Source of the DNA: Candidatus Omnitrophota bacterium
GTDB lineage: Bacteria > Omnitrophota > Gorgyraeia > B26-G9
Length of the DNA stretch: 64,000 nt
Direction: 5' to 3'
Assembly: GCA_043814605.1 (NCBI GenBank)
Contig: JBDRJV010000047.1
Coordinates: 5,077 to 69,076 of the forward strand
Shown: positions 1 to 64,000 of the stretch, piece after piece
How positions within the stretch are numbered: the first letter of the stretch is position 1
Layout: each line of letters begins with the position of its first letter
Notes under the pieces: generated by a model
The model's input: the letters and a program-made list of their open reading frames with translations, nothing else
Told to the model about the DNA's origin: nothing
The model's database searches: none
Translations under genes and position numbers: made by a program

Positions 1-350
1 GTGGTGATTCATCAGAAAAAATGATTTCTTTATTAAATAGCAATAAAAATGTGGGGTTATTTCCTGAAGGTGGTTGTAGTTATGATGGAAAACTAAAAGC
101 TTTCAAAAATGGAGCAGCTCTTTTAGCTATGCGGACAGGGAGGCCCATTGTACCCTGCGCAATTGTAGGAACTTATGAATCATTACCCGTAGATGCAAGC
201 TTTCCCAAATTATTCTTACCAATTATAATAAAAATAGGCAAACCAATTTATCTTTTAAAAGAATTTGATGAGATTATTGAAGATATTGATTTACAGGAAG
301 GAATTTTAAAAGTGAGAAATTCAATAAAGGCTATGCTCAATGCAGGATAA
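1..350 (+). CDS. lysophospholipid/1-acyl-glycerol-3-phosphate acyltransferase (PlsC-like), 5'-truncated by window edge
   Basis: Reading frame is open from position 3. The FPEGG (PlsC-type FPEG) acyltransferase motif sits near the N-terminus of the visible part, so the gene starts upstream of the window. Confidence 0.65.
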   Translation, partial: GDSSEKMISLLNSNKNVGLFPEGGCSYDGKLKAFKNGAALLAMRTGRPIVPCAIVGTYESLPVDASFPKLFLPIIIKIGKPIYLLKEFDEIIEDIDLQEGILKVRNSIKAMLNAG

Positions 351-1908
351 AGAGCTGATTCATATAAACATATCTAAAATTATTCACGCCCAAAAATGGA
401 GAGTTATTCGCCTTTTAACTAAAATCCATGAATTCCCCGGTTATATCCCCTGCGTAAAAGAAGCCAGCTTAATTGAAAAATCCCGCCATAAAATGAAAAC
501 TAAATGGCGGATTGAAATAAATAAAATCCCGATTAATTGGATAGAAAACGATAATCTTGATTTAAGAAATAATACAATTGAATTCCAGGCAGAAACAGGA
601 GATTTAGAAGAATTCAGGGGGGAATGGAAATTTCAGGACCATCATCAAGGGACAAAAGTTTCGGTTAATGTTTATGCCAAAGTAGGTATTCCGGCAATAA
701 GAATTAAGGTTGAATCTCACATCGAAAAAATTCTCACGGAAAATTTTACCGCAATATTAAGGGCTATTGATAACCGGCTTGTTTCTACGCGTTATGCACG
801 GTTTAAAAAAGGGGAAACACAGAGTGTTGCCGGCTTTGGTATTGTGGGCCATCTTTATAATTTTTATCATTTGGAACAGTATATTAAAGTGCTTGATCCG
901 GATGTAAAAATGCCTTCTATGGAATTTTTAAGCCGTATTTTCCGGATTACGCCTTCTTTTAAACTTTTTGATATCCCGGAATTTAAATCTGTAACTGGTC
1001 ATATAGTTAACGGTTGTTTTATTATGTCCACATTTATTCCGGAGATGATGGAAAAAGATGTTTGGGGCGTATTTTCTAAGGTGGTTAAATCCTGCCGTAT
1101 TGCAGAAAAGCAGGGTGTGGGGATTGTGAGTTTAGCCGGGTTTTCCTCGATTGTTGAGGAAAAAATCGGTCAGGCAATCAGCACAGAAGTAGATGTGCCG
1201 GTAACTACAGGTAACACTTATACAGTAGCGATGATTAAGGAGAGTATTTTTAAAGCTGTACAATTTTTAGATTTAGATTTAAGTAAAGCTAATTTAACAA
1301 TTATCGGCGCTGCGGGAAATATTGGCAGCGGATGCGCCAGGATCTTTGCGGATAAAGTAAAAGAACTTATTTTGACTGGCAGAGCCAAAGATTCTCTAAA
1401 AGATTTACAGCAGAGAATTTTTAAAAAATATAAAAAAAGTGTTTCCATTTCTCATAATAGTGAATTATCCGTTCGCGATGCGGATATTGTAATTTGTGCG
1501 GCTAATACGATCACTTCGTTTGTAAAAATGGAATGGTTTAAACCCGGCGCTATTGTTTGTGATGTGGGGTATCCGAGGAATGTTGAACCGGCTGAGCAAA
1601 CCCGGGAAGATGTTTTTATTTTTAACGGAGGTCTTGCCAAATCTCCCACACCCGTTACTTTTCCTTTTGATATGGGATTGCCGGCAAAAGAAGTATTGTA
1701 CGGATGTTTTGCCGAGGCAATAATCTTAGCGCTTGAGAAGCGTTATGAAAACTTTAGCACGCGTGCCGGATACATAATCCCAGAAAAAGTTGAGGAGATC
1801 AGGGTTTTAGGCGAAAAACATGGATTTAGCGTAGCTGATTTTTACTGGTGTAATAAAAAAATTGATGATCAGGCGATTTTGAAAGTTAAACACGTAATTA
1901 TTTCTTAA
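340..1908 (+). CDS. SRPBCC (START/polyketide-cyclase-like) domain fused to long-chain acyl-ACP reductase (AAR) homolog
   Basis: C-terminal ~350 aa align block-by-block with cyanobacterial AAR as I recall it: GIVGHL..LEQ, TGHIVNGCFIxSTFIPEM, TTGNTYT, IIGAAGNIGSGCARIF (Rossmann), LILTGR, VCDVGYPRNV, YGCFAEAIILALE. The N-terminal ~150 aa look like an SRPBCC lipid-binding fold. The start overlaps the upstream gene. Confidence 0.7.
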   Translation: MQDKELIHINISKIIHAQKWRVIRLLTKIHEFPGYIPCVKEASLIEKSRHKMKTKWRIEINKIPINWIENDNLDLRNNTIEFQAETGDLEEFRGEWKFQDHHQGTKVSVNVYAKVGIPAIRIKVESHIEKILTENFTAILRAIDNRLVSTRYARFKKGETQSVAGFGIVGHLYNFYHLEQYIKVLDPDVKMPSMEFLSRIFRITPSFKLFDIPEFKSVTGHIVNGCFIMSTFIPEMMEKDVWGVFSKVVKSCRIAEKQGVGIVSLAGFSSIVEEKIGQAISTEVDVPVTTGNTYTVAMIKESIFKAVQFLDLDLSKANLTIIGAAGNIGSGCARIFADKVKELILTGRAKDSLKDLQQRIFKKYKKSVSISHNSELSVRDADIVICAANTITSFVKMEWFKPGAIVCDVGYPRNVEPAEQTREDVFIFNGGLAKSPTPVTFPFDMGLPAKEVLYGCFAEAIILALEKRYENFSTRAGYIIPEKVEEIRVLGEKHGFSVADFYWCNKKIDDQAILKVKHVIIS

Positions 1909-1941
1909 TAATTAATGTTTCTTTACTTTTAAGGATTGTTT

Positions 1942-2802
1942 ATGGCTAAACAAAAAGTAAGAGTAGCATTTATTACTTATCCTTCATTGTATTCTTTAAT
2001 AATGTTAAATTATTGGTTGAGGAAGCCAAAAACATACCCTGTTGTAGCTATTTTGCTTTCTGATTTTGACTTCAAAGTAAAAGGGAAAGAATTGCCATTT
2101 TTAGCTGTAGTGGCTCGTGTTATTAAACAATCAGGATGGCAATACGCTTTATATGAATTTTTTGTCACATATTTATCAGGGATTCTTATTAATTTGTGGA
2201 ATTTTTTTAGAGTAGTTATTGGTAAAGAAAGAAAAATATTTACCTTCGAACAACTTTCTAAAAAACATAGTATCCCTATTTTTAGAAGTAAAGATTTCGG
2301 AGATGAACAGACTCTGAATTTTTTAAAGAATGTGAATGCTACGTTAATTGTTTCTGGATATAACAACCAGATTATTAAGAAAAATTTAATAAAATTTCCT
2401 GAATTTGGATGTGTTGGTATCCATCCAGCTTTTCTACCAGATTTTCGTGGAGCTGACCCTGTTTTTGCCGCGCTCTATTCTAATGTCAAAGAAACAGGTG
2501 TTACGATACATTATATAGATGGTAAAATTGATAGCGGCCCAATTATTGCTCAAGATAAATCACGTATAAGGATGGAAGATTCTTTATTTTCTCTTAATAT
2601 TAGACTTTGGATGCATGGAGCAAAAATATTATCTTATGTAATAAAACAAATCAGCGAAGGCAAAGTAAACGCAAAAAAACAAAATTATCGATTAACTAAA
2701 TATAAATATGAATCATTTCCTGCAAAACAAAAGATCCGGGATTTTTTAAAAAGAAAAAAATCTTTATTTACCTTTAAAGATATACAAAATATATTAAAAT
2801 AA
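1942..2802 (+). CDS. formyltransferase-domain protein (Fmt/ArnA N-terminal-like) with hydrophobic N-terminal region
   Basis: Formyl_trans_N-like motifs (GIHPAFLPDFRGADP, HYIDGKIDSGPII). AAGGA RBS 7 nt before the ATG at 1942. The ORF track uses an upstream TTG at 1936. Confidence 0.6.
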   Translation: MAKQKVRVAFITYPSLYSLIMLNYWLRKPKTYPVVAILLSDFDFKVKGKELPFLAVVARVIKQSGWQYALYEFFVTYLSGILINLWNFFRVVIGKERKIFTFEQLSKKHSIPIFRSKDFGDEQTLNFLKNVNATLIVSGYNNQIIKKNLIKFPEFGCVGIHPAFLPDFRGADPVFAALYSNVKETGVTIHYIDGKIDSGPIIAQDKSRIRMEDSLFSLNIRLWMHGAKILSYVIKQISEGKVNAKKQNYRLTKYKYESFPAKQKIRDFLKRKKSLFTFKDIQNILK

Positions 2803-2813
2803 AAGGGGAGAAT

Positions 2814-4100
2814 ATGCAAAATAATGATTTTGATAAAGAGATAGATATAAACGACTTATCCTTAGCAAATTTTATGGGAATAAAAGATAAAGATCTTTTT
2901 AAAAAAGCTAAGATGTTTTTTCAATTTAGTGAGGGATTCAAGAAAAGAGGCTATTATACCTATAGACGTCCTTTAGCTAGTGCCTCAAGTAATCGTTCTC
3001 TCGTGCGCGATCCGATTACAGGTGAAGAAAAAGAAATGATCATGATGGGTTCAAATAATTATTTAGGCCTTGCCAGTCATCCTAAAGTTATTGAAGCAAC
3101 AGAAAAAGCATTAAGAAAATATGGATTAGGTAGTACTGGTGCTTCACTGCTTAATGGGACATTTGATGTGCATCAGGAACTTGAAGCTCGATTAGCAAAA
3201 CTAAAAGGATGCAAGGATGCGGTTTTATTTGGATCTGGGTATGCAGCAAATTTAGGAACATTGACTGCTATTCTGGGTGATGGAGATATTGTTATTAGTG
3301 ATGAGTTAAATCATGCTAGCATTATTGATGGATGCAGATTGAGTGGTGCAAATATCGAAATTTTTAACCATAACAACATGAAACAGTTAGAATCAATTTT
3401 AAAAAATACAAATGTAGGTAATAAGGGTAAACTTATTGTGGTTGATGGAGTTTTTAGTATGGATGGAGATATGGCAAATCTTCCTAAAATTGTTGAGCTA
3501 GCGCAAAAATATAATGCTTATACTATGGTTGATGAAGCCCATGCAACCGGAGTTGTTGGTTCCCAAGGAAAAGGTTCTTTAGAACATTATAATGTAAGAG
3601 GAAAGATAGATTTAATTGTTATTACACTGAGCAAAGCTTTAGGATGTTTTGGCGGAGCTGTATGTTGTAATGATGAAAAAGTTGCTGAATTTTTAAGATT
3701 TTTTTCAAGAAGTAATTTTTTTTCCACAAGTTTTCCTCCGGCGTTAGCAGCAGGGGCTATAGCGGCTATAGATATTTTAGAAAAAGAACCGGAACGGATA
3801 AAAAAATTATGGAGTAATATTAATTACATGTTAGAAAACTTAAAATCAATGGGATATAATACTGGGAATACTCAATCAGCTATTATTCCGGTAATTATTG
3901 GAGATGATCAAAAATTACGAGATATGAGTGTGGATTTTCAAAAAGCAAATATTTATTTAGGAGCAATCCCTTACCCGGCTGTACCAAAAGGAGAGGCTCG
4001 GTTTAGACTTACAGTGATGGCAATCCATACTCAGGAAGACTTAAATCAAACCTTAGATGTTTTTAAAACAGTAGGGAAAAAGTTTGGAGTTATAAAATAA
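2814..4100 (+). CDS. alpha-oxoamine synthase family PLP enzyme (serine palmitoyltransferase / KBL / BioF-like)
   Basis: GSNNYLGL, SGYAANLG, DEAHATG and the PLP-lysine motif TLSKALG. The ~85-aa stretch before the GSNNYLGL motif is longer than in BioF and more SPT-like. RBS GGGGAG upstream. Confidence 0.8.
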   Translation: MQNNDFDKEIDINDLSLANFMGIKDKDLFKKAKMFFQFSEGFKKRGYYTYRRPLASASSNRSLVRDPITGEEKEMIMMGSNNYLGLASHPKVIEATEKALRKYGLGSTGASLLNGTFDVHQELEARLAKLKGCKDAVLFGSGYAANLGTLTAILGDGDIVISDELNHASIIDGCRLSGANIEIFNHNNMKQLESILKNTNVGNKGKLIVVDGVFSMDGDMANLPKIVELAQKYNAYTMVDEAHATGVVGSQGKGSLEHYNVRGKIDLIVITLSKALGCFGGAVCCNDEKVAEFLRFFSRSNFFSTSFPPALAAGAIAAIDILEKEPERIKKLWSNINYMLENLKSMGYNTGNTQSAIIPVIIGDDQKLRDMSVDFQKANIYLGAIPYPAVPKGEARFRLTVMAIHTQEDLNQTLDVFKTVGKKFGVIK

Positions 4101-4103
4101 AAT

Positions 4104-6233
4104 ATGAGTAATAATTTTTTAAGCATTTATGCGCTTCCTTATTTACTTGTAGCAATTTTATTTTTATTTCTTGGGGTTTTTGTTTTTTTGCATAACAAAA
4201 AATCTCTGACAAATCTTTCTTACCTTTTTGTTTGTATAAGTAGTTTTTTATGGCTTTTAGGTAATTACTTAATTATTTCCAGCACAAATGAGAACAGTGC
4301 ATTTTTTTGGGCTAGATTTGCTTATTTTGGAATAACTTTAATCCCTCCGAGTATGTATTTTTTCTCAACAGCTTGGTTGGATTTATATAAAGAAAAAAAG
4401 AAAATAGTAATTTTAAATTATATTTTGGGGTCATGCTTAATACTACTGTTTTTATTTACAGACTTATTTATAACCGGAGTTTATTATTATTTCTTTGGGT
4501 ATTTTTCTAGATTAAGTAAATTCAGTATAATATATTTAATTTGCTTTTTTTTAATTTCCGGAGCATTTTTCTGGAATTTATTTAAAGGTTATAAGAAAGA
4601 AAAAACTGCAATAAAAAAAATTCAAATCAAAAGCGTTTTAATTGCTTTTGTTATTGCGTTTATTGGTGCTGTAGATTTTTGGGTAACTTTTGGCCTAGAA
4701 ATTTATCCAATTAGTTTTATTACGATGACTTTATTTATTGTCATTGTTGCTCATTCGATTATTTATTACAAATTAATGGATATTGAAACTGTACTGCATA
4801 AAACAGCATTATGGTTATTATCTTTCTCTTTTATTGTGATTCCTGTTTTTCTAATATATCGAGGGATCTATTTTTATTTAGAAAAATCTATCATGCTACA
4901 ATTCATCTTTTGGACTGCTTCTTTCGTAATGTTCTCATTTTACCTAAGAGTTATACAGCCGAAAATTGATCATTTTTTTCAAAGGCGCGAGTATAATTTA
5001 CGAGAAACACTAAATAAATTTGTTGAAGAATTGGTTTATCTAAAAGGACTAGATAACCTTATTTCTCAAATAGAAAATACAATCAGAGATACTTTGTATC
5101 CTCAGACGGTTGATATTTTTATTTATAGCGAATTAGATGAAAGGTATATAGCTTTAAATAACAATACTCAAAAAAATAATAGAGAATTAATAGATGAAGA
5201 TAACAATTTTTTAACTTGGTTAAGAAAGAATAATAAAATTGTGTATAAAGAGTTTATAGATATGGATCCACAATTTGTATGGATTAAAGAAGATGCTAAA
5301 AATTATTTTAATTATAACAGTGCTGTTGTAGTAATCCCCTTGATATTAAATAATAATTTATTAGGAATTATTAATTTAGGGAAAAAACAAAATTTAATGC
5401 GCTATAAATCAGCTGATTTTGATTTCTTGAACGTGTTAAGAAATGAATCAGTTATTGCAATATCTAATTCACTTCTTTATGAATATACGGAAGAGCAGGT
5501 TAAACAGCGTTCTGAAGAATTAATTAAAGTACAAAAGCAATTGGTACAGGCAGAAAAATTGGCAACTGTAGGTACACTAGCTGGAGGAGTAGCACATGAA
5601 ATTAATAATCCTCTTGCAGCAATACTCACTAATGTGCAGCTATTATTGGATTCAGATGATATAAAAAATAAAGATGATAAAGAATCTCTGGAATTAATTG
5701 AAGAAGCAACTAAGCGCTGCCGCGAAATTGTAAAAAAACTTATGGTGTATGCACGTAAGCCATTAGCCCGAGAAGAAATAAGCAAAGTAGATTTAAATGA
5801 AGTTATTGGTAATGTATTATCTTTTATTAAATATCAGCTAGGGCAGGAAGATATTAAAATAGTTACTAATCTCCAAAAAAATAATTATTTTGTTACAGGG
5901 AATAAAAATGAACTTGAACATGTAATTACTAATATTGTTTTAAACGCAAAAGATGCGATTAAAAAAATAAAAAAAAGTGGTATTATAGAAATATCTTTAA
6001 CTAAAAGTGAAGAATTTATAAAAATTCAGATAAAAGACGAAGGTGTGGGAATGTCCAGCGAAGTCAGGCCAAAAATATTTGACCCGTTTTTTACCACTAA
6101 AGATGTAGGTAAGGGCTTAGGGCTTGGCCTTTCTATTTGCCAGGCAATTATCGAAAGACATAATGGCAAAATAGAGGTTGAGTCAGAAATAAACAAAGGG
6201 GCTGTTTTTACGGTTCAACTGCCGATTGCATAA
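4104..6233 (+). CDS. sensor histidine kinase, multi-TM N-terminal sensor + HisKA + HATPase_c
   Basis: About 8 hydrophobic helices at the N-terminus. H-box HEINNPLAAIL. G-boxes DEGVGM and GKGLGLGLSIC. Starts 4 nt after the AOS stop. Confidence 0.85.
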   Translation: MSNNFLSIYALPYLLVAILFLFLGVFVFLHNKKSLTNLSYLFVCISSFLWLLGNYLIISSTNENSAFFWARFAYFGITLIPPSMYFFSTAWLDLYKEKKKIVILNYILGSCLILLFLFTDLFITGVYYYFFGYFSRLSKFSIIYLICFFLISGAFFWNLFKGYKKEKTAIKKIQIKSVLIAFVIAFIGAVDFWVTFGLEIYPISFITMTLFIVIVAHSIIYYKLMDIETVLHKTALWLLSFSFIVIPVFLIYRGIYFYLEKSIMLQFIFWTASFVMFSFYLRVIQPKIDHFFQRREYNLRETLNKFVEELVYLKGLDNLISQIENTIRDTLYPQTVDIFIYSELDERYIALNNNTQKNNRELIDEDNNFLTWLRKNNKIVYKEFIDMDPQFVWIKEDAKNYFNYNSAVVVIPLILNNNLLGIINLGKKQNLMRYKSADFDFLNVLRNESVIAISNSLLYEYTEEQVKQRSEELIKVQKQLVQAEKLATVGTLAGGVAHEINNPLAAILTNVQLLLDSDDIKNKDDKESLELIEEATKRCREIVKKLMVYARKPLAREEISKVDLNEVIGNVLSFIKYQLGQEDIKIVTNLQKNNYFVTGNKNELEHVITNIVLNAKDAIKKIKKSGIIEISLTKSEEFIKIQIKDEGVGMSSEVRPKIFDPFFTTKDVGKGLGLGLSICQAIIERHNGKIEVESEINKGAVFTVQLPIA

Positions 6234-6345
6234 ATAAAAGTTATCAAGTTAGAAGATTAATGGTTTAATCTTCGCAATCTATTGTTAATCGTTGTAATTA
6301 GGTATAATCTGGTTTATAACGCAAGATTATACCAGGAGGTTAGTT

Positions 6346-6726
6346 ATGGCAAAAAATATTTTAATTATTGATGATGAGGCATTAGTAACCAAATCTTTAC
6401 GCAAACTACTTGAGAAAAAGGGTTATAATGTAACTATTGCCCAAAGCGGCAAGGAAGCATTAAAACTTGTGCAGGAGAAAGAATTTAATTTGATAATTTC
6501 TGATGTCCGGATGCCGGAACTTGACGGGGTGGAAACAATAAAAGCAATCCGTGATTATGTTAAAGAACAGGGTAAAAAACCCATAAAGGAAATTCTGATA
6601 ACCGGATATGCAGATGAGCAAAAGTATAAAGACGCCGTTGACTTAAAAGTTGCACATTATATTTACAAACCGTTTGATACAGAGGAGCTGGTTGAGGCAG
6701 TCGAAGACAATATTGGTTCTGCTTAA
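6346..6726 (+). CDS. response regulator, receiver domain only
   Basis: CheY-like fold motifs IIDDE, phospho-Asp context ISDVRMPELDG, and conserved K in YKPF. No output domain. Confidence 0.85.
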   Translation: MAKNILIIDDEALVTKSLRKLLEKKGYNVTIAQSGKEALKLVQEKEFNLIISDVRMPELDGVETIKAIRDYVKEQGKKPIKEILITGYADEQKYKDAVDLKVAHYIYKPFDTEELVEAVEDNIGSA

Positions 6727-6770
6727 GCACAGTAGCTACTCTCTACTTAAAAAAAGAAGGAGCAGAAGAA

Positions 6771-8012
6771 GTGCGCGACAATAGAAACGCCGTAATCACC
6801 GGAGTGGGAGTAATTGCTCCTAATGGGATTGGCAAGGAAAAATATTGGAAAGCGTTGGAAAATGGAGTTAGCGGGATAAGACCAGCTACGCTTTTTGATA
6901 CCACTTATTTTAAAAGTAAACTGGTGGGAGAGTGTACGGATTTTGACCCGGTGGAATTTTTAGGCCCTAAAGGCCACCGTACTCTGGATCGCGCTACCAA
7001 AATGATTGCTTCCGCGGCAAAGCTGGCGCTTGATGACGCCAAGCTTGAAATCACAGAAGAAAATACTGATGATATTGGTGTGGTAACAGCCACAACGTTA
7101 TCGGTTGCTTTTGATATTGCAGAGTTTACCAAAGAAGTTGTACAGGACGGGCCAAATATGGCTAACCCGGCTTTGTTTCCGCCCACAACCATGAATTTCC
7201 CCTCAAGTCACATTGCGATCCGTTATAAGATAAAAGGGTTTAACACAACTATTTCCACAGGATTTTCCGCTGGCCTGGATGCTTTGAAATACGCGATTGA
7301 TTTTATCAAGCTTGGCCGGGCCAAGGTGGTTTTAGTTAGCGGGGTAGAAAGCGCGTCATTTTCTAATTTTGTCGGGTTTTATAAAGCGGGTTTTTTAGCT
7401 GGACGTAAAGGTGAAGAAATATCCTGCCCGTTTGATAAAAGGCATAACGGGATTATTTTAGGTGAAGGCTCAACTGTGATTGTTGTTGAAGATGAAGAGC
7501 ACGCCAAGCAAAGAAAAGCTAATATTTATGCAAAGGTTCTGGCAGTAAAAACATTTTTTGATGCTTTTCGCATTACTGAATACGACCCAAAAGCCCGCGG
7601 CTTAAGGCAAAGCATGCGTAAAGCTTTGGATGAATCCAATACTAGCGAAGCAGAGATTGATTTTATCTGTTCCTGCGCAAATTCCGTTCCCATGCAGGAT
7701 GTTATTGAAACTCAGGCCATAAAAGAAGTGTTTAATATTTACGCTGATAATCTAGCGGTAAGCGGGATAAAATCGATGCTGGGTGAAAGCTGCAGCGCTG
7801 CCGGAGGATTGCAAATAGCCGCGGCAATCGGCGCGATGCAGAACAAATTTATTCCGCCAACTATAAATTATAAAGAGCCGGATCCGGAATGTAATCTTGA
7901 TTATGTAGCCAACAAATCCCGCAAGCAGGATGTGAACAATGTCATGATCAATAATTTCGGGCCGGGAGGAAATAATACAACCGCGATAATCACGAAGTAT
8001 CGTGATTATTAG
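6771..8012 (+). CDS. beta-ketoacyl synthase-like protein lacking the Cys-His-His catalytic triad (chain-length-factor-like)
   Basis: Thiolase/KS fold aligned to the downstream KS. Active-site Cys replaced by Phe (ISTGFSAGL vs NACAAGN), His1 by Cys (CSCANSV vs CAHGTGT), His2 by Glu (SMLGESCS vs SMLGHTMG). GTG start with GAAGGAGC RBS. Confidence 0.8.
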   Translation: MRDNRNAVITGVGVIAPNGIGKEKYWKALENGVSGIRPATLFDTTYFKSKLVGECTDFDPVEFLGPKGHRTLDRATKMIASAAKLALDDAKLEITEENTDDIGVVTATTLSVAFDIAEFTKEVVQDGPNMANPALFPPTTMNFPSSHIAIRYKIKGFNTTISTGFSAGLDALKYAIDFIKLGRAKVVLVSGVESASFSNFVGFYKAGFLAGRKGEEISCPFDKRHNGIILGEGSTVIVVEDEEHAKQRKANIYAKVLAVKTFFDAFRITEYDPKARGLRQSMRKALDESNTSEAEIDFICSCANSVPMQDVIETQAIKEVFNIYADNLAVSGIKSMLGESCSAAGGLQIAAAIGAMQNKFIPPTINYKEPDPECNLDYVANKSRKQDVNNVMINNFGPGGNNTTAIITKYRDY

Positions 8013-8606
8013 CAAATAAAAAAAGCTTTTATAAGGAAACCATGAACTTTAAAATACGTTCATGGTGACAGGAAGGCAAGAAGCCAGATCCGCCAAGCAT
8101 GTTCTTCGAAGTTTACAGTGGCGAGATTTAATCCGCCAAGTGCATTCAAAGAAGAGAACAGTGGCAAGGTTGGAAGTAAATAATAGGACACAGATTTTCG
8201 CAGATTAACAGGATTAATAAAAAAGGATTATGATAATCTAGTTATCTATTTGTAATAGATAACACTAATTCTGAAGAATTGATAAAAAACAAAAAATAAT
8301 TTTTGTTTTGTTAACGATCTCTCAGAATTATATTCCGCAAAATGCGGAACTAGATTAATATTATAGAACTAAGTTAATATCATTAAACCACAATAAACAT
8401 TGTTGTTTGATTGCGTAATAACAGTTTAAATCTGAGTAAAGCAGTGTTTATCTGTGGGCTATGAAGGTGTTGTATTTTTCCTGTGCAACCTGAGTCAGGC
8501 ATAGGAGATTTCCTGGGCTCCTTAGAGGAAAGATAAAATAATCATAATAAATAGTAATGCTTCATATTTAACTTGAAACATTAAATATGCAGGGTATAAT
8601 AAGATC

Positions 8607-9833
8607 ATGATAAAGCCGCGAATATTAGCTAATGTGCTTAAAAGAGCAATCAAAAGTTTCCCGGCGGTTGTTGTTACCGGGCCTCGGCAATCCGGAAAAA
8701 CAACTTTATTGAAAACATTGTATTCAAAAACACATCGTTATGTTTCTTTGGAAGATCCGGATGTGAGAATGCGGGCAAAAGAGGACCCGGTGAGTTTTTT
8801 AGCGCAAAATAATGCGCCGGTAATTATTGATGAAATACAATATATTCCGGAGCTGCTTTCATATATAAAAACAAAAATTGATCAAAAAAGAAAACCCGGA
8901 CAATGGTTGTTTACGGGGTCTCAGAATTTTGTTTTAATGCAGGGAGTGAGCCAGTCTCTGGCGGGAAGAGCTGCGGTTGTTTCTCTTTTACCATTTTCTT
9001 ATGCGGAGCGGATAAACCAGGCGGGCAAAGCGCAGGATATTAATAACTGGGTGAAGATGCTGAATGTTGAGCAAATTTGTTCAAAAAAAGAATCTTTGAG
9101 TGAACTTATTTTAAGGGGGAATTATCCGGAGATTGCCAGTAAAAAAACAGTTGACCGGCAATTGTGGTGCGGTTCGTATATCTCTACTTACTTAGAAAGA
9201 GATGTGAGAAATTTGTCGGCCATTGGGGATTTAAGCCAGTTTGAAAGATTCTTAAAACTATGCGCGACAAGAACCGGACAAATTTTAAATCTTTCCGAAA
9301 TGGCAAAAGAAATCGGGGTGAGTGTTCCTACGGCAAAAAGGTGGATTTCAATCCTCGAAACAGGATATCAAATATATTTGCTGTATCCATATTATAAAAA
9401 CATCGGTAAACGTTTAATAAAAAGCCCAAAGCTGTATTTTTGTGATACCGCTTTGGCAGCATATTTGTTGGGAATCAATGATCGTGAAGTGATCTTAAAT
9501 AGCCCAAATTTTGGAAATATTTTTGAAACTATGATTATAAATGATTTTGTTAAACGTTTTTTGCATTTTGGGCAGATGCCTTCAATGTATTACTTGCGCA
9601 GCCGGGATGGATTAGAAATAGATTTGGTGATAGAGGTTAATCAGCAATTGCATTTATTTGAAATAAAGAGCGCGATGAATATTACTCAAAAACATGCAAG
9701 CGCGTTGATAAGACTAAAAGCAGATAAAAAATTAGCAATTAAAACTGCGGCGATAATTTCCCGGTCCAAAGATAATTATTTGCTCAGTAAAGGAGTGGTA
9801 AATTATAATTGGAAGAATATTCTTTCTTTTTGA
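8607..9833 (+). CDS. AAA+ ATPase with C-terminal DUF4143 / PD-(D/E)xK-like domain (COG1373 family)
   Basis: Walker A GPRQSGKTT and Walker B VIIDEIQ. C-terminal D..EID..EIK motif. Paralog of the ORFs at 12498 and 25186. Confidence 0.8.
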   Translation: MIKPRILANVLKRAIKSFPAVVVTGPRQSGKTTLLKTLYSKTHRYVSLEDPDVRMRAKEDPVSFLAQNNAPVIIDEIQYIPELLSYIKTKIDQKRKPGQWLFTGSQNFVLMQGVSQSLAGRAAVVSLLPFSYAERINQAGKAQDINNWVKMLNVEQICSKKESLSELILRGNYPEIASKKTVDRQLWCGSYISTYLERDVRNLSAIGDLSQFERFLKLCATRTGQILNLSEMAKEIGVSVPTAKRWISILETGYQIYLLYPYYKNIGKRLIKSPKLYFCDTALAAYLLGINDREVILNSPNFGNIFETMIINDFVKRFLHFGQMPSMYYLRSRDGLEIDLVIEVNQQLHLFEIKSAMNITQKHASALIRLKADKKLAIKTAAIISRSKDNYLLSKGVVNYNWKNILSF

Positions 9834-9890
9834 GATCTTTCGCAATAATCACGAAATACCTGGATAAGTAGCGAGTAGCTAGTAGAGAGA

Positions 9891-10256
9891 GTGGAAAAGC
9901 AGAAGATAAAAAATGTAGAAGATTTTCTTGTTTATCAAAAATCAACAAAATTATTTGATGATTTTTTGGAAAAAGATTTACCGGTTTTAAAAGCAGATTT
10001 TGCTGGGAGTACATTAGCCAGAAACCAGTTAAGATGTTTAGATTCTATTTGCGCTAATATGGAAGAAGGCTATGAACGCAAGCATGGGAAAGAGATCAAG
10101 AATTTTTTTAGAATGTCCAAAGGCTCAGCTGGCGAAGCAAGAGGAAGATATAAACGGTTGAAGAGAGTATTACCGGAAAAAGTTATAGAAATTAGAGTAG
10201 CAGCTTTAAATGAGATTAGAGCCATGCTTGAATCTTTGACTAAGAAATGGGAATAG
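9891..10256 (+). CDS. four-helix-bundle protein (23S rRNA intervening-sequence protein family, TIGR02436-like)
   Basis: About 120 aa with the EG..R...G S.GEA.G pattern (NMEEGYERKHG...SKGSAGEARG) typical of this family. GTG start. Confidence 0.55.
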   Translation: MEKQKIKNVEDFLVYQKSTKLFDDFLEKDLPVLKADFAGSTLARNQLRCLDSICANMEEGYERKHGKEIKNFFRMSKGSAGEARGRYKRLKRVLPEKVIEIRVAALNEIRAMLESLTKKWE

Positions 10257-10352
10257 TTTTCTCTATTGCTTTTTAGTTTTAACAAAATATGAATTATGTA
10301 GTTTTGAAATAGATTGTAGAGATAAGTATGTTATAGAGAATTTTTGGTTTTT

Positions 10353-10420
10353 TCTCTCTACTAGTTGAAAACATTAATATATTTTCAGTGAAATCCCGCT
10401 AAGGCGGGGCTACTCGCTAC
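10353..10420 (+). repeat. REP-like dispersed palindromic element, copy 1
   Basis: ctctctact-agttgaaaacattaatatattttcag-tgaaatcccgctaaggcggggctactcgctac. Contains the CCCGC-TAAG-GCGGG hairpin. Confidence 0.8.
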
Positions 10421-10602
10421 TATTTACTTAAAAAAATAAGTTTAATTATTTTGTAATGAATAAAATATGAATGGTGAGTTTTGCAAGTGAACTGTATATA
10501 TAAGCGTATTTTAGAGGAATTGAGTATTTTTCTCTCTACTTGCTACTCGCTTGTGCCCGTAAGGGTACTACTCTCTACTTAAAAAAAGAAGGAGCTAAAA
10601 AC

Positions 10603-11820
10603 GTGCGCAACAACAGAAGAGTCGTAGTTACAGGAATTGGGATTGTTTCGGCATTAGGCATTGGCCGGGATAAGTTTTGGGATAATATTAAAAAAGGTAA
10701 GTCAGGGATATCTAAGATTACCTCAATAGATACATCTGCTTATAAATGCCATTATGGCGGAGAAGTAAAAGATTTTAATCCTGAAGATTTTATCCCGAAA
10801 AGAAGAATAAAGTTTTTAGGCAAAACATCACAGTTGGCAATTGCCGCGGCTTATTTAGCTTTACAAGATTCCGGTATTCCTTTAAAGCGAATCCCCAAAG
10901 AATCAATGGGTGTGATCATGGGAACAACTATTGGGGAGAAAGCTATAGAAGAGTTAGCTGCACAATGGGCCAAAGGCGGATTAAAAGAAATAGACAGAAA
11001 AAAACTTTTCCAGGCTGCTGCCAATAATATTCCGGCTAATGTAGCTATACAGTTTAAAGCCATGGGATTAAATTGTTTAATCCCCAATGCCTGTGCTGCG
11101 GGTAATTATGCAATTGGTTATGGATATGATTTAATAAGGAATAAAGATTTAAATTTTGCTTTAGTCGGTGGAAGTGAATCGTTTTCACCTTTAGCCTATG
11201 CCGGGTTTCAAAGGCTTTATGCTATGTCTCCGGATAAATGCAGTCCTTTTGATAAAAATAGAAAAGGCATGATGCTGGGAGAAGGTTCTGGAATATTATT
11301 TTTAGAATCTTTAGAATCAGCTTTAAAACGCAAAGTAAAGATTTACGCGGAAATTTTAGGTTACGGCTTATCCTGCGATGCTTATCATGCTACAGCGCCT
11401 GACCCCAAAGGCATTGCTCGAGTTATGCAAAAGGCGTTAGATCAAGCGAATATTAGTTATAAAGAGGTTGATTATGTTTGCGCGCACGGTACAGGTACTC
11501 CGGCTAATGATAAAGCCGAAAGCGCGGCAGTCAAGGAAGTTTTCAAAGAGAGGCATAAAGAAGTATTAGTTAGTTCAATAAAATCAATGCTCGGGCATAC
11601 AATGGGTGCGTCTTCAGCGATTGCAGGAGCAGCTTGTTGCTTAGGGATAAAAGAAGGAATTGTGCCGCCGACCATAAACTTTGAAACTCCGGATCCGGAA
11701 TGTGATATAGACTGCGTGCCGAATAAAGCGCGTAAAAAAGATCTGAATGTTGTTTTAAATAACGGCTTTGCTTTTGGCGGAAATAATTGCTGCGTGGCGT
11801 TTGGGAAATATAGCGGATAG
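10603..11820 (+). CDS. beta-ketoacyl-ACP synthase (FabF/KAS II-like), catalytic triad intact
   Basis: NACAAGNYAIG (Cys), CAHGTGT (His), SMLGHTMG (His). GTG start at 10603 with the same upstream leader (tactctctacttaaaaaaagaaggagc) as the 6771 gene. The ORF track extends to an upstream TTG at 10540, which I do not favour. Confidence 0.85.
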   Translation: MRNNRRVVVTGIGIVSALGIGRDKFWDNIKKGKSGISKITSIDTSAYKCHYGGEVKDFNPEDFIPKRRIKFLGKTSQLAIAAAYLALQDSGIPLKRIPKESMGVIMGTTIGEKAIEELAAQWAKGGLKEIDRKKLFQAAANNIPANVAIQFKAMGLNCLIPNACAAGNYAIGYGYDLIRNKDLNFALVGGSESFSPLAYAGFQRLYAMSPDKCSPFDKNRKGMMLGEGSGILFLESLESALKRKVKIYAEILGYGLSCDAYHATAPDPKGIARVMQKALDQANISYKEVDYVCAHGTGTPANDKAESAAVKEVFKERHKEVLVSSIKSMLGHTMGASSAIAGAACCLGIKEGIVPPTINFETPDPECDIDCVPNKARKKDLNVVLNNGFAFGGNNCCVAFGKYSG

Positions 11821-12121
11821 AAAAAAGTTACAAATTATAAATTATGAGTTACGAGTGAAAAGCTGAATTCTGAAAGCTGATGGCTGATAGCTAGTAATTT
11901 ATTTAACTGGTAAAGGGTACACAGGACAACCGGGTTAATGAAGGAAATATTTATACCTGCTAAAATTTATGTCAGGGGAACAATAACTCTGCTAAAATTT
12001 TAATAACTTGATAAAAAACAGTAAATGATTTATACAAAACAGGGTTGACAGTACTGATTTGTATAAGATTGAATATTTTAGAATTTATTTAAAAATATGG
12101 AGATAGAATCAGTATAGGCAG

Positions 12122-12230
12122 TTTTATACATCCGCGGCCTAAAACCGCGCCCATTTATGGCGCGGATAAAAGGAGGCCGCTTGAGTATTCCACCTCAGGA
12201 ACCACGGGCTTTAGCCCGTGGGGGTTCCAT
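12122..12230 (+). repeat. ~110-bp GC-rich structured element, copy A
   Basis: Nested stems GCGGCC/GGCCGC and CCGCGCC/GGCGCGG, plus hairpin GGAACCACGGGC-TTTA-GCCCGTGGGGGTTCC. Sharply GC-rich against the AT-rich background. Confidence 0.7.
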
Positions 12231-12497
12231 TAAAAAGCAATAACATTAATATCTGCAGTTAGTTGCATTATTAAAAAAGATAATTTTTCAAAAACAAAAA
12301 ATGACAAATTTAAAGTGATACTTTAAAATTATCAATAATTTATACAAATTAGTATTGACAGTACTGATTTGTATAAGTTTGGATGCGTAATAAGGATAAT
12401 AATATATTGTAAGGAAAAACATGACTTGACAGCAATATATTATGCCTGCTATAATTTATATAAAATTAATAATAACCCTGCTAAAATTTAGAAAAAA

Positions 12498-13745
12498 ATG
12501 TATATACATAGAGATCTCGAAAAAAAAATTATTAAATACTTAGATAGTCCGGAAATTTTGGCGATCATTGGCCCTCGGCAGAGCGGGAAGACTACGCTAA
12601 TTAAAAATGTTCTAAAAACTCTTAAAAACGCTGTATACATAGATTTTGAAGACAGAGAAGTTCTGGAATTATTTAATAGTGATATAAAGTCTTTTTATAA
12701 GTTATATGTTAAAGATTCTAAATATTTATTTGTTGACGAATTTCAATACGCGAAAGAAGGCGGCAAAAAGTTAAAGTATTTATATGATACTTTTAAACTA
12801 AAAATTATTATTTCCGGCTCTTCCAGCCTTGATCTTACAAAGCAGGCGATAAAATATTTAGTGGGGAGAGTTTTTGTTTTTTACCTTTATCCTTTTAGTT
12901 TCAAGGAATATCTGGATTTTCGCGATAAGTCATGTTATGAGAATATTTATTTAGATATCCATGAAACTGTCAAAGAATATTTTTTATACAAGAAAAAATC
13001 TATTCCGCTTATTTCTCCAGAAATGATAAAAAAAATTAATAAATATTATCATGAATATGCGATTTTTGGCGGATACCCCCGTGTAGTTCTGGCTAAAGGT
13101 ATTGAAGAAAAAATAACCGTTCTGAAAAATATTTACAACACTTACTTTTTAAGAGAAATAAGGGATATCCTACAGCTGAGTACAGAAGTGGAATTACAAA
13201 AGCTGATCAAATGCCTAGCGCTTCAGACAGGCAGTATAGTCTCATATAAAGAATTAAGCCAAACAACAAGTTTAAATTATAATAACCTGTTAAAACATTT
13301 AAATATCCTTGAGAATACTTTTGTGATAAAAAAACTTCTGCCGTTTTTTCGTAATAAAAGAACAGAAATCGCCAAAGCTCCGAAAATTTATTTTGTGGAT
13401 AATGGTTTGAGAAATATGTCGGTAGGTAATTTTCAGGACATGGGAGAACGAGTTGATAGAGGCAGTATTAATGAGAATTTTATTGCCGGAGAATTATTAA
13501 AGCAGGAATTTGCCATAAATTACTGGAGAACAAAATCTAACGCGGAAGTTGATTTTATCTTGGAAAAACAGGGCAAACACAGCGCGATTGAAGTAAAATC
13601 CAGATTGTCTTCGGATAAAATCGGTAGAGCATTAATCGCTTTTAAAGAAAAATATCCTGATTTTAGAATAACTATTGTTTCTGAAAATTATTATAGTTTT
13701 AATAAAAAAGAGCAGGTTTTTTTTCTGCCGTTATTTTTTGTTTAA
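12498..13745 (+). CDS. AAA+ ATPase with C-terminal DUF4143 / PD-(D/E)xK-like domain (COG1373 family)
   Basis: GPRQSGKTT, FVDEFQ, C-terminal EVDFIL...AIEVKS. Confidence 0.8.
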   Translation: MYIHRDLEKKIIKYLDSPEILAIIGPRQSGKTTLIKNVLKTLKNAVYIDFEDREVLELFNSDIKSFYKLYVKDSKYLFVDEFQYAKEGGKKLKYLYDTFKLKIIISGSSSLDLTKQAIKYLVGRVFVFYLYPFSFKEYLDFRDKSCYENIYLDIHETVKEYFLYKKKSIPLISPEMIKKINKYYHEYAIFGGYPRVVLAKGIEEKITVLKNIYNTYFLREIRDILQLSTEVELQKLIKCLALQTGSIVSYKELSQTTSLNYNNLLKHLNILENTFVIKKLLPFFRNKRTEIAKAPKIYFVDNGLRNMSVGNFQDMGERVDRGSINENFIAGELLKQEFAINYWRTKSNAEVDFILEKQGKHSAIEVKSRLSSDKIGRALIAFKEKYPDFRITIVSENYYSFNKKEQVFFLPLFFV

Positions 13746-13876
13746 AAAAGAAATAATTGCTGTGTCGCGTTTGGGAAATATAAATAATGTTGTGTAATGT
13801 TTAATGTGTTATGTGTAATGAATTTTTTATGCATCAAGCTCCAGGCTGCAAGCTTCAGGGGTTTTAGCTTGCGACT

Positions 13877-13934
13877 TGTTGAGAACATTAATATATTTTT
13901 AGCGAAATCCCGCTAAGGCGGGGCTACTCGCTAC
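13877..13934 (+). repeat. REP-like element, copy 2 (preceded by the gcatcaagctccaggctgcaagc module from 13831)
   Basis: Near-identical to copy 1. Confidence 0.8.
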
Positions 13935-13950
13935 TTTTAAAAGAGGCTTC

Positions 13951-15033
13951 ATGAACAAAAAACGGACAATATTTTTAACCGGTGCGACGGGATTAATCGC
14001 TTCCTATTTATTGAAATTACTTTTAGAAAACGGCAATAAAGTTTATGCTCTAGCTAGAGGTAAAAAAGATCAGTCTGCTAAAGATCGAGTAATTGACATG
14101 TTGAAATTCTGGCAGGCGGATATCTCGCCGGATTTATTTAAAAATTTAACTGTTGTTGAAGGAGATATTACTTATTCAGATTTAGTTAAGCTGGATGCAA
14201 AAGATATTTTAAATAAGCTTTATAATGAAATTGAAATAATTTTTCACAGCGCAGCATTAGCAGAATTAAAAGTTTTGTATGAAAAGATAAAAAAGATAAA
14301 TGTTGACGGCACCAGAAATGTTCTGGATTTTGCCCTAAAATGCAAAAAATTAAAAAAAGTAAATCATATCAGTACAGCATATGTTGTAGGAGATAAAAAC
14401 GGCATAGAATTTAGCGAAGATATGCTTGACGTCGGCCAGGGATTTCATAATACATACGAGCAAACTAAGTTTGAAGCAGAAGTTTTATGTCATGAATATA
14501 TAGATAACAAAGGATTAAATATCTCTATTTTTCGTCCAAGCATGGTAATGGGTGATTCAATAGAAGGAAAAACCAATAATTTTAGATTATTTTATGAGCC
14601 GCTGCATTTCTTTTCTAAAGAAATTTACGAAGCTTTCCCGGTAAATCCTAATTATACGCAAAACTTGATTAATAATGATGTTGTGGGAAAAGCGATTTTT
14701 GCATTAGGAGAAATAGAAAATATTGCAGTATATCATATTGTTTCTCCAAATCATATTACAATGCAGTTTTTTATGCAGACTGCAGCAGAACATTTTGGAT
14801 ACAAATTGCCAAAGCTTATCCCTATTGAAAAGTTTAATTTTAATCAATGGACAGCATCACAAAAACTTTTAGCAGAACCATTTATCCCATATTTTAATTT
14901 TAATACAAAATTTTTGTCTAAAAAAACAGGTGAAATTTTTAATAAAGTTAAACTTAAACTTCCAGAAATAAAAAAAGAGAGTTTAATTAAAATATTTAAT
15001 TTTTGCAATAAGGCTGATTTTATAAAAAATTAA
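13951..15033 (+). CDS. NAD(P)-binding thioester/fatty-acyl reductase-like protein (NAD_binding_4 / extended SDR)
   Basis: LTGATGLIASYL Rossmann motif and YEQTK (YxxxK). Architecture resembles terminal reductase domains and fatty acyl-CoA reductases. Could alternatively be a sugar epimerase. Confidence 0.6.
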   Translation: MNKKRTIFLTGATGLIASYLLKLLLENGNKVYALARGKKDQSAKDRVIDMLKFWQADISPDLFKNLTVVEGDITYSDLVKLDAKDILNKLYNEIEIIFHSAALAELKVLYEKIKKINVDGTRNVLDFALKCKKLKKVNHISTAYVVGDKNGIEFSEDMLDVGQGFHNTYEQTKFEAEVLCHEYIDNKGLNISIFRPSMVMGDSIEGKTNNFRLFYEPLHFFSKEIYEAFPVNPNYTQNLINNDVVGKAIFALGEIENIAVYHIVSPNHITMQFFMQTAAEHFGYKLPKLIPIEKFNFNQWTASQKLLAEPFIPYFNFNTKFLSKKTGEIFNKVKLKLPEIKKESLIKIFNFCNKADFIKN

Positions 15034-15047
15034 CAAAAGGCGAGAAA

Positions 15048-15647
15048 ATGGATATTTTAAAAATTATAAAGGAAAGAAAGAGTATTAGAAAATATCAGGA
15101 TAAGCCTATTCCAAAAGAAATAATTAATAAAATAATTGAAGCAGGTATTTGGGGGCCGTCTGTCCCAAGTTTTTTAAAAATCCAACCGTTTAAATTTGTT
15201 GTTGTAACTAAAAAAGAAATAATCGCAAAAATTTCTTCGCTATTAGAAAAGAAATCGTTAAAAGTTTCTGTAGCAGCTAAAATTTTACTGAAAGGAGCAA
15301 GCAATATTATTAATGCTGTTCCGGTGGTAGTTTTTGTTTACAAAACAAAAGATCTAGAGAATTCGCAGCATAAGTTTAAAGAGGTATATTTAAGTCTTAA
15401 AAAAGTGGTTAAAACTGCTCAAATATCTGCAATTTCAGCAGCAATCCAAAATATGATTTTAACTGCTGAAAAATTAGGGGTAGGGTCTTGCTGGTTAGAT
15501 ATCCCCTTGTTTTGCGAACAAAACATTAACAAGGTGCTAAATAACAATAATAAATTAATTGCTGTATTAACTCTTGGTTATCCTGCAGAAAAAGGGAAAC
15601 GATCACCAAGGAAACCATATGAGGAAGCAGTGGAATTTATAACATGA
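15048..15647 (+). CDS. nitroreductase-family flavoprotein
   Basis: N-terminal RKSIRKY motif typical of the nitroreductase family, about 200 aa. Confidence 0.7.
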   Translation: MDILKIIKERKSIRKYQDKPIPKEIINKIIEAGIWGPSVPSFLKIQPFKFVVVTKKEIIAKISSLLEKKSLKVSVAAKILLKGASNIINAVPVVVFVYKTKDLENSQHKFKEVYLSLKKVVKTAQISAISAAIQNMILTAEKLGVGSCWLDIPLFCEQNINKVLNNNNKLIAVLTLGYPAEKGKRSPRKPYEEAVEFIT

Positions 15648-17110
15648 ATAATAAATATGATGACATAATAATCGGAGCTGGTATTGGGGGATTAGTTTGT
15701 GGATGTTACTTAGCGAAACAAGGAAGAAAAGTTTTGATTGTTGAACAACATTTCCAAGCAGGTGGGTATTGTAGTTCATTTAAAAGAAAAGGTTTTACTT
15801 TTGATACTTCAATTCATTCAATAGGAAGTTTAAGAGAAGGAGGTAAAGTAAGAAAAATATTTAATGAACTTGGACTAGAAGATGAAATAGAATTAACCAG
15901 GTCAGACCCTACCGATATTTTAATTTTTCCGGGTCATACGATTTTTATAAGAAACAAGTTAAATGATACTATAGCTAGTTTTCAGGAATCATTTCCACAT
16001 GAATTTGAAAAAATTAAAGACTTTTTTTATTTTATTTACAATTTTGATTTTATAAAAAACTATTCAAATTTAAAAACTAAAACATTCAAAGATGTTTTAA
16101 ATATTTATTTTCAAGATGAAAAATTGAAATCTATAATCAGTATTATATTAGGCAATATTGGATTGCCTGCGAGCAGAGTCGCTGCATTACCAGCCATTGT
16201 TCTTTATAAAGAATTTATTTTGGATGGGGGGTATTATCCTAAAGGAGGCATGCAATCATTTTCAAATGGTTTAGCAAGAAAATTTAAAAAATTAGGAGGA
16301 GAATTAAGATTAAAAAATAAAGTTGAAAAAATAATTATAAAAAAAAATAAAGCGGTAGGAATAATTATTGGTAAAGAAGAAAAAATATTTTCTGATAATG
16401 TTATTTCGAATTGTGATGCTACGCATACTTTTTTAGATCTTATAGGGAAAAAATTTTTGTCTGATAAGTTTGTTAAAAAAATTGATAATCTTGAAACTTC
16501 AGCATCTGCTTTTGTTGTATATTTAGGTTTAAATAAGAGTTATAATTCAATTTTAAAAAACAGATGTAGTTGGTGGTGTTATTTAAGTGATAAATATGAT
16601 GTGGAAAAGGTATTTTCAGATATTAAAAGAAAAAATAAACCATATTCTGATAATTTTGTGTTTTGTATATTTACATCCTCACATGATAGATCTCTCGCTC
16701 CTGAAAGAGGAGAGACAATCTCTTTAGTTAGTCTAGCGACAGTTAAGGATCTAGATTTTTGGAAAAAAAATAAGGAAAAATTTGCAGATGATTTAATTAA
16801 AAGAGCAGAAAAATTTATTCCAGAGCTATCAAAACATATTATTGTAAAAGAAATAGCAACTCCACATACTATGCAGCGATATACTCTTAATAAAGATGGG
16901 GCTGCTTATGGATGGGCTTCTACTGTAACTCAAATTGATAAAGAAATTATGCCTAGAGAAACAAACATAAAAAATTTATACTTAACTGGACATTGGACTA
17001 CTCAGGGAAGTGGCCAGGGAGGGGTTTCAACTGTAGCTTATTCTGGTAGAAGTATAGCTAAATTACTGATTAGAAGAAAAAATTTTTATGAGAAAAAAGG
17101 GATTAAATAA
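15644..17110 (+). CDS. FAD-dependent oxidoreductase, phytoene-desaturase/amine-oxidase (CrtI-like) family
   Basis: Dinucleotide-binding IIGAGIGGL...VEQHFQAGGYC near the N-terminus, about 488 aa. The stop overlaps the start of the downstream kinase (ATGA). Confidence 0.75.
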   Translation: MNNKYDDIIIGAGIGGLVCGCYLAKQGRKVLIVEQHFQAGGYCSSFKRKGFTFDTSIHSIGSLREGGKVRKIFNELGLEDEIELTRSDPTDILIFPGHTIFIRNKLNDTIASFQESFPHEFEKIKDFFYFIYNFDFIKNYSNLKTKTFKDVLNIYFQDEKLKSIISIILGNIGLPASRVAALPAIVLYKEFILDGGYYPKGGMQSFSNGLARKFKKLGGELRLKNKVEKIIIKKNKAVGIIIGKEEKIFSDNVISNCDATHTFLDLIGKKFLSDKFVKKIDNLETSASAFVVYLGLNKSYNSILKNRCSWWCYLSDKYDVEKVFSDIKRKNKPYSDNFVFCIFTSSHDRSLAPERGETISLVSLATVKDLDFWKKNKEKFADDLIKRAEKFIPELSKHIIVKEIATPHTMQRYTLNKDGAAYGWASTVTQIDKEIMPRETNIKNLYLTGHWTTQGSGQGGVSTVAYSGRSIAKLLIRRKNFYEKKGIK

Positions 17111-19329
17111 TGAATTTATTTTCTTTAACTAGTATAGTTGTAATTCTTTCTACTTTGGGGCTTGGATTTTTTATTTTTATAACAAATAAAAATAATAAAG
17201 TTGCTAGTTCTTATGGAGCGTTAGCTATTGCAGCAGGTATCTGGGGAATAGGAGCTTTTTTATTTTCGACTACTTCTAACAAAGAAACAGCGTTATTTGG
17301 GTGGAGAATAGCACATATAGGTATAATATTTACACCGCCACTTTTTTTCCATTTTGTTTGTAGATTAGCTAATTTAAACAAAAAAAGGTTGCTTTTTATT
17401 AGTTATTTGTCGGGCTTGTTATTTTTGTTACTTTGTTTTTTAGATACTAAATTATTTTTAGGGGATATAGATTTTGTTTTTAATAGTTTTTATTTTTTAG
17501 CTTGGTATAAACAGAAAAATATAGGTTACTTATTATATTATATTCTGTTTTATCATATTTTATTAGGATATGCATTTTTACTATTGTTGCAGTTTTATAC
17601 AAAAATAATAGGTATTATGCGTATTCGAGTCAAATATATAATTTTAGCTTCTGTAATTGGTTGGTTAGGTCCACATGGTATGTATGTATTAATTTTAGGA
17701 ATTAAAAAATTATATCCAATTTCAAATCTTTGTATAGGTATATATCCATTTATTATTGCATACGCAATTGCAAAACATAGACTTATGGATGTCAAGGTTG
17801 CAATTACACGTAGTGCAATTTTACTTATAGTGTATATTTGTATAGTTGGATTCCCTCTATTAGTAATAGGAGTAGGTAAAGAATACTTGCAGAATAGTTT
17901 TGGAAATAAATGGTTTTACCCTCCTTTAGCATTATATACATTATTAGCTTTGTTTGCTCCGTATATTTATTTAACTTTACAAACAAGAGCTGAGCAAAAA
18001 AGAATCAGACAGCAAATACATCTGCATCAATCTTTAAAAGCAGCTTCTAAAACAACAATTGAGGTGCAAAGTATTGATAAACTAGCTAAAATTATTCCCA
18101 GATATTTAATCCGGCTTTACAGCCGGTTAGATAATAAAATTAGCCATATTACTTTGTTTCTTAAGGATAAGAAAAAAGAAGAATATCATTTGCGTTCATC
18201 TGTAGGAAACCAAAAATTGCAATCAGATATCTTGATTAATTCCGACAGCTACCTTGCGAAATGGTTTACCAAGGTCAGAGAAGTTTTAGTGGAAAATGGA
18301 GCCGTAAAAGCCAAAGAAGTGGAAGTTTTAGTGTATGAGGATATTGATTTTTGGATGAATAAAGCCAGTATTTTGAGTGTGCCTTACAAAGGATTAAATA
18401 AAGTACTGAACAATTTAAAAAAAGAAATGAAAGAATTAAAAGCCAGTGTGATTTTGCCCTCTGTCTACCAAAAAGAATTGTTAGGATTTTTGATTTTAGG
18501 CGAGAAAACTCCGGATCCGTATTCATTAAATGATATTGATACTTTTTCTATTCTGGCTAATGACAGTGCTATGGCGTTTAAGGCTGCGCAATTATTTGAG
18601 GATTTAAAGATTGCGCAGGCACGCTTGATCCAATCAGAAAAACTAAACCTTCTGGGCCAGCTGGCCTCATCCATGGCGCATGAAATTAATAATCCTCTGG
18701 CAATTATTTCCGGCAATGTGCAGTTATTGCTTATGGATGAATCGGATGAGAGCAAGATGAAATTATTAACTAAAATCAATGACCAGACTGAACGCGGTTA
18801 TAAAATTATCCACCGCTTGCTAAATTTTTCCAAGCTTCCTAAAGAAGACATTAAAGAAATTGATATTAATCGTCTGGTAGATGAAACACTGGAATTGATC
18901 AATCATAAGATCGTGCACGGTAATATTGAACTGCAAAAGGATTTTAAAGCAACAGATATAATCCGCGGTAATCCCACGCAAATCCAGGAAGTTATCTTAA
19001 ACCTGTGTGTTAATGCTATCCAAGCTATGCCCCAGGGCGGGAAACTGATGATCAATACCAGCCGCGCGGGCGATATGGTGCAGATAGAAGTTAAGGATAC
19101 AGGAAAAGGCATCCCGCCGGAAGAAGTAAAGGATATATTTGATCCGTTCTTTACCAAGGGCAAGGAAAACGGTACAGGGTTGGGATTGTTTGTGGCCAGC
19201 CAGATCATGAGCCTGCATAACGGATTAATAAAAGTTAAAAGTAAGGTTGGCGAAGGCACTAGTTTTGTGTTAAAATTTGCTTTAGGCGATGAAGGGCCGA
19301 AAGGCACGGAAAGTGGGGTCAGGTCTTGA
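17110..19329 (+). CDS. sensor histidine kinase, multi-TM sensor + GAF-like middle + HisKA + HATPase_c
   Basis: Multi-TM N-terminus. HEINNPLAIISGN H-box. GTGLGLFVA G2 box. Long near-identical blocks shared with the 21453 kinase. Confidence 0.85.
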   Translation: MNLFSLTSIVVILSTLGLGFFIFITNKNNKVASSYGALAIAAGIWGIGAFLFSTTSNKETALFGWRIAHIGIIFTPPLFFHFVCRLANLNKKRLLFISYLSGLLFLLLCFLDTKLFLGDIDFVFNSFYFLAWYKQKNIGYLLYYILFYHILLGYAFLLLLQFYTKIIGIMRIRVKYIILASVIGWLGPHGMYVLILGIKKLYPISNLCIGIYPFIIAYAIAKHRLMDVKVAITRSAILLIVYICIVGFPLLVIGVGKEYLQNSFGNKWFYPPLALYTLLALFAPYIYLTLQTRAEQKRIRQQIHLHQSLKAASKTTIEVQSIDKLAKIIPRYLIRLYSRLDNKISHITLFLKDKKKEEYHLRSSVGNQKLQSDILINSDSYLAKWFTKVREVLVENGAVKAKEVEVLVYEDIDFWMNKASILSVPYKGLNKVLNNLKKEMKELKASVILPSVYQKELLGFLILGEKTPDPYSLNDIDTFSILANDSAMAFKAAQLFEDLKIAQARLIQSEKLNLLGQLASSMAHEINNPLAIISGNVQLLLMDESDESKMKLLTKINDQTERGYKIIHRLLNFSKLPKEDIKEIDINRLVDETLELINHKIVHGNIELQKDFKATDIIRGNPTQIQEVILNLCVNAIQAMPQGGKLMINTSRAGDMVQIEVKDTGKGIPPEEVKDIFDPFFTKGKENGTGLGLFVASQIMSLHNGLIKVKSKVGEGTSFVLKFALGDEGPKGTESGVRS

Positions 19330-19367
19330 AACTTGACAAAAAGTGATTTGAATAATAATATTGTAAT

Positions 19368-20213
19368 ATGGCAAGACCATTAAGAATAGAATATGACGGA
19401 GCAGTATATCACGTAACATCGCGAGGTAATGCGAAAGAACCTATCTTTAAGAATGCTGAAGATAGGTTTAATTTTTTTGAAGTACTAGCAGAAGCAAAGA
19501 AAAAGCATAATATTATATGTCATGCGTATTGTTTAATGGATAATCATTATCATTTAGTTGTGGAAACTCCTGAGGGAAATTTGAGTAGGGCAATGAGGCA
19601 TATAAATGGAGTTTATACGCAAAGTTTTAACCGCAAGCATAAAAGAGTAGGTCATGTGTTTCAAGGTAGATATAAAGCGATGTTGGTAGATAGGGATGAA
19701 TATCTATTGGAAGTAATTAGATATGTGGTTTTAAATCCCGTACGAGCTGGATTAGTTAAAAGTGCGGAAAAATGGCAATGGAGTAGTTATTGTGGAACTG
19801 TGGGGATGAGCAAAAAAGAGAGATTTCTGGATACAGATTGGGTGTTGGAATATTTTGGAGGCACAAAAAATATTGCTCAAAAAAAATACCGAGAATATGT
19901 AGATGAGGGAATTGAAAAAGAAATAGTAAAGAAAAAGATTAGTCAGCAGAGTATTCTTGGCAGTGAAAGTTTTAAGCAAAAAATCTCTAAGTATGTGCAA
20001 GGGAAAAAAGAAATAAAAGAAATTTCAAGGTGCCAACGTTATGTGGGACGTCCTCAATTAGAAGATATTTTTAAGGGAGCGCAAAAAGTCAAAGCAGAAA
20101 GAAATGCTTTAATTAGAAAAGCAATAACAGATTACGGGTATCAGCAAAAAGAGATAGCGCAGTGGTTGGGGATGCATTATACCAGCGTAAGTAAAATACT
20201 AAGCAGGGAATAA
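19368..20213 (+). CDS. IS200-like Y1 (HUH) transposase, REP-associated (RAYT)-like, with C-terminal DnaA_C-like HTH
   Basis: HUH motif HYHLVVET. Catalytic-Tyr region GRYKAM. The C-terminal ~80 aa resemble the DnaA C-terminal DNA-binding domain. Paralog at 43640. Confidence 0.7.
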   Translation: MARPLRIEYDGAVYHVTSRGNAKEPIFKNAEDRFNFFEVLAEAKKKHNIICHAYCLMDNHYHLVVETPEGNLSRAMRHINGVYTQSFNRKHKRVGHVFQGRYKAMLVDRDEYLLEVIRYVVLNPVRAGLVKSAEKWQWSSYCGTVGMSKKERFLDTDWVLEYFGGTKNIAQKKYREYVDEGIEKEIVKKKISQQSILGSESFKQKISKYVQGKKEIKEISRCQRYVGRPQLEDIFKGAQKVKAERNALIRKAITDYGYQQKEIAQWLGMHYTSVSKILSRE

Positions 20214-20274
20214 AAAGCTAAAATTCACCGCAAATGCGGGACAGGCAAGACCTGAATCCATGCCTTAGGAAATG

Positions 20275-20376
20275 GAACTCCCACGGGCTAAACATGGTTC
20301 CTGGGGTGGAATACTCAAGCGGCATCCTTTTATCCGCGCCATAAATGGGCGCGGTTTTAGGCCGCGGATGTATAAA
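20275..20376 (-). repeat. ~110-bp GC-rich structured element, copy B (inverted; 60 nt downstream of the transposase stop)
   Basis: Reverse complement matches copy A at ~93% identity. Confidence 0.7.
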
Positions 20377-20421
20377 ATGCTAAAATTCAAGACCTGACCC
20401 CATTACGCTTTATTCGCAGAA

Positions 20422-21438
20422 TTGTTGAATGAGTTCTTTGAAAATAGTGAATTAAAATTAACTTTTGAAGTTTTATTATGCAATATTGGAATAAGCGCTA
20501 AAAAAGTGGCAGCATTATCAGCGTTGATTTTTTACAGAGATTATATTTTAGATGGTGGTTACTATCCTATGGGGGGAATGGATGAGTTTGCTAAAATTTT
20601 ATCAAACAGATTTGTTGAGTTAGGAGGAGAATTAATTTTAAATAATAGAGTTAATAAAATTTGTTTGTATAAAAATACAATTAAAGGGGTAGTATTAAGC
20701 GATGGAAAGTTTATTGATAGTAAATTAGTTGTTTCTAATTCTGATGCTACTCAAACATTTAAAGATTTGTTAGCAGATATAGATACAAAAGAAAAAAAAC
20801 TGGTTGAGCAATTTAAAATTTCCCCACCATTATTTGCTTTGTATTTAGGATTAGATTGTAAGTATAGTGATTTTACAAATGAAACATGTAATATGTGGTG
20901 GGTTAAAACGAATGATTTGGATAGCTACTATTCTGATTTAAAAAATAATATTTTAAGCGACAGTAATAATTTTTTTATGACCAGTTTTCCTGCGGCACAT
21001 ACAAATAATGTTGATGCTAACATAAAAAACACTATGCAATTTTTTATGTATGCTCCATATGAAAATGAGGATTTTTGGGGTAAACATAGGATAAGAGTTG
21101 AAGATAAATTAATAAATGAAGCGTCTGCAATTTTTAAAGGGTTTAAAAAAAATATAAAAGTTAAAGTTAGTGCGACACCTTTAACGTTTAATCGGTATAC
21201 CTTAAATAGATCAGGTTCTCCTTACGGGTGGGCGTCAACATTGGACCAATTAAGCAATTCAGTTTTTCCTCAAAAAACGTCAATAAATAATTTATATTTA
21301 GTTGGGCATTGGTGTACCATAGGTAGCGGGCAAGGCGGGGTTCCAAAAGTATTGTTTTCGGGGAGAAAAGCTGCATATTTAATAACTAAGCAAGCAAAAA
21401 TGAAATGGAAATTTAAGAAAAATATTTTAACTTATTAA
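20422..21438 (+). pseudogene. 5'-truncated paralog of the CrtI-like FAD oxidoreductase (lacks the FAD-binding N-terminus)
   Basis: Aligns to residues ~155-488 of the 15644 ORF (ILDGGYYP, GHW.T.GSGQGGV) at ~40% identity. The reading frame begins right after the transposase-plus-GC-element. Confidence 0.6.
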
Positions 21439-21452
21439 GATTGGAATAAATA

Positions 21453-23684
21453 ATGAACCTTTTTTCTTTTTCGTCATTAATAGTTTTTGTATCAAATTTG
21501 ATTTTGACTATTTTTTTATTGATTCAAGGAAGGAAGCAAAAAGTTAGTTATATTTTGAGTATTTTTAGCTTGCTTGCTACTGTTTGGGGATTAGGCGCGT
21601 ATAAATTTTCTTCTACCAACTTGATTGAAGAAGCTTTATTTTGGAGAAAGATAGCTAATGTGGCAGTTATTTTTAGCCCTGTTTGTTACTATTATTTTAT
21701 ATGTGAATATTTAGAGTTAAAGAACAAAAAGCATAAAATGCTTCTTTTTGTATCTTTTCTTTTTAGCATATTTTTTGTTTTTTCGAATTTCTTTTTACCG
21801 CCTAAGTTTTTTGTTGGTGGTTTAAGAATCGTTTTTAGCCAGTTCTACTATCCAGATTGGTTTCAATATAAGAGTTTTTTGTATTTATTTTTTTATGGAA
21901 CATTTTATTTGTTATTATTAGGATATGCTTTTCTTTTATTGCTGACGGCATATGTAAAAGCTACCCCTAAGCTAAGAAATACATTGAAGTATTTTATTTT
22001 GGGTTCAGTATTTGGATGGTTAGGCCCGACGTTTATGTGGCTGATAGAATTTAGAATAGACATATATCCTTATGCAAATTTCTTAATAGCAATATACCCA
22101 GCAATTTGGGCCTATGCTATTATAAAACATCGTTTAATGGATATTAAAGTTGCAATTACGCGCGGAGCAATTCTTTTAATAGTTTACGGATTTATCGTAG
22201 GATTGCCATTATTAACAATTTTAATAGCAAAAGATTATTTGCAAAATAATTTTGCAGATAAATGGTTTTATCCGCCATTGGCTTTGTATACTCTGTTAGC
22301 TTTATTTGCGCCGTATATTTATCTAACATTGCAAACAAAAGCTGAGCAAAAAAGAATACGTCAGCAAATCCATTTGCATCAATCTTTAAAAGCCGCGTCT
22401 AAAACTACCATTGAAGTGCAAAGCATTGATAAGCTGGCTAAAATCATTCCTAGGTACCTAATTAGGCTTTACAGCCGATTGGACAATAAGATCAGCCACA
22501 TTACATTATTCCTTAAAGATAAGAAAAAAGAAGAGTATAATTTGCGTTCATCTGTAGGAAACCAAAAATTGCAATCAGATATTTTGATTAATTCCGATAG
22601 CTACCTTGTGAAATGGTTTACCAAGGTCAGAGAAGTTTTAGTAGAAAACGGAGTATTAAGAGCCAAGGAAGTGGAAGTATTGGTTTATGAGGATATTGAT
22701 TTTTGGATGAATAAGGCTAGTATTTTAAGTGTGCCTTATAAAGGCTTGAATAAAGTATTATTAAATCTAAAAAAAGAAATGAGGGGATTAAAAGCCAGTG
22801 TGATTTTACCCTCTGTCTACCAAAAAGAATTGTTAGGGTTTTTGATTTTAGGCGAGAAAACTCCGGATCCGTATTCTTTAAATGATATTGATACTTTGTT
22901 AATCCTATCAAATGATATGACAATAGCTTTAAAATCACAGGAAATTATTGAAGATTTGACAAAAACACAAGCACATTTAGTGCAGTCAGAGAAACTAAAG
23001 GTTGTGGGAGAAATAGCTTCTTGTTTAGCTCATGAAGTAAAAAATCCGCTAACAACTCTAAAAACTTTCTCTGAATATTTACCACAAAAGATGCAAGAAA
23101 AAGATGAAGAATTTATTGAAAAGTATCGCAGATTGGTTCCTCCTGAGATTGAAAGGATAAATTCAATAGTTCAGAAATTATTAGATTTTTCTAAGCCAAA
23201 TCTTCCTAATTTTCAAAAAACAGATTTAAAAGCGTTGATAAAAGAGGTGGTAGAGTTTTTGAGTGAGAAGTTTTTAAAAAATAAAATAAAAGTAATAGAA
23301 AATTATTCGAAAGATTCCCTAATGCTAAAAATTGATCAGCACCAGATAAGACAAGTATTGTTGAACCTGATATTAAACGCGATAGATGCTATGCCCGAAG
23401 GAGGCAATATTAGTATAAGCTCAGAAATGTTAGATAACGCTATAAAAATAGAAATTAGTGATACAGGCAAAGGGATTCCTGAGGATGAGTTGAAAAATAT
23501 CTTTGATCCGTTCTTTACCAAGGGTAAGGAAAACGGTACAGGGCTAGGCTTGTTTGTGGCCAACCAGATCATGAGCCTGCATAATGGTTTAATAAAAGTT
23601 AAAAGTAAGTATGGCGAAGGCACCAGTTTTGTGCTAAAATTTGCTTTAGGCGATGAAGGGCCCAAGGGAACGGAGAAGAGTTAA
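21453..23684 (+). CDS. sensor histidine kinase, multi-TM sensor + GAF-like middle + HisKA + HATPase_c
   Basis: HEVKNPLTTLKTF H-box. The middle domain and the last ~90 aa are near-identical to the 17110 kinase. The DHp domain matches the 30290 kinase instead. Confidence 0.85.
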   Translation: MNLFSFSSLIVFVSNLILTIFLLIQGRKQKVSYILSIFSLLATVWGLGAYKFSSTNLIEEALFWRKIANVAVIFSPVCYYYFICEYLELKNKKHKMLLFVSFLFSIFFVFSNFFLPPKFFVGGLRIVFSQFYYPDWFQYKSFLYLFFYGTFYLLLLGYAFLLLLTAYVKATPKLRNTLKYFILGSVFGWLGPTFMWLIEFRIDIYPYANFLIAIYPAIWAYAIIKHRLMDIKVAITRGAILLIVYGFIVGLPLLTILIAKDYLQNNFADKWFYPPLALYTLLALFAPYIYLTLQTKAEQKRIRQQIHLHQSLKAASKTTIEVQSIDKLAKIIPRYLIRLYSRLDNKISHITLFLKDKKKEEYNLRSSVGNQKLQSDILINSDSYLVKWFTKVREVLVENGVLRAKEVEVLVYEDIDFWMNKASILSVPYKGLNKVLLNLKKEMRGLKASVILPSVYQKELLGFLILGEKTPDPYSLNDIDTLLILSNDMTIALKSQEIIEDLTKTQAHLVQSEKLKVVGEIASCLAHEVKNPLTTLKTFSEYLPQKMQEKDEEFIEKYRRLVPPEIERINSIVQKLLDFSKPNLPNFQKTDLKALIKEVVEFLSEKFLKNKIKVIENYSKDSLMLKIDQHQIRQVLLNLILNAIDAMPEGGNISISSEMLDNAIKIEISDTGKGIPEDELKNIFDPFFTKGKENGTGLGLFVANQIMSLHNGLIKVKSKYGEGTSFVLKFALGDEGPKGTEKS

Positions 23685-23884
23685 AATTTAATATTGTGTA
23701 GTGTTTAATGTGTTATGTGTCATGAATTTTTATGCAGCAAGCTCCAGGCTGCAAGCTTCAGGGGTTTTAGCTTGCGACTTGAAGCTTGAGGCTTGTGGCT
23801 TATATTTTTTCATTAAACAATAAACTTTACACATTACACAAAAATTTACGGATATTATATTGATTTATACACGGAGGTTAAAAG

Positions 23885-24922
23885 ATGCTGGAGATTTTGG
23901 TTGTTGATGATGAGCAAGAAATTGCTAAGGCACTAAAGAGATTTTTTGATCAAAAAGGATATTCTGTCCATATTGCCCATGACGGGAAAACTGCTGTTGA
24001 GCTGGTTAGGCAGCACCGGCCTCACCTTGTGTTCTTAGATATTCGTATGCCGCTGATGGATGGGTTAAGTGTGTTACGGAATATCCGTAATTATGACACG
24101 ACAATAAAAGTAATCATGGTTACAGCTTTTGGTACAAAAGAAATTGTTAATGAAGCTATGCGCCTGGGCGCAGTGGATTTTATCCGCAAACCTTTTACCC
24201 GTACATATCTGGAGCAGGAAGTTATGGCTAAGGTTAGCATCCAGCTTTTTGAAGATCTTCGCCAGGAAGTAGATGAGAAAAATAAATTAATTGATCAGCT
24301 TGAGAATTTAAACCAGAGAGCAGCAAGAAATTTTTATCAGACCGTGCTTTCTCTGGCTGCCGCATTAGAATCACGGGATTATTATACCCATGGCCATTCT
24401 GAACGCGTGGAAATGTACAGTAAACTTATTGCCAAAGAATTAAAAACAACGCTGGGTTTAGATATTAATAAGAAATTTATGGATGATTTGCATATTGAAT
24501 CAAGATTGCATGATATTGGTAAGATCGCGGTTTCAGATACAGTCCTGAATAAACCCGGAAGATTGACTCATGCTGAATACAATGAAATAAAAAGGCATCC
24601 GGGTGAAAGCGCGAGAATTCTGGCGCCATTAGATAATATTAAAGAAAATATAGAAGTTATTTATTCTCATCATGAACGCATTGACGGAAAAGGTTATCCG
24701 GATAATAAGACTGATAAAAAAATCCCATTAAGAGCCAAGATTATTGCTGTAGCTGATGCTTTTGATGCGATGACGTCAGACCGTCCGTACCGAAAAGCAA
24801 TGTCTGGAAAATATGCATTTACCGAACTTGAAAAAAACAAAGAAATTCAGTTTGATGCAGAAGTTGTTCATGCTTTTGTCTCTGCATATAATAAAAAAGA
24901 AACAATAGCTTTAAAAATTTAA
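23885..24922 (+). CDS. response regulator with HD-GYP phosphodiesterase output domain
   Basis: REC domain (VVDDE, FLDIRMPLMDG) plus HD..H..HHER.DGKGYP motifs. Confidence 0.85.
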   Translation: MLEILVVDDEQEIAKALKRFFDQKGYSVHIAHDGKTAVELVRQHRPHLVFLDIRMPLMDGLSVLRNIRNYDTTIKVIMVTAFGTKEIVNEAMRLGAVDFIRKPFTRTYLEQEVMAKVSIQLFEDLRQEVDEKNKLIDQLENLNQRAARNFYQTVLSLAAALESRDYYTHGHSERVEMYSKLIAKELKTTLGLDINKKFMDDLHIESRLHDIGKIAVSDTVLNKPGRLTHAEYNEIKRHPGESARILAPLDNIKENIEVIYSHHERIDGKGYPDNKTDKKIPLRAKIIAVADAFDAMTSDRPYRKAMSGKYAFTELEKNKEIQFDAEVVHAFVSAYNKKETIALKI

Positions 24923-25185
24923 AAACTACTTTGAAACTACTTCGTATAAGGAAGCTAAATCCGCCAAGTGTTTTCAAAGAAGAGAACAGTGGCGAGATAA
25001 AAAGCGAGTAATAGGACGCAGTGTTTATCAGGATTTATCAGTGTTCTCTGATTTACCCTGAGCTTTTTTCGAAGGGGATTCCTTAGAGGGAAAAGTAAAT
25101 ATATGTTGACAAAATAACATAAATATGTTATTTTTACAGTTAAAATAACATGTACACGTAGAACCTAAAAGTATAGGCATGATAA

Positions 25186-26334
25186 ATGCATTTTAAACGC
25201 AGCTTAAACCTTAAAAAATTCAATACAAGCTTATTTCTTTTTGGCCCTCGTTTAACAGGAAAAACTACATTATTAAAATTACTTTCCTTTGATGAATATT
25301 TTGATTTGCTAGATCCGGAATTAGAACTGGAGTATCGAACAAATCCTAAGCAATTTTGGCAGCAAATATCCGCGATGAAAAAAGGATCCCGCATCATTGT
25401 CGATGAGATTCAAAAAGTGCCGATACTTTTAAATTATGTGCAAAAAGCAATAGATCAGCTAGGGCATAAATTTATTCTCTCAGGATCAAGCGCCAGAAAA
25501 TTAAAACGCGGCGGAGCAAATCTTTTAGGTGGGCGGGCGTTAGATTTAAGACTGCATCCTTTAACATCCGAAGAATTAGGAGATAATTTTTCCTGTGATT
25601 TTAGTATGCAGTATGGAACATTACCGCGAATTTCTGATTTAATCAGTGAAAATAATTTAGACTTAGCTAAGCAGCATTTAAAAAGTTATATTTCAACCTA
25701 TCTTAAAGAAGAAATTCAAGCGGAAGCATTGACTCGGAATGTGGGCGCTTTTAACCGGTTTTTGAATATTGCCGCACAAAGTAATGGCCAGTTTATTGAA
25801 TTTTCTAATATTTCCCGGGAATGCTCTGTGCCGGCAAGCACGGTGAAGGAATATTATCAAATTCTTGAAGATACTTTAATCGGATTTTTTTTGTGGCCAG
25901 ATGATCGCAGTGAGAGAAAAAAAGCAAGGCCTAAATTTTATTTTTTTGATTGCGGTGTCTTAAGATCAATACAAAACAGGCTTAATGATCCTCCTACAGC
26001 TATTGAATTAGGGTGTCTTTTTGAAACATGGTTTGTTAATGAAATATTGCGCTTAAGAGATTATCTGGGCAAAGAACATCAGTTTTCTTTTTGGCGGGAG
26101 AGAGACCAGGAAATTGATATTTTAATTTCAGGGGGCCGGGGGGTAATTTTAGCGATTGAATGTAAATCCGGGAAAGTTAATAAGTGCCCAAATGCTGTAA
26201 ATAGTTTTAAAAAAAAGTTTCCTAAAGTTCCGATTATAATTGCTTCGTTACAAGAACCCAAAGCTAAACTTGTGGGGAATGTGAAAGTTTTACCTTATAA
26301 ACAAGCGATAGATTATTACAAAAATTTAAAATAA
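25186..26334 (+). CDS. AAA+ ATPase with C-terminal DUF4143 / PD-(D/E)xK-like domain (COG1373 family)
   Basis: GPRLTGKTT, IVDEIQ, C-terminal EIDILI...AIECKS. Confidence 0.8.
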   Translation: MHFKRSLNLKKFNTSLFLFGPRLTGKTTLLKLLSFDEYFDLLDPELELEYRTNPKQFWQQISAMKKGSRIIVDEIQKVPILLNYVQKAIDQLGHKFILSGSSARKLKRGGANLLGGRALDLRLHPLTSEELGDNFSCDFSMQYGTLPRISDLISENNLDLAKQHLKSYISTYLKEEIQAEALTRNVGAFNRFLNIAAQSNGQFIEFSNISRECSVPASTVKEYYQILEDTLIGFFLWPDDRSERKKARPKFYFFDCGVLRSIQNRLNDPPTAIELGCLFETWFVNEILRLRDYLGKEHQFSFWRERDQEIDILISGGRGVILAIECKSGKVNKCPNAVNSFKKKFPKVPIIIASLQEPKAKLVGNVKVLPYKQAIDYYKNLK

Positions 26335-26422
26335 AAACAAAAGAGAAACAAATAATTCAAATAATAATATTGATTTAACGCGGGCAATTCATGAATTGCC
26401 CCTTATATGCGGAGGAATGTGC

Positions 26423-27472
26423 ATGCTGAAAATTCTGGTTGTAGACGATGAACCGGCAATAACCGATATTCTGGAAAATTTCTTTAAAAAGAAAAAATAC
26501 GAAGTATATGTTGCCAATAACGGACAGATTGCCTTAGATATTATCAAAGAACAAAGGCCGCATCTAGTGTTTCTGGACGTTAAAATGCCGGTTATGGACG
26601 GCTTAACAGTATTGCGTAATATCCGCATGATTGATAATAGTATTAAAGTAATTATGGTGACAGCCTATGAGGATGAAGAAACAGTTAAAGAAGCAAAATC
26701 ATTAGGGATTGTCGATTATATCCATAAACCGTTTAAGCTGGAATATCTGGAAAAAGATGTTATTGAAAAAGTTAATGCCCAGCTATTTGGGGATTTACGG
26801 CAGGAATTAGACGAAAAAAGCAAACTGGTTGAACGCTTGGCGCAGGAAGTAGAAAAAGTAAGCACTTTAAATAAAAAATTAAAACGAAATTTTTACCAAA
26901 CAATACTTTCTTTAGCTACCGCATTAGAAGCCCGCGACCGCTACACCCACGGCCACTCTGAACGCGTGGATCTGTACAGCAAGCTTATTGCCGAAGAATT
27001 AAAAGAAGGATTTAGCTGGAAAATAGATGATGAGTTTATGGAAAAACTGCATATTGAATCAAGATTGCATGATATCGGGAAGATCGCTATCCCGGATATG
27101 GTTCTAAATAAACCGGGAAAATTAGATGATGAGGAGTTTAACCAGATTAAATCTCATCCTGTATACAGTGCGCATATTTTAGAGCCGTTAGAAGATTTAA
27201 AAGAAAGCAGTGAAGTAATCCGGCACCATCACGAACGCGTTGACGGAAGAGGTTATCCCAGCGGATTTACCCGGGAACAGATGCCGGTACGCTCAAGAAT
27301 TATTGCAGTGGCAGATTCATATGATGCCATGACATCAGACCGGCCTTATCGAAAATCAATGCCGATTGAAACTGCATTATCTGAACTTGAGAAAAATAAA
27401 GGCACACAGTTTGACGCTGAAGCTGTAGACGCGTTTATCAGCGCTTATAAAAAAGGTAAAATTCCCAATTAG
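26423..27472 (+). CDS. response regulator with HD-GYP phosphodiesterase output domain (paralog of 23885)
   Basis: MLKILVVDDE start by analogy to the paralog (MLEILVVDDE). GGAGG RBS 8 nt upstream. HHERVDGRGYP. The ORF track extends to an upstream ATG at 26396. Confidence 0.8.
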   Translation: MLKILVVDDEPAITDILENFFKKKKYEVYVANNGQIALDIIKEQRPHLVFLDVKMPVMDGLTVLRNIRMIDNSIKVIMVTAYEDEETVKEAKSLGIVDYIHKPFKLEYLEKDVIEKVNAQLFGDLRQELDEKSKLVERLAQEVEKVSTLNKKLKRNFYQTILSLATALEARDRYTHGHSERVDLYSKLIAEELKEGFSWKIDDEFMEKLHIESRLHDIGKIAIPDMVLNKPGKLDDEEFNQIKSHPVYSAHILEPLEDLKESSEVIRHHHERVDGRGYPSGFTREQMPVRSRIIAVADSYDAMTSDRPYRKSMPIETALSELEKNKGTQFDAEAVDAFISAYKKGKIPN

Positions 27473-27515
27473 GGTGAAGGGTGATGGTGGAAGGGGGAGG
27501 AAAAGCTTTTTTCTT

Positions 27516-27587
27516 GCTACTTTCTACTCTTTGAGAACATTAATATATTTTCAGCGAAATCCCGCTAAGGCGGGGCTCCTCGCTACT
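27516..27587 (+). repeat. REP-like element, copy 3 (immediately upstream of mtnP)
   Basis: ctactctttgagaacattaatatattttcagcgaaatcccgctaaggcggggctcctcgctac. Confidence 0.8.
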
Positions 27588-27608
27588 AATCAATAACTAG
27601 GAGCGATT

Positions 27609-28469
27609 ATGGAAAAAATTAAAATTGCGATTATCGGCGGCAGCGGGATTTATGATATTGAAGGGGTAAAAGACGTCACTACCTTGGATATCGATACTCC
27701 GTTTGGAAAACCTTCGGACAAAATTATTGTGGGAACTTTAGAAGGCGTAAGATTTGCGTTTTTACCGCGGCATGGACGAGGACACAGAATATCTCCGTCA
27801 GAGTTAAATTTTAGAGCTAATATTTACGCTTTAAAATCAATCGGGGTTGAGCAAATTCTTTCGATATCTGCAGTGGGCAGTTTAAAAGAAGAGTTAAAAC
27901 CGCGTGATTTTGTTGTGCCGGATCAGCTTTTTGACCATACAAAAGGCCGGCCAAGTACATTTTTTGGCGAAGGGATTGTGGCGCATGTCGGTATAGCTGA
28001 CCCGTTTTGTCCGGACTTAAGCCGCATTGCTTATGAAACGATTAAAAACTTGGGCATTGCTGTGCATAAGGGCGGGACTTATATTTGTATCGAAGGGCCG
28101 CAATTTTCTACCAAAGCCGAGTCAAATGCTTATCGCAAGATAGGTTTTTCGATTATTGGTATGACTGCTATGCCCGAAGCAAAGCTCGCCCGGGAAGCAG
28201 AAATATGCTATACAACCATTGCATTGGTTACGGATTATGATGTGTGGAAAGAAGATGAAGAAGTGACTTTAGAAAAAGTTCTGGCAAATCTATCCGCAAA
28301 TACAGAAAACGCTAAAAAGTTTATTAAAACCGTATTACCAAAACTGGTGCGGGAATTGAAATGCTCCTGCCAAAGCGCATTATCCACAGCCATTGTCACA
28401 GCTCCTGACGCCATGCCAAAAAAGACAAAAGAAAAATTAGGTTTGCTGATTAAAAAATATGTGAAATAA
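27609..28469 (+). CDS. mtnP: S-methyl-5'-thioadenosine phosphorylase (MTAP/PNP family)
   Basis: IGGSGIYDI N-terminal motif and a phosphate-binding region typical of MTAP. Confidence 0.8.
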   Translation: MEKIKIAIIGGSGIYDIEGVKDVTTLDIDTPFGKPSDKIIVGTLEGVRFAFLPRHGRGHRISPSELNFRANIYALKSIGVEQILSISAVGSLKEELKPRDFVVPDQLFDHTKGRPSTFFGEGIVAHVGIADPFCPDLSRIAYETIKNLGIAVHKGGTYICIEGPQFSTKAESNAYRKIGFSIIGMTAMPEAKLAREAEICYTTIALVTDYDVWKEDEEVTLEKVLANLSANTENAKKFIKTVLPKLVRELKCSCQSALSTAIVTAPDAMPKKTKEKLGLLIKKYVK

Positions 28470-28493
28470 TTTATAGGCTGCAGGTTTCAATTC

Positions 28494-28555
28494 ACCCCGT
28501 CTCAGCGGGATTTCGCTAAAAATTAAATTAATGGTCTCAACAAGTCACAAGTCTA
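28494..28555 (-). repeat. REP-like element, copy 4, variant hairpin CCCGCTGAGACGGGG (immediately downstream of mtnP, inverted relative to copy 3)
   Basis: Reverse complement matches the consensus. Followed by the gcttgcagcctggaacttgatgcat module. Confidence 0.75.
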
Positions 28556-28636
28556 AAAAACCCTGAGGCTTGCAGCCTGGAACTTGATGCATAAAAATTC
28601 ATTATGCAATTATTGGAATTTTTATCTGCTTCGTTT

Positions 28637-29557
28637 TTAACTTCTATAGTCTAGTTGCGATAAACGGGATTCGATAATACGCAAAAAATCTTTTTTTTCT
28701 TGATCCGTAAGCCGGGAATTATTAACAAGCTCTTTGATGTTGCTGATTTTAGTTAAAATATTTTTAAAGCAGGTTTCAGTTTTAATGCCTAGATAATCCG
28801 CAAAATATTTAAAGTCAGCGTAAGTGATTTTATTTTTTTTACCGTTTAAAGTCAAAGCCAGATCATCTTCATCAGGAATTACCAGTTTTGTACAAACGAT
28901 GTCATAAGCCGGGCTTAAGCGGATGCGGCCTTGCGGGGTGTAAATCAGGGAAAAGTTTTTTAGATGAGCGTCCCCGTTGCCGATTATGAAAAAAAGCAGG
29001 ACTCTTTCGAAAAATAACTGCACATCCAGTCCCGGGAATTCAGACGAAGTTTTTATTTTTTGGCCGATTTTTTCTAAGGAACATTTATATTTACCTTCTT
29101 CGGTTAAGATCTGCATAAAATCTTCCATGTGCAGTTTTTCTTTTTTATCCCGGTCAAAACGTTTTACGATGTAAGCCGTGCTATTATCAGCCAACTGGAT
29201 TAAAGTATGCGAGGGCACTGCTATTCCCAGATTATAGGCAATGTTCATGCAGAGGTTTTCATTCTGCGGGATATTCGGAAAAGTTTCTAACTGAGGTTTT
29301 AAAATATATTCACCGTTTTCCTGGGCAACTTCTAATTTTTTATTTTTTCGGTTGAGTTTTAGGGATAGTTTTACTTGTACTCCGGAGATAGACATTTTTC
29401 CCGCCATATCCTGAGCTTTGAGTGATATATTTTTTAAATCAATATCAATTTTGGGAAAATAATCCGTGTTAAAAAGCTTTTTTAAACAGCGGGAATGATA
29501 TTCAGAATCATTTTTAGTTTTTATTCCGCAAAAATCACAATACTTATTCATGAACAA
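28637..29557 (-). CDS. hipT: HipA-family Ser/Thr kinase toxin lacking the N-terminal subdomain (HipT-like)
   Basis: Gly-rich loop SISGVQVKLS, catalytic loop GNGDAHLKNFS, SPAYDIV. 306 aa. Overlaps the upstream 109-aa gene by 14 nt. Confidence 0.75.
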   Translation of the reverse strand: MFMNKYCDFCGIKTKNDSEYHSRCLKKLFNTDYFPKIDIDLKNISLKAQDMAGKMSISGVQVKLSLKLNRKNKKLEVAQENGEYILKPQLETFPNIPQNENLCMNIAYNLGIAVPSHTLIQLADNSTAYIVKRFDRDKKEKLHMEDFMQILTEEGKYKCSLEKIGQKIKTSSEFPGLDVQLFFERVLLFFIIGNGDAHLKNFSLIYTPQGRIRLSPAYDIVCTKLVIPDEDDLALTLNGKKNKITYADFKYFADYLGIKTETCFKNILTKISNIKELVNNSRLTDQEKKDFLRIIESRLSQLDYRS

Positions 29558-29873
29558 TCATTTCCTCGATAGACACCGCGCCGATAGTATCTTTACAGGT
29601 ACTCAGTAATATTTTGAAAGAATCACTTTTGTCAATTTTTAACTTTTTGGATACAATATCTAAATACCAGCCTTCAGGGATTAAGCCTTTAAAAAACGGG
29701 AACATTTTTTCGCTGGTATATGTTTTCTGATTAATCGGCAGGGAAAGGGAAATCCCTAAAGAATTTTTGATAAATTCATCATCATAAGTAAATTTATAAC
29801 CGGTTTGGGTTTTTTCCAGGATTCCGGCTAAAATATTATTAAATTTTACAATCGCCTTAGGGTTGTTTTTCAT
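29544..29873 (-). CDS. hipS: HipA N-terminal-subdomain-like small protein (HipS-like)
   Basis: 109 aa. Position and size match the HipS component of tripartite hipBST loci. Overlaps both neighbours. Confidence 0.6.
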   Translation of the reverse strand: MKNNPKAIVKFNNILAGILEKTQTGYKFTYDDEFIKNSLGISLSLPINQKTYTSEKMFPFFKGLIPEGWYLDIVSKKLKIDKSDSFKILLSTCKDTIGAVSIEEMIVHE

Positions 29874-30069
29874 TTTTTATGGCTTCAATATGGTAACCAA
29901 AAAATTCAAGCACCTGATTTATTTTATCTATTCTGAGAGTTTGCTTGCCTTGTTCGAGCTCTCTTAAAAAACGTAAGCCAACCCCGGCTCTTTTAGCTAA
30001 TTCAACCTGAGTTAATTTTGCGGCTTTTCTTAATTGTTTGATGCTTTTTTGAATTTTTTGGTTGTACAT
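29857..30069 (-). CDS. hipB: XRE-family HTH protein (HipB-like)
   Basis: HTH TQVELAKRAGVGLRFLRELE. ATG at 30069 with a GGAG RBS. The ORF track's GTG at 30099 would overlap the operator palindrome. Confidence 0.7.
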   Translation of the reverse strand: MYNQKIQKSIKQLRKAAKLTQVELAKRAGVGLRFLRELEQGKQTLRIDKINQVLEFFGYHIEAIKNEKQP

Positions 30070-30092
30070 ATATCTCCATTTTATGTTTAAAT

Positions 30093-30237
30093 TATACACC
30101 CTAAGAGGTATAATGTCAATGATTTTTAAAAAAAATTATACCCTTTAAGGATTATATTTATTAAATTGAATAAAATTATGCTCAAAAAAGCATAAAATTG
30201 CCTATCAATATTGCATTTTACACCCTTTAGGGTATAT
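30093..30237. promoter_or_regulatory. three operator-like palindromes TATAC(A)CC-N3-6-GGTATA in the hipBST promoter region
   Basis: 30093-30112 tatacaccctaagaggtata. 30137-30156 tataccctttaaggattata. 30218-30237 tacaccctttagggtatata. Confidence 0.6.
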
Positions 30238-30289
30238 AGTATTTGTGTTTACCAGAAGATATCAGTGTTCATCTGTGTTATCTAAGGTT

Positions 30290-31906
30290 TTATTTTTGCG
30301 GAATCTTTATCCTAAAGATGCTTCCTTTATCTACTTCACTTTCAACTTCAATCGTTCCATTATGATTTTGAATGATCTGCCTACATATGGATAGTCCTAA
30401 TCCTGAACCTGTGTGTTTAGTTGTAAAAAATGGATTAAAAATATTATCTAATGCTTTTTTGCTGATGCCGCAGCCAGTATCTTTGATTTCAATAGTTGAT
30501 GTATTTTTATCCGATGCAACAGATATAAAAATCTCACCGCCCTTAGGCATTGCTTCTATGGAATTTAAGATTAAGTTTAATAAAACCTGCTTAATTTGAT
30601 TGGAATCAATGTGAATCAATAATTCTGGATTTTCATATTCTTCATGAACTTTAATTTTATTTTTTAAGAATTCATTATTCAAGAATTCTAATATATCTTT
30701 AATCAGATTAGCAATATTTGTGGGTTTTAAATTGGGTTCTGCAGGTTTGGAAAAATCCAGTAATCTGTGAATAATATTATTTATCCGTTCAACTTCTGAA
30801 GGGATAAGCTTATTGAATTTATCAAAAAACTCATCATCTTTGTCTTTATATTTATCCTTAATGTATTCTGAAAATGTTTTAATCGTAGTCAAAGGATTTT
30901 TTACTTCATGTGCTAAGCCTAGAGCCATAGTTGTAGCAACCTTTAAACGTTGGGATTTTTCTAGTTCATGATGTAGGAGTTTGTTTTCTGTAGCAAATTC
31001 TTCAGTGGTTTTACCCAGAAATAAACGGTCGATAATTTTTTGGATTTTGTTACGGAGAGGATTAAACAATATAGCAATAATAAAAGTAGCGACTAAACTT
31101 ACAGGCAGAGATGTGTATCCAATGATATTTTTAAATAGCCACTCAATACCTACAATTAGTAATAGGTATATTCCAGTTAATATAGCTATAAGAATTGAAT
31201 AGATCAAACTTTTTTGTAAAGCTACTCTAATTCCCATAATTTGATGTTTAAATATTCCTATACACATGCATATTATCATAAGTGGAATACAAAAATATCC
31301 TAGTGGGTATATTTCTAACCCGTATTTACCTAAAAAATCAATTGGTCCAATAATAGTTCCTAAAACAAAAGGATACAGAGCAAAATAAAGTTGTTGTTTT
31401 TCTGAGGATGTAATATTAGGCTGATTAATTTTTTTGTAAATAATATAAATGACTAAAATTACTAAAACAGACCATATGAATTGAAACATGTAGTGGTAAT
31501 TACCAGCTTTAGGATAAAATCCCCAAAAGTGAGTATAGAAACCTGCGAGTATAGTATTAGTTTTAAATAAGAAGTAAACGAGAGTTAAATAACCTACTAG
31601 TAAACTTATTGTTACAATTTTTTTTAATTTTATTCCGGTTATTTTAGCAGTAAAATATAAACAAGAAAATGGTAATCCTCCAACTCCAAGGTAAACAGAT
31701 CTAGATAAAAAGTTAGCAAGAATTTTATTTGTGGTTGAGAAAAGAATAGCATCTGAGAATTGCCAAATAAATAAAGATAGACAGAATAAAAACCAACCAA
31801 AATTAATACCTGATTTAATATTTTTATTCCATACATATATTCCTAATAAAATAATTAATATGGCGCTGATAAATGGCGGGATGGAATATGCACTAAATAT
31901 AAGCAT
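30290..31906 (-). CDS. sensor histidine kinase, multi-TM sensor + HisKA + HATPase_c
   Basis: HEVKNPLTTIKTF H-box. GSGLGLSICRQII G2 box. About 8 TM helices. Confidence 0.85.
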   Translation of the reverse strand: MLIFSAYSIPPFISAILIILLGIYVWNKNIKSGINFGWFLFCLSLFIWQFSDAILFSTTNKILANFLSRSVYLGVGGLPFSCLYFTAKITGIKLKKIVTISLLVGYLTLVYFLFKTNTILAGFYTHFWGFYPKAGNYHYMFQFIWSVLVILVIYIIYKKINQPNITSSEKQQLYFALYPFVLGTIIGPIDFLGKYGLEIYPLGYFCIPLMIICMCIGIFKHQIMGIRVALQKSLIYSILIAILTGIYLLLIVGIEWLFKNIIGYTSLPVSLVATFIIAILFNPLRNKIQKIIDRLFLGKTTEEFATENKLLHHELEKSQRLKVATTMALGLAHEVKNPLTTIKTFSEYIKDKYKDKDDEFFDKFNKLIPSEVERINNIIHRLLDFSKPAEPNLKPTNIANLIKDILEFLNNEFLKNKIKVHEEYENPELLIHIDSNQIKQVLLNLILNSIEAMPKGGEIFISVASDKNTSTIEIKDTGCGISKKALDNIFNPFFTTKHTGSGLGLSICRQIIQNHNGTIEVESEVDKGSIFRIKIPQK

Positions 31907-31908
31907 TT

Positions 31909-32271
31909 TTAAATATTATTTTTAACTTTTTCTAAAATATCTTTAGAATCAAAAGGTTTGACAATATAGTCAATCGCGCCTTTTTCCGCAGCTTCCTGCG
32001 CGATTTCCGCGCTTTTATAACCAGTAACAATGATTACTTTTTTATCCGGGAATTTTTCTTTAATGCATTGAGTAACTTCTAACCCGTTCTGCACAGGCAT
32101 TTTGATGTCTAAAAGCACGAGGCTAATGGAAGATTTATTTTTTAAAGCAGACAGGCATTCATTGCCGTTTTTGGCAAAGACCAGGTCATAATCTTTTTCC
32201 AGGATCAGCTTTAATGATTCGCGTATTCCTTCTTCATCATCACAAATTAAAATTCTTTTTTTATCGCGCAT
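31909..32271 (-). CDS. response regulator, receiver domain only
   Basis: ICDDEEGIRE, LDIKMPVQNG, KPF. Only 2 nt separate it from the kinase. Confidence 0.85.
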   Translation of the reverse strand: MRDKKRILICDDEEGIRESLKLILEKDYDLVFAKNGNECLSALKNKSSISLVLLDIKMPVQNGLEVTQCIKEKFPDKKVIIVTGYKSAEIAQEAAEKGAIDYIVKPFDSKDILEKVKNNI

Positions 32272-32345
32272 AATTTACCTCCATAATTAATTTTATTTGA
32301 TTTTATTAAATTAATTAAATTCCAAATCATTTAATGTTTTGTTTT

Positions 32346-32380
32346 TCATTTGTCATTTGTTCATTTGACATTTGTCATTC
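32346..32380 (+). repeat. tandem heptamer repeats (TCATTTG)n in the promoter region of the minus-strand RR/HK operon
   Basis: tcatttgtcatttgttcatttgacatttgtcattc. A related array lies at 54537-54574 upstream of the GalT-like gene. Confidence 0.6.
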
Positions 32381-32393
32381 TTGTAGCCTACGA

Positions 32394-32948
32394 CTACAAG
32401 GCTATTGGACTTACCACGACCAGTAATTTCGCTTCCTGCTCTCCGATGTTTTTAATCGCATGCGGCATGGACGCGTCAAAATATATGGTTGAATTTTTCT
32501 TTAAATCATAAATTTTATCAGAGATTGATAACTCTGCGTTTCCTTCTAAACAGTAAATAAACTTATCTGTGCCGGGCTTGTTTTCTTCCCGGGAAGTGCT
32601 TTTACCTGCGGCAATCGTTAAAAGCTGTGGCAGCATTTTTTTGTTTTTTATGGGCTTAGAAAGAATTACCGATGTAACGCTCTCATCAAAAGTAAATACT
32701 TCTTCTTCCATATTTACATTATCTAAAAAAGAAATTTTTTCATCTTTTTTATCCAGATCTTTATAGAATTCTCCAATGTTCAGGTTTAGGGCATGGCAGA
32801 TCCTTAAATGCGTGTTCAGATTGCCGGTAGTAATGCCGTTTTCAATGCGGCAGAGCGTGGCCTTGCCCACACCGGACATTTGCGATAAGGCGTCAAGCGT
32901 AAGATGCTTGCCTTTACGTAAAAGTTTTAGTTTTTTCCCCAGTTTCAT
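32394..32948 (-). CDS. XRE-family HTH + cupin-domain transcriptional regulator
   Basis: N-terminal HTH (LSQMSGVGKATLCRIENG). C-terminal cupin beta-barrel region. Confidence 0.7.
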   Translation of the reverse strand: MKLGKKLKLLRKGKHLTLDALSQMSGVGKATLCRIENGITTGNLNTHLRICHALNLNIGEFYKDLDKKDEKISFLDNVNMEEEVFTFDESVTSVILSKPIKNKKMLPQLLTIAAGKSTSREENKPGTDKFIYCLEGNAELSISDKIYDLKKNSTIYFDASMPHAIKNIGEQEAKLLVVVSPIAL

Positions 32949-33665
32949 AGTACCTTTCTCTTCAAATTTTTCTGCTTTAGCTGTTTTAAAAAAGGATAAC
33001 CCAGTTCAATTATTTTTGCTCATTCTCGTCCCGCTTCCTGCGGGACTCCGAGGGAGACCGCAGATTTATTACATCCATGTAAAATCAGCTAGTCTAATCC
33101 GCAAAAACAATTGCTCTGTTTTATCAAGAGCTAAGCAAAGCTTGTGTTTTTAGCTAGTATCCAGAATCCAGGATCTAGTATCCAGTATCCAGACTGTCCC
33201 TAAATAAAAATTTACCACAAATGGAACAGGAAAGCAAGAACTTTTGTGAAAATTAATGTGAACATGCAATATGTTGTAAACAAATACGTTAAAATTTTTT
33301 AAACAATTATTATTTTTACCACAAGGAATATTATTGACAGATTATTTAAATATACTATTTTCATAAATGGAATTAAAAGGAGTAGGTTCCGGGGAGAAAA
33401 TTTATAGCTGATATCCTTTGCAAGGACTCCAGCTCGGATATTTACTTAAAAGTAAATTTCCGAGGGGGCTTATGCTGATAGTAAGTTAAGGGGGGATTAG
33501 GGACGATAAATATGTTGATGCTGATTTTGTTTTGTAACATCAGCTTATCAAAATAGCAACAAAAATTCTAAAAAATTTAAAATAATCATAAATCTATAAC
33601 TATTTTAATTGCAATAGGTTAAAATTTTTACACGTTTAAATATTCCATATTAGCAAAAAATATTG

Positions 33666-33693
33666 TTGACAAAAATGAAAAATATGGTATTAT
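33666..33693 (+). promoter_or_regulatory. sigma70-like promoter TTGACA-N16-TATTAT upstream of the tail-fibre-like gene
   Basis: Consensus hexamers. About 260 nt of leader follow before the ATG at 33953. Confidence 0.5.
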
Positions 33694-33896
33694 CATAAGT
33701 GGAACAAAAGTTTGCTCATTAAGAAAAAAATTTAAAAATTTGAATTGACTCGCCAAAAAGCGTGGCGTATAGGTCGCAAATAAAGCAACTGTAGATTTAA
33801 TGAAGAGCTTAAGTATAAGCTCATTTTCCCCGATACTTAAACATTTGAAAATTTTGAAAAAATTTTCTGCATAAGTTTCGGGATAAATTCGCGCAG

Positions 33897-33946
33897 ACAG
33901 CTTATGTCGCTTGATAAGCTCCATAAGTTGTGCGCTCATTTAGGAG
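33897..33946 (+). promoter_or_regulatory. conserved 5'-leader hairpin motif (copy 1) immediately upstream of the RBS of the tail-fibre-like gene
   Basis: CAGCTTATG-N15-CATAAGTTG stem followed by GTGCGCTCATT and the RBS. The homologous motif sits upstream of the RHS gene. Confidence 0.55.
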
Positions 33947-33952
33947 GGGAAT

Positions 33953-34969
33953 ATGAAAAAGTTAGCAGTTGTAGTTTTGGTGATTGGATTAGGAATTATT
34001 GTTGATTGTGCAAATATATTTGCTGGAGATGGAGATTTGATTGTGGGGGGGAATCTTGGTATTGGCACAGCAACTCCATCTGAGAAATTAGAGTTGGGGG
34101 TTTTAGGTGTTCCTGCATTTATAAAAATCTCCGGAGGACATCCCGGAGGTTCAGAAGCAGTTGGTTTAAAATTAAAAAGTTATTACCGTAATTGGAAAAT
34201 GGTTGTCAATGATAATCCAGTAACCAGTACTACAGGGCTACAACTTTGGGATGGAACTAATGTTAGATTACAGTTTACAGATAACGGATATGTTGGTATT
34301 GGCACAGTAACTCCATCTGAGAAATTAAAAATTAGTATCCCGGGAGTTTCGACATTTATGAAAATCACGGGTGGCAATCCTGGCGGAGGATCAGAAGCAG
34401 TGGGTGTGAAATTAAGCAGTCCTTATCGAAATTGGAGAATAGCTGTAAACGATGATTCGGTGCGTAGTACTGCAGGATTACAAATATTTGATGGGGCAAA
34501 TATCCGTTTGCAAATTGCAGATAACGGATATTTAGGAGTTGGGACAATAGCTCCGAGCCGCAAATTATTTGTAAACGGTGATGCGGGTGGATTAACACCT
34601 TGGTATAGTGCATCAGATGAGCGTTTAAAGAAAAACATTAGTACAATTGATAGCGCTCTAGATAAAGTTATGCAATTGCGGGGTGTGAATTTTGAATGGG
34701 ATGAGGCAGTTATCGAAGAAAAATACAAATGTAAGAAAGAAGCAAAAGATAAGCAAAATAAAACAAAATATTTTACAGAAGGAGTGCAAATGGGGCTTAT
34801 TGCCCAAGAAGTTGCCGAAGTAATTCCGGAAGTTGTTTCCACCGACGGAGAGCATTATTCGATTTGTTATGCGAGCATGGTCGGAATTCTCGTGGAAGCA
34901 GTCAAAGAACAGCAGGCGCAAATTCAGGATTTACAGCAAAGAGTAAATTATTTAGAGGGGAAAGAATAA
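33953..34969 (+). CDS. secreted tail-fibre-like repeat protein with C-terminal intramolecular-chaperone (peptidase S74) autoproteolytic domain
   Basis: Signal peptide. Three ~55-aa internal repeats (GIGTxTPSEKL...GG.PGG.SEAVG.KL). C-terminal SDERLKKNI...GVNFEW...MGLIAQEV motif of endosialidase/tail-spike chaperone domains. Confidence 0.7.
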   Translation: MKKLAVVVLVIGLGIIVDCANIFAGDGDLIVGGNLGIGTATPSEKLELGVLGVPAFIKISGGHPGGSEAVGLKLKSYYRNWKMVVNDNPVTSTTGLQLWDGTNVRLQFTDNGYVGIGTVTPSEKLKISIPGVSTFMKITGGNPGGGSEAVGVKLSSPYRNWRIAVNDDSVRSTAGLQIFDGANIRLQIADNGYLGVGTIAPSRKLFVNGDAGGLTPWYSASDERLKKNISTIDSALDKVMQLRGVNFEWDEAVIEEKYKCKKEAKDKQNKTKYFTEGVQMGLIAQEVAEVIPEVVSTDGEHYSICYASMVGILVEAVKEQQAQIQDLQQRVNYLEGKE

Positions 34970-35035
34970 GAAAACCAGAAAAACGAAAAAATATTTTAAT
35001 GAACAGGCAACCTCTTAACCAAAGGGGAAAAAAAA

Positions 35036-36417
35036 TGAAATTCTATAAATCTTTAATATTACTTTTTCTCTTACTTGTAATTTTTTCTCAGGGTTTGCCA
35101 GTATTGGCGCAGACGCTTTTTCCTATTAGAATTTTAGAAAATCCATCATTAACTTTTTCTACTTTGCAATCTGCCTATAACCAGGCGCAATCTGGCCAGA
35201 CAATTCAATGCCGCGCTGTAACTTTAAATGAATCAGTTACTCTTAACCGTGATATTGCGGTTACGATTTGCGGCGGCTATAACAGTGATTTTTCGCAAAA
35301 AACAGATGCAGTAACAGTTTTAATCGGCGGAGTTGCTTTAAACAGCGGTACAGCAATTTTGGATAATTTATCAGTTTCTTTTACGGACACGCAAACTGTT
35401 CCGGATACGCCGACTTTAGTGGAAGTCAGATATTTGGACACAAAAGTTTACTTAAATTGGAGCAGTGTGAATAATGCGGATGGATATATTGTCAAATACA
35501 GTACAACCAGCGGAACTTATACTTATACTGAATACATTGAAGCTGGTACAAGCCATGTGGTCACAAATTTAACGAATAATACGCAATATTATTTTGTGGT
35601 GAGCGCGTATAATGCGAGCGGCGTAAGTGATAATTCTAATGAATTAAGTGCGATGCCCCAGCCGCGGGAAGCAATTGCCGGCTATGAAACAGTATTTAGT
35701 AATGTTTCAACAAATGGGCTTTTTGCCGCCATGCCGATTATTATGAGTGAAGATGGGACGATTACCAGTATTAGTATGTTCCATAAAGCTGGCACAGGCT
35801 CTATGGTGTTAGGAATTTATAGCGGAGCAAATTCTCCCCAAACTTTACTAGCTACAACTCAAACCACAGCGATTGAAAATACAACAGGCTGGCAAACCAT
35901 AACGTTACTTAATCCTGTGCATGCGGAAAATGCAGAAACAATTTGGATAGCTTGGCTTTATTCGGTTAATCCCGGGATTCGCTATACAACAGGCGAACCG
36001 TCAGCTTATGCTTGCGGTGATAATTGGGATTCTTTAGGTGGTACAATGCCGGCTAATTTTCCCGCAAGTGGTGATTCCACTGTAATCGCTTCCTTATATA
36101 TAAATTATGTGCAAAACCAGCCGCCGCATATTACTGAACTTATTCCGGCAAATACAGCAACTCAAGAAGAAACAGATACCTTGACTTTTGAAGTTACTGC
36201 CAGTGATTATCATTTTGATCCGATTGAATATCAATTTGTAATTGATGATAATATTGTGCAATCCTGGACAAGTACAAATACTTATAATTGGGATACGCAG
36301 GAGAGTGATTTTGGCAAGCATTCTTTTAAAGTGCAAACTCGGGATGATATCGGCGCGCAGGAAGAGTCTGCTGTGCGCGAATTATTTATTTATCACAAAC
36401 CAATTTCAATAGAGTAG
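35036..36417 (+). CDS. secreted protein with fibronectin type III domain
   Basis: Signal peptide MKFYKSLILLFLLLVIFSQGLPVLAQ. FN3-like block (YLNWSSV..DGYIVKYS...YYFVVSAYN). Confidence 0.6.
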
Positions 36418-36484
36418 CAAGTAGCCCCGCCTTAGCGGGATTTCGCTTAAAATATATTACTGTTCTCAACAAGTAGAGAGTATT
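36413..36484 (-). repeat. REP-like element, copy 5
   Basis: Reverse complement: atactctctacttgttgagaacagtaatatattttaagcgaaatcccgctaaggcggggctacttgcta. Confidence 0.8.
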
Positions 36485-36558
36485 CCCGAGAAATTCAGGG
36501 GAATCTCCGGGACTAAATCCTGGAAATGCTTGGCATTTCACAGGGCAATTCGCATAGA

Positions 36559-36604
36559 TCACTTATGTCGTTAGTGCTCCATAAGTGATGTGCTCATTGA
36601 GGAG
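36559..36604 (+). promoter_or_regulatory. conserved 5'-leader hairpin motif (copy 2) immediately upstream of the RHS toxin gene
   Basis: ATCACTTATG-N12-CATAAGTGAT stem followed by GTGCTCATT and the RBS. The stem differs from copy 1 by compensatory changes. Confidence 0.55.
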
Positions 36605-36610
36605 ATGATT

Positions 36611-39600
36611 ATGAAAAAAATATTATTTAAATCCATGTCTGCGGTTCTGGCTGTAACCTGTTTTTTAAGTTTTACATTTAATGGATTAACCATTGCTAAG
36701 GCTGGCGAAAGCTCAGCTAGTATTGCCGCGAGTGGTGCGATTACACCGGGCGGAGCAACCAGTATAAACTTTTCCATGAATTCATTTCAAACCGATCTTT
36801 TCCGCGGTAATGCCTCTTATTCTGTGCCTATTGCAGTGCCTGGTGGCCGCAAAGGAATATCTCCTCAACTAGGTTTAAGTTATTCCAGTCAGCCGGCAAA
36901 TTCCTGGTGCGGTGTAGGCTGGAGTTTGGAGCTGGGTGCAATCACCCGCAGTATGAAAAATGGGTATCCCAAATATGACAGTACAGATATTTTTTCCTAT
37001 AACGGCGCAGAATTAGTAAATACAACTGGTAATGAATATCGTTTAAAAACAGATAATGCGTTTATGCGGTTTTTTAATAACGGTTCAACTTGGGAAGTAC
37101 TGGATACTAAGGGAACAAAATATAATTTTACAAGTACAATTACAACGCCATTGGGAATTTATCAATGGTCTTTAACCCGGGTGACTGATCTAAGTGGGAA
37201 TTATATGAGTGTGACTTATATTACGGATCAAAATCAGGTTTATCCGCAGCAAATTCAATATACAGGCAATGATAATACCAGTGCTGTGCCTTATTATACA
37301 GTTGATTTTGTTTTAGAAAATAGAACTGATACAATCACGCAGAATTTAATCATGCCCATTGCCAATACATCCGGCCCGGCAACTATTTTTAAAACTGTTA
37401 CTGCTAAAAGACTAAAAACTATTGAAGTTAAATACAGCGGGTCATTGATCAGAAAGTACATATTAAATTATCATGATAGTGCTGTTACTAAGCGATCAAT
37501 GCTTGAGAGTATTACATTATATGGCGAGGATGGGATAACTGCTTTAAATCCCATAACTTTTACTTATGATGAAACTGTTCCCTCGATTAATGCTTCAACC
37601 GGAGTTAATTTAAATACAGTACAAGGTAGCCCATTAATGGGTGATTTTAACGGTGATGGAATTAATGATATTTGTGTTGCTTTATATGAAGATTTCGGAG
37701 TTTATTTAGGTAATGCTGATGGAACTTTTCAATCTAGATCTATTTGGGGACATTATCCAGGATCAGATGCAGGAGCTTCTTTTTTTTCAACAGGAGATTT
37801 TAACGGTGATGGTTATACAGATATTTTTAATTTATTAGCATGGGGAAATGGTTGGGAAAACTATGGATTAATTGTGTACTTATCTGATAATGGAACAGGA
37901 TTTAAAAATGAAGCTTATTGGTATAGAGACACAAGGTCATTTTCTACACAAAGGCAACCGCTTGTTTTTTCTACTGATGTAAACAAAGACGGTAAAACCG
38001 ATATACTAGTTTTAGATAAGTATAGTGGAATATATAATCCGCCTCAAAGTAATGTGCCGGATATAAAAGGAAAATTCTATGTTGCTAATGACAATGCAAA
38101 TGGCTTTAATATCAGTGATCTGGAAAGTAATCTTTTTGTGGGAGAATATGGTAATTTTATGACCACTATAGGAGATGTAAACGGAGATGGAGAGTTAGAT
38201 ATGGTGTTTGGTTGTCATGGAGCAAATCTTGTAAAAGTTGCTTTGTATCCAGATTATATTTCAGGAAATATTATATCTCCTTATGTTTGGTTGTCCGGAC
38301 ATTTAATTGATAGCAATATAATAACCACAGATGTAAACTATGATGGTAAAAGTGATTTTTTAAGATTTTACTCACCTCAAGGGAATTGGGATTGTTTTCT
38401 TTCTAATGGAGCTAATTTTGAATCAAATTATCAAACCTGGTGCTCTTCATTTGGTGGGACAAGATGTCCAATTGCAGGTAATTTTGGTACTTCTAGCGTA
38501 ACAGTTCCCGGGACTTTTTATAATAATACTCATAATGGCACAGCAGAATGGCAGATTGCTCAAGCAACTTCAGCTAATGCACGTGCAGATTATTTATTAA
38601 GCGTGGATAATGGTGTTAGCGGAAGCTTAGACATAAATTATACACAATATCAAGAAGATACATTGCCGTTTATTCATTATGTGGTCGAATCCATTACTCA
38701 AAATGACGGCAGGGGAAATAGTTATACATCCAGGTATGAATACAGCGGCGCGCAATATGACCGCCAGGACCGGGAATTCCGCGGGTTTAATTGCGTGAAA
38801 GTTCTGGATGCGGATGGAAATTATTCTTTGAATTATTTTCATCAGGACGATATCTTAAAAGGTAAAACTTATTTATCAGAAACTCGTGATGCTGCGGGTA
38901 ACCTTTACGCAAAATCAGAAAATATTTGGGCAAGCACACAGCCATTTACCGGGGTTTATAATATTTTTGTCACCCAGCAAAATAATTATTCCTATGAAAC
39001 TCAAGCCACTCCCAAGCACACCCGGATGAATTATGATTATGATAGCTATGGCAATTGTACTTATGTGGGTTGTGAGGGATATTTAGATATTAGCGGTGAT
39101 GAAAAAACAGTACATACACAATATTATGCTCCGGCTGCGAATATTACATGTTTGCCTAGCCATACCTGGACACAAAATAGCAGCGGTTACAAAACTTCTG
39201 AGCAGTGGTTTGAATATGACGGAGGGACAAGTCTTTCTCACGGATTGCTGACAAAGCAGACTTCCTGGTTAGAGGGAGGGACTAATCCTGATGTTGAATA
39301 CACCTATGATGATTACGGCCAGGTGATTGAAGTAAAAGATGCCCTGTCTCGGACAACGACAACAGAATATGATAGCGCACAGCATTTATTCCCTATAAAA
39401 ATTACCAATGCTAAGGCACAGGAAATAACTTCTACTTATAATCCTAAAACCCAGCAGGTATTAACAATAACTGATGCTAATAATCAAACTACAACTAATC
39501 AGTATGATGTGTTCGGCCGCTTAATAAAAGTTATTGGGCCCAATGACACTGCAGCTTATCCCAGTGCCAGTTACAGTTATGATTTGAATGCAAATCCCAT

Positions 39601-42600
39601 AAAAGTTACATCCAATACCAAAATCACAGACAGCAATTATTTAACCAGTTATTCTTTTTATGACGGTATGGGTAGATGCATTCAATCCAAATCACCGGCG
39701 GAAAATTCTAATCAGCAGGTTGTCAGCGGCGCGGTTGTCTATGACACCAGAGGGTTAGTTAGCGAAACATATTTTCCGCATTTTGCAGCAGCTTCTGCGA
39801 ATTATTCCACGCCGGATTTAAATCAGCCAAAAACCACATTTAGCTATGATGCAATGGGTAGAGTGATTCAAACTCAAGCTCCGGATGGTACAATTTATTG
39901 TAAAGAATATGACATTAGCAAGATTACGGCAACTATTGAGTATCAAGGAGTAGAATTACAAAAATCAGTTTCCTATTTTGATGCTTACGGCCAGTTGACT
40001 TCTAAAGAAGAACATAATCAGGGTGAAATTTATACCACAACTTATGCTTATGATACATCAGGTAATTTAAAAACTCTTACAGACAGCCAGGGCAATGTTA
40101 CCACAATTAACTATGATACTTTAGGCCGGAAGGTTTCCATGAATGATCCGGATATGGGAACATGGAGTTACAGTTACGATATTTTAGGTAATTTAATTTC
40201 CCAAACCGATGCCAAAAATCAGCAGATAACATTTACTTATGATGAATTAAACCGTTTGTATTTAAAAAATTATGTTTCAGCCGGGCAGACGATAACCTAC
40301 GAATATGACAGTACCAGTAAAGATTATTGCATTGGCAGGCTTTCATCAGTTAACTATCCATCAGGTTCAACAGAATTTTATTATGATAACTTAGGGCGGG
40401 AAATAAAATCCGAGAAAACTGTTTCCGGGACTACCTATACCGTAGAACGCACTTATGATGCTTTAAACCGCTTAGATATTCTGACTTATCCGGACGGAGA
40501 AAAAGTAAAATACAATTATAATCTTTCTGGGGCAATTGAATCTATTGAATATGACCGGGACGGAGACACTACCTTTACAGCCCAAGGCACATATTTAGTT
40601 GATGTGGATTATAATGTTAACGGCCAAATGACTGATGTTACTTTTGGCAATAATGTGTATACAAATTATACTTATGATAGTAATACTTTGCGTTTAAGTA
40701 ATCTGTTAACCAATTCCGGGGCAATCCAGGATTTAAATTATCAATTTGATCATTTAGGTAATGTTACTAATATTACAGGCGTTGCCAATAATAAAACAGT
40801 TAATCAGGCGTTTACATACGACGGTTTAAGCCGGCTGACCGAAGCAAATAGCCCGTCAACCTACGGCACTTATCAATATTATTATGATTCCATTGGAAAT
40901 ATAGATTATAAGGTAGAGAATGCAACTACCACAAATTATACTTACGGAAGTTCCCGTCCGCATGCAGTAACGCAGTTTGGAGATAAGACAATCACTTATG
41001 ATGCTAATGGAAATATGCTTTCCAAAGGTGATTTGAATTTTGATTATGATGATGAGAATAGATTAACCCAAGTTACCATTGATGATCCGTATCCGGTAAC
41101 CGCGGAAAAAACAATCAGCCTTCAAGAGGGGTGGAATTTCATTAGTTTTCCGGTGGAGTTTGCAGATTCAACCATTACAACTGTACTTTCATCAATAGCA
41201 AGTGATTACGATCAGGTATCAAGATATAACAATGCAACAGGTGAGTTTGAGCATTTCGTGAAAAATCCGGACTACAATGATTTTAGCGAATTTGAATATG
41301 GACGGGGGTATCAGATTCATATTACTAATGCCGCTGGTGTAAACCTTGCAGTTAGCGGAACAGTTCCCACTAACCATGAAGAAGTTTTAAATGCTGGGTT
41401 AAACTTAATTGTTAATCCCAAATTAGCTACAGCAACAATAGAAGATGCATTAGCAGATTTAAAAGATCAAGTGCATTATGACACTGTTTACAAATACAAC
41501 ACAACTACAGATGTATTAGAGTCTGTAGATCCAAAGACAACTAATGTAAATGTTGGTGAGAGTTTATTTATAAATATTAAAAACGATGTTACCTGGGTAA
41601 TAAATAAGAAACTTGGTACAACAACTTATACCTATGATGGTGATGGCGGTAGAACAAAGAAGGTAGTTACTGGAGGATTAAGAAATAGTTCAACCGTTTA
41701 TATTGGATCACTATACGAAGAAGAAACTGTTGATGGAAATACTACAACTAAGAATCATATTTACTTTAGAAGGAAAAAATTAACAACAAAACAGGATAAT
41801 GGAACTACGGTTAAAACTTTGTATTTCCATGAAGATCATCTTGGTAGCAGTAATGTAATTACTGATTCTAATGGTCAAGTAGTACAGCATGTTGAATACG
41901 AACCGTTTGGTAAAGTAATTCTTGAAGAAAAAGACGAGGAATTATATACTAATTATAAGTTTACTGGTAAGGAGTGGGACGCATCTGCTGAATTGTATTT
42001 CTACAGTGCCCGCTACTTTGACCCTGATCTTTGTAAATTTATTACGCCGGATAGTATGGTTCCATATCCAGATGATCCGCAAAGTTTTAATCGGTATTCT
42101 TATTGTGACAACAATCCTGTGAATTATGTAGATCCGAGCGGGCATTTTTTCTGGGCTGCTGCATTGATTGGGGCAGCTATAGGAGGAATTACAGCAGCTG
42201 CAACTGGTGGAAATGTTTGGCAAGGGATGTTAGGTGGATTTATTGGTGGTGCTATATTCTGTGGTATTGGAAATATGGGACTTGCTGGCTTAGATAAAAT
42301 TGTTGCACATACTGCTGGAGGAATGATTTCGGGTGGTGTTAATTCTGCAATTAGCGGTGGTGATATTGGAATGGGAATTATTTCTGGTGGACTAAGCGCA
42401 GGTGTTGCTTCGTGGGCAGGTGAATCTTTTGGAGAATTATTTAGTCCGATCGAAGGACAAATTGTGAAAAATGGCATAAGAAGAACTGCTTTAGGTTCAT
42501 TAACTGGAGGTGTAGTTAGCAAAACAATGGGTGGAGATTTCTGGGATGGAGCTAAAAATGGGTTCTTGACTAGTGCTATCGCCTATGCTTGTAATGATGT

Positions 42601-43021
42601 TTATCATTTGTTTAAATCCAATAACGGTGGTACGCCTCATGCAGGTGCTATTGTTGGAAAAGATGGTAAATATACATACCATTCTTTTGGTCCAGACGGA
42701 AAACCGAGACCACTAGGACCGGGCGAGTATACTGAAAAATCTTTTAATTCTTGGGAAGACGCAAAAGCATATGCATTAGAACAAGGTTATGAAGAATTTG
42801 CTAGATATGATACATCAAGCAGTGAAGATGCCGCAGCACGAGCAGCAGCTCGAGGATATAAAGGGACTGAATATAATGTTGGAGCAAATAATTGTCAGCA
42901 TATGGTAAATGATATGTTTTTAAGTGTTCCTAGAATTCCGTTTGTAGGAAGAGGACACCCTAAATTTAGTTTTAATGAACATAAAAGAGCTGGAGTTGCA
43001 GATGAGTACGGTAAATTTTAA
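36611..43021 (+). CDS. RHS/YD-repeat polymorphic toxin (SpvB-like N-terminus, FG-GAP/VCBS-like repeats, YD repeats, RHS core, C-terminal LRAT/NlpC-P60-like domain)
   Basis: Signal peptide. SpvB-type motif FRGNASYSVPI. Repeated GDFNGDGxxDI FG-GAP-like units. Many YD repeats. RHS core ending ...YCDNNPVNYVDPSGH. The tail contains a Gly-rich hydrophobic stretch followed by HAG...NNCQHMV. Confidence 0.85.
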   Translation: MKKILFKSMSAVLAVTCFLSFTFNGLTIAKAGESSASIAASGAITPGGATSINFSMNSFQTDLFRGNASYSVPIAVPGGRKGISPQLGLSYSSQPANSWCGVGWSLELGAITRSMKNGYPKYDSTDIFSYNGAELVNTTGNEYRLKTDNAFMRFFNNGSTWEVLDTKGTKYNFTSTITTPLGIYQWSLTRVTDLSGNYMSVTYITDQNQVYPQQIQYTGNDNTSAVPYYTVDFVLENRTDTITQNLIMPIANTSGPATIFKTVTAKRLKTIEVKYSGSLIRKYILNYHDSAVTKRSMLESITLYGEDGITALNPITFTYDETVPSINASTGVNLNTVQGSPLMGDFNGDGINDICVALYEDFGVYLGNADGTFQSRSIWGHYPGSDAGASFFSTGDFNGDGYTDIFNLLAWGNGWENYGLIVYLSDNGTGFKNEAYWYRDTRSFSTQRQPLVFSTDVNKDGKTDILVLDKYSGIYNPPQSNVPDIKGKFYVANDNANGFNISDLESNLFVGEYGNFMTTIGDVNGDGELDMVFGCHGANLVKVALYPDYISGNIISPYVWLSGHLIDSNIITTDVNYDGKSDFLRFYSPQGNWDCFLSNGANFESNYQTWCSSFGGTRCPIAGNFGTSSVTVPGTFYNNTHNGTAEWQIAQATSANARADYLLSVDNGVSGSLDINYTQYQEDTLPFIHYVVESITQNDGRGNSYTSRYEYSGAQYDRQDREFRGFNCVKVLDADGNYSLNYFHQDDILKGKTYLSETRDAAGNLYAKSENIWASTQPFTGVYNIFVTQQNNYSYETQATPKHTRMNYDYDSYGNCTYVGCEGYLDISGDEKTVHTQYYAPAANITCLPSHTWTQNSSGYKTSEQWFEYDGGTSLSHGLLTKQTSWLEGGTNPDVEYTYDDYGQVIEVKDALSRTTTTEYDSAQHLFPIKITNAKAQEITSTYNPKTQQVLTITDANNQTTTNQYDVFGRLIKVIGPNDTAAYPSASYSYDLNANPIKVTSNTKITDSNYLTSYSFYDGMGRCIQSKSPAENSNQQVVSGAVVYDTRGLVSETYFPHFAAASANYSTPDLNQPKTTFSYDAMGRVIQTQAPDGTIYCKEYDISKITATIEYQGVELQKSVSYFDAYGQLTSKEEHNQGEIYTTTYAYDTSGNLKTLTDSQGNVTTINYDTLGRKVSMNDPDMGTWSYSYDILGNLISQTDAKNQQITFTYDELNRLYLKNYVSAGQTITYEYDSTSKDYCIGRLSSVNYPSGSTEFYYDNLGREIKSEKTVSGTTYTVERTYDALNRLDILTYPDGEKVKYNYNLSGAIESIEYDRDGDTTFTAQGTYLVDVDYNVNGQMTDVTFGNNVYTNYTYDSNTLRLSNLLTNSGAIQDLNYQFDHLGNVTNITGVANNKTVNQAFTYDGLSRLTEANSPSTYGTYQYYYDSIGNIDYKVENATTTNYTYGSSRPHAVTQFGDKTITYDANGNMLSKGDLNFDYDDENRLTQVTIDDPYPVTAEKTISLQEGWNFISFPVEFADSTITTVLSSIASDYDQVSRYNNATGEFEHFVKNPDYNDFSEFEYGRGYQIHITNAAGVNLAVSGTVPTNHEEVLNAGLNLIVNPKLATATIEDALADLKDQVHYDTVYKYNTTTDVLESVDPKTTNVNVGESLFINIKNDVTWVINKKLGTTTYTYDGDGGRTKKVVTGGLRNSSTVYIGSLYEEETVDGNTTTKNHIYFRRKKLTTKQDNGTTVKTLYFHEDHLGSSNVITDSNGQVVQHVEYEPFGKVILEEKDEELYTNYKFTGKEWDASAELYFYSARYFDPDLCKFITPDSMVPYPDDPQSFNRYSYCDNNPVNYVDPSGHFFWAAALIGAAIGGITAAATGGNVWQGMLGGFIGGAIFCGIGNMGLAGLDKIVAHTAGGMISGGVNSAISGGDIGMGIISGGLSAGVASWAGESFGELFSPIEGQIVKNGIRRTALGSLTGGVVSKTMGGDFWDGAKNGFLTSAIAYACNDVYHLFKSNNGGTPHAGAIVGKDGKYTYHSFGPDGKPRPLGPGEYTEKSFNSWEDAKAYALEQGYEEFARYDTSSSEDAAARAAARGYKGTEYNVGANNCQHMVNDMFLSVPRIPFVGRGHPKFSFNEHKRAGVADEYGKF

Positions 43022-43571
43022 AGGGGTTTTGAGTTTAGGGGAATATAACATGTTAAAAATAATTGGAGGTATAATCGGTATCTTCATTATTGCATCTTCA
43101 GGGCTGGCTGGCAATGATTGGAGTATTAATTTTTATGATGAAGCGCAAAAATTAATTCAAGAATTTCATGAAAAAGAATACGAGCAACTATTAAAACTTG
43201 ATCCTAAAACGAAAGATTTTATAGAAATAGATGCTTCTTTTAATGCGGTTGTAAGCAAGCTAAATCGTAGAGCATTTGTATTAAAGATAAATGATTCTTC
43301 TGTCAAAATTGACTGGTCAGATTATTGGGAATGGGCTTTTTGGACAGTATCAAAAGAAGAACAAGAAGAGTTAATTAGGAAGGATTCAGAATATAAAGAA
43401 ATCTATAATGAGTATCTTCGGTTAAAAGAAATCAAGAAACAATCTGTAAATGAAACAAAAATTAGAAATCAGCTTTATAAAGATAATTCGGAAACGTTTT
43501 ATTATATAGAAGAAGAGTTTGCTAACAAATTAAAACTGTTGCAAAAAAAAGTAGATAAAAAAAGACAGTAA
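43002..43571 (+). CDS. candidate cognate immunity protein of the RHS toxin (signal/TM-anchored)
   Basis: Starts within the last 20 nt of the RHS gene with a GGAG RBS. An alternative ATG is at 43050. N-terminal hydrophobic helix. No recognisable domain. Confidence 0.45.
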   Translation: MSTVNFKGVLSLGEYNMLKIIGGIIGIFIIASSGLAGNDWSINFYDEAQKLIQEFHEKEYEQLLKLDPKTKDFIEIDASFNAVVSKLNRRAFVLKINDSSVKIDWSDYWEWAFWTVSKEEQEELIRKDSEYKEIYNEYLRLKEIKKQSVNETKIRNQLYKDNSETFYYIEEEFANKLKLLQKKVDKKRQ

Positions 43572-43580
43572 TAGTAATAG

Positions 43581-44651
43581 GGGACGTAGTTAGATAATTA
43601 GATATTGACAGGAATAAAAAGTAATGATAGAATGAGTATATGCCAAGGCAAGGAAGAATACATATAGAAGGCGGTATATACCACGTTATTCAGCGGGGGA
43701 TAGAGCGGCGAGAGATATTTAAAGATGATGAAGACCGGGAGGAATTTTTAAAGCGGCTTGAAGAAGGATTAAGATATACAAGAGATAAATGTTATGGTTG
43801 GGTGTTGATGCCCAACCATTTTCATTTAGTGATCAGAACAAGTTTGATGCCATTGAGTGATTTGATGAGAAGATTACTTACCGGATATGCGCTATATTTC
43901 AATAAAAGGCATAAGCGAAGCGGATATTTGTATCAGGGAAGGTATAAATCGATCTTATGTCAAGAAGACGCATATTTGTTGGAGTTAATAAGATATGTGC
44001 ATTTAAATCCGCTGCGAGCAGGGATGGTAAAAGAAGTAAGTGGGTTAAGGGGATATAAATGGAGCGGGCATGTAGAATTGGTAGGATCAAATAAATGGGA
44101 GTGGCAATCTACAGAAGATATCTGGGGTTTATTTGGAAAAAGAAAAAATAAAGCAATAAAGAGCTATGAGGAATTTATTATAGAAGGGGTAGGAAACGTA
44201 AGAAAGGGAGAATTTTCCGGAGGGGGTTTAATCCGGAGTATTGGAGGCTGGAAAGAGGCAGAAAAATTCCGAAGGGAAAAATGGCTGCAGGAAGCAGATG
44301 AGCGGATATTAGGAGATGGAGATTTTGTTAGCCAAACATTGCAAGAAGCCGAAGAAAAAATGGAACGCCGGGAAAAACTTAAACAAGATGGTTGGGATAT
44401 TGAAAGGGTAATTCAAAAGGTATGCAAATTGATGGATGTTTCTTCAGGGGAAATAAAACGTGAGAGCCGCAGGAGCAGGGTGGCGCAGGCAAAGAGTGTG
44501 GCCGTATATTTAGCAAATAAGGAATTGGGGATAAGAGGATCTGAGCTTGCTGAGTATTTTGAAATAACGCGAGCTTCGATAAGCGCCTCGATACAAAGGG
44601 GGAAAAAGATTGTCGAAGATAATGAATATCTAATTATCTAACTACGTCCCT
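43581..44651 (+). mobile_element. 1.07-kb element bounded by perfect 24-bp terminal inverted repeats (GGGACGTAGTTAGATAATTAGATA) carrying the Y1 transposase gene
   Basis: Left IR at 43581-43604, right IR at 44628-44651 (reverse complement identical). The right IR overlaps the stop of the transposase ORF. Confidence 0.6.
43640..44641 (+). CDS. IS200-like Y1 (HUH) transposase, RAYT-like, with C-terminal DnaA_C-like HTH
   Basis: HFHLVIRT HUH motif. GRYKSIL Tyr region. C-terminal VAQAKSVAVYLANKELGIRGSELAEYF resembles the DnaA C-terminal domain. Confidence 0.7.
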   Translation: MPRQGRIHIEGGIYHVIQRGIERREIFKDDEDREEFLKRLEEGLRYTRDKCYGWVLMPNHFHLVIRTSLMPLSDLMRRLLTGYALYFNKRHKRSGYLYQGRYKSILCQEDAYLLELIRYVHLNPLRAGMVKEVSGLRGYKWSGHVELVGSNKWEWQSTEDIWGLFGKRKNKAIKSYEEFIIEGVGNVRKGEFSGGGLIRSIGGWKEAEKFRREKWLQEADERILGDGDFVSQTLQEAEEKMERREKLKQDGWDIERVIQKVCKLMDVSSGEIKRESRRSRVAQAKSVAVYLANKELGIRGSELAEYFEITRASISASIQRGKKIVEDNEYLII

Positions 44652-44739
44652 AATTATATATACAGGCGGTAAGCTTCAGTTTTTTTAACTTGCAGTTTAT
44701 ATTTTTTTTCATTACACAATAAAATACAGAAAGGTTTTT

Positions 44740-45543
44740 ATGAAAAAAATCGTGTGTTCAGTTATAGCAGTAGGCTTTGTTTTAATAACAGCTAATGTTT
44801 ACGCCGCAAGTATCGGCGGGTCGTGGGATATTGTTGAACAAGGGAAATTTGGCATAAGCATGGTTGGTGATTATATTTCAGAAAAGGAATTTGATGTACC
44901 CAGCTATTCCGGCCCGGGCACTGCATTAACCGAACTAAAATTTAAAAATTGCCGTGACTTTGGAGTAAAATTAAGCTACGGCGTTCTAGAAAATTTGAAC
45001 ATCTATTTAAAAGGCGGGTTTTCAGAAAAAGAAATAAAAACAACTTGGGCAGACGCAAGTAAAACAGATTTGGAAGTTAATAATGGGACTTTTTTCGGGA
45101 TAGGAGGCAAGTATGCCTATTGGTTTGACCAGGATTATTTGGTGGCCATAGATGCCCAATACATACAGCATCCGGATAAGTCTGTAGATACAGTCAGGGA
45201 AAATGGAATAACCGCATCTGCAATTACAAGTGCCGGGGATATAAAATATTATGAGTTTAAAGCAGCATTTATTTTTGGTAAAAATTTTGAATTAAGTCCG
45301 GATTTAAATTTACTGCCATACTTAGGGCTTTCTTATGATAAATTTAATTTAAGAACAGATACGATAAATTATTCAGTCAGCGGAAACGGGTATACCTTAT
45401 CACCTATGGATTTGGATGAGGAAAAGAATTTAGGTTTTATCCTGGGTTCGGATTTGAAAATCAGTGAAAATGTTAAATTTAATGTTGAAGGAAGATTCAG
45501 TTCAGAAACTGCGTTTTCCGGAAATATTATCCTGATGTTCTAA
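44740..45543 (+). CDS. outer-membrane beta-barrel protein (OmpA/OmpW-like barrel)
   Basis: Signal peptide. Alternating amphipathic beta-strands. C-terminal aromatic residue (..IILMF). Confidence 0.65.
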   Translation: MKKIVCSVIAVGFVLITANVYAASIGGSWDIVEQGKFGISMVGDYISEKEFDVPSYSGPGTALTELKFKNCRDFGVKLSYGVLENLNIYLKGGFSEKEIKTTWADASKTDLEVNNGTFFGIGGKYAYWFDQDYLVAIDAQYIQHPDKSVDTVRENGITASAITSAGDIKYYEFKAAFIFGKNFELSPDLNLLPYLGLSYDKFNLRTDTINYSVSGNGYTLSPMDLDEEKNLGFILGSDLKISENVKFNVEGRFSSETAFSGNIILMF

Positions 45544-45757
45544 TTCAGGCCTCAAGTCGCAAGCAACAAGTAACAAGTAAAAAAGCTAATAAGAACAAAA
45601 ACCAAGGTTTAATTTTTTAAGTCTTGAGCTTGTAACTTGCGGCTTGGAGATTGTAGCTTATAACCTGCAACCCAAAACTTGCCACTTTTAACTCAATTCT
45701 ATATTGTAAAATCAGCGTTTTTATGCTACTATATCAGCTCTGGAGATATTCTCTTAT

Positions 45758-46879
45758 ATGAAAAAAATATTGTTGTTATATATATCTAATAATTCAGGCC
45801 ATCACCGGGCAACCAAAGCCATAGAAGAAGCTCTGTATTTGGCTTCGAATGAGGTTAAAGTGATAAACTTGAATTGCTTTAATTATACTAATCCTGTATT
45901 GGAAAAAGTGATTAATAGTATATATAACAAGGTAATTAAAGTAAAACCGGAAGTATGGGAATACCTTTACGATAATCCCAAAGTTGTGCGCCGAACTCAA
46001 AAACTGCGTAAACTTATCCATAAACTTAATTCTAAAAAATTAAAAAAATTGATTTTTAACTTCCAGCCGGATGCGGTGGTCTGTTCACAGGCTTTTCCCT
46101 GCGGCATGGTGGCTGATTTTAAAAAAACTTATGACCAGAAATACAGCTTAATCGGCGTGCTTACGGATTATGCGCCGCATTCTTACTGGATGTACGATAA
46201 TGTAGATGCGTATATTGTGCCTAGCCAACAGACAAAAACCAGATTTGTTAATAACGGAATAGATAAAAAGAAACTTTTTCCTTTTGGTATACCGATCAGC
46301 CAGAAATTTTCCCAAAAATCAAACTATAAAGAAGCATTAGAGATTTTAAAATTAGATGAAGGAATTCCTACAATCTTAATCATGGGTGGAGGCCAGGGCC
46401 TCGGGCCGATCGAAGATTTGGTGTATGCAATCAATACAATCGAAAAACAATTTCAGGTGATTATTGTTTGCGGTACTAACAAGAAATTGAAAAAATGGCT
46501 GGAAAAAAGAAGGTTGCTTTTCAGAAAGAAAATGGCTATTCTGGGCTATACTAAAGAGGTAGAAATGCTTATGGATGTTGCGGATTTAATCGTGACAAAA
46601 CCCGGCGGGTTAACCACAGCCGAAGCACTAACCAAAAATTTACCGATTGTAATTGTTAATCCTATCCCCGGGCAGGAAGCAAAGAATACAGAATTTTTAT
46701 TAAAAGAAGGGGTGGCGGTAAAAGCAAAAAATCCTTTAGATGCTGCAGTACAGATCGAAGAATTACTGGGTAATCCTGAACAGTTAAAAAGGATGAAAGC
46801 TGCGGCAAAAAAACATGCACAGCCGAATTCAGCTAAGAACATCGCTGAGCTTGTGCTTAAATTAATTAAACAAGAGTAA
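45758..46879 (+). CDS. diacylglycerol glycosyltransferase (MGDG-synthase/UgtP-like, GT28 family)
   Basis: N-terminal LLLYISNNSGHHRATKA resembles the UgtP/MGDG_synth N-domain. C-terminal GT28 fold (GGGQGLG...VTKPGG.T..E). Confidence 0.7.
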   Translation: MKKILLLYISNNSGHHRATKAIEEALYLASNEVKVINLNCFNYTNPVLEKVINSIYNKVIKVKPEVWEYLYDNPKVVRRTQKLRKLIHKLNSKKLKKLIFNFQPDAVVCSQAFPCGMVADFKKTYDQKYSLIGVLTDYAPHSYWMYDNVDAYIVPSQQTKTRFVNNGIDKKKLFPFGIPISQKFSQKSNYKEALEILKLDEGIPTILIMGGGQGLGPIEDLVYAINTIEKQFQVIIVCGTNKKLKKWLEKRRLLFRKKMAILGYTKEVEMLMDVADLIVTKPGGLTTAEALTKNLPIVIVNPIPGQEAKNTEFLLKEGVAVKAKNPLDAAVQIEELLGNPEQLKRMKAAAKKHAQPNSAKNIAELVLKLIKQE

Positions 46880-46884
46880 AATCA

Positions 46885-47766
46885 ATGGTAATGTTTTTCT
46901 TGTATTCAATCGGTCAGTGGCTGGCTTTATCATTACCGCTTTCCTTAGCCTATCGTGTCGGGGCATGGTTCACTTTTTTTAAATATGTATTTTCCCCCGG
47001 GGAACGCCGGGCGATGCGCAATAATCTAAAAGTTATCTTAGGGGAAAATCATCCGGGAGTTAAAAAATACCCCAAACAAATCTATGCAAATTTTGGCAAG
47101 TATTTGGTGAATTTTTTCCGTACAGAAGAAGTTGATAAACAATTTATTGAAAAATATATCCGGATTAAAAATAAGCAAAATATGGAAGAAGCTCTGAGTA
47201 AAGGCAAAGGAGCTATCGGACTGACTGCGCATATTGGCAATTGGGAACTTTGTGCGCAGGTTATGGGAATTCTCGGATATAAAATGAATGCTGTGGCGCT
47301 TAGCCATAATAATAAAAAAATCGATGATTTTTTTGTGCAGCAAAGGCAAAGAAAAGGGATTAATGTTATTCCTGTGGGGATTAGCGTAAGAAAATGTTTT
47401 TCTGCTTTAAAAAATAATGAAATTGTCGGGATTTTAGGAGACCGGGATTTTTCTGGTGAAAACGGCATATTTGTTAATTTTTTGGGCAAAGAATTATTTG
47501 CACCCTTAGGAGCAGCGGTGTTGAGTTTAAGAACCGGGGCGGCAATTGTGCCGGCTTTTGTCATCCGGGATGAAAAAGATGACCGCTATTTTGATTATAT
47601 ATTTGAAAAACCAATCTATCCTGAGAAAACCGGTAATGAAAAACAAGAAGTAAGAACCTTGACCCAAAAATATGTGGATGTTATTGCCAAATATGTAAAA
47701 AAATATCCCACGCAGTGGTTTGTGTTTCATGAATTCTGGAAAGCGACAAAAAGTGAAATAGTCTAA
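46885..47766 (+). CDS. lysophospholipid / lipid A-type acyltransferase (LpxL/HtrB family)
   Basis: The HIGNWE acyltransferase motif and size are typical of the family. 5 nt after the upstream GT. Confidence 0.7.
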   Translation: MVMFFLYSIGQWLALSLPLSLAYRVGAWFTFFKYVFSPGERRAMRNNLKVILGENHPGVKKYPKQIYANFGKYLVNFFRTEEVDKQFIEKYIRIKNKQNMEEALSKGKGAIGLTAHIGNWELCAQVMGILGYKMNAVALSHNNKKIDDFFVQQRQRKGINVIPVGISVRKCFSALKNNEIVGILGDRDFSGENGIFVNFLGKELFAPLGAAVLSLRTGAAIVPAFVIRDEKDDRYFDYIFEKPIYPEKTGNEKQEVRTLTQKYVDVIAKYVKKYPTQWFVFHEFWKATKSEIV

Positions 47767-48114
47767 AATGTTCAGAGAACATTTTAGACTAAAGACAACA
47801 GACTATAGACCAAAGACCAAAATTTTGAAAAACTTTTATTCTTGTACGATTGTAAATTGGTGTTAACGGAATAAAGTGATTAGCTGATTATTGGGAATCG
47901 AATAAAAACGCACTTTGTAAAATTATGTTTATTTTCTAATAATTTATGCCTGAAGACTTCGCCGCCAAAAAACCATCCCTGGTTTACGGCGTTTCGACGT
48001 CCTGTCTTCATCTTCATACATAAATTAAAGAAAATTACACATAATTTTTCCATAATTGCTTTTTTTATTTGATTCCCCGATAATTAAGATTATAAATAAT
48101 AGTTTTTTGTTTTT

Positions 48115-48176
48115 AACTTGTGACTTGTTGAGAACATTAATTTAATTTTTAGCGAAATCCCGCTGAGACGGGGAAA
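48115..48176 (+). repeat. REP-like element, copy 6, variant hairpin CCCGCTGAGACGGGG
   Basis: cttgtgacttgttgagaacattaatttaatttttagcgaaatcccgctgagacgggg. Same variant as copy 4. Confidence 0.75.
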
Positions 48177-48208
48177 CTTGGGGCTTGCAGCTATTCAAAA
48201 ATAAATAT

Positions 48209-48934
48209 ATGAAAACATTCGTCCTATTGCCCGCATATAATGAAGCAAAAACAATTACTTACCTGATTAAAGAAGTAAAACAACTGGGTTTGGATGCGGT
48301 TGTTGTCGATGACGGTTCCCTAGATAAAACCGCGGCTTATGCCGAAGAAGCAGGAGCAATAGTATTAAAACACCCTGAGAATAAAGGCAAGGGCCAGGCT
48401 ATGCGAACCGGGTTTGATTATGCTATAAAAAATAATTTTGATGCCGTGATTATTATGGATTCAGACGGCCAGCATGCGCCGGAGGAAATTAATAGTTTTA
48501 AAAATGCCATAAAAAATAATGATGCCGGAATTATTGTTGGTAACCGCATGCATAATCCTCAGGGAATGCCGTGGGTGAGAAAATTAACCAATATGTTTAT
48601 GAGTTTTTTTATTTCTAAACTGATCGGGTATAATGTTCCGGACAGCCAATGCGGATTTCGCATGATAAAAACAGATATATTAAAAGTTATCGATCTTTCT
48701 ACCGGAAAAGGCAAGTATGATACAGAATCGGAAATTCTGATCGAAGCAGCCAGAAAAGGATTTAAAATAGAATCAGTACCCATAAAAACTATTTATACGG
48801 ACCAAACCAGTAAAATCCATCCCGTACGTGATACAATCCGGTTTTGGAGATTAATTATTAAAAGTGTTTTTAAAAAAAATAAACTACATTTTAAAATTAT
48901 TAATAACCAAGAAACAATAACCAAAAAACACTAA
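48209..48934 (+). CDS. GT2 glycosyltransferase (polyprenyl-phosphate sugar transferase, DPM1/ArnC/GtrB-like)
   Basis: VVDDGSLD, DSDGQH (DxD). ATG at 48209 preferred over the upstream TTG at 48185. Confidence 0.75.
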   Translation: MKTFVLLPAYNEAKTITYLIKEVKQLGLDAVVVDDGSLDKTAAYAEEAGAIVLKHPENKGKGQAMRTGFDYAIKNNFDAVIIMDSDGQHAPEEINSFKNAIKNNDAGIIVGNRMHNPQGMPWVRKLTNMFMSFFISKLIGYNVPDSQCGFRMIKTDILKVIDLSTGKGKYDTESEILIEAARKGFKIESVPIKTIYTDQTSKIHPVRDTIRFWRLIIKSVFKKNKLHFKIINNQETITKKH

Positions 48935-49059
48935 TAACAAAATTAAAAATATAAATACCTTAGTAAATAATTTTTTTATGAAATATTGATGATTGTTTTT
49001 TGTGTTTTGATTATTGTGTTTAAATTTTTTATTAAAATAAATAATACAAGTATAAAAAA

Positions 49060-49710
49060 ATGGAGTTTCAAAGTCTTAGAAAAAAAATGGTAGAGTTTCA
49101 ATTAATGGCGCGGGGAATAAAAGATACACGAGTCTTAGATGTGTTTTTAAAAATACCCCGGCATGAATTTGTTCCTGAAGAATTAATAAAATCAGCTTAT
49201 GAAGACTGCCCCCTACCGATCGGTAACGGACAAACAATATCACAGCCTTACATGGTTGCGTTAATGACGGAATTGCTGGGGTTAACAGGCAGGGAGAAGG
49301 TCTTAGAACTGGGTACGGGCAGCGGATATCAAACAGCAGTTTTAGCTGAATTGGCGAAAGAAGTTTATTCTATTGAACGCATTAAAAAATTATCTAAAGC
49401 AGCCTGGGAACAGTTGCAAAGATTTAATTATTCTAATGTAAAATTAGAAGTGGGTGATGGGTCCTTGGGCTGGGCGGAATTTGCACCTTATGATGCAATT
49501 ATCGTTACAGCTAGTGCTCCGGAAACACCAAAGATTTTAATTGAGCAATTAAAGGATAACGGAAGGCTGGTTATCCCTGTAGGAGGAAGGTTTTCCCAGG
49601 AATTATTATTAATTGAGAAAGAGCCGGGTGAAATTAAAACACATGAAATTTGCGGTTGTGTGTTTGTGCCGCTGCTTGGCGAACAAGGCTGGAGAATGAA
49701 TAATGAATGA
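49060..49710 (+). CDS. pcm: protein-L-isoaspartate O-methyltransferase
   Basis: GQTISQPYMVA and SAM-binding VLELGTGSGYQTA. Confidence 0.85.
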   Translation: MEFQSLRKKMVEFQLMARGIKDTRVLDVFLKIPRHEFVPEELIKSAYEDCPLPIGNGQTISQPYMVALMTELLGLTGREKVLELGTGSGYQTAVLAELAKEVYSIERIKKLSKAAWEQLQRFNYSNVKLEVGDGSLGWAEFAPYDAIIVTASAPETPKILIEQLKDNGRLVIPVGGRFSQELLLIEKEPGEIKTHEICGCVFVPLLGEQGWRMNNE

Positions 49711-50188
49711 ACAAATCATAAATTTTTTTAGCGGCTTATCTAATGAATGGTTGGTGATTATTTTATCGGCCATGCCGGTTTCAGAACTCAGAGGGGCGAT
49801 ACCTTTGGGAATTGTATTAAATCTTACTCCGATAAAAGTATTTTTACTGTCAATATTAGGGAATATGACACCAGTTCTGCCGCTGCTTTATCTGCTTGAG
49901 CCGGTATCAGAAAGGTTGAGAAAGTTTGGCATCGCCCGTAAATTTTTTGATTGGCTTTTTGCACGTACAAAAAAAAGAGCAGATCTAATTGAAAAATATG
50001 AACTTTTAGGGCTGGCTTTATTTGTGGCAGTTCCTCTTCCCATGACCGGGGCTTGGACCGGATGTATTGCCGCTTCCTTATTTAAATTAAATAAAAAACG
50101 TTCTTTTTTTGCAGTATTCGCCGGAGTGTTAATCGCGGCAATGATTGTGATGAGTGTAACGCTCGGTGCTAAAGCAGGAATGAAGTAG
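49703..50188 (+). CDS. small integral membrane protein (COG2426-like putative small multidrug export protein)
   Basis: 4 predicted TM helices. Overlaps the pcm stop by 8 nt. Confidence 0.45.
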   Translation: MNEQIINFFSGLSNEWLVIILSAMPVSELRGAIPLGIVLNLTPIKVFLLSILGNMTPVLPLLYLLEPVSERLRKFGIARKFFDWLFARTKKRADLIEKYELLGLALFVAVPLPMTGAWTGCIAASLFKLNKKRSFFAVFAGVLIAAMIVMSVTLGAKAGMK

Positions 50189-50487
50189 TTTGTGAATTAT
50201 AAGTTATGAATTATGAATGAAAGACTTAAAAGTAGCGAAGAGAAAAAGCAAATTTTAGTTAACCAGTTACTAGTGAGCCAGTAGGCCGGTTTTTAAAAGA
50301 GCATTTAACTCGGGCATACAGGATAACTGGGAACCGTGTAAATTATATTAAATTTTTACATTTTTCATTACACTTTATCCCGAATGAAGTAGCTTTATTA
50401 AGTAATTCTTCGGGATCCCGAAGAGATTTTTTGAAAGATGAACCTCATTCGGGACACAATTAACATTACACAGTAATTTTATACACA

Positions 50488-52515
50488 ATGAATATGAGTA
50501 ATAATAAATTTGTTCAAGTTTCTCTAAACCTGCCTTTAAAAGATGTGTTTGATTATTCTGTGCCGGAAAATCTCCAGTCTGCAGTTGCTCTGGGAAAGCG
50601 GGTTTGGGTCCCGTTTGGACAGCGGACAATTGTGGGAACAATCGTAGGCATAAGCGCTCAAACAGAGATTTCTAAAACCCGCGATATTAAAGAAATAATT
50701 GACCAGAATCCGATATTAGATGAAGAAATGCTAAAACTAACACGTTGGATTGCGGATTATTATTTTTGCTCCTGGGGAGAAGCAATCGAATCCGCGATAG
50801 CTGCACCTTTTAAAAAAGGCAAAACTGAGGTTAGAATTGGGAAAGATATAGATTCTTTAAAATCAGTGGATTTAGATTTAACCCCGAAAAAAAATATTCT
50901 CACCGCTTATCAGGATAAAGCATTAGCGGAAATCACTCCTTATATAAATGAAAAAAAATTCGGAGTTTTTTTATTGCATGGAATTACCGCCAGCGGAAAA
51001 ACCGAAGTGTATTTTAGAGCAATCGAGGCAGCTTTAAAACTAAATAAACAAACCTTGGTTTTTGTGCCGGAAATCGCTCTAACACCCCAGACCTTACAAA
51101 GATTTGTGGAAAAATTCGGCAAAGAACAAATCGCAGTTATACACAGCCGGTTAAGTAAAAGTGAAAAATTTGTGCAGTGGCAAAAAATAAAAACAGGACA
51201 GATAAAAATTGTTATTGGGCCGCGTTCTGCAATATTTAGCCCTTTGCCGAATCTAGGATTGATTGTTGTCGATGAAGAACATGAACATACTTATAAACAA
51301 GAAGATGTGCCTAGGTATCATTTGGTGGATACCGCAATTAAACGTGCGGAAATCTCCCAAAGTGTGGTTATTTTAGGCAGTGCTACGCCGTCTTTAGAAT
51401 CAGTCTATCAGTCTAAACAAAAAAAGTTCAAATTTATTGAATTGCCGGAACGGATTAAAGGCATAGAACTGCCCCGAGTGCAGATTGCCGATATGCGTAT
51501 TCATATGCGGACCTCTAAAAGAAAACCGATTATTTCTAAAATTCTCGAAGATCATATTAATAATTGCTTAAAAAAGAAAGAACAGGTGATTTTATTTTTG
51601 AACCGTAGAGGATTTTCAACCTTTATCCATTGTGAAAAATGCGGTTATATTGTGCAATGTCCCAGATGTAATGTGGCGCTTGTGCATCATTTTGATAAAA
51701 ATAAGCTGATCTGCCATCATTGTAATTATCAAGGTAATGCACCGGAGATATGTCCTGAGTGTAATCAGGATTATATCCGTTTTTTTGGCACCGGAACACA
51801 AAAAGTAGAAAGTGAATTGTGCAGATTGTTTCCTAAAGCGGTGATCGAAAGAATGGATTCAGATTCTATGCAGAAAAAAAATGCTTATTTTGATATTTTT
51901 AAAAAATTTACAAATCGAAAAATTGATATTTTAATCGGCACCCAGATGTTGGCTAAAGGGCTGGATTTTCCGAACGTGACTTTAGTCGGAGTTATTTCTG
52001 CGGATGTTATTTTGAATTTGCCTGATTTCCGTGCATCAGAAAAAACTTTTTCTTTATTAACTCAAGTCGCGGGCCGTGCCGGACGCGGGCCGGCCGGAGG
52101 CAAGGTGATTATTCAGACTTATACCCCTGAGCATTATGCGATTCAATGTGCAATTGCGCATGATTATAATCGATTTTATGACGAAGAAATTGTTTTCCGC
52201 AAACAATTGGAGCTGCCGCCTTTTGCGCATATGATCAGCCTGGTCTTACGCTGTAAACAGGAAAAAAATCTGGAAAAAACCAGCGAGGCTTTATTCAATG
52301 TTTTGAAATTAAAAAATAAAAATACCCAAGTCCACATCTCTGAGCCGGCGCCTTTGCCTGTATCAAAACTGCGCGGATTTTACCGCTGGGGACTGGTTTT
52401 AAAAAGCAATGATGTTTTAAAAATGAATGCGTTAATAAAAGAAGCATTTGCAAACTGGCGGCCGGCAGCCGGAGTCAAAATCGCCGTGGATGTTGACCCG
52501 CTTACAATAATTTAA
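50488..52515 (+). CDS. priA: primosomal protein N' (replication restart helicase)
   Basis: Walker A GITASGKTEVY. DEEH box. Cys4 zinc-binding cluster (CEKCGY..CPRCN..CHHCNY..CPEC). Confidence 0.9.
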   Translation: MNMSNNKFVQVSLNLPLKDVFDYSVPENLQSAVALGKRVWVPFGQRTIVGTIVGISAQTEISKTRDIKEIIDQNPILDEEMLKLTRWIADYYFCSWGEAIESAIAAPFKKGKTEVRIGKDIDSLKSVDLDLTPKKNILTAYQDKALAEITPYINEKKFGVFLLHGITASGKTEVYFRAIEAALKLNKQTLVFVPEIALTPQTLQRFVEKFGKEQIAVIHSRLSKSEKFVQWQKIKTGQIKIVIGPRSAIFSPLPNLGLIVVDEEHEHTYKQEDVPRYHLVDTAIKRAEISQSVVILGSATPSLESVYQSKQKKFKFIELPERIKGIELPRVQIADMRIHMRTSKRKPIISKILEDHINNCLKKKEQVILFLNRRGFSTFIHCEKCGYIVQCPRCNVALVHHFDKNKLICHHCNYQGNAPEICPECNQDYIRFFGTGTQKVESELCRLFPKAVIERMDSDSMQKKNAYFDIFKKFTNRKIDILIGTQMLAKGLDFPNVTLVGVISADVILNLPDFRASEKTFSLLTQVAGRAGRGPAGGKVIIQTYTPEHYAIQCAIAHDYNRFYDEEIVFRKQLELPPFAHMISLVLRCKQEKNLEKTSEALFNVLKLKNKNTQVHISEPAPLPVSKLRGFYRWGLVLKSNDVLKMNALIKEAFANWRPAAGVKIAVDVDPLTII

Positions 52516-52666
52516 GTGCAAGGTGGTGTAAAATATTAAACCTTAAATATTAAATCCTAAATAAACTAGAAAGAGAAAACCCAGGACAGAAAGGTTTTAA
52601 AATTGATTTTTGAGTTTTGGATTTGAGATTTTTTTAGAGTTTATAATTTAGAGTTCAGGATTTATT

Positions 52667-53275
52667 TTATGTGGCGGGTTTGATATCGTCAAAGCCTTTT
52701 TCAATTGTGCCGAGTGCGGAAATATCTTTTAAAATATTTTCTGCGTCTAATTGATGCGGGTTGAGTTCCAAAACAAGTTTGGCCATAAGTTTTGCTTTAG
52801 GAAAGTTTTCGGTTTCAAAATATAATTGCATCAGAGATTTTAAAGCAGCAGGATGATACCGGTTAACAATTAATAGTTCTTCAAGTATAAAAATCGCTTT
52901 ATCTATCTGTTGCTGCTTAATAAAAATTGTTGCTAATTTGTATAAAATTCGTGTATCATCAGGATTAATAAGAATAATTTGCTCAAGGTATGTTTTGGCC
53001 TGGTTGAAATTATTTGATAAAGAAGAAATTTCCGATTTAGTTACAAGAAAAAGGTAAGAAGTTTTCTTAAAAATCAAGTTTAATAAAGACGGCGGATTTA
53101 TTTTTTTATTTTCTCTGATTGCCTGCCACAAATAATGCTGGCACTGCAGTGAATTTGGGTAGGAAAGCAGAAGGTTCTGAAAAATTTCAATAGCATAGGC
53201 AAAGTTTCTTTTTTTAATTGCACTTTGGCCTTTTTGAAAAAGCTCATTATCGTGAAGATTTATGTTTTCGTTCAT
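52667..53275 (-). CDS. TPR-repeat protein
   Basis: Multiple 34-aa TPR-like repeats. No other domain. Confidence 0.55.
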   Translation of the reverse strand: MNENINLHDNELFQKGQSAIKKRNFAYAIEIFQNLLLSYPNSLQCQHYLWQAIRENKKINPPSLLNLIFKKTSYLFLVTKSEISSLSNNFNQAKTYLEQIILINPDDTRILYKLATIFIKQQQIDKAIFILEELLIVNRYHPAALKSLMQLYFETENFPKAKLMAKLVLELNPHQLDAENILKDISALGTIEKGFDDIKPAT

Positions 53276-53453
53276 AATGTTATTATTGTAAGGGAAAATG
53301 TCAGCACTGTCAATTTAGATAAATTAATTTATAAAAAAAGAGTTTCAGGCAGCAAGTATCAAGTCACAGGCTAAAAGCAGAAGGAGATCAAACGGAAAAT
53401 TTTTTGATTTTAGCTTGCAGCCTGAAGCCTGTAACCTGTAAAGGACTAGATAC

Positions 53454-54413
53454 ATGCGTATTGTTTTTTTTGGCTCATCAGATTTTGCCGTAGAAAGTTT
53501 AAAAATGATTTTGGGTAAGCACCCGGTTTTAGCGGTAGTAACCCAGCCGGACAGAAAAAGCGGCCGGCATTTGCATTTATCCCAGACTCCGGTAAAAACT
53601 TTTGCGCAGAAAAAAAATATAAATATTTTCCAGCCGGAAAATATCTCCAGCCCGGAGAATTTAGAAAAGTTAAAAAGTTTTCAGGCGGATATTTTTGTAG
53701 TGGTTAGTTTTGGCCAAAAATTATCCCGGGAAGTTTTGGATATTCCTGAAAAATTTTGCCTGAATGTGCATGCATCGGTGTTGCCGCGCTGGCGGGGAGC
53801 CTCGCCGATTAACCGGGCCATAACCAGCGGAGATAAAACTACCGGAGTAACAATTATGCGCATGAGTGAAAAAATGGATTGCGGGGATATTCTTTTAACG
53901 CAGGAAATTGAAATCAGCCCGGATGATGATGCGATTTCTCTGCAGGAAAAATTAGCCAATTTAGGGGCAGAAGCTTTGATTTGCGTCTTGGATAATATAG
54001 AGGAAGGCAATTTTGAATTTAAAAAACAGGATGAATCAAAAGCCACGCTGGCTCCCAAATTAAAAAAAGCCGAAGGCCTGATCAATTGGCAGCAAAGCGC
54101 TGAAACAATTTTTAATCAGGTCAGAGGTTTGTTGCCCTGGCCCTGCGCGTTTACGCATTATCAGGGGAAAAACTTAAAAGTTCTCAAGGTAAAAGTTTGT
54201 CAGGACAATATCTCGAATATCCCGAATATTCCAGGCGAAGAAAAATATTCTGCGGCAGATATTGTTGCAATTGAAAAAGGAAAAGGTATAATCATAAAGA
54301 CCGGTGAAAATAATCTGTTAATAGAATTGCTGCAGCCGGAAGGAAAAAAAGTTATGCCTGCATATGATTTTGTTTTAGGGCATAAAGTGCAGGTAGGAGA
54401 TAAATTTACATAA
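53454..54413 (+). CDS. fmt: methionyl-tRNA formyltransferase
   Basis: MRIVFFGS..FA, HASVLPRWRGASPI, plus the C-terminal Fmt domain. Confidence 0.85.
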   Translation: MRIVFFGSSDFAVESLKMILGKHPVLAVVTQPDRKSGRHLHLSQTPVKTFAQKKNINIFQPENISSPENLEKLKSFQADIFVVVSFGQKLSREVLDIPEKFCLNVHASVLPRWRGASPINRAITSGDKTTGVTIMRMSEKMDCGDILLTQEIEISPDDDAISLQEKLANLGAEALICVLDNIEEGNFEFKKQDESKATLAPKLKKAEGLINWQQSAETIFNQVRGLLPWPCAFTHYQGKNLKVLKVKVCQDNISNIPNIPGEEKYSAADIVAIEKGKGIIIKTGENNLLIELLQPEGKKVMPAYDFVLGHKVQVGDKFT

Positions 54414-54536
54414 GTAGTAAGTAGTAAGTAGAGAGTAGTTGTGTTATCCTGAACTAAAAACAAAATCAGAAAATTTAATTATTTGGGAGTTGTAAAAGGA
54501 TTCTGTATTAATGGTTAATTTAAAATTAGCAATTTA

Positions 54537-55625
<1,089 letters not shown>

Positions 55626-55643
55626 GGAAAAAAAAGGAAAAAA

Positions 55644-56657
55644 ATGCAGCAGTTAAGAAGAGATCCCATTTTAGGTAGATGGATAATTATCCATTATGAT
55701 CAAGTCAAAGAGCCTCATGATTATAAAATATATTCTGCCGGTGAGAAAAACGCGGATAAGGTTTGCCCTTTTTGCCTGGGCCAGGAAGATATTACGCCGC
55801 CGGAAATCTATGTTGATCGTGCTCCGGACAGTTTTCCCAATCAGGCTGGCTGGAATTTAAGGGTGATTGCTAATAAATTTCCGGCATTAAAAGTAGAAGG
55901 AGATATAGACAGACAAGGTATTGGTCTTTATGATCAGATGAACGGAGTGGGAGCGCATGAAGTGATTATTGAAACAAATGACCACAAAAAAGATATCGCG
56001 GATTTAAATACAGAAGAAATTAAAAAAATAGTTATTGCTTATAAACAGCGCTGTATTGATTTAAAAAAAGATAAGCGCTTTAAATATGTTTTAATTTTTA
56101 AAAATCATGGCCAAAGTGCCGGTGCTTCACTGGAACATTCGCACTCTCAATTGATTGCTCTGCCGATTGTACCGAAAAAAGTAAAAGAAGCTTTGCGCGG
56201 GGCACAAATGTATTACAGCTATAAAGAAAGATGTGTGTATTGTGATATAATTTCCCAGGAACTTGAGCAAAAAGAAAGGTTAGTAGATGAAAATGAAAAC
56301 TTTATTGCTTTTTGCCCTTTTGCCTCCTGTTCACCTTATGAAATTTGGATCTCTCCGAAAAAACACAGAAGCGCTTTTTACCGTATTCAGGAAGAGGTAA
56401 TTGATGATTTTTCTCAGATGTTAGGCCGTACTTTGATACGCTTGAAAAAGGTCTTGACAGATCCGCCGTTTAATTTTATCATTAACACTGCTCCTATCCA
56501 GCATGACCAAGAGCTCGAATTTTATCACTGGCATATAGAAATCTTACCTAAGCTTACCAGGTCTGCTGGTTTTGAATGGGGAACAGGTTTTTATATTAAT
56601 CCCAGCCCGCCGGAACAAGCTGCAAAAGAATTGAGAAAAGTTAAATTAAAAAAATAA
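55644..56657 (+). CDS. galactose-1-phosphate uridylyltransferase-like HIT-family protein (paralog 2, HSHSQ intact)
   Basis: CPFCLG, HSHSQLIALP active site. 337 aa. Confidence 0.7.
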   Translation: MQQLRRDPILGRWIIIHYDQVKEPHDYKIYSAGEKNADKVCPFCLGQEDITPPEIYVDRAPDSFPNQAGWNLRVIANKFPALKVEGDIDRQGIGLYDQMNGVGAHEVIIETNDHKKDIADLNTEEIKKIVIAYKQRCIDLKKDKRFKYVLIFKNHGQSAGASLEHSHSQLIALPIVPKKVKEALRGAQMYYSYKERCVYCDIISQELEQKERLVDENENFIAFCPFASCSPYEIWISPKKHRSAFYRIQEEVIDDFSQMLGRTLIRLKKVLTDPPFNFIINTAPIQHDQELEFYHWHIEILPKLTRSAGFEWGTGFYINPSPPEQAAKELRKVKLKK

Positions 56658-56694
56658 AAACAAATAATTTAGTGTTTGAAAGGAGGAAGTACAA

Positions 56695-57702
56695 ATGGGA
56701 GTGCGTATAGGTATTAATGGGTTTGGCCGAATTGGCCGTCATGTTTTTAAGATTGCTATGGAGAATAAAGATATTGAGGTGGTGGCAATCAATGATTTAA
56801 CAAGTGCGGCAACTTTAGCACATTTGTTAAAATATGATTCTATTTACGGCAGATATAGTAAAAAAGTAACTGTTGACGGTAATGCAATTGTGGTTAATGG
56901 GAAAAAAATTGGCATTAGCGCAATCAAAGATCCTAAACAATTACCCTGGAAAGAGTTAAGCGTAGATATCGTAATTGAATCAACCGGAGTGTTTAGGAAA
57001 AGAGAGCAAGTGATGTGGCATGTAGAAGCAGGAGCAAAAAAAGTTATTCTTACGGTGCCATCTAAAGATAAGGTTGATAATACAATTGTGCTGGGAGTTA
57101 ATGAAGGAATGCTAAAAGCAAAAGATGTTGTTGTATCTAATGCGTCTTGTACAACTAACTGTTTGGCGCCTGTGGCCAAGGTATTACATGATAACTTTGG
57201 TGTAATTGAAGGATTAATGACAACAATTCATTCTTATACAAATGATCAGCAACTTCTTGATTTTCCGCATAGTGATTTAAGACGGGCACGGGCCGCAGCC
57301 CTTTCTATGATTCCGACGACTACGGGAGCAGCAAAAGCTGTGGGACTGGTAATTCCGGAGCTTAACGGAAAATTAAACGGAATGGCAATTCGAGTCCCGA
57401 CTCCAACCGGTTCTTTGGTTGATTTAGTGGTAAAACTGGAGAAAGATGCTTCAGTTGAGGAAATTAATGCTGCAGTGAAAAAAGCTGCCGAAGGTCCGAT
57501 GAAAGGAATTTTAGCTTACTGTGAAGATCCGATTGTCTCAGCGGATGTTATTGGTGATTCTCATTCCTCAGTTTTTGATGCCCTGAGCACAATGAAAATT
57601 GGCGCAGGAATGGTAAAAGTTCTTTCTTGGTATGATAATGAATGGGGTTATTCTAGCCGTGTTGTGGATTTAATCAGTTTAATGGTTACCCGGGGACTTT
57701 AA
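56695..57702 (+). CDS. gap: glyceraldehyde-3-phosphate dehydrogenase
   Basis: GINGFGRIGR. Active site SNASCTTNCLAP. Confidence 0.92.
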   Translation: MGVRIGINGFGRIGRHVFKIAMENKDIEVVAINDLTSAATLAHLLKYDSIYGRYSKKVTVDGNAIVVNGKKIGISAIKDPKQLPWKELSVDIVIESTGVFRKREQVMWHVEAGAKKVILTVPSKDKVDNTIVLGVNEGMLKAKDVVVSNASCTTNCLAPVAKVLHDNFGVIEGLMTTIHSYTNDQQLLDFPHSDLRRARAAALSMIPTTTGAAKAVGLVIPELNGKLNGMAIRVPTPTGSLVDLVVKLEKDASVEEINAAVKKAAEGPMKGILAYCEDPIVSADVIGDSHSSVFDALSTMKIGAGMVKVLSWYDNEWGYSSRVVDLISLMVTRGL

Positions 57703-57746
57703 TCATAGGTCATGTTAAGAGCTTTAAAATCATAAAGTTATAGACA

Positions 57747-57787
57747 AAAGGGAGCAGGATGTTTTAATGTCCTGCTCCCTTTATATT
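57747..57787 (+). terminator. rho-independent-type terminator hairpin downstream of gap
   Basis: 13-bp perfect stem AAAGGGAGCAGGA/TCCTGCTCCCTTT with a 10-nt loop, followed by an AT-rich tract. Confidence 0.6.
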
Positions 57788-57789
57788 AC

Positions 57790-57818
57790 TTGACATCAAC
57801 TACTATATATGCTATTAT
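57790..57818 (+). promoter_or_regulatory. sigma70-like promoter TTGACA-N17-TATTAT
   Basis: Consensus -35 and near-consensus -10 with a 17-nt spacer, about 130 nt upstream of the small HTH gene. Confidence 0.5.
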
Positions 57819-57949
57819 CAATTTTGTTAAAAACTATATATTATATACATAAAAAACTTCTTGAAAAAGATATTTTCCACCCCATACCTAAGGATAGGGT
57901 GAATTATTTTAAAAGGAATTATTGTCTTTTGTAACTGCATGAGGTAAAA

Positions 57950-58180
57950 ATGAATGATATTATTACGGCGATGGAAGTAGTGAAAAAATTTAATATTTCT
58001 TATCAGACATTAAATCACTATACTAATTTTGGGCTGCTTAACGCAATCAGGAAAAGAGGGTTAGGGAATAAACGGTTTTATAAAACATCTGAAGTTAAAA
58101 GAAACCTGGATAAAATTGATGATTTGAAAGGAAAAGGATATCCATTGAAAATTATTGCTAAGATGCTGGATAATAATTAG
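57950..58180 (+). CDS. small MerR/excisionase-like HTH protein
   Basis: 76 aa. The N-terminal HTH-like segment is weakly diagnostic. Confidence 0.35.
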   Translation: MNDIITAMEVVKKFNISYQTLNHYTNFGLLNAIRKRGLGNKRFYKTSEVKRNLDKIDDLKGKGYPLKIIAKMLDNN

Positions 58181-58303
58181 TAATAAATAAGCTTTCAAGG
58201 AAGAAGGGGAAAATGGATTTTTTAATAAATGTTGATCAGTTACTAAGAACATTAAAAAGCTGGGCTTTTTGCAAACAGGCAAAGGTACAGCTTTTTCTTT
58301 TTA

Positions 58304-59176
58304 GTGAGGCCAATTATGAGTTATTATAAAATTTTAGGATTTAAAAAAGAACCGTTTTCAACTAGTCCTGACCCTTTGTTTTTTTATGAATCACGCGAAC
58401 ATGAAGCAGCTTTAACTAATTTATTAATTGATTTAAGATTAAAAAGAGGGTTGAGTGTGATTCTCGGGGATGTGGGAACAGGTAAAACCACATTAAGCCG
58501 AAAACTCTATCAGCAGGTAAAATCACAAGAAGGGTTTATTTGTCATATGATGTTAGATCCCGTATACAATGACGAGGAAGTTTTTCTAACATCTTTAACC
58601 AGAAACTTTGATGTGGGGACAAGTAATGAGGGGCCGAAAAGCTTGAATTTAAAAGAGGCTTTGGAACGGTTCTTGTTCCAAAAAGGGGTTGAGGAAAAAA
58701 AGACCATTGTTTTGATTATTGATGAGGCGCAAAAGCTGAATGAATTGACGTTAGAGTGTTTAAGAGTTTTATTGAATTATGAGACGAATGAATATAAGCT
58801 GTTGCAGCTTATTTTACTGGGACAAATGGAATTACATTCAAAAATAATATCAATCCCGAATTTTATTGATCGAATCAGTTTTAAATATACATTAAATCCT
58901 TTGGACGAAACCGAAATGCGCCAAATGATTGATTTTCGCATTAAACAGGCCGGATATAGTTCAAACATGCAGTTGTTTTTAGATAAAGCATTAAAAGCAA
59001 TCTATGATCATACCCGGGGGTATCCAAGACGGGTAAATATGCTTTGCCATAAAGCGCTTAAACGTTTGGTGATGAGAAATAAATTTATTGTAGATGAGGT
59101 GTTGGTTAGAGAACTTATTGTTGAGGAAGTTGCGCAAGGGTTGGTTTGGGTCAGGCAGCCGACAATTGTAAATTAA
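58304..59176 (+). CDS. ExeA/GspA/MshM-like AAA ATPase
   Basis: LGDVGTGKTTL Walker A, IIDEAQ Walker B. About 290 aa, as in ExeA/MshM. Confidence 0.75.
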   Translation: MRPIMSYYKILGFKKEPFSTSPDPLFFYESREHEAALTNLLIDLRLKRGLSVILGDVGTGKTTLSRKLYQQVKSQEGFICHMMLDPVYNDEEVFLTSLTRNFDVGTSNEGPKSLNLKEALERFLFQKGVEEKKTIVLIIDEAQKLNELTLECLRVLLNYETNEYKLLQLILLGQMELHSKIISIPNFIDRISFKYTLNPLDETEMRQMIDFRIKQAGYSSNMQLFLDKALKAIYDHTRGYPRRVNMLCHKALKRLVMRNKFIVDEVLVRELIVEEVAQGLVWVRQPTIVN

Positions 59177-59191
59177 AATTTTTAGAAAATC

Positions 59192-59869
59192 ATGGCAAAT
59201 AAAAATTTTTCACCGGAAAAACGTTTATTGCAGATTATTGAGTCTCAAGAAAAAACAGATGATTCTAATCTTTCACCGATAAATGAAGCAAAAAAAATTG
59301 TTTCACCCAGTTTTTTAAAAGCAAAATTTTCTTTTTTGCTTAGCCGGCTAAAAAATATTCCGGGGAAAAGTACAAAATTAAAGCTCGAGTTAGAAACAAT
59401 AAATAATGTACTGCAGGTATTGATTGTTGCTGGTGTAATTATATTAGGGATAAGTGTAACGCTTAGTTTTAATAAGCTGAATAAAGGCATTATAATTAAG
59501 GATAATGAATTAGAGGCAAATGCAGAGATAAACTTGAGTGAAATTGTATCTTTGCTTAAACCGGTAGAATATTATTTGGAAAAAATAAAAAAACGCGATT
59601 TGTTTAGCCTGGAGACTGCTGCAGAAGTGAAAAAAGGCAGGTTTAAAGATGCGGAAGAACCAGGTTCCTGGTTAGCTGAGCGTGTGAAAGATTTAAATTT
59701 AGTCGGGATTTCCTGGTCACAAGATCCGGATGCAATTATTGAAGATAAAAAATTTGAGCAGACTTATTTTGTGAAAAAAGGTTATATGATTGATGAAATC
59801 GAAGTTTACGAAGTGCTTGAGGACCGGGTAGTTCTTCGTGCAAGGGGAGACAAAATAGAACTAAAATGA
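59192..59869 (+). CDS. membrane protein of unknown function (single TM), pilus/secretion-cluster associated
   Basis: One TM helix (LQVLIVAGVIILGISV). Overlaps the secretin start by 4 nt. Confidence 0.4.
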   Translation: MANKNFSPEKRLLQIIESQEKTDDSNLSPINEAKKIVSPSFLKAKFSFLLSRLKNIPGKSTKLKLELETINNVLQVLIVAGVIILGISVTLSFNKLNKGIIIKDNELEANAEINLSEIVSLLKPVEYYLEKIKKRDLFSLETAAEVKKGRFKDAEEPGSWLAERVKDLNLVGISWSQDPDAIIEDKKFEQTYFVKKGYMIDEIEVYEVLEDRVVLRARGDKIELK

Positions 59870-61674
59870 AAATATTTTTTAAAGGGTTATTTATTGTTTT
59901 ATTTAATATTGTGCTGGTTATTTTATGCTTTGCTGAACCAGTCTCGCCGCCGGTTTTAACGACAGAACCGCAGCCGAAAGTTTCGCCTTTAGTCGAAGGA
60001 ATACAAGGTACTATTTCCCTGGATTTACGCAAGATTAATATCGATGATGCGTTAAAGTATTTTTCCCTTAAAAGCGGATTGAACATTGTCACGACAAAAT
60101 CAGTTACCGGACGGGTAACGCTTGTGGTTAAGGATGTTCCGGTACAGGATGTTTTTGATATTATGCTGCGTTCAAATGGGTTGGCTTATGACAAAATCGG
60201 AGATATTTATAATGTTATGAGCCAGGATGAATATAAGGTTATTTATGGTAAAAGGTTTTCGGATATCCGGGAAGTAAAAGTTTTTCGCTTAAATTATGCA
60301 ATGCCAGAACAGGCTTTTAGCATGCTGGATACAATGAAAAGTGATATTGGAAGAATCCTGGTTGACCAGGAAACAGGCACTGTGCTTTGCATGGATTCTC
60401 CGGAAAAATTAGAGCAGATGGAAGCGGTAATGAAAGAGTTTGAAAAAGAAAATATTACCCGGATTTTTCAGCTAAATTACGCGAAAGCACTCGAAGTCGA
60501 AGGCCATTTAAGAACGCAGCTTAATAATAAAAATGTTGGTTCAATCCGGGCAGATGAAAGATCTAACCAAGTTATTGTACAGGCTTTTCCGGAAAGAATG
60601 AAAGAAGTAAGAAGATTAATTGAAGCTTTAGATGTAAAAACAAAAGAAGTTTTAATTGATGCCAAAATTTTGAAAATAAATTTGGATGATAGTGTAACAA
60701 CCGGAATTAAATGGGAAGGATTATTCGACGTTTCGGAAAAAAAAGGTTTAACCTATATCGGGTCTACACCGTTTACTTCTGTGCAGGCAACAACGGATGA
60801 TTGGCGTTCAAGGCAGCAAGTTTTAAATGATGTGGGTAATGTTGGCTCCTATCCTTTTAGCGGGACAACATCAAATTATTCCAGCGGCCAATCTTCAATT
60901 GGTATTGATAAAATGCATATTGGCATGATTGGTGCACATGATTTTGATGTTACATTACAATATTTGAAAACAGTTACTGAGGCAAAAATCCTCTCTAACC
61001 CGAAAATTGCTGTGGTTAATAACCAGGAAGCCCGGATTCATGTCGGAGAACGCCAGGCCTATGTTACGACAACGACTACCAGCGGCCAATCAACAAGTAC
61101 GATTTCGGAAGAAGTAAATTTTATTGATATCGGTATTCAAATGGATGTTGTCCCGACAATCAATGAGGACGGGTTTATAAGTATTAAACTCAAGTCTGAA
61201 GTTAGTAGTGTGATCAGTGTTTTAATTACGCCGACAGAAAATCAAATCCCGATAATCGATACCTCCTTGGCAGAAACAACGGTGTTAGTAAAAGAAGGAG
61301 CGACAATTGTTATTGGCGGGTTGCGTAAGGAAGAAAAAACAAAATATGTCCAGAGAGTGCCAATATTAAGTAAGATCCCTTTGTTCGGGTTATTATTTCA
61401 AAATAAAACTGACGGCAAAACTATTACAGAATTGCTGATCATGATTACTCCGACGATTATTACAGGAGAAACATTAATTGCTTCTGAATCTAAAGAGGTT
61501 GGCCTGCCGAATATTAAACCGGCACAGCAATATGAGGATGTTGAGCGGATTAAAAAAGAGCAAGAAACTTTTATGCCTCCGCCGCCGGAAAGTAATTTCG
61601 GAGGCATGCAGCTTAAAGGGGCAAAGGCTTACAAAAATTACGAAGGATTCGAAGATTCTCAAAATAAAAAATAA
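59866..61674 (+). CDS. secretin (GspD/PilQ/MshL family)
   Basis: Signal peptide. Secretin_N-like region. C-terminal secretin core (ILSNPKIAVVNNQEARIHVG...VPILSKIPLFGLLF). Confidence 0.85.
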   Translation: MKIFFKGLFIVLFNIVLVILCFAEPVSPPVLTTEPQPKVSPLVEGIQGTISLDLRKINIDDALKYFSLKSGLNIVTTKSVTGRVTLVVKDVPVQDVFDIMLRSNGLAYDKIGDIYNVMSQDEYKVIYGKRFSDIREVKVFRLNYAMPEQAFSMLDTMKSDIGRILVDQETGTVLCMDSPEKLEQMEAVMKEFEKENITRIFQLNYAKALEVEGHLRTQLNNKNVGSIRADERSNQVIVQAFPERMKEVRRLIEALDVKTKEVLIDAKILKINLDDSVTTGIKWEGLFDVSEKKGLTYIGSTPFTSVQATTDDWRSRQQVLNDVGNVGSYPFSGTTSNYSSGQSSIGIDKMHIGMIGAHDFDVTLQYLKTVTEAKILSNPKIAVVNNQEARIHVGERQAYVTTTTTSGQSTSTISEEVNFIDIGIQMDVVPTINEDGFISIKLKSEVSSVISVLITPTENQIPIIDTSLAETTVLVKEGATIVIGGLRKEEKTKYVQRVPILSKIPLFGLLFQNKTDGKTITELLIMITPTIITGETLIASESKEVGLPNIKPAQQYEDVERIKKEQETFMPPPPESNFGGMQLKGAKAYKNYEGFEDSQNKK

Positions 61675-61710
61675 AATATAAAATGGACAATTAAAAATTG
61701 AGGTTAGCTT

Positions 61711-63882
61711 ATGAAAAAAGCAGGATCAATTTATGTAATGATTTTAGTCTTTACTTTTGCTGTTTTTTTAGCTTGGGCGCAAGCAGAAGATAAGGAAAAT
61801 ACATCAACCGATGTGACAAATAAGATGCAGAATATTGTTAAGGATATGGATATTCTCAACCAGGATTTAAAAAAAGAGAAAAAAGCGTATGAAGAATTAA
61901 AAAAACAATATGATCAATTAAAATCAAAACATGAATTCATGGCGGAACAATTTTCACTTAAAGAGCAATCTTTAAGGCTTAAAGAAAATGAGGTTATTTC
62001 ATTAAAAGAACAGCTTAGTAATATCAGCAAACTTTTGGAAAAAACTCAGGAACAGCTTGACCAGTTTAAATTAAAAAATGAGGAAATGACGCAGCAGCTT
62101 CTGCAGGTAAAATCAGAATTAAAAAAAAGTGACGAAAATTATCTGCAAAATATGCTGGATAAAACTAACCAGATGAATGATCTGGAGGTGATTGTTGTCG
62201 AGTTAAGGCAGGCGAGCCGCCAATTATTAAATGAAAAGGAAAAATATATAAAACAGGTAGAGGAATTAGCAGCAGATGTTAAAAATTTGCAAGCCCTGCT
62301 TCAGGATAAAGAGCAGGAATTTAACAACAAACTGATGAAGATGAAACAGGATAATATTAGTCAGATAGAAGAGATGCTAGAGAAAGAAAAACTTTTAAGT
62401 GAACAAATAGTTATTGCCAGAAAAGAAATTCAAACGCTTGAATATAGAAATATGCAGCTTGATGTAGAAAAGCAGGAGGATAAAAAAGCCGCAGAACTTA
62501 AGCTTGCCGACAAACAAAAAGAATTAGATTTTATCAAGGAGGAATTAGAAGGATTGAGGCGGCATTATGCCGAACTTGATAAAAAATCAAAAGATTTTAA
62601 CTTATTTAAAGAGAGATATGAAAACGATATCTTAAGATCAAAAAGAGAGTATGAAAAAAAAGAAAAAGAAATTGCTGAGCTTGAGCAATTGCTTAAAGAT
62701 AAAGAAAACGAAGCCAAAAAACAGTTTTTAGATTATGAACTGACACAAGCAGAGCATAAAAGAGAATTTGAAGCAGAAATTACAAAAATGCAGGAAAAAC
62801 AAAAACTGTTGATGCAAGAAAAAGACCAATTAAATTCCGATAAAAAGCAGGTTTTATTGAGAATGATTAGTCTGGAAGAAAAAATGAAAGGGAAAGTTAT
62901 ACCCGGGGAAAACCAGGCTGCTGGAACAGCCGAAGGCGTAAATCAGGAAAGTTTGCAAATTGCTAATGATGAGATGGAATTTCTCAGAACAGAATTTAAA
63001 CATCTTAATAATGTGTTAAAAAGAGCGAATGAGGAAATTAGTATTTTAAAGCAAAATAACAGCGATGTGACGCAGGATAATATCGGTTTAAGGACGCAGG
63101 TTATAGATTCCAAAAAGAAAGAAAGGGATTTAAGAGGAGAATTGGAAAACATAGAAAAAGAACTTTTAGAAAAAGAACAAAATTATGCGGAAAAACTTGA
63201 GAAAAATAAAGATGATTCAGATAAAGAATTTAAAAAATTCACTAAGCTTGTAACTGAACTGGAAAAACAGAATAAACTTATCAATAAAGAGAAGCAGAAT
63301 TATTTAAACCAGGTTTCCGAGGAACAAGCAAAAGTTTCTGCATTAAAGCAAGAACAGGAAAGTTTAAAAAAAGAAAACAAGGATCTTACGGCGCAATTTA
63401 AAAAACTCTCTTATGCAGAACGCCGGTGGCAGAAAAAAGAGCTTGTCCAGGAACAGCTTATTGCAAAATATTCCGAACAGATTAGTGACTTAAAGGGTGA
63501 TGTTGACTATTGGAAAGTTGAGAATAAGCGCTTAGAGTTATTGCTTAAAACTATGCCGAAGAAAATGGCTGAACTTGAGAAAGAAATTAGTGATATAAGA
63601 ATTGAAAATTCAATGCTGCATTATAATACGGGCGTTTTTCATACTCAGCGACAGGAATATACTCAGGCGATTGTTGAATTTAATAAGTGTTTAAAATATA
63701 ATACGAACGATGCGAGTGCGCATTATAATTTGGGCATTATTTATTCCCGGTATCTTATTGATGAGCAGAAAGCAGTTTTGCATTTTAAACATTATCTATC
63801 TCTTTCTCCAAACGATAAAGATGCAAACCGAGCCAAGGAATATCTGCTTATTTGGGCTACACAAAAAGACAAAGAACCATAA
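61711..63882 (+). CDS. secreted long coiled-coil protein with C-terminal TPR motifs (MshN-like?)
   Basis: Signal peptide. About 600 aa of heptad-rich E/K/Q coiled coil. TPR-like C-terminus. Confidence 0.55.
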   Translation: MKKAGSIYVMILVFTFAVFLAWAQAEDKENTSTDVTNKMQNIVKDMDILNQDLKKEKKAYEELKKQYDQLKSKHEFMAEQFSLKEQSLRLKENEVISLKEQLSNISKLLEKTQEQLDQFKLKNEEMTQQLLQVKSELKKSDENYLQNMLDKTNQMNDLEVIVVELRQASRQLLNEKEKYIKQVEELAADVKNLQALLQDKEQEFNNKLMKMKQDNISQIEEMLEKEKLLSEQIVIARKEIQTLEYRNMQLDVEKQEDKKAAELKLADKQKELDFIKEELEGLRRHYAELDKKSKDFNLFKERYENDILRSKREYEKKEKEIAELEQLLKDKENEAKKQFLDYELTQAEHKREFEAEITKMQEKQKLLMQEKDQLNSDKKQVLLRMISLEEKMKGKVIPGENQAAGTAEGVNQESLQIANDEMEFLRTEFKHLNNVLKRANEEISILKQNNSDVTQDNIGLRTQVIDSKKKERDLRGELENIEKELLEKEQNYAEKLEKNKDDSDKEFKKFTKLVTELEKQNKLINKEKQNYLNQVSEEQAKVSALKQEQESLKKENKDLTAQFKKLSYAERRWQKKELVQEQLIAKYSEQISDLKGDVDYWKVENKRLELLLKTMPKKMAELEKEISDIRIENSMLHYNTGVFHTQRQEYTQAIVEFNKCLKYNTNDASAHYNLGIIYSRYLIDEQKAVLHFKHYLSLSPNDKDANRAKEYLLIWATQKDKEP

Positions 63883-64000
63883 TGAAAAATCTTTTTTTTA
63901 TTATAGTTTTGACTATTTTAATTTTGCTAGTTACAATGTTACATATTGGGTATAAGGCTTGTGCAAATCAGGAATTTGCGTCTTTAGCGCCGCCGGCGGG
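63882..64000 (+). CDS. start of a membrane/secreted protein, 3'-truncated by window edge
   Basis: ATG overlapping the upstream stop (TAATG), followed by a hydrophobic helix. Too short to classify. Confidence 0.3.
   Translation, partial: MKNLFFIIVLTILILLVTMLHIGYKACANQEFASLAPPA

Follow-up and report, generated by a model that had tools for sequence, protein, structure and literature searches.

Do three short genes on the chromosome of Candidatus Omnitrophota form a complete toxin-antitoxin operon, in which a toxin kinase and its N-terminal subdomain are separate proteins, or are they what is left of a two-gene hipBA operon whose kinase gene was broken? The question arises from a preliminary description of a 64-kb stretch of DNA (the whole of which we call the window), in which three minus-strand open reading frames, for a 70-aa HTH protein, a 109-aa protein and a HipA-family kinase, were read as a HipBST arrangement, the kinase lacking the N-terminal subdomain and that subdomain being encoded by a gene of its own. 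HipBST systems have been described since 2019, and crystal structures are available from two species. We hold with high confidence that the locus is an intact, chromosomal operon of the tripartite HipBST type, that is, a type II toxin-antitoxin operon, which is predicted to repress itself. This reading rests on gene order, on the family membership of all three products, on their catalytic and regulatory motifs, on the promoter with its operators and on conservation in relatives. The HipBST call is in itself one of a known kind, and the kinase already appears in the source record as 'HipA domain-containing'. What the present analysis adds are small details: a putative zinc-finger-like tip on HipT and an operator sequence that is widely shared.

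The three genes lie as follows.

29857-30069, minus strand: hipB, a 70-aa HTH repressor of the Y4mF/couple_hipB type.
29544-29873, minus strand: hipS, 109 aa, a homologue of HipA N-subdomain 1 and the presumed antitoxin.
28637-29551, minus strand: hipT, 304 aa from an ATG, a HipA_C core kinase and the presumed toxin.

All three reading frames were present where they had been placed, and the two kinase motifs on which the first reading had relied, ISGVQVKLS and GNGDAHLKN, were both found in the hipT frame. The genes are co-directional, in the order hipB, hipS, hipT, with one promoter on the 5' side and one terminator-like hairpin on the 3' side; the hipB ATG has a GGAG upstream, at 30074-30077. 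Overlaps of 14-17 nt had been given for the two junctions. The figure of 17 nt holds for hipB and hipS, whereas that of 14 nt for hipS and hipT applies only to an alternative TTG start at 29557, which yields a product of 306 aa; with an ATG start at 29551 the overlap is 8 nt. We took the hipT start to be 29551, because the resulting 304-aa protein has the very sequence (100% identity) under which P0001, from a Candidatus Omnitrophota MAG, is deposited at NCBI and because its N-terminus agrees with the MxxCxxC(G) N-termini of homologues.

HipT is a Hip kinase core that matches Pfam HipA_C (2.1e-48, residues 55-271 of the 306-aa ORF): the Gly-rich loop is reached after only some 50 residues, and N-subdomain 1, some 100 aa long, is absent. 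The match to Legionella HipT (7vkb_A, 2e-50, 36-39% identity) extends over the full length, and HipT is collinear with that protein of 312-320 aa. The second-best solved relative is HipT of E. coli O127 (3.8e-19, 22-24% identity), and full-length HipA ranks after the HipT structures, at 1e-07 to 1e-09 and with partial coverage. An AlphaFold2 model of HipT (pLDDT 89, pTM 0.89) gave Foldseek TM scores of 0.89 to Legionella HipT (7vkc), of 0.81-0.86 to the E. coli structures 7ab4 and 7ab5, and of 0.63-0.71 (query-normalised) to HipA. The end-to-end correspondence with Legionella HipT, in sequence as in the model, shows that the kinase has no N-subdomain 1 and that its absence is not due to a frameshift. 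The motifs of a Hip kinase are intact in HipT, namely the serine by the Gly-rich loop, the catalytic Asp and the Mg-binding Asp:

29369-29392, minus strand: Gly-rich loop S54-I-S56-G-V-Q-V-K61, with the S-psi-S auto-phosphorylation motif.
28955-28981, minus strand: catalytic motif G191-N-G-D194-A-H196-L-K-N199, in invariant columns.
28901-28906, minus strand: Mg-binding Y216-D217, in invariant columns.

Within an alignment of 26 sequences, S54, S56, G57 and K61 of the loop are invariant, and so are D194, H196, N199 and D217. The S-psi-S auto-phosphorylation motif is the one defined in PMC10627512; its SIS form occurs in the Gly-rich loop of 109 out of 120 homologues. The catalytic and Mg-binding motifs align with GNEDMHLKN and SPAYD of Legionella HipT.

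The subdomain absent from HipT is encoded by hipS. The 109-aa product matches Pfam Couple_hipA (1.9e-25; 89.7 bits, cut-off 22.5) and TIGR03071, the HipA N-terminal domain (1.5e-28; 98.9 bits, cut-off 27.8). Among solved structures it is closest to HipS of Legionella (HipS(Lp), 7vkb_B, 3.4e-19), followed by H. influenzae HI_0666 (1.3e-15) and E. coli O127 HipS (7ab3_B, 1.1e-10), and it also matches residues 2-103 of HipA. The 109-aa ORF is thus related to the HipA N-subdomain and to HipS, as had been proposed, and with the kinase lacking this part the HipBST arrangement as first described stands. HipB, for its part, is recognised by Pfam HTH_3 (3.5e-11) and by TIGR03070 couple_hipB (72.9 bits, cut-off 71.65), and among solved structures it comes nearest to HipB(Lp) (8ezt_A, 5.2e-06). 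The domain matches of HipB, HipS and HipT all exceed curated cut-offs.

The same arrangement recurs far beyond this genome. A scan of one genome per species gave 355 stretches coding for a relative, of which the 80 best were kept as loci. The order hipB-hipS-hipT on one strand is found in 76 of these 80 (best 80 of 355). In three of the four exceptions (L016, L049 and L055) the contig breaks off within hipS or hipT or a short way upstream of them; the fourth, L058, showed no hipB although sequence upstream was available. The hosts belong to Omnitrophota, Elusimicrobia, Planctomycetes, Verrucomicrobia, Armatimonadota, Aminicenantes, Clostridia and others, and a protein search returned 4490 relatives at E <= 1e-10; the tripartite arrangement is very widespread in uncultivated phyla. 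Horizontal spread of the HipBST family across phyla is evident.

Immediately upstream of the operon, on the same strand, are the genes for a 7TM histidine kinase/response regulator pair, and the operon is convergent with a gene for a PNP_UDP_1 (mtnP-like) phosphorylase. An intergenic element is repeated in the window, in five copies, two of which are close by; the hairpin is listed with them.

28484-28600, minus strand: repeat copy between hipT and the phosphorylase gene.
27507-27588, plus strand: second repeat copy nearby.
28556-28578, minus strand: intrinsic-terminator-like hairpin AGGCTGCAAGCCT, then a T-run, some 60 nt past the hipT stop codon.

The preliminary description had placed the operon next to REP elements. 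A repeat copy does lie beside hipT, where it supplies the terminator-like hairpin, but the two nearby copies bracket the mtnP-like gene and not hipBST. Rfam gave no hit anywhere in the window at the gathering threshold, so that the repeated element is not a known RNA, and RNAalifold found no compensatory changes in the five copies. Pfam assigns the nine neighbouring ORFs to two-component proteins, PNP_UDP_1, an AAA_14/DUF4143 ATPase, a cupin-HTH protein and surface-protein-like genes, with no integrase, transposase, relaxase or plasmid gene among these nine within about 5 kb. The G+C content of the operon, 0.33-0.38, is unremarkable against 0.27-0.43 for the region 24000-34800. The mobile or addiction context that had been suggested from the REP elements and mtnP finds no support, given the lack of mobility genes within that distance and the ordinary G+C content.

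It is worth considering that the module might serve mainly in abortive infection or another form of anti-phage defence and not in persistence or addiction, the phage freeing HipT from HipS and the kinase then shutting down translation. We regard this as unlikely. The PADLOC matches that hint at it, with PDC-M03A for HipT (3.1e-10) and PDC-M03B for HipS (3.9e-06), are weak matches to what is itself a candidate defence system, and with their low scores and partial coverage they argue against membership in the PDC-M03 family. With identities of 50-64%, the family is scattered over many phyla in a patchy manner typical of defence genes; yet no other defence gene was found by Pfam among the nine neighbouring ORFs, within about 5 kb. 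Phage-triggered activation has been proposed for the related kinases HipF and HipG (Gerdes et al. 2021, PMC8262856), whereas none of the HipBST literature examined reports a HipBST system to be protective against phage.

Far less probable is membership in another split Hip family, of the HipJS, HipIN or HipL type. In these families, too, a core kinase of some 300 aa goes together with a HipS-like protein or domain, and the weak PDC-M03 matches could be counted in their favor; but their HipS-like part follows the kinase or else is fused to the kinase or to a HIRAN domain, and there is no hipB upstream (PMC8262856). Here the order is hipB-hipS-hipT, the 109-aa HipS comes without an additional domain, and true HipT and HipS structures give the best matches. 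Finally, we give practically no credence to a canonical hipBA operon with hipA broken by a frameshift or an assembly error, which would make the locus a pseudogene or an artefact: HipS and HipT do jointly cover the domain set of HipA, from genes that overlap in different frames, but separate start codons and the split recur in 76 of the 80 independent loci, HipT has an N-terminal mini-domain of its own with a conserved CxxC...HxxC that HipA does not have, and both proteins match the separately encoded Legionella proteins end to end, the matches to HipA being far weaker and partial.

The predicted operators are three 18-bp palindromes that precede hipB, with the consensus TATACCCTNNAGGGTATA (TATACCC-N4-GGGTATA type).

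30091-30119, minus strand: sigma-70-type promoter TTGACA-17 nt-TATAAT, 12 of 12 matches.
30095-30112: proximal operator TATACCTCTTAGGGTGTA, 3 mismatches to TATACCCTNNAGGGTATA, 25 nt upstream of the hipB ATG.
30137-30154: middle operator TAATCCTTAAAGGGTATA, 3 mismatches to TATACCCTNNAGGGTATA, 42 bp from the proximal one.
30177-30194: off-consensus palindrome TATGCTtttttgAGCATA, 6 mismatches, read from the sequence.
30219-30236: distal operator TATACCCTAAAGGGTGTA, 1 mismatch to TATACCCTNNAGGGTATA, 82 bp from the middle one.

The three consensus palindromes are those that had been noticed in the promoter region at the outset. When the whole 64-kb window was searched with TATACCCTNNAGGGTATA, allowing <=3 mismatches, four matches were obtained; 0.31 are expected per window of this size, and 100 shuffles never yielded as many as four. 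The fourth match (31294-31311), within the histidine-kinase gene, has 3 mismatches and is isolated, and was treated as due to chance. The proximal operator takes up exactly the spacer of the perfect promoter, and the middle one lies over a promoter-like site that is weaker (10 of 12 matches). The TATGCTtttttgAGCATA palindrome sits in phase, midway along the 82 bp that separate the distal operator from the middle one, and may be a decayed fourth operator. The motif recurs at this position in relatives: across 72 related loci, the 18.7 kb upstream of hipB hold 174 motif sites, as against 3 in the other 421 kb, an enrichment of about 1300-fold. Start-to-start operator spacings in these relatives peak at 31, 41-42, 72 and 82 bp, that is, at 3, 4, 7 and 8 helical turns. 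At the level of sequence, therefore, the autoregulation through palindromes that the preliminary description anticipated is supported, both by the perfect promoter over the proximal site and by the phased conservation in relatives. The shared operator also offers a ready test set for the recognition of DNA by HipB and for cooperative or looped repression.

By analogy with the E. coli and Legionella systems, one could envision the following mechanism. HipT would be a HipA-like Ser/Thr kinase, toxic in that it arrests growth by phosphorylating an essential translation factor, with an aminoacyl-tRNA synthetase as the most likely class of target. HipS would be the antitoxin that neutralises HipT. 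HipB would act as a dimeric HTH repressor and, alone or in HipB-S-T complexes, would bind the three helically phased palindromes; with the proximal palindrome occupying the promoter spacer, the operon would repress itself. The way in which HipS acts could be either of two. The Trp of E. coli HipS, W65, plugs the active site of the kinase (PMC10627512; PMC9325769), and Legionella HipS, which has no such Trp, works through a loop-to-helix change in the P-loop (PMC9325769). The Trp of the PEGW motif in the present HipS (W69) aligns with PEGW of the E. coli and H. influenzae proteins, and PEGW is present in 65 of 79 related HipS sequences (regex count); neutralisation here could nonetheless be of the E. 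coli Trp-plug or of the Legionella loop-to-helix type. As to the substrate, the target of E. coli O127 HipT is TrpS, and this is not to be assumed here, because the toxicity of the closest relative, Legionella HipT, is rescued by neither TrpS nor GltX (PMC10653801).

The mini-domain at the N-terminus of HipT holds the other new detail.

29486-29539, minus strand: C5-x2-C8-x10-H19-x2-C22, a putative zinc knuckle (codons of HipT residues 5-22).

All four Cys/His ligands are kept in each of the 77 long homologues among the best 120 listed, and the remaining homologues of those 120 are missing the first 16 or so residues altogether, so that the pattern is all-or-none. In the model, the CxxC sits in a beta-hairpin and the HxxC at the start of helix 20-27 (pLDDT about 84). 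This layout is that of a zinc knuckle, from which we infer that the tip may bind a metal. A search of the text of four HipBST papers for zinc or cysteine turned up no mention of such a site. The corresponding mini-domain of E. coli HipT is without the Cys/His set, and the N-terminus of Legionella HipT has kept a single Cys, as compared with CxxC...HxxC here. It is tempting to speculate, although we would put the chances at somewhat under even, that the Cys2-His-Cys set was lost from the E. coli and Legionella proteins and that, together with the cross-phylum operator, it defines a large and unstudied HipBST subfamily. If so, the mini-domain could link kinase activity, HipB/DNA contacts or the choice of substrate to metal or redox state, and the target of the subfamily may be neither TrpS nor GltX. 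The all-or-none occurrence of the Cys2-His-Cys set in most relatives suggests, in any event, a testable metal site in the HipT mini-domain.

These properties invite comparison with the known Hip systems, first of all with HipBST of Legionella pneumophila (Lpg2368-2370; PDB 7vkb, 7vkc, 7wcf, 8ezr, 8ezs, 8ezt), which has the same three-gene order and to which, among solved structures, each of the three proteins is closest. HipB is short in both, with 70 aa here and 76 aa in Legionella, and both systems have three 18-bp palindromic operators, the proximal one overlapping the promoter some 24-25 nt before hipB. In EMSA, HipB(Lp) binds three evenly spaced 18-nt inverted repeats, of which the proximal lies 24 nt before the start codon, over the promoter (PMC10653801). 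The 18-nt design is alike but the sequence is not: TATACCC-N4-GGGTATA here, as opposed to TTACTG-N6-CAGTAA in the Legionella operator, which we recovered as TTACTGCTATAACAGTAA from the oligonucleotide table of PMC10653801. The latter is the only experimentally verified HipBST operator, and it differs from the cross-phylum motif found here. The spacing differs as well, being 42 and then 82 bp in the present operon and an even 71 bp, start to start, in Legionella. Further differences concern the Gly-rich loop (SIS here, SVQ in Legionella) and HipS (PEGW here, PEGI in Legionella). Legionella HipT has also been reported to be a secreted effector.

The HipBST system of enteropathogenic E. coli O127:H6 (PDB 7ab3, 7ab4, 7ab5) has the same tripartite organisation, with HipB as the repressor and HipS as the antitoxin, and it has in common with the present one the S-psi-S dual-serine Gly-rich loop and the Trp of HipS. 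It is much more distant, however, with a HipT of 335 aa and a HipB of about 107 aa whose N-terminus is disordered. The Omnitrophota system mixes features of the two models, its proteins being nearest to those of Legionella and its SIS loop and PEGW Trp being of the E. coli type.

Canonical HipBA, as in E. coli K-12 and Shewanella oneidensis, shares the fold of the kinase core and the catalytic motifs, and there, as here, an HTH repressor is associated with several palindromic 18-bp operators over the promoter (TATCC-N8-GGATA in E. coli). The difference lies in the distribution of parts: in HipA, N-subdomain 1 belongs to the same polypeptide as the kinase, whereas here the two are separate ORFs in different frames. 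Likewise, in HipBA the antitoxin is HipB and the target GltX, whereas here the presumed antitoxin is the separate N-subdomain.

At least eight phyla have the operator TATACCC-N4-GGGTATA in common ahead of hipB among loci L001-L080, the best 80 of 355 stretches that encode a relative (one genome per species). Its spacing in this set is quantised, at about 31, 41-42, 72 and 82 bp, and many of the loci carry four sites placed 41-42 bp apart. A further palindrome occurs in the window:

30177-30194, palindrome TATGCTtttttgAGCATA, perfect 6-nt arms

It lies between two predicted hipB operators with helical phase kept (42 and 40 bp), and compared with the operator consensus it has six mismatches. This palindrome may be a decayed operator or the site of another factor.

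The neighbourhood of the operon also contains an intergenic repeat, of which the window holds five copies of about 65-110 nt:

10341-10422, plus strand, repeat copy
13855-13936, plus strand, repeat copy
27507-27588, plus strand, repeat copy
48098-48178, plus strand, repeat copy
28484-28600, minus strand, repeat copy

The core of the element is TTGAGAACATTAAT..ATTTTYAGCGAAATCCCGCTRAGRCGGGG, and a GC hairpin is present. At least two plus-strand copies (13855 and 27507) are followed directly by a start codon, and the mtnP-like gene, convergent with hipBST, is flanked by an inverted pair, 27507(+) and 28484(-). A scan of the whole window matched the repeat to no Rfam family, and no compensatory changes were seen among its five copies. 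Two readings of the repeat are possible, a cassette of promoter and leader or a MITE-like element.

Two other gene groups were recorded in the window:

23885-24922 and 26396-27472, plus strand, paralogous response-regulator/HD-GYP genes
33953-43021, plus strand, ORF cluster

The HD-GYP paralogues share 70-77% DNA identity over 139-185 nt; together with a second duplicated block, whose copies (17711-19310 and 22063-23674) lie about 4.3 kb apart, they suggest that signalling genes were duplicated locally in tandem. The products of the ORF cluster, namely a protein with a Peptidase_S74 (endosialidase chaperone) domain, one with fn3/DUF4082 and one of 2143 aa, resemble giant surface proteins or tail fibres.

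PADLOC weakly matched the hipT-hipS segment (28637-29873) to the candidate defence system PDC-M03 (HipT to A, 3.1e-10; HipS to B, 3.9e-06), which appears to be a pair of Hip kinase and HipS-like protein. In L080, a Verrucomicrobia MAG contig, the first Hip module has a second, more divergent one within a few kb of it, with hipB-, hipS- and hipT-like genes (5006-6344, minus strand), and L067 carries a solitary HipT-like fragment (6087-6524, minus strand). This recalls Legionella, where duplicated Hip loci are reported. The window HipT itself bears a Cys/His set:

29486-29539, minus strand, CxxC-x10-HxxC of the HipT N-terminal mini-domain (residues 5-22)

Among the 120 homologues listed this set is all-or-none, being kept in all 77 long forms, those with a full-length N-terminus; the crystallised HipT proteins of E. 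coli and Legionella are without it.

Follow-up and report, generated by a model that had tools for sequence, protein, structure and literature searches.

Two leader hairpins in an Omnitrophota genome as probable arms of a repeated, mosaic palindromic intergenic element

REP sequences and BIMEs of enterobacteria, such as E. coli, and of pseudomonads lie in transcribed spacers and have roles in mRNA 3'-end protection, in weak termination and in the binding of gyrase, IHF and Pol I, and REPIN doublets are mobilised by RAYT transposases. Correia elements (CREE) of Neisseria are co-transcribed and can act as promoters or terminators, and RNase III processing of their hairpins alters mRNA stability; they have simple 26-bp terminal inverted repeats, duplicate a TA target and contain an IHF site. 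Cleavage of the kind known from the RNase III hairpins of phage T7 early genes gives the upstream RNA a 3' hairpin and the downstream RNA a short leader. The attC sites of integrons carry R''/R' core sites (RYYYAAC ... GTTRRRY) at the hairpin base and lie in cassette arrays beside intI. The Omnitrophota are bacteria that have not been cultured; most are ultra-small and depend on a host, and to our knowledge essentially nothing is known about the control of their gene expression.

In the 64-kb stretch of DNA analysed here, which we call the window, two hairpins of ~65 nt have their 3' foot at, or 2-4 nt before, a Shine-Dalgarno (SD) sequence. An initial annotation had placed two conserved hairpins there and both were located with a covariance model built from 65 homologues (CM R1), copy 1 at 33879..33943 (+ strand; 79.7 bits, E 8e-23; aligned with 64 homologues) and copy 2 at 36540..36601 (+ strand; 58.4 bits, E 6e-16). 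The predicted folds, of -14.9 kcal/mol (z -3.2) for copy 1 and -12.8 kcal/mol (z -3.9) for copy 2, reproduce the stem described at that time, including the G-U pair of copy 1, but the true hairpin is longer since it also has outer stems of G/C type and of A/T. With the strands of the internal loops in square brackets and the bulge in parentheses, copy 1 reads CGGGA / TAAAT [TC] GCGC (AG) ACAG-CTTATG [TC] GCTT-GAT-AAGC [TC] CATAAG-TTGT GCGC [TC] ATTTA / G and copy 2 reads GCAAT [TC] GCAT (AG) ATCA-CTTATG [TC] G..C [TC] CATAAG-TGAT GTGC [TC] ATTG. The outer stem is GCGC/GCGC in the former and GCAT/GTGC in the latter, and the A/T stem beyond the TC/TC internal loop is TAAAT/ATTTA and CAAT/ATTG respectively. 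Both-sided changes at three stem pairs distinguish the two copies, in agreement with the compensatory variation that had been proposed. Downstream of copy 1, the SD AGGAGG (33942-33947), which is unpaired in the predicted folds, is followed by the ATG (33953-33955) of an S74-domain protein gene (Peptidase_S74, Pfam PF13884; 33953-34969, + strand). In the case of copy 2, the SD GAGGAG (36599-36604), which is involved in a weak, non-conserved alternative pairing, precedes the ATG (36611-36613) of an SpvB/TcdB/FG-GAP/RHS gene extending to 43021 (+ strand; Pfam PF05593, PF03534 and PF12256).

Within the window, GCTCCATAAGTNNTGYGCTCATT has exactly two matches, at 33918 and 36576 on the + strand (0.01 in shuffles), and the looser pattern CTTATG-N6..20-CATAAG occurs at exactly these two sites (0.07 in shuffles). 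Similarity between the copies is confined to AATTCGC ... ATGAAAAA, and no alignment was found between their upstream DNA or between their coding regions. As the same core is furthermore present in at least 120 other loci, a motif of only two copies that arose by local duplication, the case in which the initial annotation would have withdrawn its proposal, does not apply. A full CM scan with no filters found no third hairpin of this type (hereafter an arm) in the 64-kb window, and a custom scan of the window for any hairpin with 2x2 TC/TC or GA/GA loops returned copy 1 and chance matches only. Given that the arm is present in 2 of the ~20 intergenic regions of the window, it is not a general terminator or leader of this genome.

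Further hairpins surround both copies. Directly 5' of copy 1, a 'central' hairpin at 33829..33882 (+; CCCGA.ACTTA ... TAAGT.TCGGG; -17.4 kcal/mol, z -4.6) supplies with its 3' strand the conserved GGG box of the arm, and in most homologous loci a hairpin closed by CCC/GGG is found at this position. Upstream of it, a short terminator-like hairpin at 33805..33827 (+; GAGCTTA-AGTA-TAAGCTC then ATTTT; -8.4 kcal/mol, z -3.8) occupies the place that a second, inverted arm takes in many loci. The central hairpin of copy 2 lies at 36519..36544 (+; CCTG.AAATGC-TTG-GCATTT..CAGG; -14.0 kcal/mol, z -4.7), and a weak candidate hairpin, TCCCG...CGGGA at 36484..36512 (+; -11.8 kcal/mol, z only -0.8), is located between it and a REP-like repeat. 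The terminator scan called the REP-like hairpin (36426-36439) and an intragenic site (34129-34148, - strand) and did not call the arms. The best sigma-70-like promoter upstream of copy 1, at 33666..33693 (+; TTGACA-16-TATTAT with TG, 11/12 matches), is a consensus match only and would imply a 5' UTR of ~250 nt with three hairpins at its end. The window also carries a separate, more classical GTAG-hairpin repeat, and the genome encodes two RAYT-like proteins whose genes this repeat fits better than the arms do. No arm lies in the flanks of the two RAYT-like genes of the window, and tblastn with a RAYT-like protein of the window against the 124 fetched loci found no RAYT-type gene near their ~190 arms. 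A link between arms and RAYT-like genes was dropped, as no co-location was found in the window or in the fetched loci.

The other loci that share the core come from at least ~89 species-level assemblies, mostly labelled Omnitrophota; among the matches listed, 92 bear the label Omnitrophota or Omnitrophica, and two of the assemblies are single-cell genomes. Together the fetched loci contain 194 arms within 847 kb, and up to 7 pattern-matched loci, among the matches listed, belong to a single MAG. The window itself is syntenic with an Omnitrophota MAG locus, L030 (PriA 49% identity), and its two copies very probably belong to this repeat family. A viral origin was discarded, as four pattern matches on viral contigs are devoid of the outer structure and the CM recovers none of them but one 23-bit fragment. 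The window has no match in Rfam 15 at gathering thresholds, and permissive E-values around copy 1 and a canonical pair gave only sub-threshold matches to generic long hairpins (miRNA precursors). Searches of the literature on Omnitrophota/Omnitrophica for palindromes, extragenic repeats, MITEs and structured RNA, and of the text of Omnitrophota genomics papers, found no description of the element.

The arm is a hairpin of 55-65 nt, longer where a third hairpin is inserted at the bulge, with the consensus 5' flank CGGG(A/T). From base to tip it consists of an A/T stem (TAAAT/ATTTA), a 2x2 TC/TC loop, a covarying G/C stem and, past a bulge of 2-3 nt, a stem of 10 bp that includes CTTATG/CATAAG, followed by another TC/TC loop and a short tip that varies. 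Over 65 copies, 93.8% of the stem cells are paired compared to 29-43% when the partners are slid, and double changes affect 15 of the 24 pairs and cover 196 cells; none of 500 shuffles attains the pairing and double changes observed, and pairing is conserved across 65-196 copies. The outer TC/TC loop, which is absent from the search pattern, reads TC in 65/65 and 62/65 copies. Moreover, the core stem covaries too, as seen in 75 copies that lack the exact search core (CTTACG/CGTAAG, TTTATG/CATAAA, GTTATG/CATAAC). The TC/TC loops read GA/GA on the opposite strand, where tandem G.A and GNA/GNRA-type loops appear that are stable in DNA as well, and both strands fold. In SD-adjacent arms 26 G.T are counted versus 40 A.C, and in stop-adjacent arms 21 versus 18. 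Hence there is no wobble preference on the sense strand. An element under selection as sense RNA alone would be unusual in this respect, and the symmetry agrees with constraint on the palindrome as DNA or on both of its strands. Other identities were considered for the motif. Its anatomy is not that of a K-turn, the bulge lying 4 bp from the tandem GA; a small ORF was rejected because the tip varies in length and the ATG...TAA frame is consequently not maintained; and a sigma-54 or sigma-70 promoter within the motif does not agree with the covarying stems or with the CTTATG-CATAAG spacing, which is 12 or 15 nt in the window and variable elsewhere, with tips of 3-12 nt.

Arms are extragenic, 9 of 196 being inside an ORF of at least 150 aa versus 150 +/- 5 under random placement, and their outward "CTCATTxAA" end abuts gene boundaries. 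An SD and a start codon are found 3-19 nt from the arm end in 62 of the 196 copies, and in 35 of the 196 the basal stem contains the stop codon of a convergent gene, at offsets of -4 (17 copies) and -8 (12 copies). Arms also start 0-2 nt past tRNA-Pro, Thr, Tyr, Gly and Met, with at least 7 tRNA-adjacent arms, and one arm stops 1 nt short of the 5' end of a tmRNA. Their contexts include the rpmG-tRNA-Trp-secE-nusG operon and tRNA clusters, and in six species an arm follows rpmG at an identical position, its stem differing between them. Arms are gained and lost: of two genomes compared at the orthologous position after tRNA-Tyr, one carries an arm and the other a canonical terminator hairpin, and the arm that follows PriA in L030 is absent there in the window. 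With respect to local gene direction, the two orientations of the arm are of roughly equal frequency, 73 against 46. Relative to GC skew the figures are 76:51, and a replication-strand bias was dismissed given that GC skew follows gene direction.

The GGG end of the arm joins the variable central hairpin, which is often followed by a second, inverted arm. Among neighbouring arm pairs, 36 of 49 are head-to-head, with palindromic spacers of 5-128 nt that fall into several discrete recurring types, and the two arms of one pair differ in sequence. Two loci, L070 and L111, show tandem arrays of alternating orientation. Arm pairs flank stop and start combinations and, among those examined, never lie between two starts.

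Taken together, the element is a general-purpose intergenic repeat of which two copies happen to precede secreted-protein genes here. In our best reading, to which we give roughly one chance in two, each window copy forms an arm of a mosaic palindrome that is repeated in the intergenic DNA of many Omnitrophota and acts in a REP/BIME-like manner; the element, similar to the REP/BIME of E. coli, would not have been described before, and its hairpins would mark the ends of transcripts. The mechanism itself, that is, structured transcript ends of the REP/BIME kind, is proposed a little more tentatively. Arms would be transcribed with their neighbours, their hairpins giving the transcripts structured ends. 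In the GA sense, an arm right after a stop codon or a tRNA 3' end may serve in 3'-end protection, termination or processing. In the TC sense, which is that of both window copies, it would stand as the final element of the 5' UTR, its foot 2-4 nt from an exposed SD, and could give the leader stability, insulate it or serve in its processing. A conserved host factor most likely recognises the invariant loops; we infer this factor, as well as the mode by which copies spread, and no protein partner of the arms was identified. Against this reading, the sense strand shows no preference for wobble pairs, the tail after the stems, (TC|GA)ATTTA, makes a poor U-tract that the terminator scan passes over, arms occupy only 2 of the ~20 intergenic regions of the window, and no RAYT-type gene adjoins an arm in the fetched loci or the window.

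The distribution largely refutes the role first suggested for the hairpins, namely a dedicated cis-regulatory RNA hairpin or dyad operator co-regulating secreted or toxin genes, which we now regard as highly improbable. The hairpin is indeed conserved and compensated, both window copies precede genes whose products start like signal peptides, and several further downstream proteins have hydrophobic N-terminal leaders. However, arms also precede the genes of GAPDH, ribosomal protein S16, chorismate synthase (AroC), dehydroquinase (AroQ), glycerol kinase (GlpK), MutM, PPDK and YmdB, and an element found between all kinds of genes is not a private switch for secreted proteins. Neither the 73 to 46 orientation nor the unrelated housekeeping and envelope genes found downstream are those of a cis-regulatory leader, and an operator would not permit stem sequences to vary as freely as they do. 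A thermometer, an sRNA target or an antitermination site, also put forward at the outset, is disfavoured by the unpaired SD, by the lack of a G.U excess on the sense strand and by the arms of opposite orientation after stop codons and tRNAs. Another possibility is that of purely selfish, REPIN/MITE-like mobile DNA whose hairpin is the ssDNA substrate of a transposase or recombinase, e.g. of HUH/RAYT type, with no gain for the host; compensatory changes would then keep copies mobilisable, and placement at gene ends would reflect an insertion preference and the purging of harmful insertions. This could explain the near-identical ~135-nt unit found in unrelated flanks at six of the seven loci of one MAG and at three loci of two others, the presence of an arm in L030 but not at the orthologous site of the window, the head-to-head pairs and alternating arrays, the folding of both strands with no strand bias in wobble pairs, and the two RAYT-like proteins encoded in the window genome. 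We consider it unlikely, given that in most genomes (the window, JBDRHJ, JAHJAO) copies have diverged from each other yet remain self-complementary, that paired arms differ and are not simple terminal inverted repeats, and that arms are kept at the same site after rpmG and tRNAs in several species. Moreover, the borders of the nine near-identical copies, inspected by eye, show no target-site duplication, no transposase gene is associated with arms in the window or the fetched loci, and the SD spacing is too constant for random insertion.

The symmetric G.T and A.C counts, the invariance of the asymmetric TC/GA loops, which suggests structure-specific recognition, and the DNA-stable loops of the reverse strand would also be expected of a site acting as DNA, a cruciform or duplex bound by a nucleoid, gyrase, replication or recombination protein, transcription being incidental; BIMEs, for instance, bind gyrase and IHF. 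Such a site seems rather improbable to us, since the outward end is nucleotide-precise relative to RNA landmarks (SD, stop codon, tRNA and tmRNA ends), since an arm is swapped for a terminator hairpin at an orthologous site and since orientation to GC skew shows no bias beyond that of genes. Even less probable is a self-contained terminator-promoter-leader cassette, in which the central hairpin holds a promoter, GA arms stop incoming transcription and TC arms lead the internal starts. Pairs do have a stop codon on one side and a start codon on the other, and a perfect TTGACA precedes the basal-stem hexamer (TAAATT, TTAATT or TCAATT) by 16-17 nt in 9 of 154 arms, with ~0.04 expected per spacing by chance. 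Where two such TTGACA-bearing arms face each other, they give palindromes of the type CCCTTGACA-N7-TGTCAAGGG, and the variant hexamer TAAGTT is SD-adjacent in 0 of 44. But the -35 box occurs in only ~6% of arms and other types of central hairpin are without one, the basal stem covaries as a -10 box would not, and no pair lies between two divergent starts. In addition, neither central hairpin of the window contains a convincing promoter, the best one lying 190 nt further upstream. A bolder reading, which we find doubtful, would see in the arms a lineage-specific 'punctuation code' along with portable terminator-promoter-leader cassettes shuffled between genes. The T-TC-G/C-TC-A module, or the tandem GA complementary to it, would be recognised by a protein or RNase conserved in Omnitrophota; in the GA sense RNA 3' ends would be defined or terminated right after stop codons and tRNAs, in the TC sense the arm would give a defined, protected leader that ends 2-4 nt from the SD or, at 1 nt from tmRNA, a site of maturation, and promoter-bearing central hairpins would make up the cassettes together with the arms.

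As an element conserved at transcript boundaries in at least 89 species, the REP/BIME-like repeat would be a first handle on transcript starts, ends and processing in Omnitrophota. The covariance model is a ready marker for Omnitrophota DNA in metagenomes, and the invariant loop module could be used as bait for the protein reading it. It also calls for caution in annotation, as conserved 'leader hairpins' in these genomes are repeat elements rather than gene-specific riboregulators. Furthermore, an analogue of REP/BIME with far deeper phylogenetic conservation than the classical ones would bear on the question of selfish versus domesticated repeats.

Compared to known systems, integron attC sites and MITEs can be set aside. 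The basal stem TAAAT/ATTTA with TC/TC loops differs from R''/R' core sites and arms lie in housekeeping operon contexts; and, unlike a MITE, the arms are self-complementary, differ from their partners and have no direct repeats at the borders of the nine near-identical copies, as judged by eye. Like bidirectional intrinsic terminators, the arm is a palindrome between an A-tract and a T-tract (TAAAT...ATTTA), can lie directly after stops and tRNAs and, at one orthologous site, has a canonical terminator as its substitute. However, it has only three U, split from the G/C stem by a TC or GA loop, and its sequence is conserved and not its structure alone. The 35 stop-adjacent and at least 7 tRNA-adjacent arms have a sense placement downstream of a gene, whereas the 62 SD-adjacent arms, including the window copies, do not; a third of all arms have an SD directly downstream, a position in which an efficient terminator would shut the gene off. 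With the RNase III hairpins of T7 early genes and the stems of rRNA and tRNA spacers, the arms share a length of ~20-28 bp, a conserved internal loop and a position exactly between cistrons, and cleavage of the T7 type would produce the boundary placement observed. The T7 signal is nevertheless phage-specific, whereas the arms are a chromosomal repeat family in both orientations whose cleavage is hypothetical. Like CREE, the element is a small intergenic inverted repeat beside genes, but each arm is a hairpin of its own, paired arms differ and no target duplication was seen. The REP/BIME system differs in that arms, at 55-65 nt, are about twice as long as REPs, have two invariant 2x2 TC/TC loops and a bulge able to hold a third hairpin, show CGGG(A/T) as 5' flank instead of the GTAG (GTRG) tetranucleotide that stands 5' of the 20-40-nt REP hairpin, are nucleotide-precise against SD and tRNA/tmRNA ends and are not associated with a RAYT gene (124 fetched loci and window); their sequence is conserved across at least 89 species, whereas REPs are species-specific. 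In other respects the two agree: both are extragenic imperfect palindromes next to gene ends, present in multiple diverged copies, in which conserved mismatches give the hairpin polarity, and both form inverted pairs of two differing repeats, joined by few linker motifs, as well as alternating tandem arrays.

The conserved motif that the initial annotation had described before two genes of the window is present at both places, as copy 1 (33879-33943) and copy 2 (36540-36601), both on the plus strand. Its 3' half, GCTCCATAAGTNNTGYGCTCATT, is found exactly twice in the 64 kb (0.01 matches in shuffles), and CTTATG-N6..20-CATAAG matches the same two sites in the window (0.07 in shuffles). The similarity of the two upstream regions is confined to the stretch from AATTCGC through ATGAAAAA and, as had been stated, the downstream coding regions are dissimilar, encoding a protein with a Peptidase_S74 chaperone domain and an unrelated SpvB/TcdB/FG-GAP/RHS protein. 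The proposed hairpin is borne out as well: both motifs form stable predicted folds (z -2.5 to -3.9), the G-U pair claimed for copy 1 is found in its predicted fold, and the compensatory variation is seen in three pairs changed on both sides between the copies. The hairpin extends further than had been noted: it has an additional G/C stem and, past an internal TC/TC loop, an A/T stem. This ~65-nt palindrome is called here an arm. Relative to the downstream gene both copies read in the TC sense (loops TC/TC; GA/GA on the other strand, the GA sense), and the SD is predicted to be free in both.

Three hairpins in a row precede the S74 gene: a terminator-like hairpin with ATTTT (33805-33827), a central hairpin (33829-33882) and, last, copy 1. 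The whole 149-nt stretch has a predicted folding energy of -48.3 kcal/mol (z -4.8). Upstream of all three lies the best sigma-70-like promoter (33666-33693), hence a predicted leader of ~250 nt; just 3' of this promoter, a half-arm-like sequence, CATAAGT-N12-TGCTCATTAAG (33697-33725), may be the remnant of another arm. Copy 2 is preceded, in this order, by the stop of an fn3/DUF4082 gene, a REP-like hairpin (36421-36446), a weak hairpin and a central hairpin (36519-36544). The S74 gene itself contains a tandem duplication of 240 nt with 73% identity (34144-34314 and 34384-34554), which yields two copies of a ~80-aa module, and divergent from it are genes for a receiver domain (31909-32271, minus strand) and an HTH-cupin regulator (32394-32948, minus strand). 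The window also holds four HisKA_7TM histidine-kinase paralogues (4104-6233, 17110-19329 and 21453-23684 on the plus strand; 30290-31906 on the minus strand), two of them within a duplicated block, 4.35 kb apart.

When one genome for each prokaryotic species was scanned, the pattern CTTATGTCG-N3..12-GCTCCATAAG matched at least 120 loci from at least ~89 assemblies, two of which are single-cell genomes. Among the 120 matches listed, 92 are labelled Omnitrophota/Omnitrophica, 25 'uncultured Planctomycetes' (third-party MAGs), two Nitrospirota-type and one 'bacterium'. The four pattern matches on viral contigs are without the rest of the arm structure. Synteny is seen between the window and an Omnitrophota MAG locus (identities: PriA 49%, Fmt 41%, a third gene 65%), which makes it probable that the window comes from an Omnitrophota genome. 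Both copies in the window very probably belong to this repeat family, for which no matching entry was found in Rfam 15 and no description in the searchable literature. We compiled 196 arms, 2 from the window and 194 from 847 kb of fetched loci, which are 8-kb neighbourhoods of pattern-selected loci with genes called by simple ORF heuristics.

The arms form a widespread family in which structure is kept by compensation around invariant asymmetric loops. The alignment of 65 simple copies is nearly gap-free, with the consensus cGGG(a/t) TAAAT [TC] GgcC (ca) ATAA-CTTATG [TC] GC-tip-GC [TC] CATAAG-TTAT GgcC [TC] ATTTA a. Watson-Crick or wobble pairs fill 93.8% of the cells of the specified structure, compared to 29-43% after a shift of the partners by 1-3 columns, and both-side changes occur in 15 of 24 pairs (196 cells), covariation statistics that include related sequences; none of 500 column shuffles reached the observed values. 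Six core pairs are set by the search pattern itself; in 75 copies found by the covariance model only, the core pairs covary (CTTACG/CGTAAG, TTTATG/CATAAA, GTTATG/CATAAC, CTTAAC/GTTAAG). The mismatch is the invariant part of the arm: even the outer 2x2 loop, which is absent from the pattern, has TC on its two sides in 65/65 and 62/65 copies. The T-TC-G/C-TC-A module turns up again at the inner loop, within many of the neighbouring hairpins and within base-only 'minimal' arms, and one subfamily carries a third covarying hairpin at the bulge, giving a three-way junction. In a few arms (L007 965-1025, L091 3586-3650, L088 185-249) the inner module is flipped, GGAGC...GCGAC within a TC-type outer stem, as if an event such as template switching had inverted the palindrome tip.

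Arms are strictly extragenic, 9 of the 196 falling in stop-to-stop ORFs of at least 150 aa versus 150 +/- 5 at random placement, and their placement relative to the borders of genes and RNAs is exact to the nucleotide. Their two ends behave differently, and it is the CTCATTxAA end that abuts gene boundaries. An SD and start codon lie 3-19 nt beyond the arm in 62/196; a Pfam scan of ten such genes gave GAPDH, ribosomal protein S16, chorismate synthase, type II dehydroquinase, FGGY kinase, MutM/Fpg, PPDK, YmdB, starch synthase and a Nuo/Mrp antiporter subunit. In 35 arms the basal stem encloses the stop codon of a convergent ORF of at least 120 aa, as TAA at offset -4 (17 arms) or TGA at offset -8 (12 arms), the latter made of the last stem T and the GA loop. 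After tRNA-Pro, Thr, Tyr, Gly and Met, arms start 0-2 nt past the 3' end, and at one locus (L035, 5879-6611) the consecutive tRNA-Thr, tRNA-Tyr and tRNA-Gly are each directly followed by an arm and a central hairpin containing the promoter-like pair TTGAGT...TATTAG. In L046 (5292-5766) the mature 5' end of tmRNA has a TC-sense arm 1 nt upstream of it, which implies that the arm would be part of the pre-tmRNA leader. Furthermore, six species have an arm overlapping the rpmG stop codon at the same position, with differing stem sequences, within the cluster rpmG, arm, hairpin, tRNA-Trp, secE, nusG. Relative to local gene direction, 73 arms are forward and 46 reverse.

At its GGG end the arm joins onto a central hairpin with CCC/GGG as its closing pairs. 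A handful of types of this hairpin recur, such as TGACA...TGTCA, CACACCAATTG...CAATTGGTGTG and CCCGAC-TC-AT...AT-TC-GTCGGG, and beyond it there is often a second, inverted arm. Arms are thus organised as a mosaic, in pairs and arrays: 36 of 49 neighbouring pairs are head-to-head, with arms of differing sequence, and orientation alternates in tandem arrays, as for six arms within 700 nt (L070 4056-4738). The outer flanks of pairs are stop and start in 5 cases, start and other in 10, stop and other in 6, and in none start and start or stop and stop.

By analogy, we tentatively favour a REP/BIME-like mechanism, with a probability of roughly 0.45. Arms would be transcribed together with neighbouring genes; in the GA sense they would furnish RNA 3' ends with a stable hairpin and, in the TC sense, a structured, SD-sparing 5' leader end, possibly a processing site, while a conserved factor would recognise the arm via the loop module. 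This mechanism and its rivals are partly compatible and not all mutually exclusive; E. coli REPs have established roles at both the DNA and the RNA level. One rival, a purely selfish element mobilised as ssDNA, we consider unlikely.

Arms show gain, loss and occasional proliferation. Six of the 7 pattern-matched loci of one MAG (JAPLLS01), and three loci of two other MAGs, have in common, within unrelated flanks, a ~135-nt unit that is near-identical among them and consists of the arm and an additional small hairpin with the same TTCG...CTCA base; this is evidence of recent spread. The PriA stop codon is directly followed by an arm in L030, and the syntenic window site has none. In the orthologous tRNA-Thr/Tyr/Gly cluster, tRNA-Tyr is followed by a full arm in L035 and by a textbook terminator hairpin, AAAAATCCC-GACAA-GGGATTTTT, in L114, where tRNA-Thr is followed by a minimal arm only. 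Within most genomes, copies differ by compensated changes, like the two in the window.

That the arm is a DNA-level binding or cruciform site seems to us decidedly improbable, and the strand comparison bears on it. The reverse strand folds better in 178/195 arms (mean RNA energy -25.6 vs -21.6 kcal/mol), its TC/TC loops becoming tandem G.A and its tips mostly GAA, GCA, GTA, GATA or GTAA loops. Selection on the sense transcript is not apparent from the wobble counts: G.T and A.C number 26 and 40 in SD-adjacent arms, 21 and 18 in stop-adjacent arms, and 87 and 113 in all arms, where transversion mismatches number only 32. Given these folds and counts, complementarity serves both strands, which agrees with a palindrome under constraint at the level of DNA, or with a family transcribed in either sense. 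A terminator-promoter-leader cassette is very unlikely, its support being limited to the ~6% of arms that have a perfect -35 box 16-17 nt upstream of the basal-stem hexamer. The dedicated regulation of secreted proteins that the initial annotation had read into the two copies is barely credible, since arms also precede GAPDH, S16 and chorismate synthase genes and follow tRNAs and stops, and leave the SD free.

Compared with known systems, the arms would resemble REP/BIME most in their working, and Correia elements, T7 RNase III sites and bidirectional terminators show what may be a partial likeness. However, of the features defining REP-RAYT, the arm has no GTAG box, and no association with RAYT genes is seen in the fetched loci or the window; arms are also longer than classical REPs and conserved far more deeply. 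For these reasons we file them as being of the repetitive-extragenic-palindrome kind, not as REPs sensu stricto. A second repeat of ~80 nt in the window has the core GTAG-CCCCGCCTTAGCGGG-ATTTCGC on one strand and, with GTAG and hairpin, the classical REP signature. Its plus-strand copies (10388-10413, 13902-13927, 27554-27579 and a diverged one at 48145-48178) lie just upstream of genes, and the minus-strand copy (36421-36446), called terminator-like, comes right after the fn3/DUF4082 stop and 95 nt before arm copy 2. The window also encodes two Y1 (IS200-like) transposase homologues on the plus strand, which score 96 bits (19368-20213; cutoff 80) and 69 bits (43640-44641, fused to a DnaA C-terminal HTH domain) against the NCBIfam 'REP-associated tyrosine transposase'; neither the GTAG repeat nor an arm flanks either gene. 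Together, the GTAG repeat and these two RAYT-like genes make a more orthodox REP-RAYT candidate than the arms.

Follow-up and report, generated by a model that had tools for sequence, protein, structure and literature searches.

The 64-kb stretch of DNA analysed here (the window) encodes a protein that we take, with a probability of about 0.7, to be a Sec-exported RHS toxin of TcB–TcC style, tipped with a circularly permuted NlpC/P60 hydrolase that resembles TseH and acts in the cell envelope. The protein is an ordinary kind of weapon, whose toxin family is unnamed in the protein-family libraries searched.

Architecture of the RHS toxin

The toxin gene is intact, and NCBI lists its product, from a Candidatus Omnitrophota MAG, as an 'RHS repeat-associated core domain-containing protein' (Table 1). 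The start codon is the ATG at 36611, preceded by GAGGAG and identical to the NCBI start. A preliminary description had given the ORF 2137 aa; the ORF is real, but its length is that in Table 1 plus a stop codon, which had been counted as a residue.

Table 1. Features of the toxin locus and its surroundings (positions in the window)
Feature	Position	Strand	Residues or size	Basis and remarks
RHS toxin gene	36611..43021	+	2136 aa	ORF list, translation, exact protein-collection match MFH1460771.1
Sec-type signal peptide (predicted)	36611..36703	+	1-31	MKK, hydrophobic core, AKA/G; read from the translation
SpvB-type N-terminal domain	36803..37051	+	65-147	PF03534, 64.8 bits (cut-off 22)
FG-GAP repeats, beta-propeller region	37643..38410	+	~345-600 (end approximate)	FG-GAP_3 48.6 bits, FG-GAP 36 bits
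TcdB_toxin_midN	38549..38824	+	647-738	PF12256, 50.4 bits (cut-off 24.8)
RHS/YD-repeat shell	38825..41896	+		11 RHS_repeat stretches; YD_repeat_2x
Non-RHS insert inside shell	41138-41680	+	~180 aa	
Rhs-associated core	41897..42145	+	1763-1845	TIGR03696, 75 bits (cut-off 32.5); ends PVNYVDPSGH
Gly-rich, moderately hydrophobic spacer	42146..42586	+	1846-1992, 147 aa	GGxFWxGA motifs; hydropathy scan
Toxin domain, permuted NlpC/P60, TseH-like cysteine hydrolase (predicted)	42587..43018	+	1993-2136, 144 aa	
Codon of predicted catalytic His	42638..42640	+	His2010	His in 56/58; aligns with TseH His64
Codon of predicted third triad position	42683..42685	+	Ser2025	Ser in 54/58; aligns with TseH Glu81
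Codon of predicted nucleophile	42893..42895	+	Cys2095	Cys in 58/58; aligns with TseH Cys172
Downstream orphan ORF (NCBI ABIG64_10470)	43050..43571	+	173 aa	N-terminal hydrophobic segment, then charged helical region
Secretin cluster	58304-63882			AAA_22, weak T2SSC-like match, Secretin+STN, TPR

From the N-terminus, the chain consists of a predicted signal peptide, an SpvB domain, FG-GAP repeats, TcdB_midN, RHS repeats, the Rhs core, a glycine-rich spacer and the C-terminal domain. The SpvB-like N-terminus with FG-GAP repeats that had been described is confirmed by Pfam matches above the curated cut-offs (PF13517, at 48.6 bits, among them), and these define an N-terminal half like that of TcB/TcC. 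Codons of the GDFNGDG type recur in the FG-GAP region. The assignment as an RHS polymorphic toxin, with repeats and Rhs core placed before a variable C-terminal domain, is likewise upheld at curated cut-offs, the 11 PF05593 repeat stretches scoring 120 bits (cut-off 22) and TIGR01643 giving 65.7 bits (cut-off 15.8); the match to RHS_core is below threshold at 98.7 bits against 2000.

The best sequence matches of the toxin in the PDB are TcdB2-TccC3 fusions (E 7e-26). The SpvB region matches the N-termini of TcdB1 and YenB, the Rhs core finds its best matches in the TcdB2-TccC3 core, and the insert within the shell has no credible match in Pfam or the PDB. In the boundary motif at the end of the core a histidine replaces the leucine of PxxxxDPxGL, with DPSGH at residues 1841-1845.

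The C-terminal domain and its family

As gathered by an exhaustive phmmer search, the family of the toxin domain comprises at least 62 cluster representatives, most of them RHS tips; in at least 42 of the 62, a DPxG motif precedes the GH motif by no more than 45 aa. The family signature is GH...Y.S[FY]G...NCxxMV. Two boxes in the tail, HAGAIVG, beginning at residue 2010, and NNCQH, at residue 2093, had earlier been proposed to supply a catalytic His and Cys. In an alignment of 58 homologues (A1), every sequence carries the Cys and nearly every one the His (Table 1), and for this reason we conclude that the motifs are not in the tail by chance. The Asn of the NC motif is kept in 55 of the 58. 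The remaining letters of the proposed boxes fared worse, the Gly of 'HxG' and the His of 'NCxH' being poorly conserved (26/58 and 10/58, respectively). Immediately before the catalytic His, the window protein has a Pro where 55 of 58 relatives have Gly.

Every Pfam match of the domain falls below the gathering threshold, and the weak ones all belong to permuted NlpC/P60 families. Among the 58 members, RTE1 is matched weakly by 20, C97 (PF05903, PPPDE) by 11 (best E 5.2e-5), the TseH model PF25218 by seven (best E 0.044), LRAT (PF04970) by six (best E 0.017) and Lnb_N by one. The window domain itself scores 13.1 bits with the LRAT model, against a cut-off of 24.3, and 14.5 bits with that of C97, against 29.2, and it gives no match to PF25218 at E≤1. 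When the tail sequence alone was compared with the PDB, it returned no match, nor did a word-index search for homologues, which failed to find even the tail's own protein in the collection and whose negatives are therefore weak.

The fold of the toxin domain was modelled with AlphaFold (AF2) at a pLDDT of 95.5. In the model, His18 opens the β-strand formed by residues 18-25, and Cys103 (Cys2095) opens the helix formed by residues 103-112. Foldseek comparison with the PDB gave TseH (6v98) with an E value of 1.6e-3, a probability of 1.00 and a TMq of 0.67, and the matches that followed had probabilities below 0.5. A profile search of the PDB found 6v98 independently (E 0.0057), with the GH and NC motifs aligned and Ser2025 lying on Glu81, a member of the TseH triad Glu81-His64-Cys172 (PMC11160734). 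This third position is serine in nearly all homologues, so that the Glu-His-Cys triad is not kept; Cys-His-Ser triads are on record in the group that brings together RTE1, C97, TseH and LRAT (PMC10318531). The structural comparison has thus found a papain-like fold, and conservation, model and TseH match together support, at the level of the superfamily, the earlier view of a papain-like tail with its His before its Cys, as in permuted NlpC/P60 proteins.

The downstream gene and the A3 partner family

In 11 of 12 loci related to that of the toxin, the gene directly downstream belongs to one exported family, A3, and the twelfth gives a marginal match. These loci include that of a second Omnitrophota MAG, with 54% toxin identity (L010), and that of the closest metagenomic relative, with 52% (L007). 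A signal-like hydrophobic start is present in 10 of the 11 A3 proteins, and there is none at the called start of the other, L011_157. That the partner family is exported leads us to place the action of the toxin in the cell envelope. Neither the toxin-domain family nor A3 passes any Pfam or NCBIfam model.

The ORF downstream of the toxin in the window was claimed to be an overlapping, membrane-anchored immunity gene. An ORF of 189 aa overlapping the toxin gene by 20 nt does exist, starting at the ATG at 43002 (GGAG 6 nt upstream), but the NCBI start, at the ATG at 43050 (AGGGGA 8 nt upstream), lies 28 nt past the toxin stop, so that the two genes overlap with one start codon and not with the other. 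The ORF appears to be an orphan: a homologue search returned only the ORF itself, no family was found in Pfam, NCBIfam or PADLOC and no relative among GTDB representative genomes, and an exact-sequence look-up of contigs gave no record. A single-sequence AlphaFold model was unusable (pLDDT 44.6). An Rfam search with the shared leader gave no credible match.

The immunity claim is weakened by these comparisons. Nothing but its position and N-terminal hydrophobic segment speaks for the ORF, which is unrelated to the A3 proteins of 11 of the 12 related loci, and on these two grounds it is a candidate immunity gene. That it is not an immunity protein at all but an unrelated small exported protein, the true A3-type gene being elsewhere in the genome or lost, is a serious contender to which we give somewhat less than even odds. 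The consistent placement of A3 in related loci, the second Omnitrophota MAG included, argues for this, as does the failure of the ORF to match A3 (hmmsearch E 0.6, hhalign probability 0.07%), the result on which we rejected the idea that an 'FY' following the signal peptide in both marks the ORF as a divergent A3 protein. The ORF stop is followed after 4 nt by an IS-like element with inverted repeats of 32 nt, which indicates that the region has been rearranged. Against the ORF being a bystander, it is co-oriented with the toxin gene, adjoins or overlaps it depending on the start, has a ribosome-binding site and possesses a signal-like hydrophobic start as A3 proteins do; no other ORF separates the toxin gene from the IS element, and a search of all six frames of the window turned up no A3 gene or remnant. 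That the IS element has split a longer immunity gene was also considered and rejected, no ORF continuing past the right inverted repeat.

Cell wall or lipid as target

[quoted passage not shown] TseH has been reported to be inactive in vitro (10.1101/2021.05.27.445954), and its substrate is for that reason biochemically undefined.

The preliminary description had placed the tail with LRAT and regarded it as a lipid-targeting effector. LRAT membership is not sustained, and lipid targeting, although possible, is not the best-supported reading given that TseH is the sole credible structural neighbour. We consider it unlikely that the tip kills through membrane lipids, whether as a phospholipase A or acyltransferase of LRAT/HRASLS type or as a C92/Lnb-like lipid or lipoprotein acyl-amidase. 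The weak LRAT matches and the single Lnb_N match point this way, and permuted NlpC/P60 families acting on lipids include LRAT and C92 (PMC10318531) as well as Lnb, which has a TseH-like periplasmic domain (PMC11160734). CLN5 appears in the Foldseek list at a TMq of 0.49. Moreover, an exported immunity protein would suit a lipid target in the envelope as well as a cell-wall target, the hydrophobic glycine-rich spacer could carry the enzyme to the membrane, and the undefined substrate of TseH leaves room for such an activity. Set against this are the sub-threshold LRAT score, the scarcity of the NCEHF-type His and of a His at the LRAT-type second-His position (15/58), the want of a C-terminal membrane anchor in the toxin and the rounding and bursting caused by TseH.

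The glycine-rich spacer

The glycine-rich hydrophobic segment noted earlier after DPSGH is present and moderately hydrophobic: in residues 1846 to ~1990, 19-residue windows mostly score 0.5 to 1.8. Its GGxFWxGA motif recurs in one relative (P0050), but most relatives of the toxin are without the spacer, and its only family match is a weak one to DUF637 (E 0.036). A link between presence of the spacer and loss of A3 was ruled out by a relative (P0058) in which a spacer coexists with an A3-type downstream gene.

A more elaborate joint reading would make the tip an undescribed Cys-His-Ser clade of permuted papain-like hydrolases with A3 as its own exported immunity family. Here, an unrelated orphan would have taken the place of A3 and would neutralise the toxin in another way, or else the toxin would serve for predation with no protection of kin, and the Gly-zipper spacer would be the self-contained entry module of a Sec-secreted RHS toxin without an injection machine. 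Taken as a whole, this is improbable. We are still more doubtful that the spacer is a glycine-zipper module that depolarises membranes, with the membrane-anchored downstream ORF as its immunity protein and the hydrolase as a second payload. GxxxG-like runs do recur in the moderately hydrophobic spacer, EsxX (PMC12744356) and Cdz (PMC5380434) provide precedents with membrane immunity proteins, and most relatives, in which the spacer is missing, differ in their downstream ORF too. However, the relative with a comparable spacer retains its A3-type gene (E 2.3e-6), the spacer is of low-complexity composition and resembles no family beyond DUF637, and the comparison is based on two or three loci.

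Delivery

The earlier statement that the window holds no secretion genes is correct for T6SS, PAAR, VgrG and TcA, which a scan of the 46 larger ORFs did not find, but it overlooks a secretin cluster (Table 1). The toxin protein has no Pfam match to PAAR or prePAAR, and neither VgrG nor a chaperone is present among the neighbouring genes. We infer the delivery route, which would begin with export through Sec. Canonical TcB and TcC proteins are not known to carry a Sec signal peptide. It is highly improbable that the toxin serves as BC subunit in an ABC toxin of Tc type directed at eukaryotic cells, its TcA pore being encoded elsewhere, for although its SpvB, FG-GAP propeller, TcdB_midN and Rhs core regions match TcdB2-TccC3 and YenB and Omnitrophota have been described as predatory or host-dependent (10.1101/2023.11.21.568195), it carries a predicted Sec signal peptide, no TcA is encoded by the ORFs scanned and the family is paired in bacteria with an exported partner of its own, which implies that the target lies in the bacterial envelope.

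Proposed mode of action

By analogy with the Tc and Rhs families, the SpvB domain, FG-GAP propeller and RHS shell of the toxin are expected to form a cocoon around the C-terminal tail. The end of the Rhs core is presumed to be a self-cleavage boundary, at which the tail would be freed between the Gly and the His of PVNYVDPSGH. The glycine-rich spacer may, more speculatively, aid membrane insertion or translocation. The payload would be the 144-aa permuted cysteine hydrolase, with Cys2095, His2010 and Ser2025 as its predicted triad, and its most probable site of action in the target bacterium is outside the cytoplasm, where it would cut an amide or ester bond of the envelope. The peptide stem of peptidoglycan is the favoured substrate, followed by an acyl bond in a lipid or lipoprotein. 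For self-protection, the exported downstream ORF is the sole candidate in the window, though it is not the family's usual partner.

These findings leave the current understanding of how RHS toxins work unchanged. They add to the RHS toxin repertoire a defined toxin-domain family and a partner immunity family, and in Omnitrophota, a phylum described as predatory, they reveal an RHS weapon with no injection system nearby. A relative of TseH that is more tractable could help to define what this branch of NlpC/P60 cuts.

Comparison with known systems

The toxin shares with the TcB-TcC component of Tc toxins (TcdB2-TccC3, YenB/YenC) its SpvB domain, FG-GAP propeller and TcdB_midN, and also an RHS shell and Rhs core that precede a variable C-terminal payload. 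It differs in being one fused polypeptide that carries a predicted signal peptide, in the ~180-aa insert in its shell, in the lack of a TcA nearby and in a payload that looks antibacterial rather than like an ADP-ribosyltransferase. With T6SS-associated Rhs effectors such as Tse5, RhsA and Tre23 it has in common the RHS shell, the Rhs core, the DPxG boundary and a C-terminal toxin, and where these have a downstream immunity gene the window has a candidate for one; neither the protein nor the window contains a PAAR, prePAAR or VgrG, and a predicted Sec signal and an N-terminal half like that of TcB are present instead.

At the level of the toxin domain, LRAT/HRASLS, PPPDE/DeSI and RTE1/TMEM222 (PF05608) exhibit the same circularly permuted NlpC/P60 arrangement and N-C nucleophile motif, but their scores are below cut-off and the toxin domain has no membrane anchor. 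TseH (VCA0285, the Vibrio cholerae T6SS effector of PF25218) is likewise a permuted NlpC/P60 protein, with its strand His before its Cys helix and with GH and NC motifs that align with those of the toxin domain, although the identity is ~14% and a Ser takes the place of the Glu at the third triad position. TseH is free T6SS cargo, antibacterial and with an adjacent immunity gene, whereas the toxin domain described here forms the tip of an RHS protein behind a Sec signal.

Organisation of the RHS toxin and its gene

Examination of the ORF list and of the translation showed that the RHS toxin is encoded by a single unbroken ORF of 2136 residues, whose ATG is preceded by GAGGAG. An identical sequence, MFH1460771.1, is held at NCBI as a singleton cluster from a 76.7-kb contig. 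Among the genes nearby are those for a lipid A acyltransferase, an outer-membrane β-barrel protein, PriA and Fmt, and we therefore regard this as chromosomal DNA of a diderm bacterium; the G+C content is ~35%.

The domains so marked in the Table score above the curated Pfam or NCBIfam cut-offs. Among PDB sequences, the toxin matches TcdB2-TccC3 fusions, T6SS Rhs proteins and YenB best. The 291-residue tail following the core comprises a Gly-rich, moderately hydrophobic spacer and a 144-residue globular domain. All of the motifs quoted in the preliminary description are present: DPSGH at 1841, the Gly-rich segment, HAGAIVG at 2010 and NNCQH at 2093. Just ahead of the core, the RHS shell is interrupted by an insert of ~180 residues lacking RHS character. 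It consists of two related units, starting GWNFISFP and GLNLIVNP, has no credible match in Pfam or the PDB, and might be a surface-displayed binding domain.

Features of the RHS toxin and of the window
Feature	Window position (strand)	Residues	Remarks
RHS toxin gene	36611–43021 (+)	1–2136	
Signal-like segment		1–31	
SpvB		65–147	Pfam/NCBIfam, above cut-off
FG-GAP repeats		from 345	Pfam/NCBIfam, above cut-off
TcdB_toxin_midN		647–738	Pfam/NCBIfam, above cut-off
RHS-repeat			11 stretches; Pfam/NCBIfam, above cut-off
Insert	41138–41680	~1510–1690	
Rhs_assc_core		1763–1845	Ends PVNYVDPSGH; Pfam/NCBIfam, above cut-off
Gly-rich spacer		1846–1992	
Tail domain		1993–2136	
Downstream ORF (ABIG64_10470)	43050–43571 (+)		NCBI start, 173 aa; start at 43002 gives 189 aa
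IS-like element	43575–44656		Transposase gene 43640–44641
Second Y1_Tnp gene	19368–20213		
Split HipA-like kinase	28637–29873 (−)		Couple_hipA and HipA_C
Shared leader	33885–33960; 36543–36618		~75 nt
Two upstream genes	33953–36417		Tandem duplication 34144–34554 in the first
Secretin cluster	58304–63882		AAA_22 ATPase (ExeA/MshM-like), weak T2SS-C-like protein, Secretin+STN protein (59866–61674), TPR protein

The tail domain is related to TseH

A word-index search with the tail returned no homologues. When 1.84 billion cluster representatives were searched exhaustively with phmmer, 62 relatives reached E ≤ 1e-3, and for 17 the value was ≤ 1e-10. Most are short fragments from the C-termini of RHS proteins. 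In at least 42 of the 62, DPxG precedes the GH motif by no more than 45 residues, and the domain regularly ends ~40 residues past the Cys. In an alignment of 58 sequences, this Cys is invariant, and G-H, Y31, S33, Y68, Y96, N102 and P125 are conserved at 90% or more. The His and Cys proposed earlier are thus conserved, but conservation does not extend to the Gly of "HxG" (26/58) or the His of "NCxH" (10/58).

The AlphaFold2 model computed with this alignment (pLDDT 95.5, pTM 0.90) has the permuted papain-like arrangement, in which the His begins a β-strand and the Cys begins a helix later in the chain. Foldseek revealed one credible PDB structure match, TseH (6v98; E 1.6e-3, probability 1.00, TMq 0.67), which was found independently by a profile search of PDB sequences (E 0.0057) with both motifs aligned. 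The catalytic triad of TseH is Glu81-His64-Cys172 (PMC11160734); in the profile alignment, a nearly invariant Ser of the present family falls on Glu81, and Cys-His-Ser triads have been recorded elsewhere among papain-like families (PMC10318531). No Pfam match of a family member reaches threshold; the matches fall in RTE1, C97/PPPDE, TseH and LRAT, families of the permuted NlpC/P60 type. We therefore place the domain within that branch, outside every named family. The superfamily and catalytic residues given in the preliminary description were correct; membership of LRAT fails on the features that define that family.

Among the 62 relatives, short forms that combine a signal peptide with a core fragment and a toxin are common. 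One related locus (L004; JGI Ga0654651_0028289, 205–4822) holds an array of short proteins in which the signal peptide and RHS-core fragment stay the same while the C-terminal toxins differ, and a separate small exported gene follows each. Two of these toxins belong to the present family.

Site of action and substrate

TseH exerts its toxicity in the periplasm only, and the protein encoded by the following gene neutralises it (PMC4453574). For 12 related toxin loci, we examined the gene that comes after the toxin (L001, L003, two copies in L004, L005–L009, L010, L011 and L012). In 11 of the 12, it encodes a member of one family, A3, for which Pfam has no model and whose full-length members span 157–211 residues. 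In ten of the 11 proteins, the N-terminus is a hydrophobic segment resembling that of a signal peptide or lipoprotein, after which comes the motif P..v..FY..L; the other, L011_157, lacks such a segment at its called start. A dedicated exported partner argues for toxin action outside the cytoplasm.

Because TseH is the closest relative, we favour a cell-wall amide bond as the predicted substrate. The main alternative would be an acyl bond in a lipid or lipoprotein. The substrates of related permuted enzymes are peptides, isopeptides or lipids (PMC10318531), and TseH is reported to be inactive in vitro (10.1101/2021.05.27.445954). The earlier assignment to LRAT and a lipid target was too specific.

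The GGxFWxGA motifs of the Gly-rich spacer recur in one homologue, P0050, and a second, P0058, has a comparable Gly-rich stretch; most relatives have no such spacer. Membrane insertion is our guess as to its role, and the few loci at hand lend no support to the alternative that it is a glycine-zipper toxin in its own right.

The downstream ORF

Plausible ribosome-binding sites precede both candidate starts of the downstream ORF, the earlier of which overlaps the toxin gene by 20 nt. The product begins with a hydrophobic segment, the rest being charged and helical. Homologue, Pfam, NCBIfam, PADLOC and GTDB representative-genome searches found no homologue or family, and a single-sequence structure model was unusable. 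The ORF was rejected as a member of A3, to which it is unrelated, and the window holds no A3 relative. A second Omnitrophota MAG (L010; 54% toxin identity) does have an A3 gene, which overlaps the toxin stop. Judged by position and export signal alone, the chances that the downstream ORF is the immunity gene are about even. The earlier claim of an immunity gene was made too confidently.

The IS-like element starts 4 nt past the stop of this putative immunity gene. It has inverted repeats, 32 nt long and 94% complementary, on either side of a gene whose product joins a Y1 (IS200-like) transposase domain to a DnaA C-terminal HTH; the second Y1_Tnp gene is without these repeats.

Delivery and neighbouring genes

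The N-terminal residues of the toxin look like a Sec signal peptide, which implies Sec export to the periplasm. No T6SS, PAAR, VgrG or TcA genes were found among the 46 larger ORFs scanned in the window. The earlier statement that the window contains no secretion genes needs qualifying, given the secretin cluster; this lies ~15 kb downstream of the toxin gene and nothing ties the two together. Giant genes of Omnitrophota have been noted beside type II secretion homologues (10.1101/2023.11.21.568195).

The RHS gene is immediately preceded by two genes for secreted-looking proteins, which overlap by ~100 nt as listed. The first encodes a Peptidase_S74 (tail-fibre chaperone) domain and contains a tandem duplication of 171 nt; the second encodes fn3, DUF4082 and Big_7 domains. 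The first and the RHS gene have a common leader spanning the ribosome-binding site and first codons. The window contains two copies of its 23-nt core, where 0.01 would be expected by chance. Both copies of the leader fold into the same hairpin (ACUUAUG...CAUAAGU and an extended stem), and three or four of the changes from one to the other are compensatory. The leader matches no Rfam family and may be a common regulatory element. The window also encodes the HipA-like toxin kinase, split into two adjacent ORFs, four 7TM histidine kinases and three DUF4143/AAA_14 ATPases.

Comparison with known systems

Overall, this is a system of a standard kind, an RHS polymorphic toxin with an NlpC/P60-type tip, and its two peculiarities are the Gly-rich spacer and the non-canonical downstream ORF. 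Neither the tip family nor its partner immunity family carries a name in current libraries.
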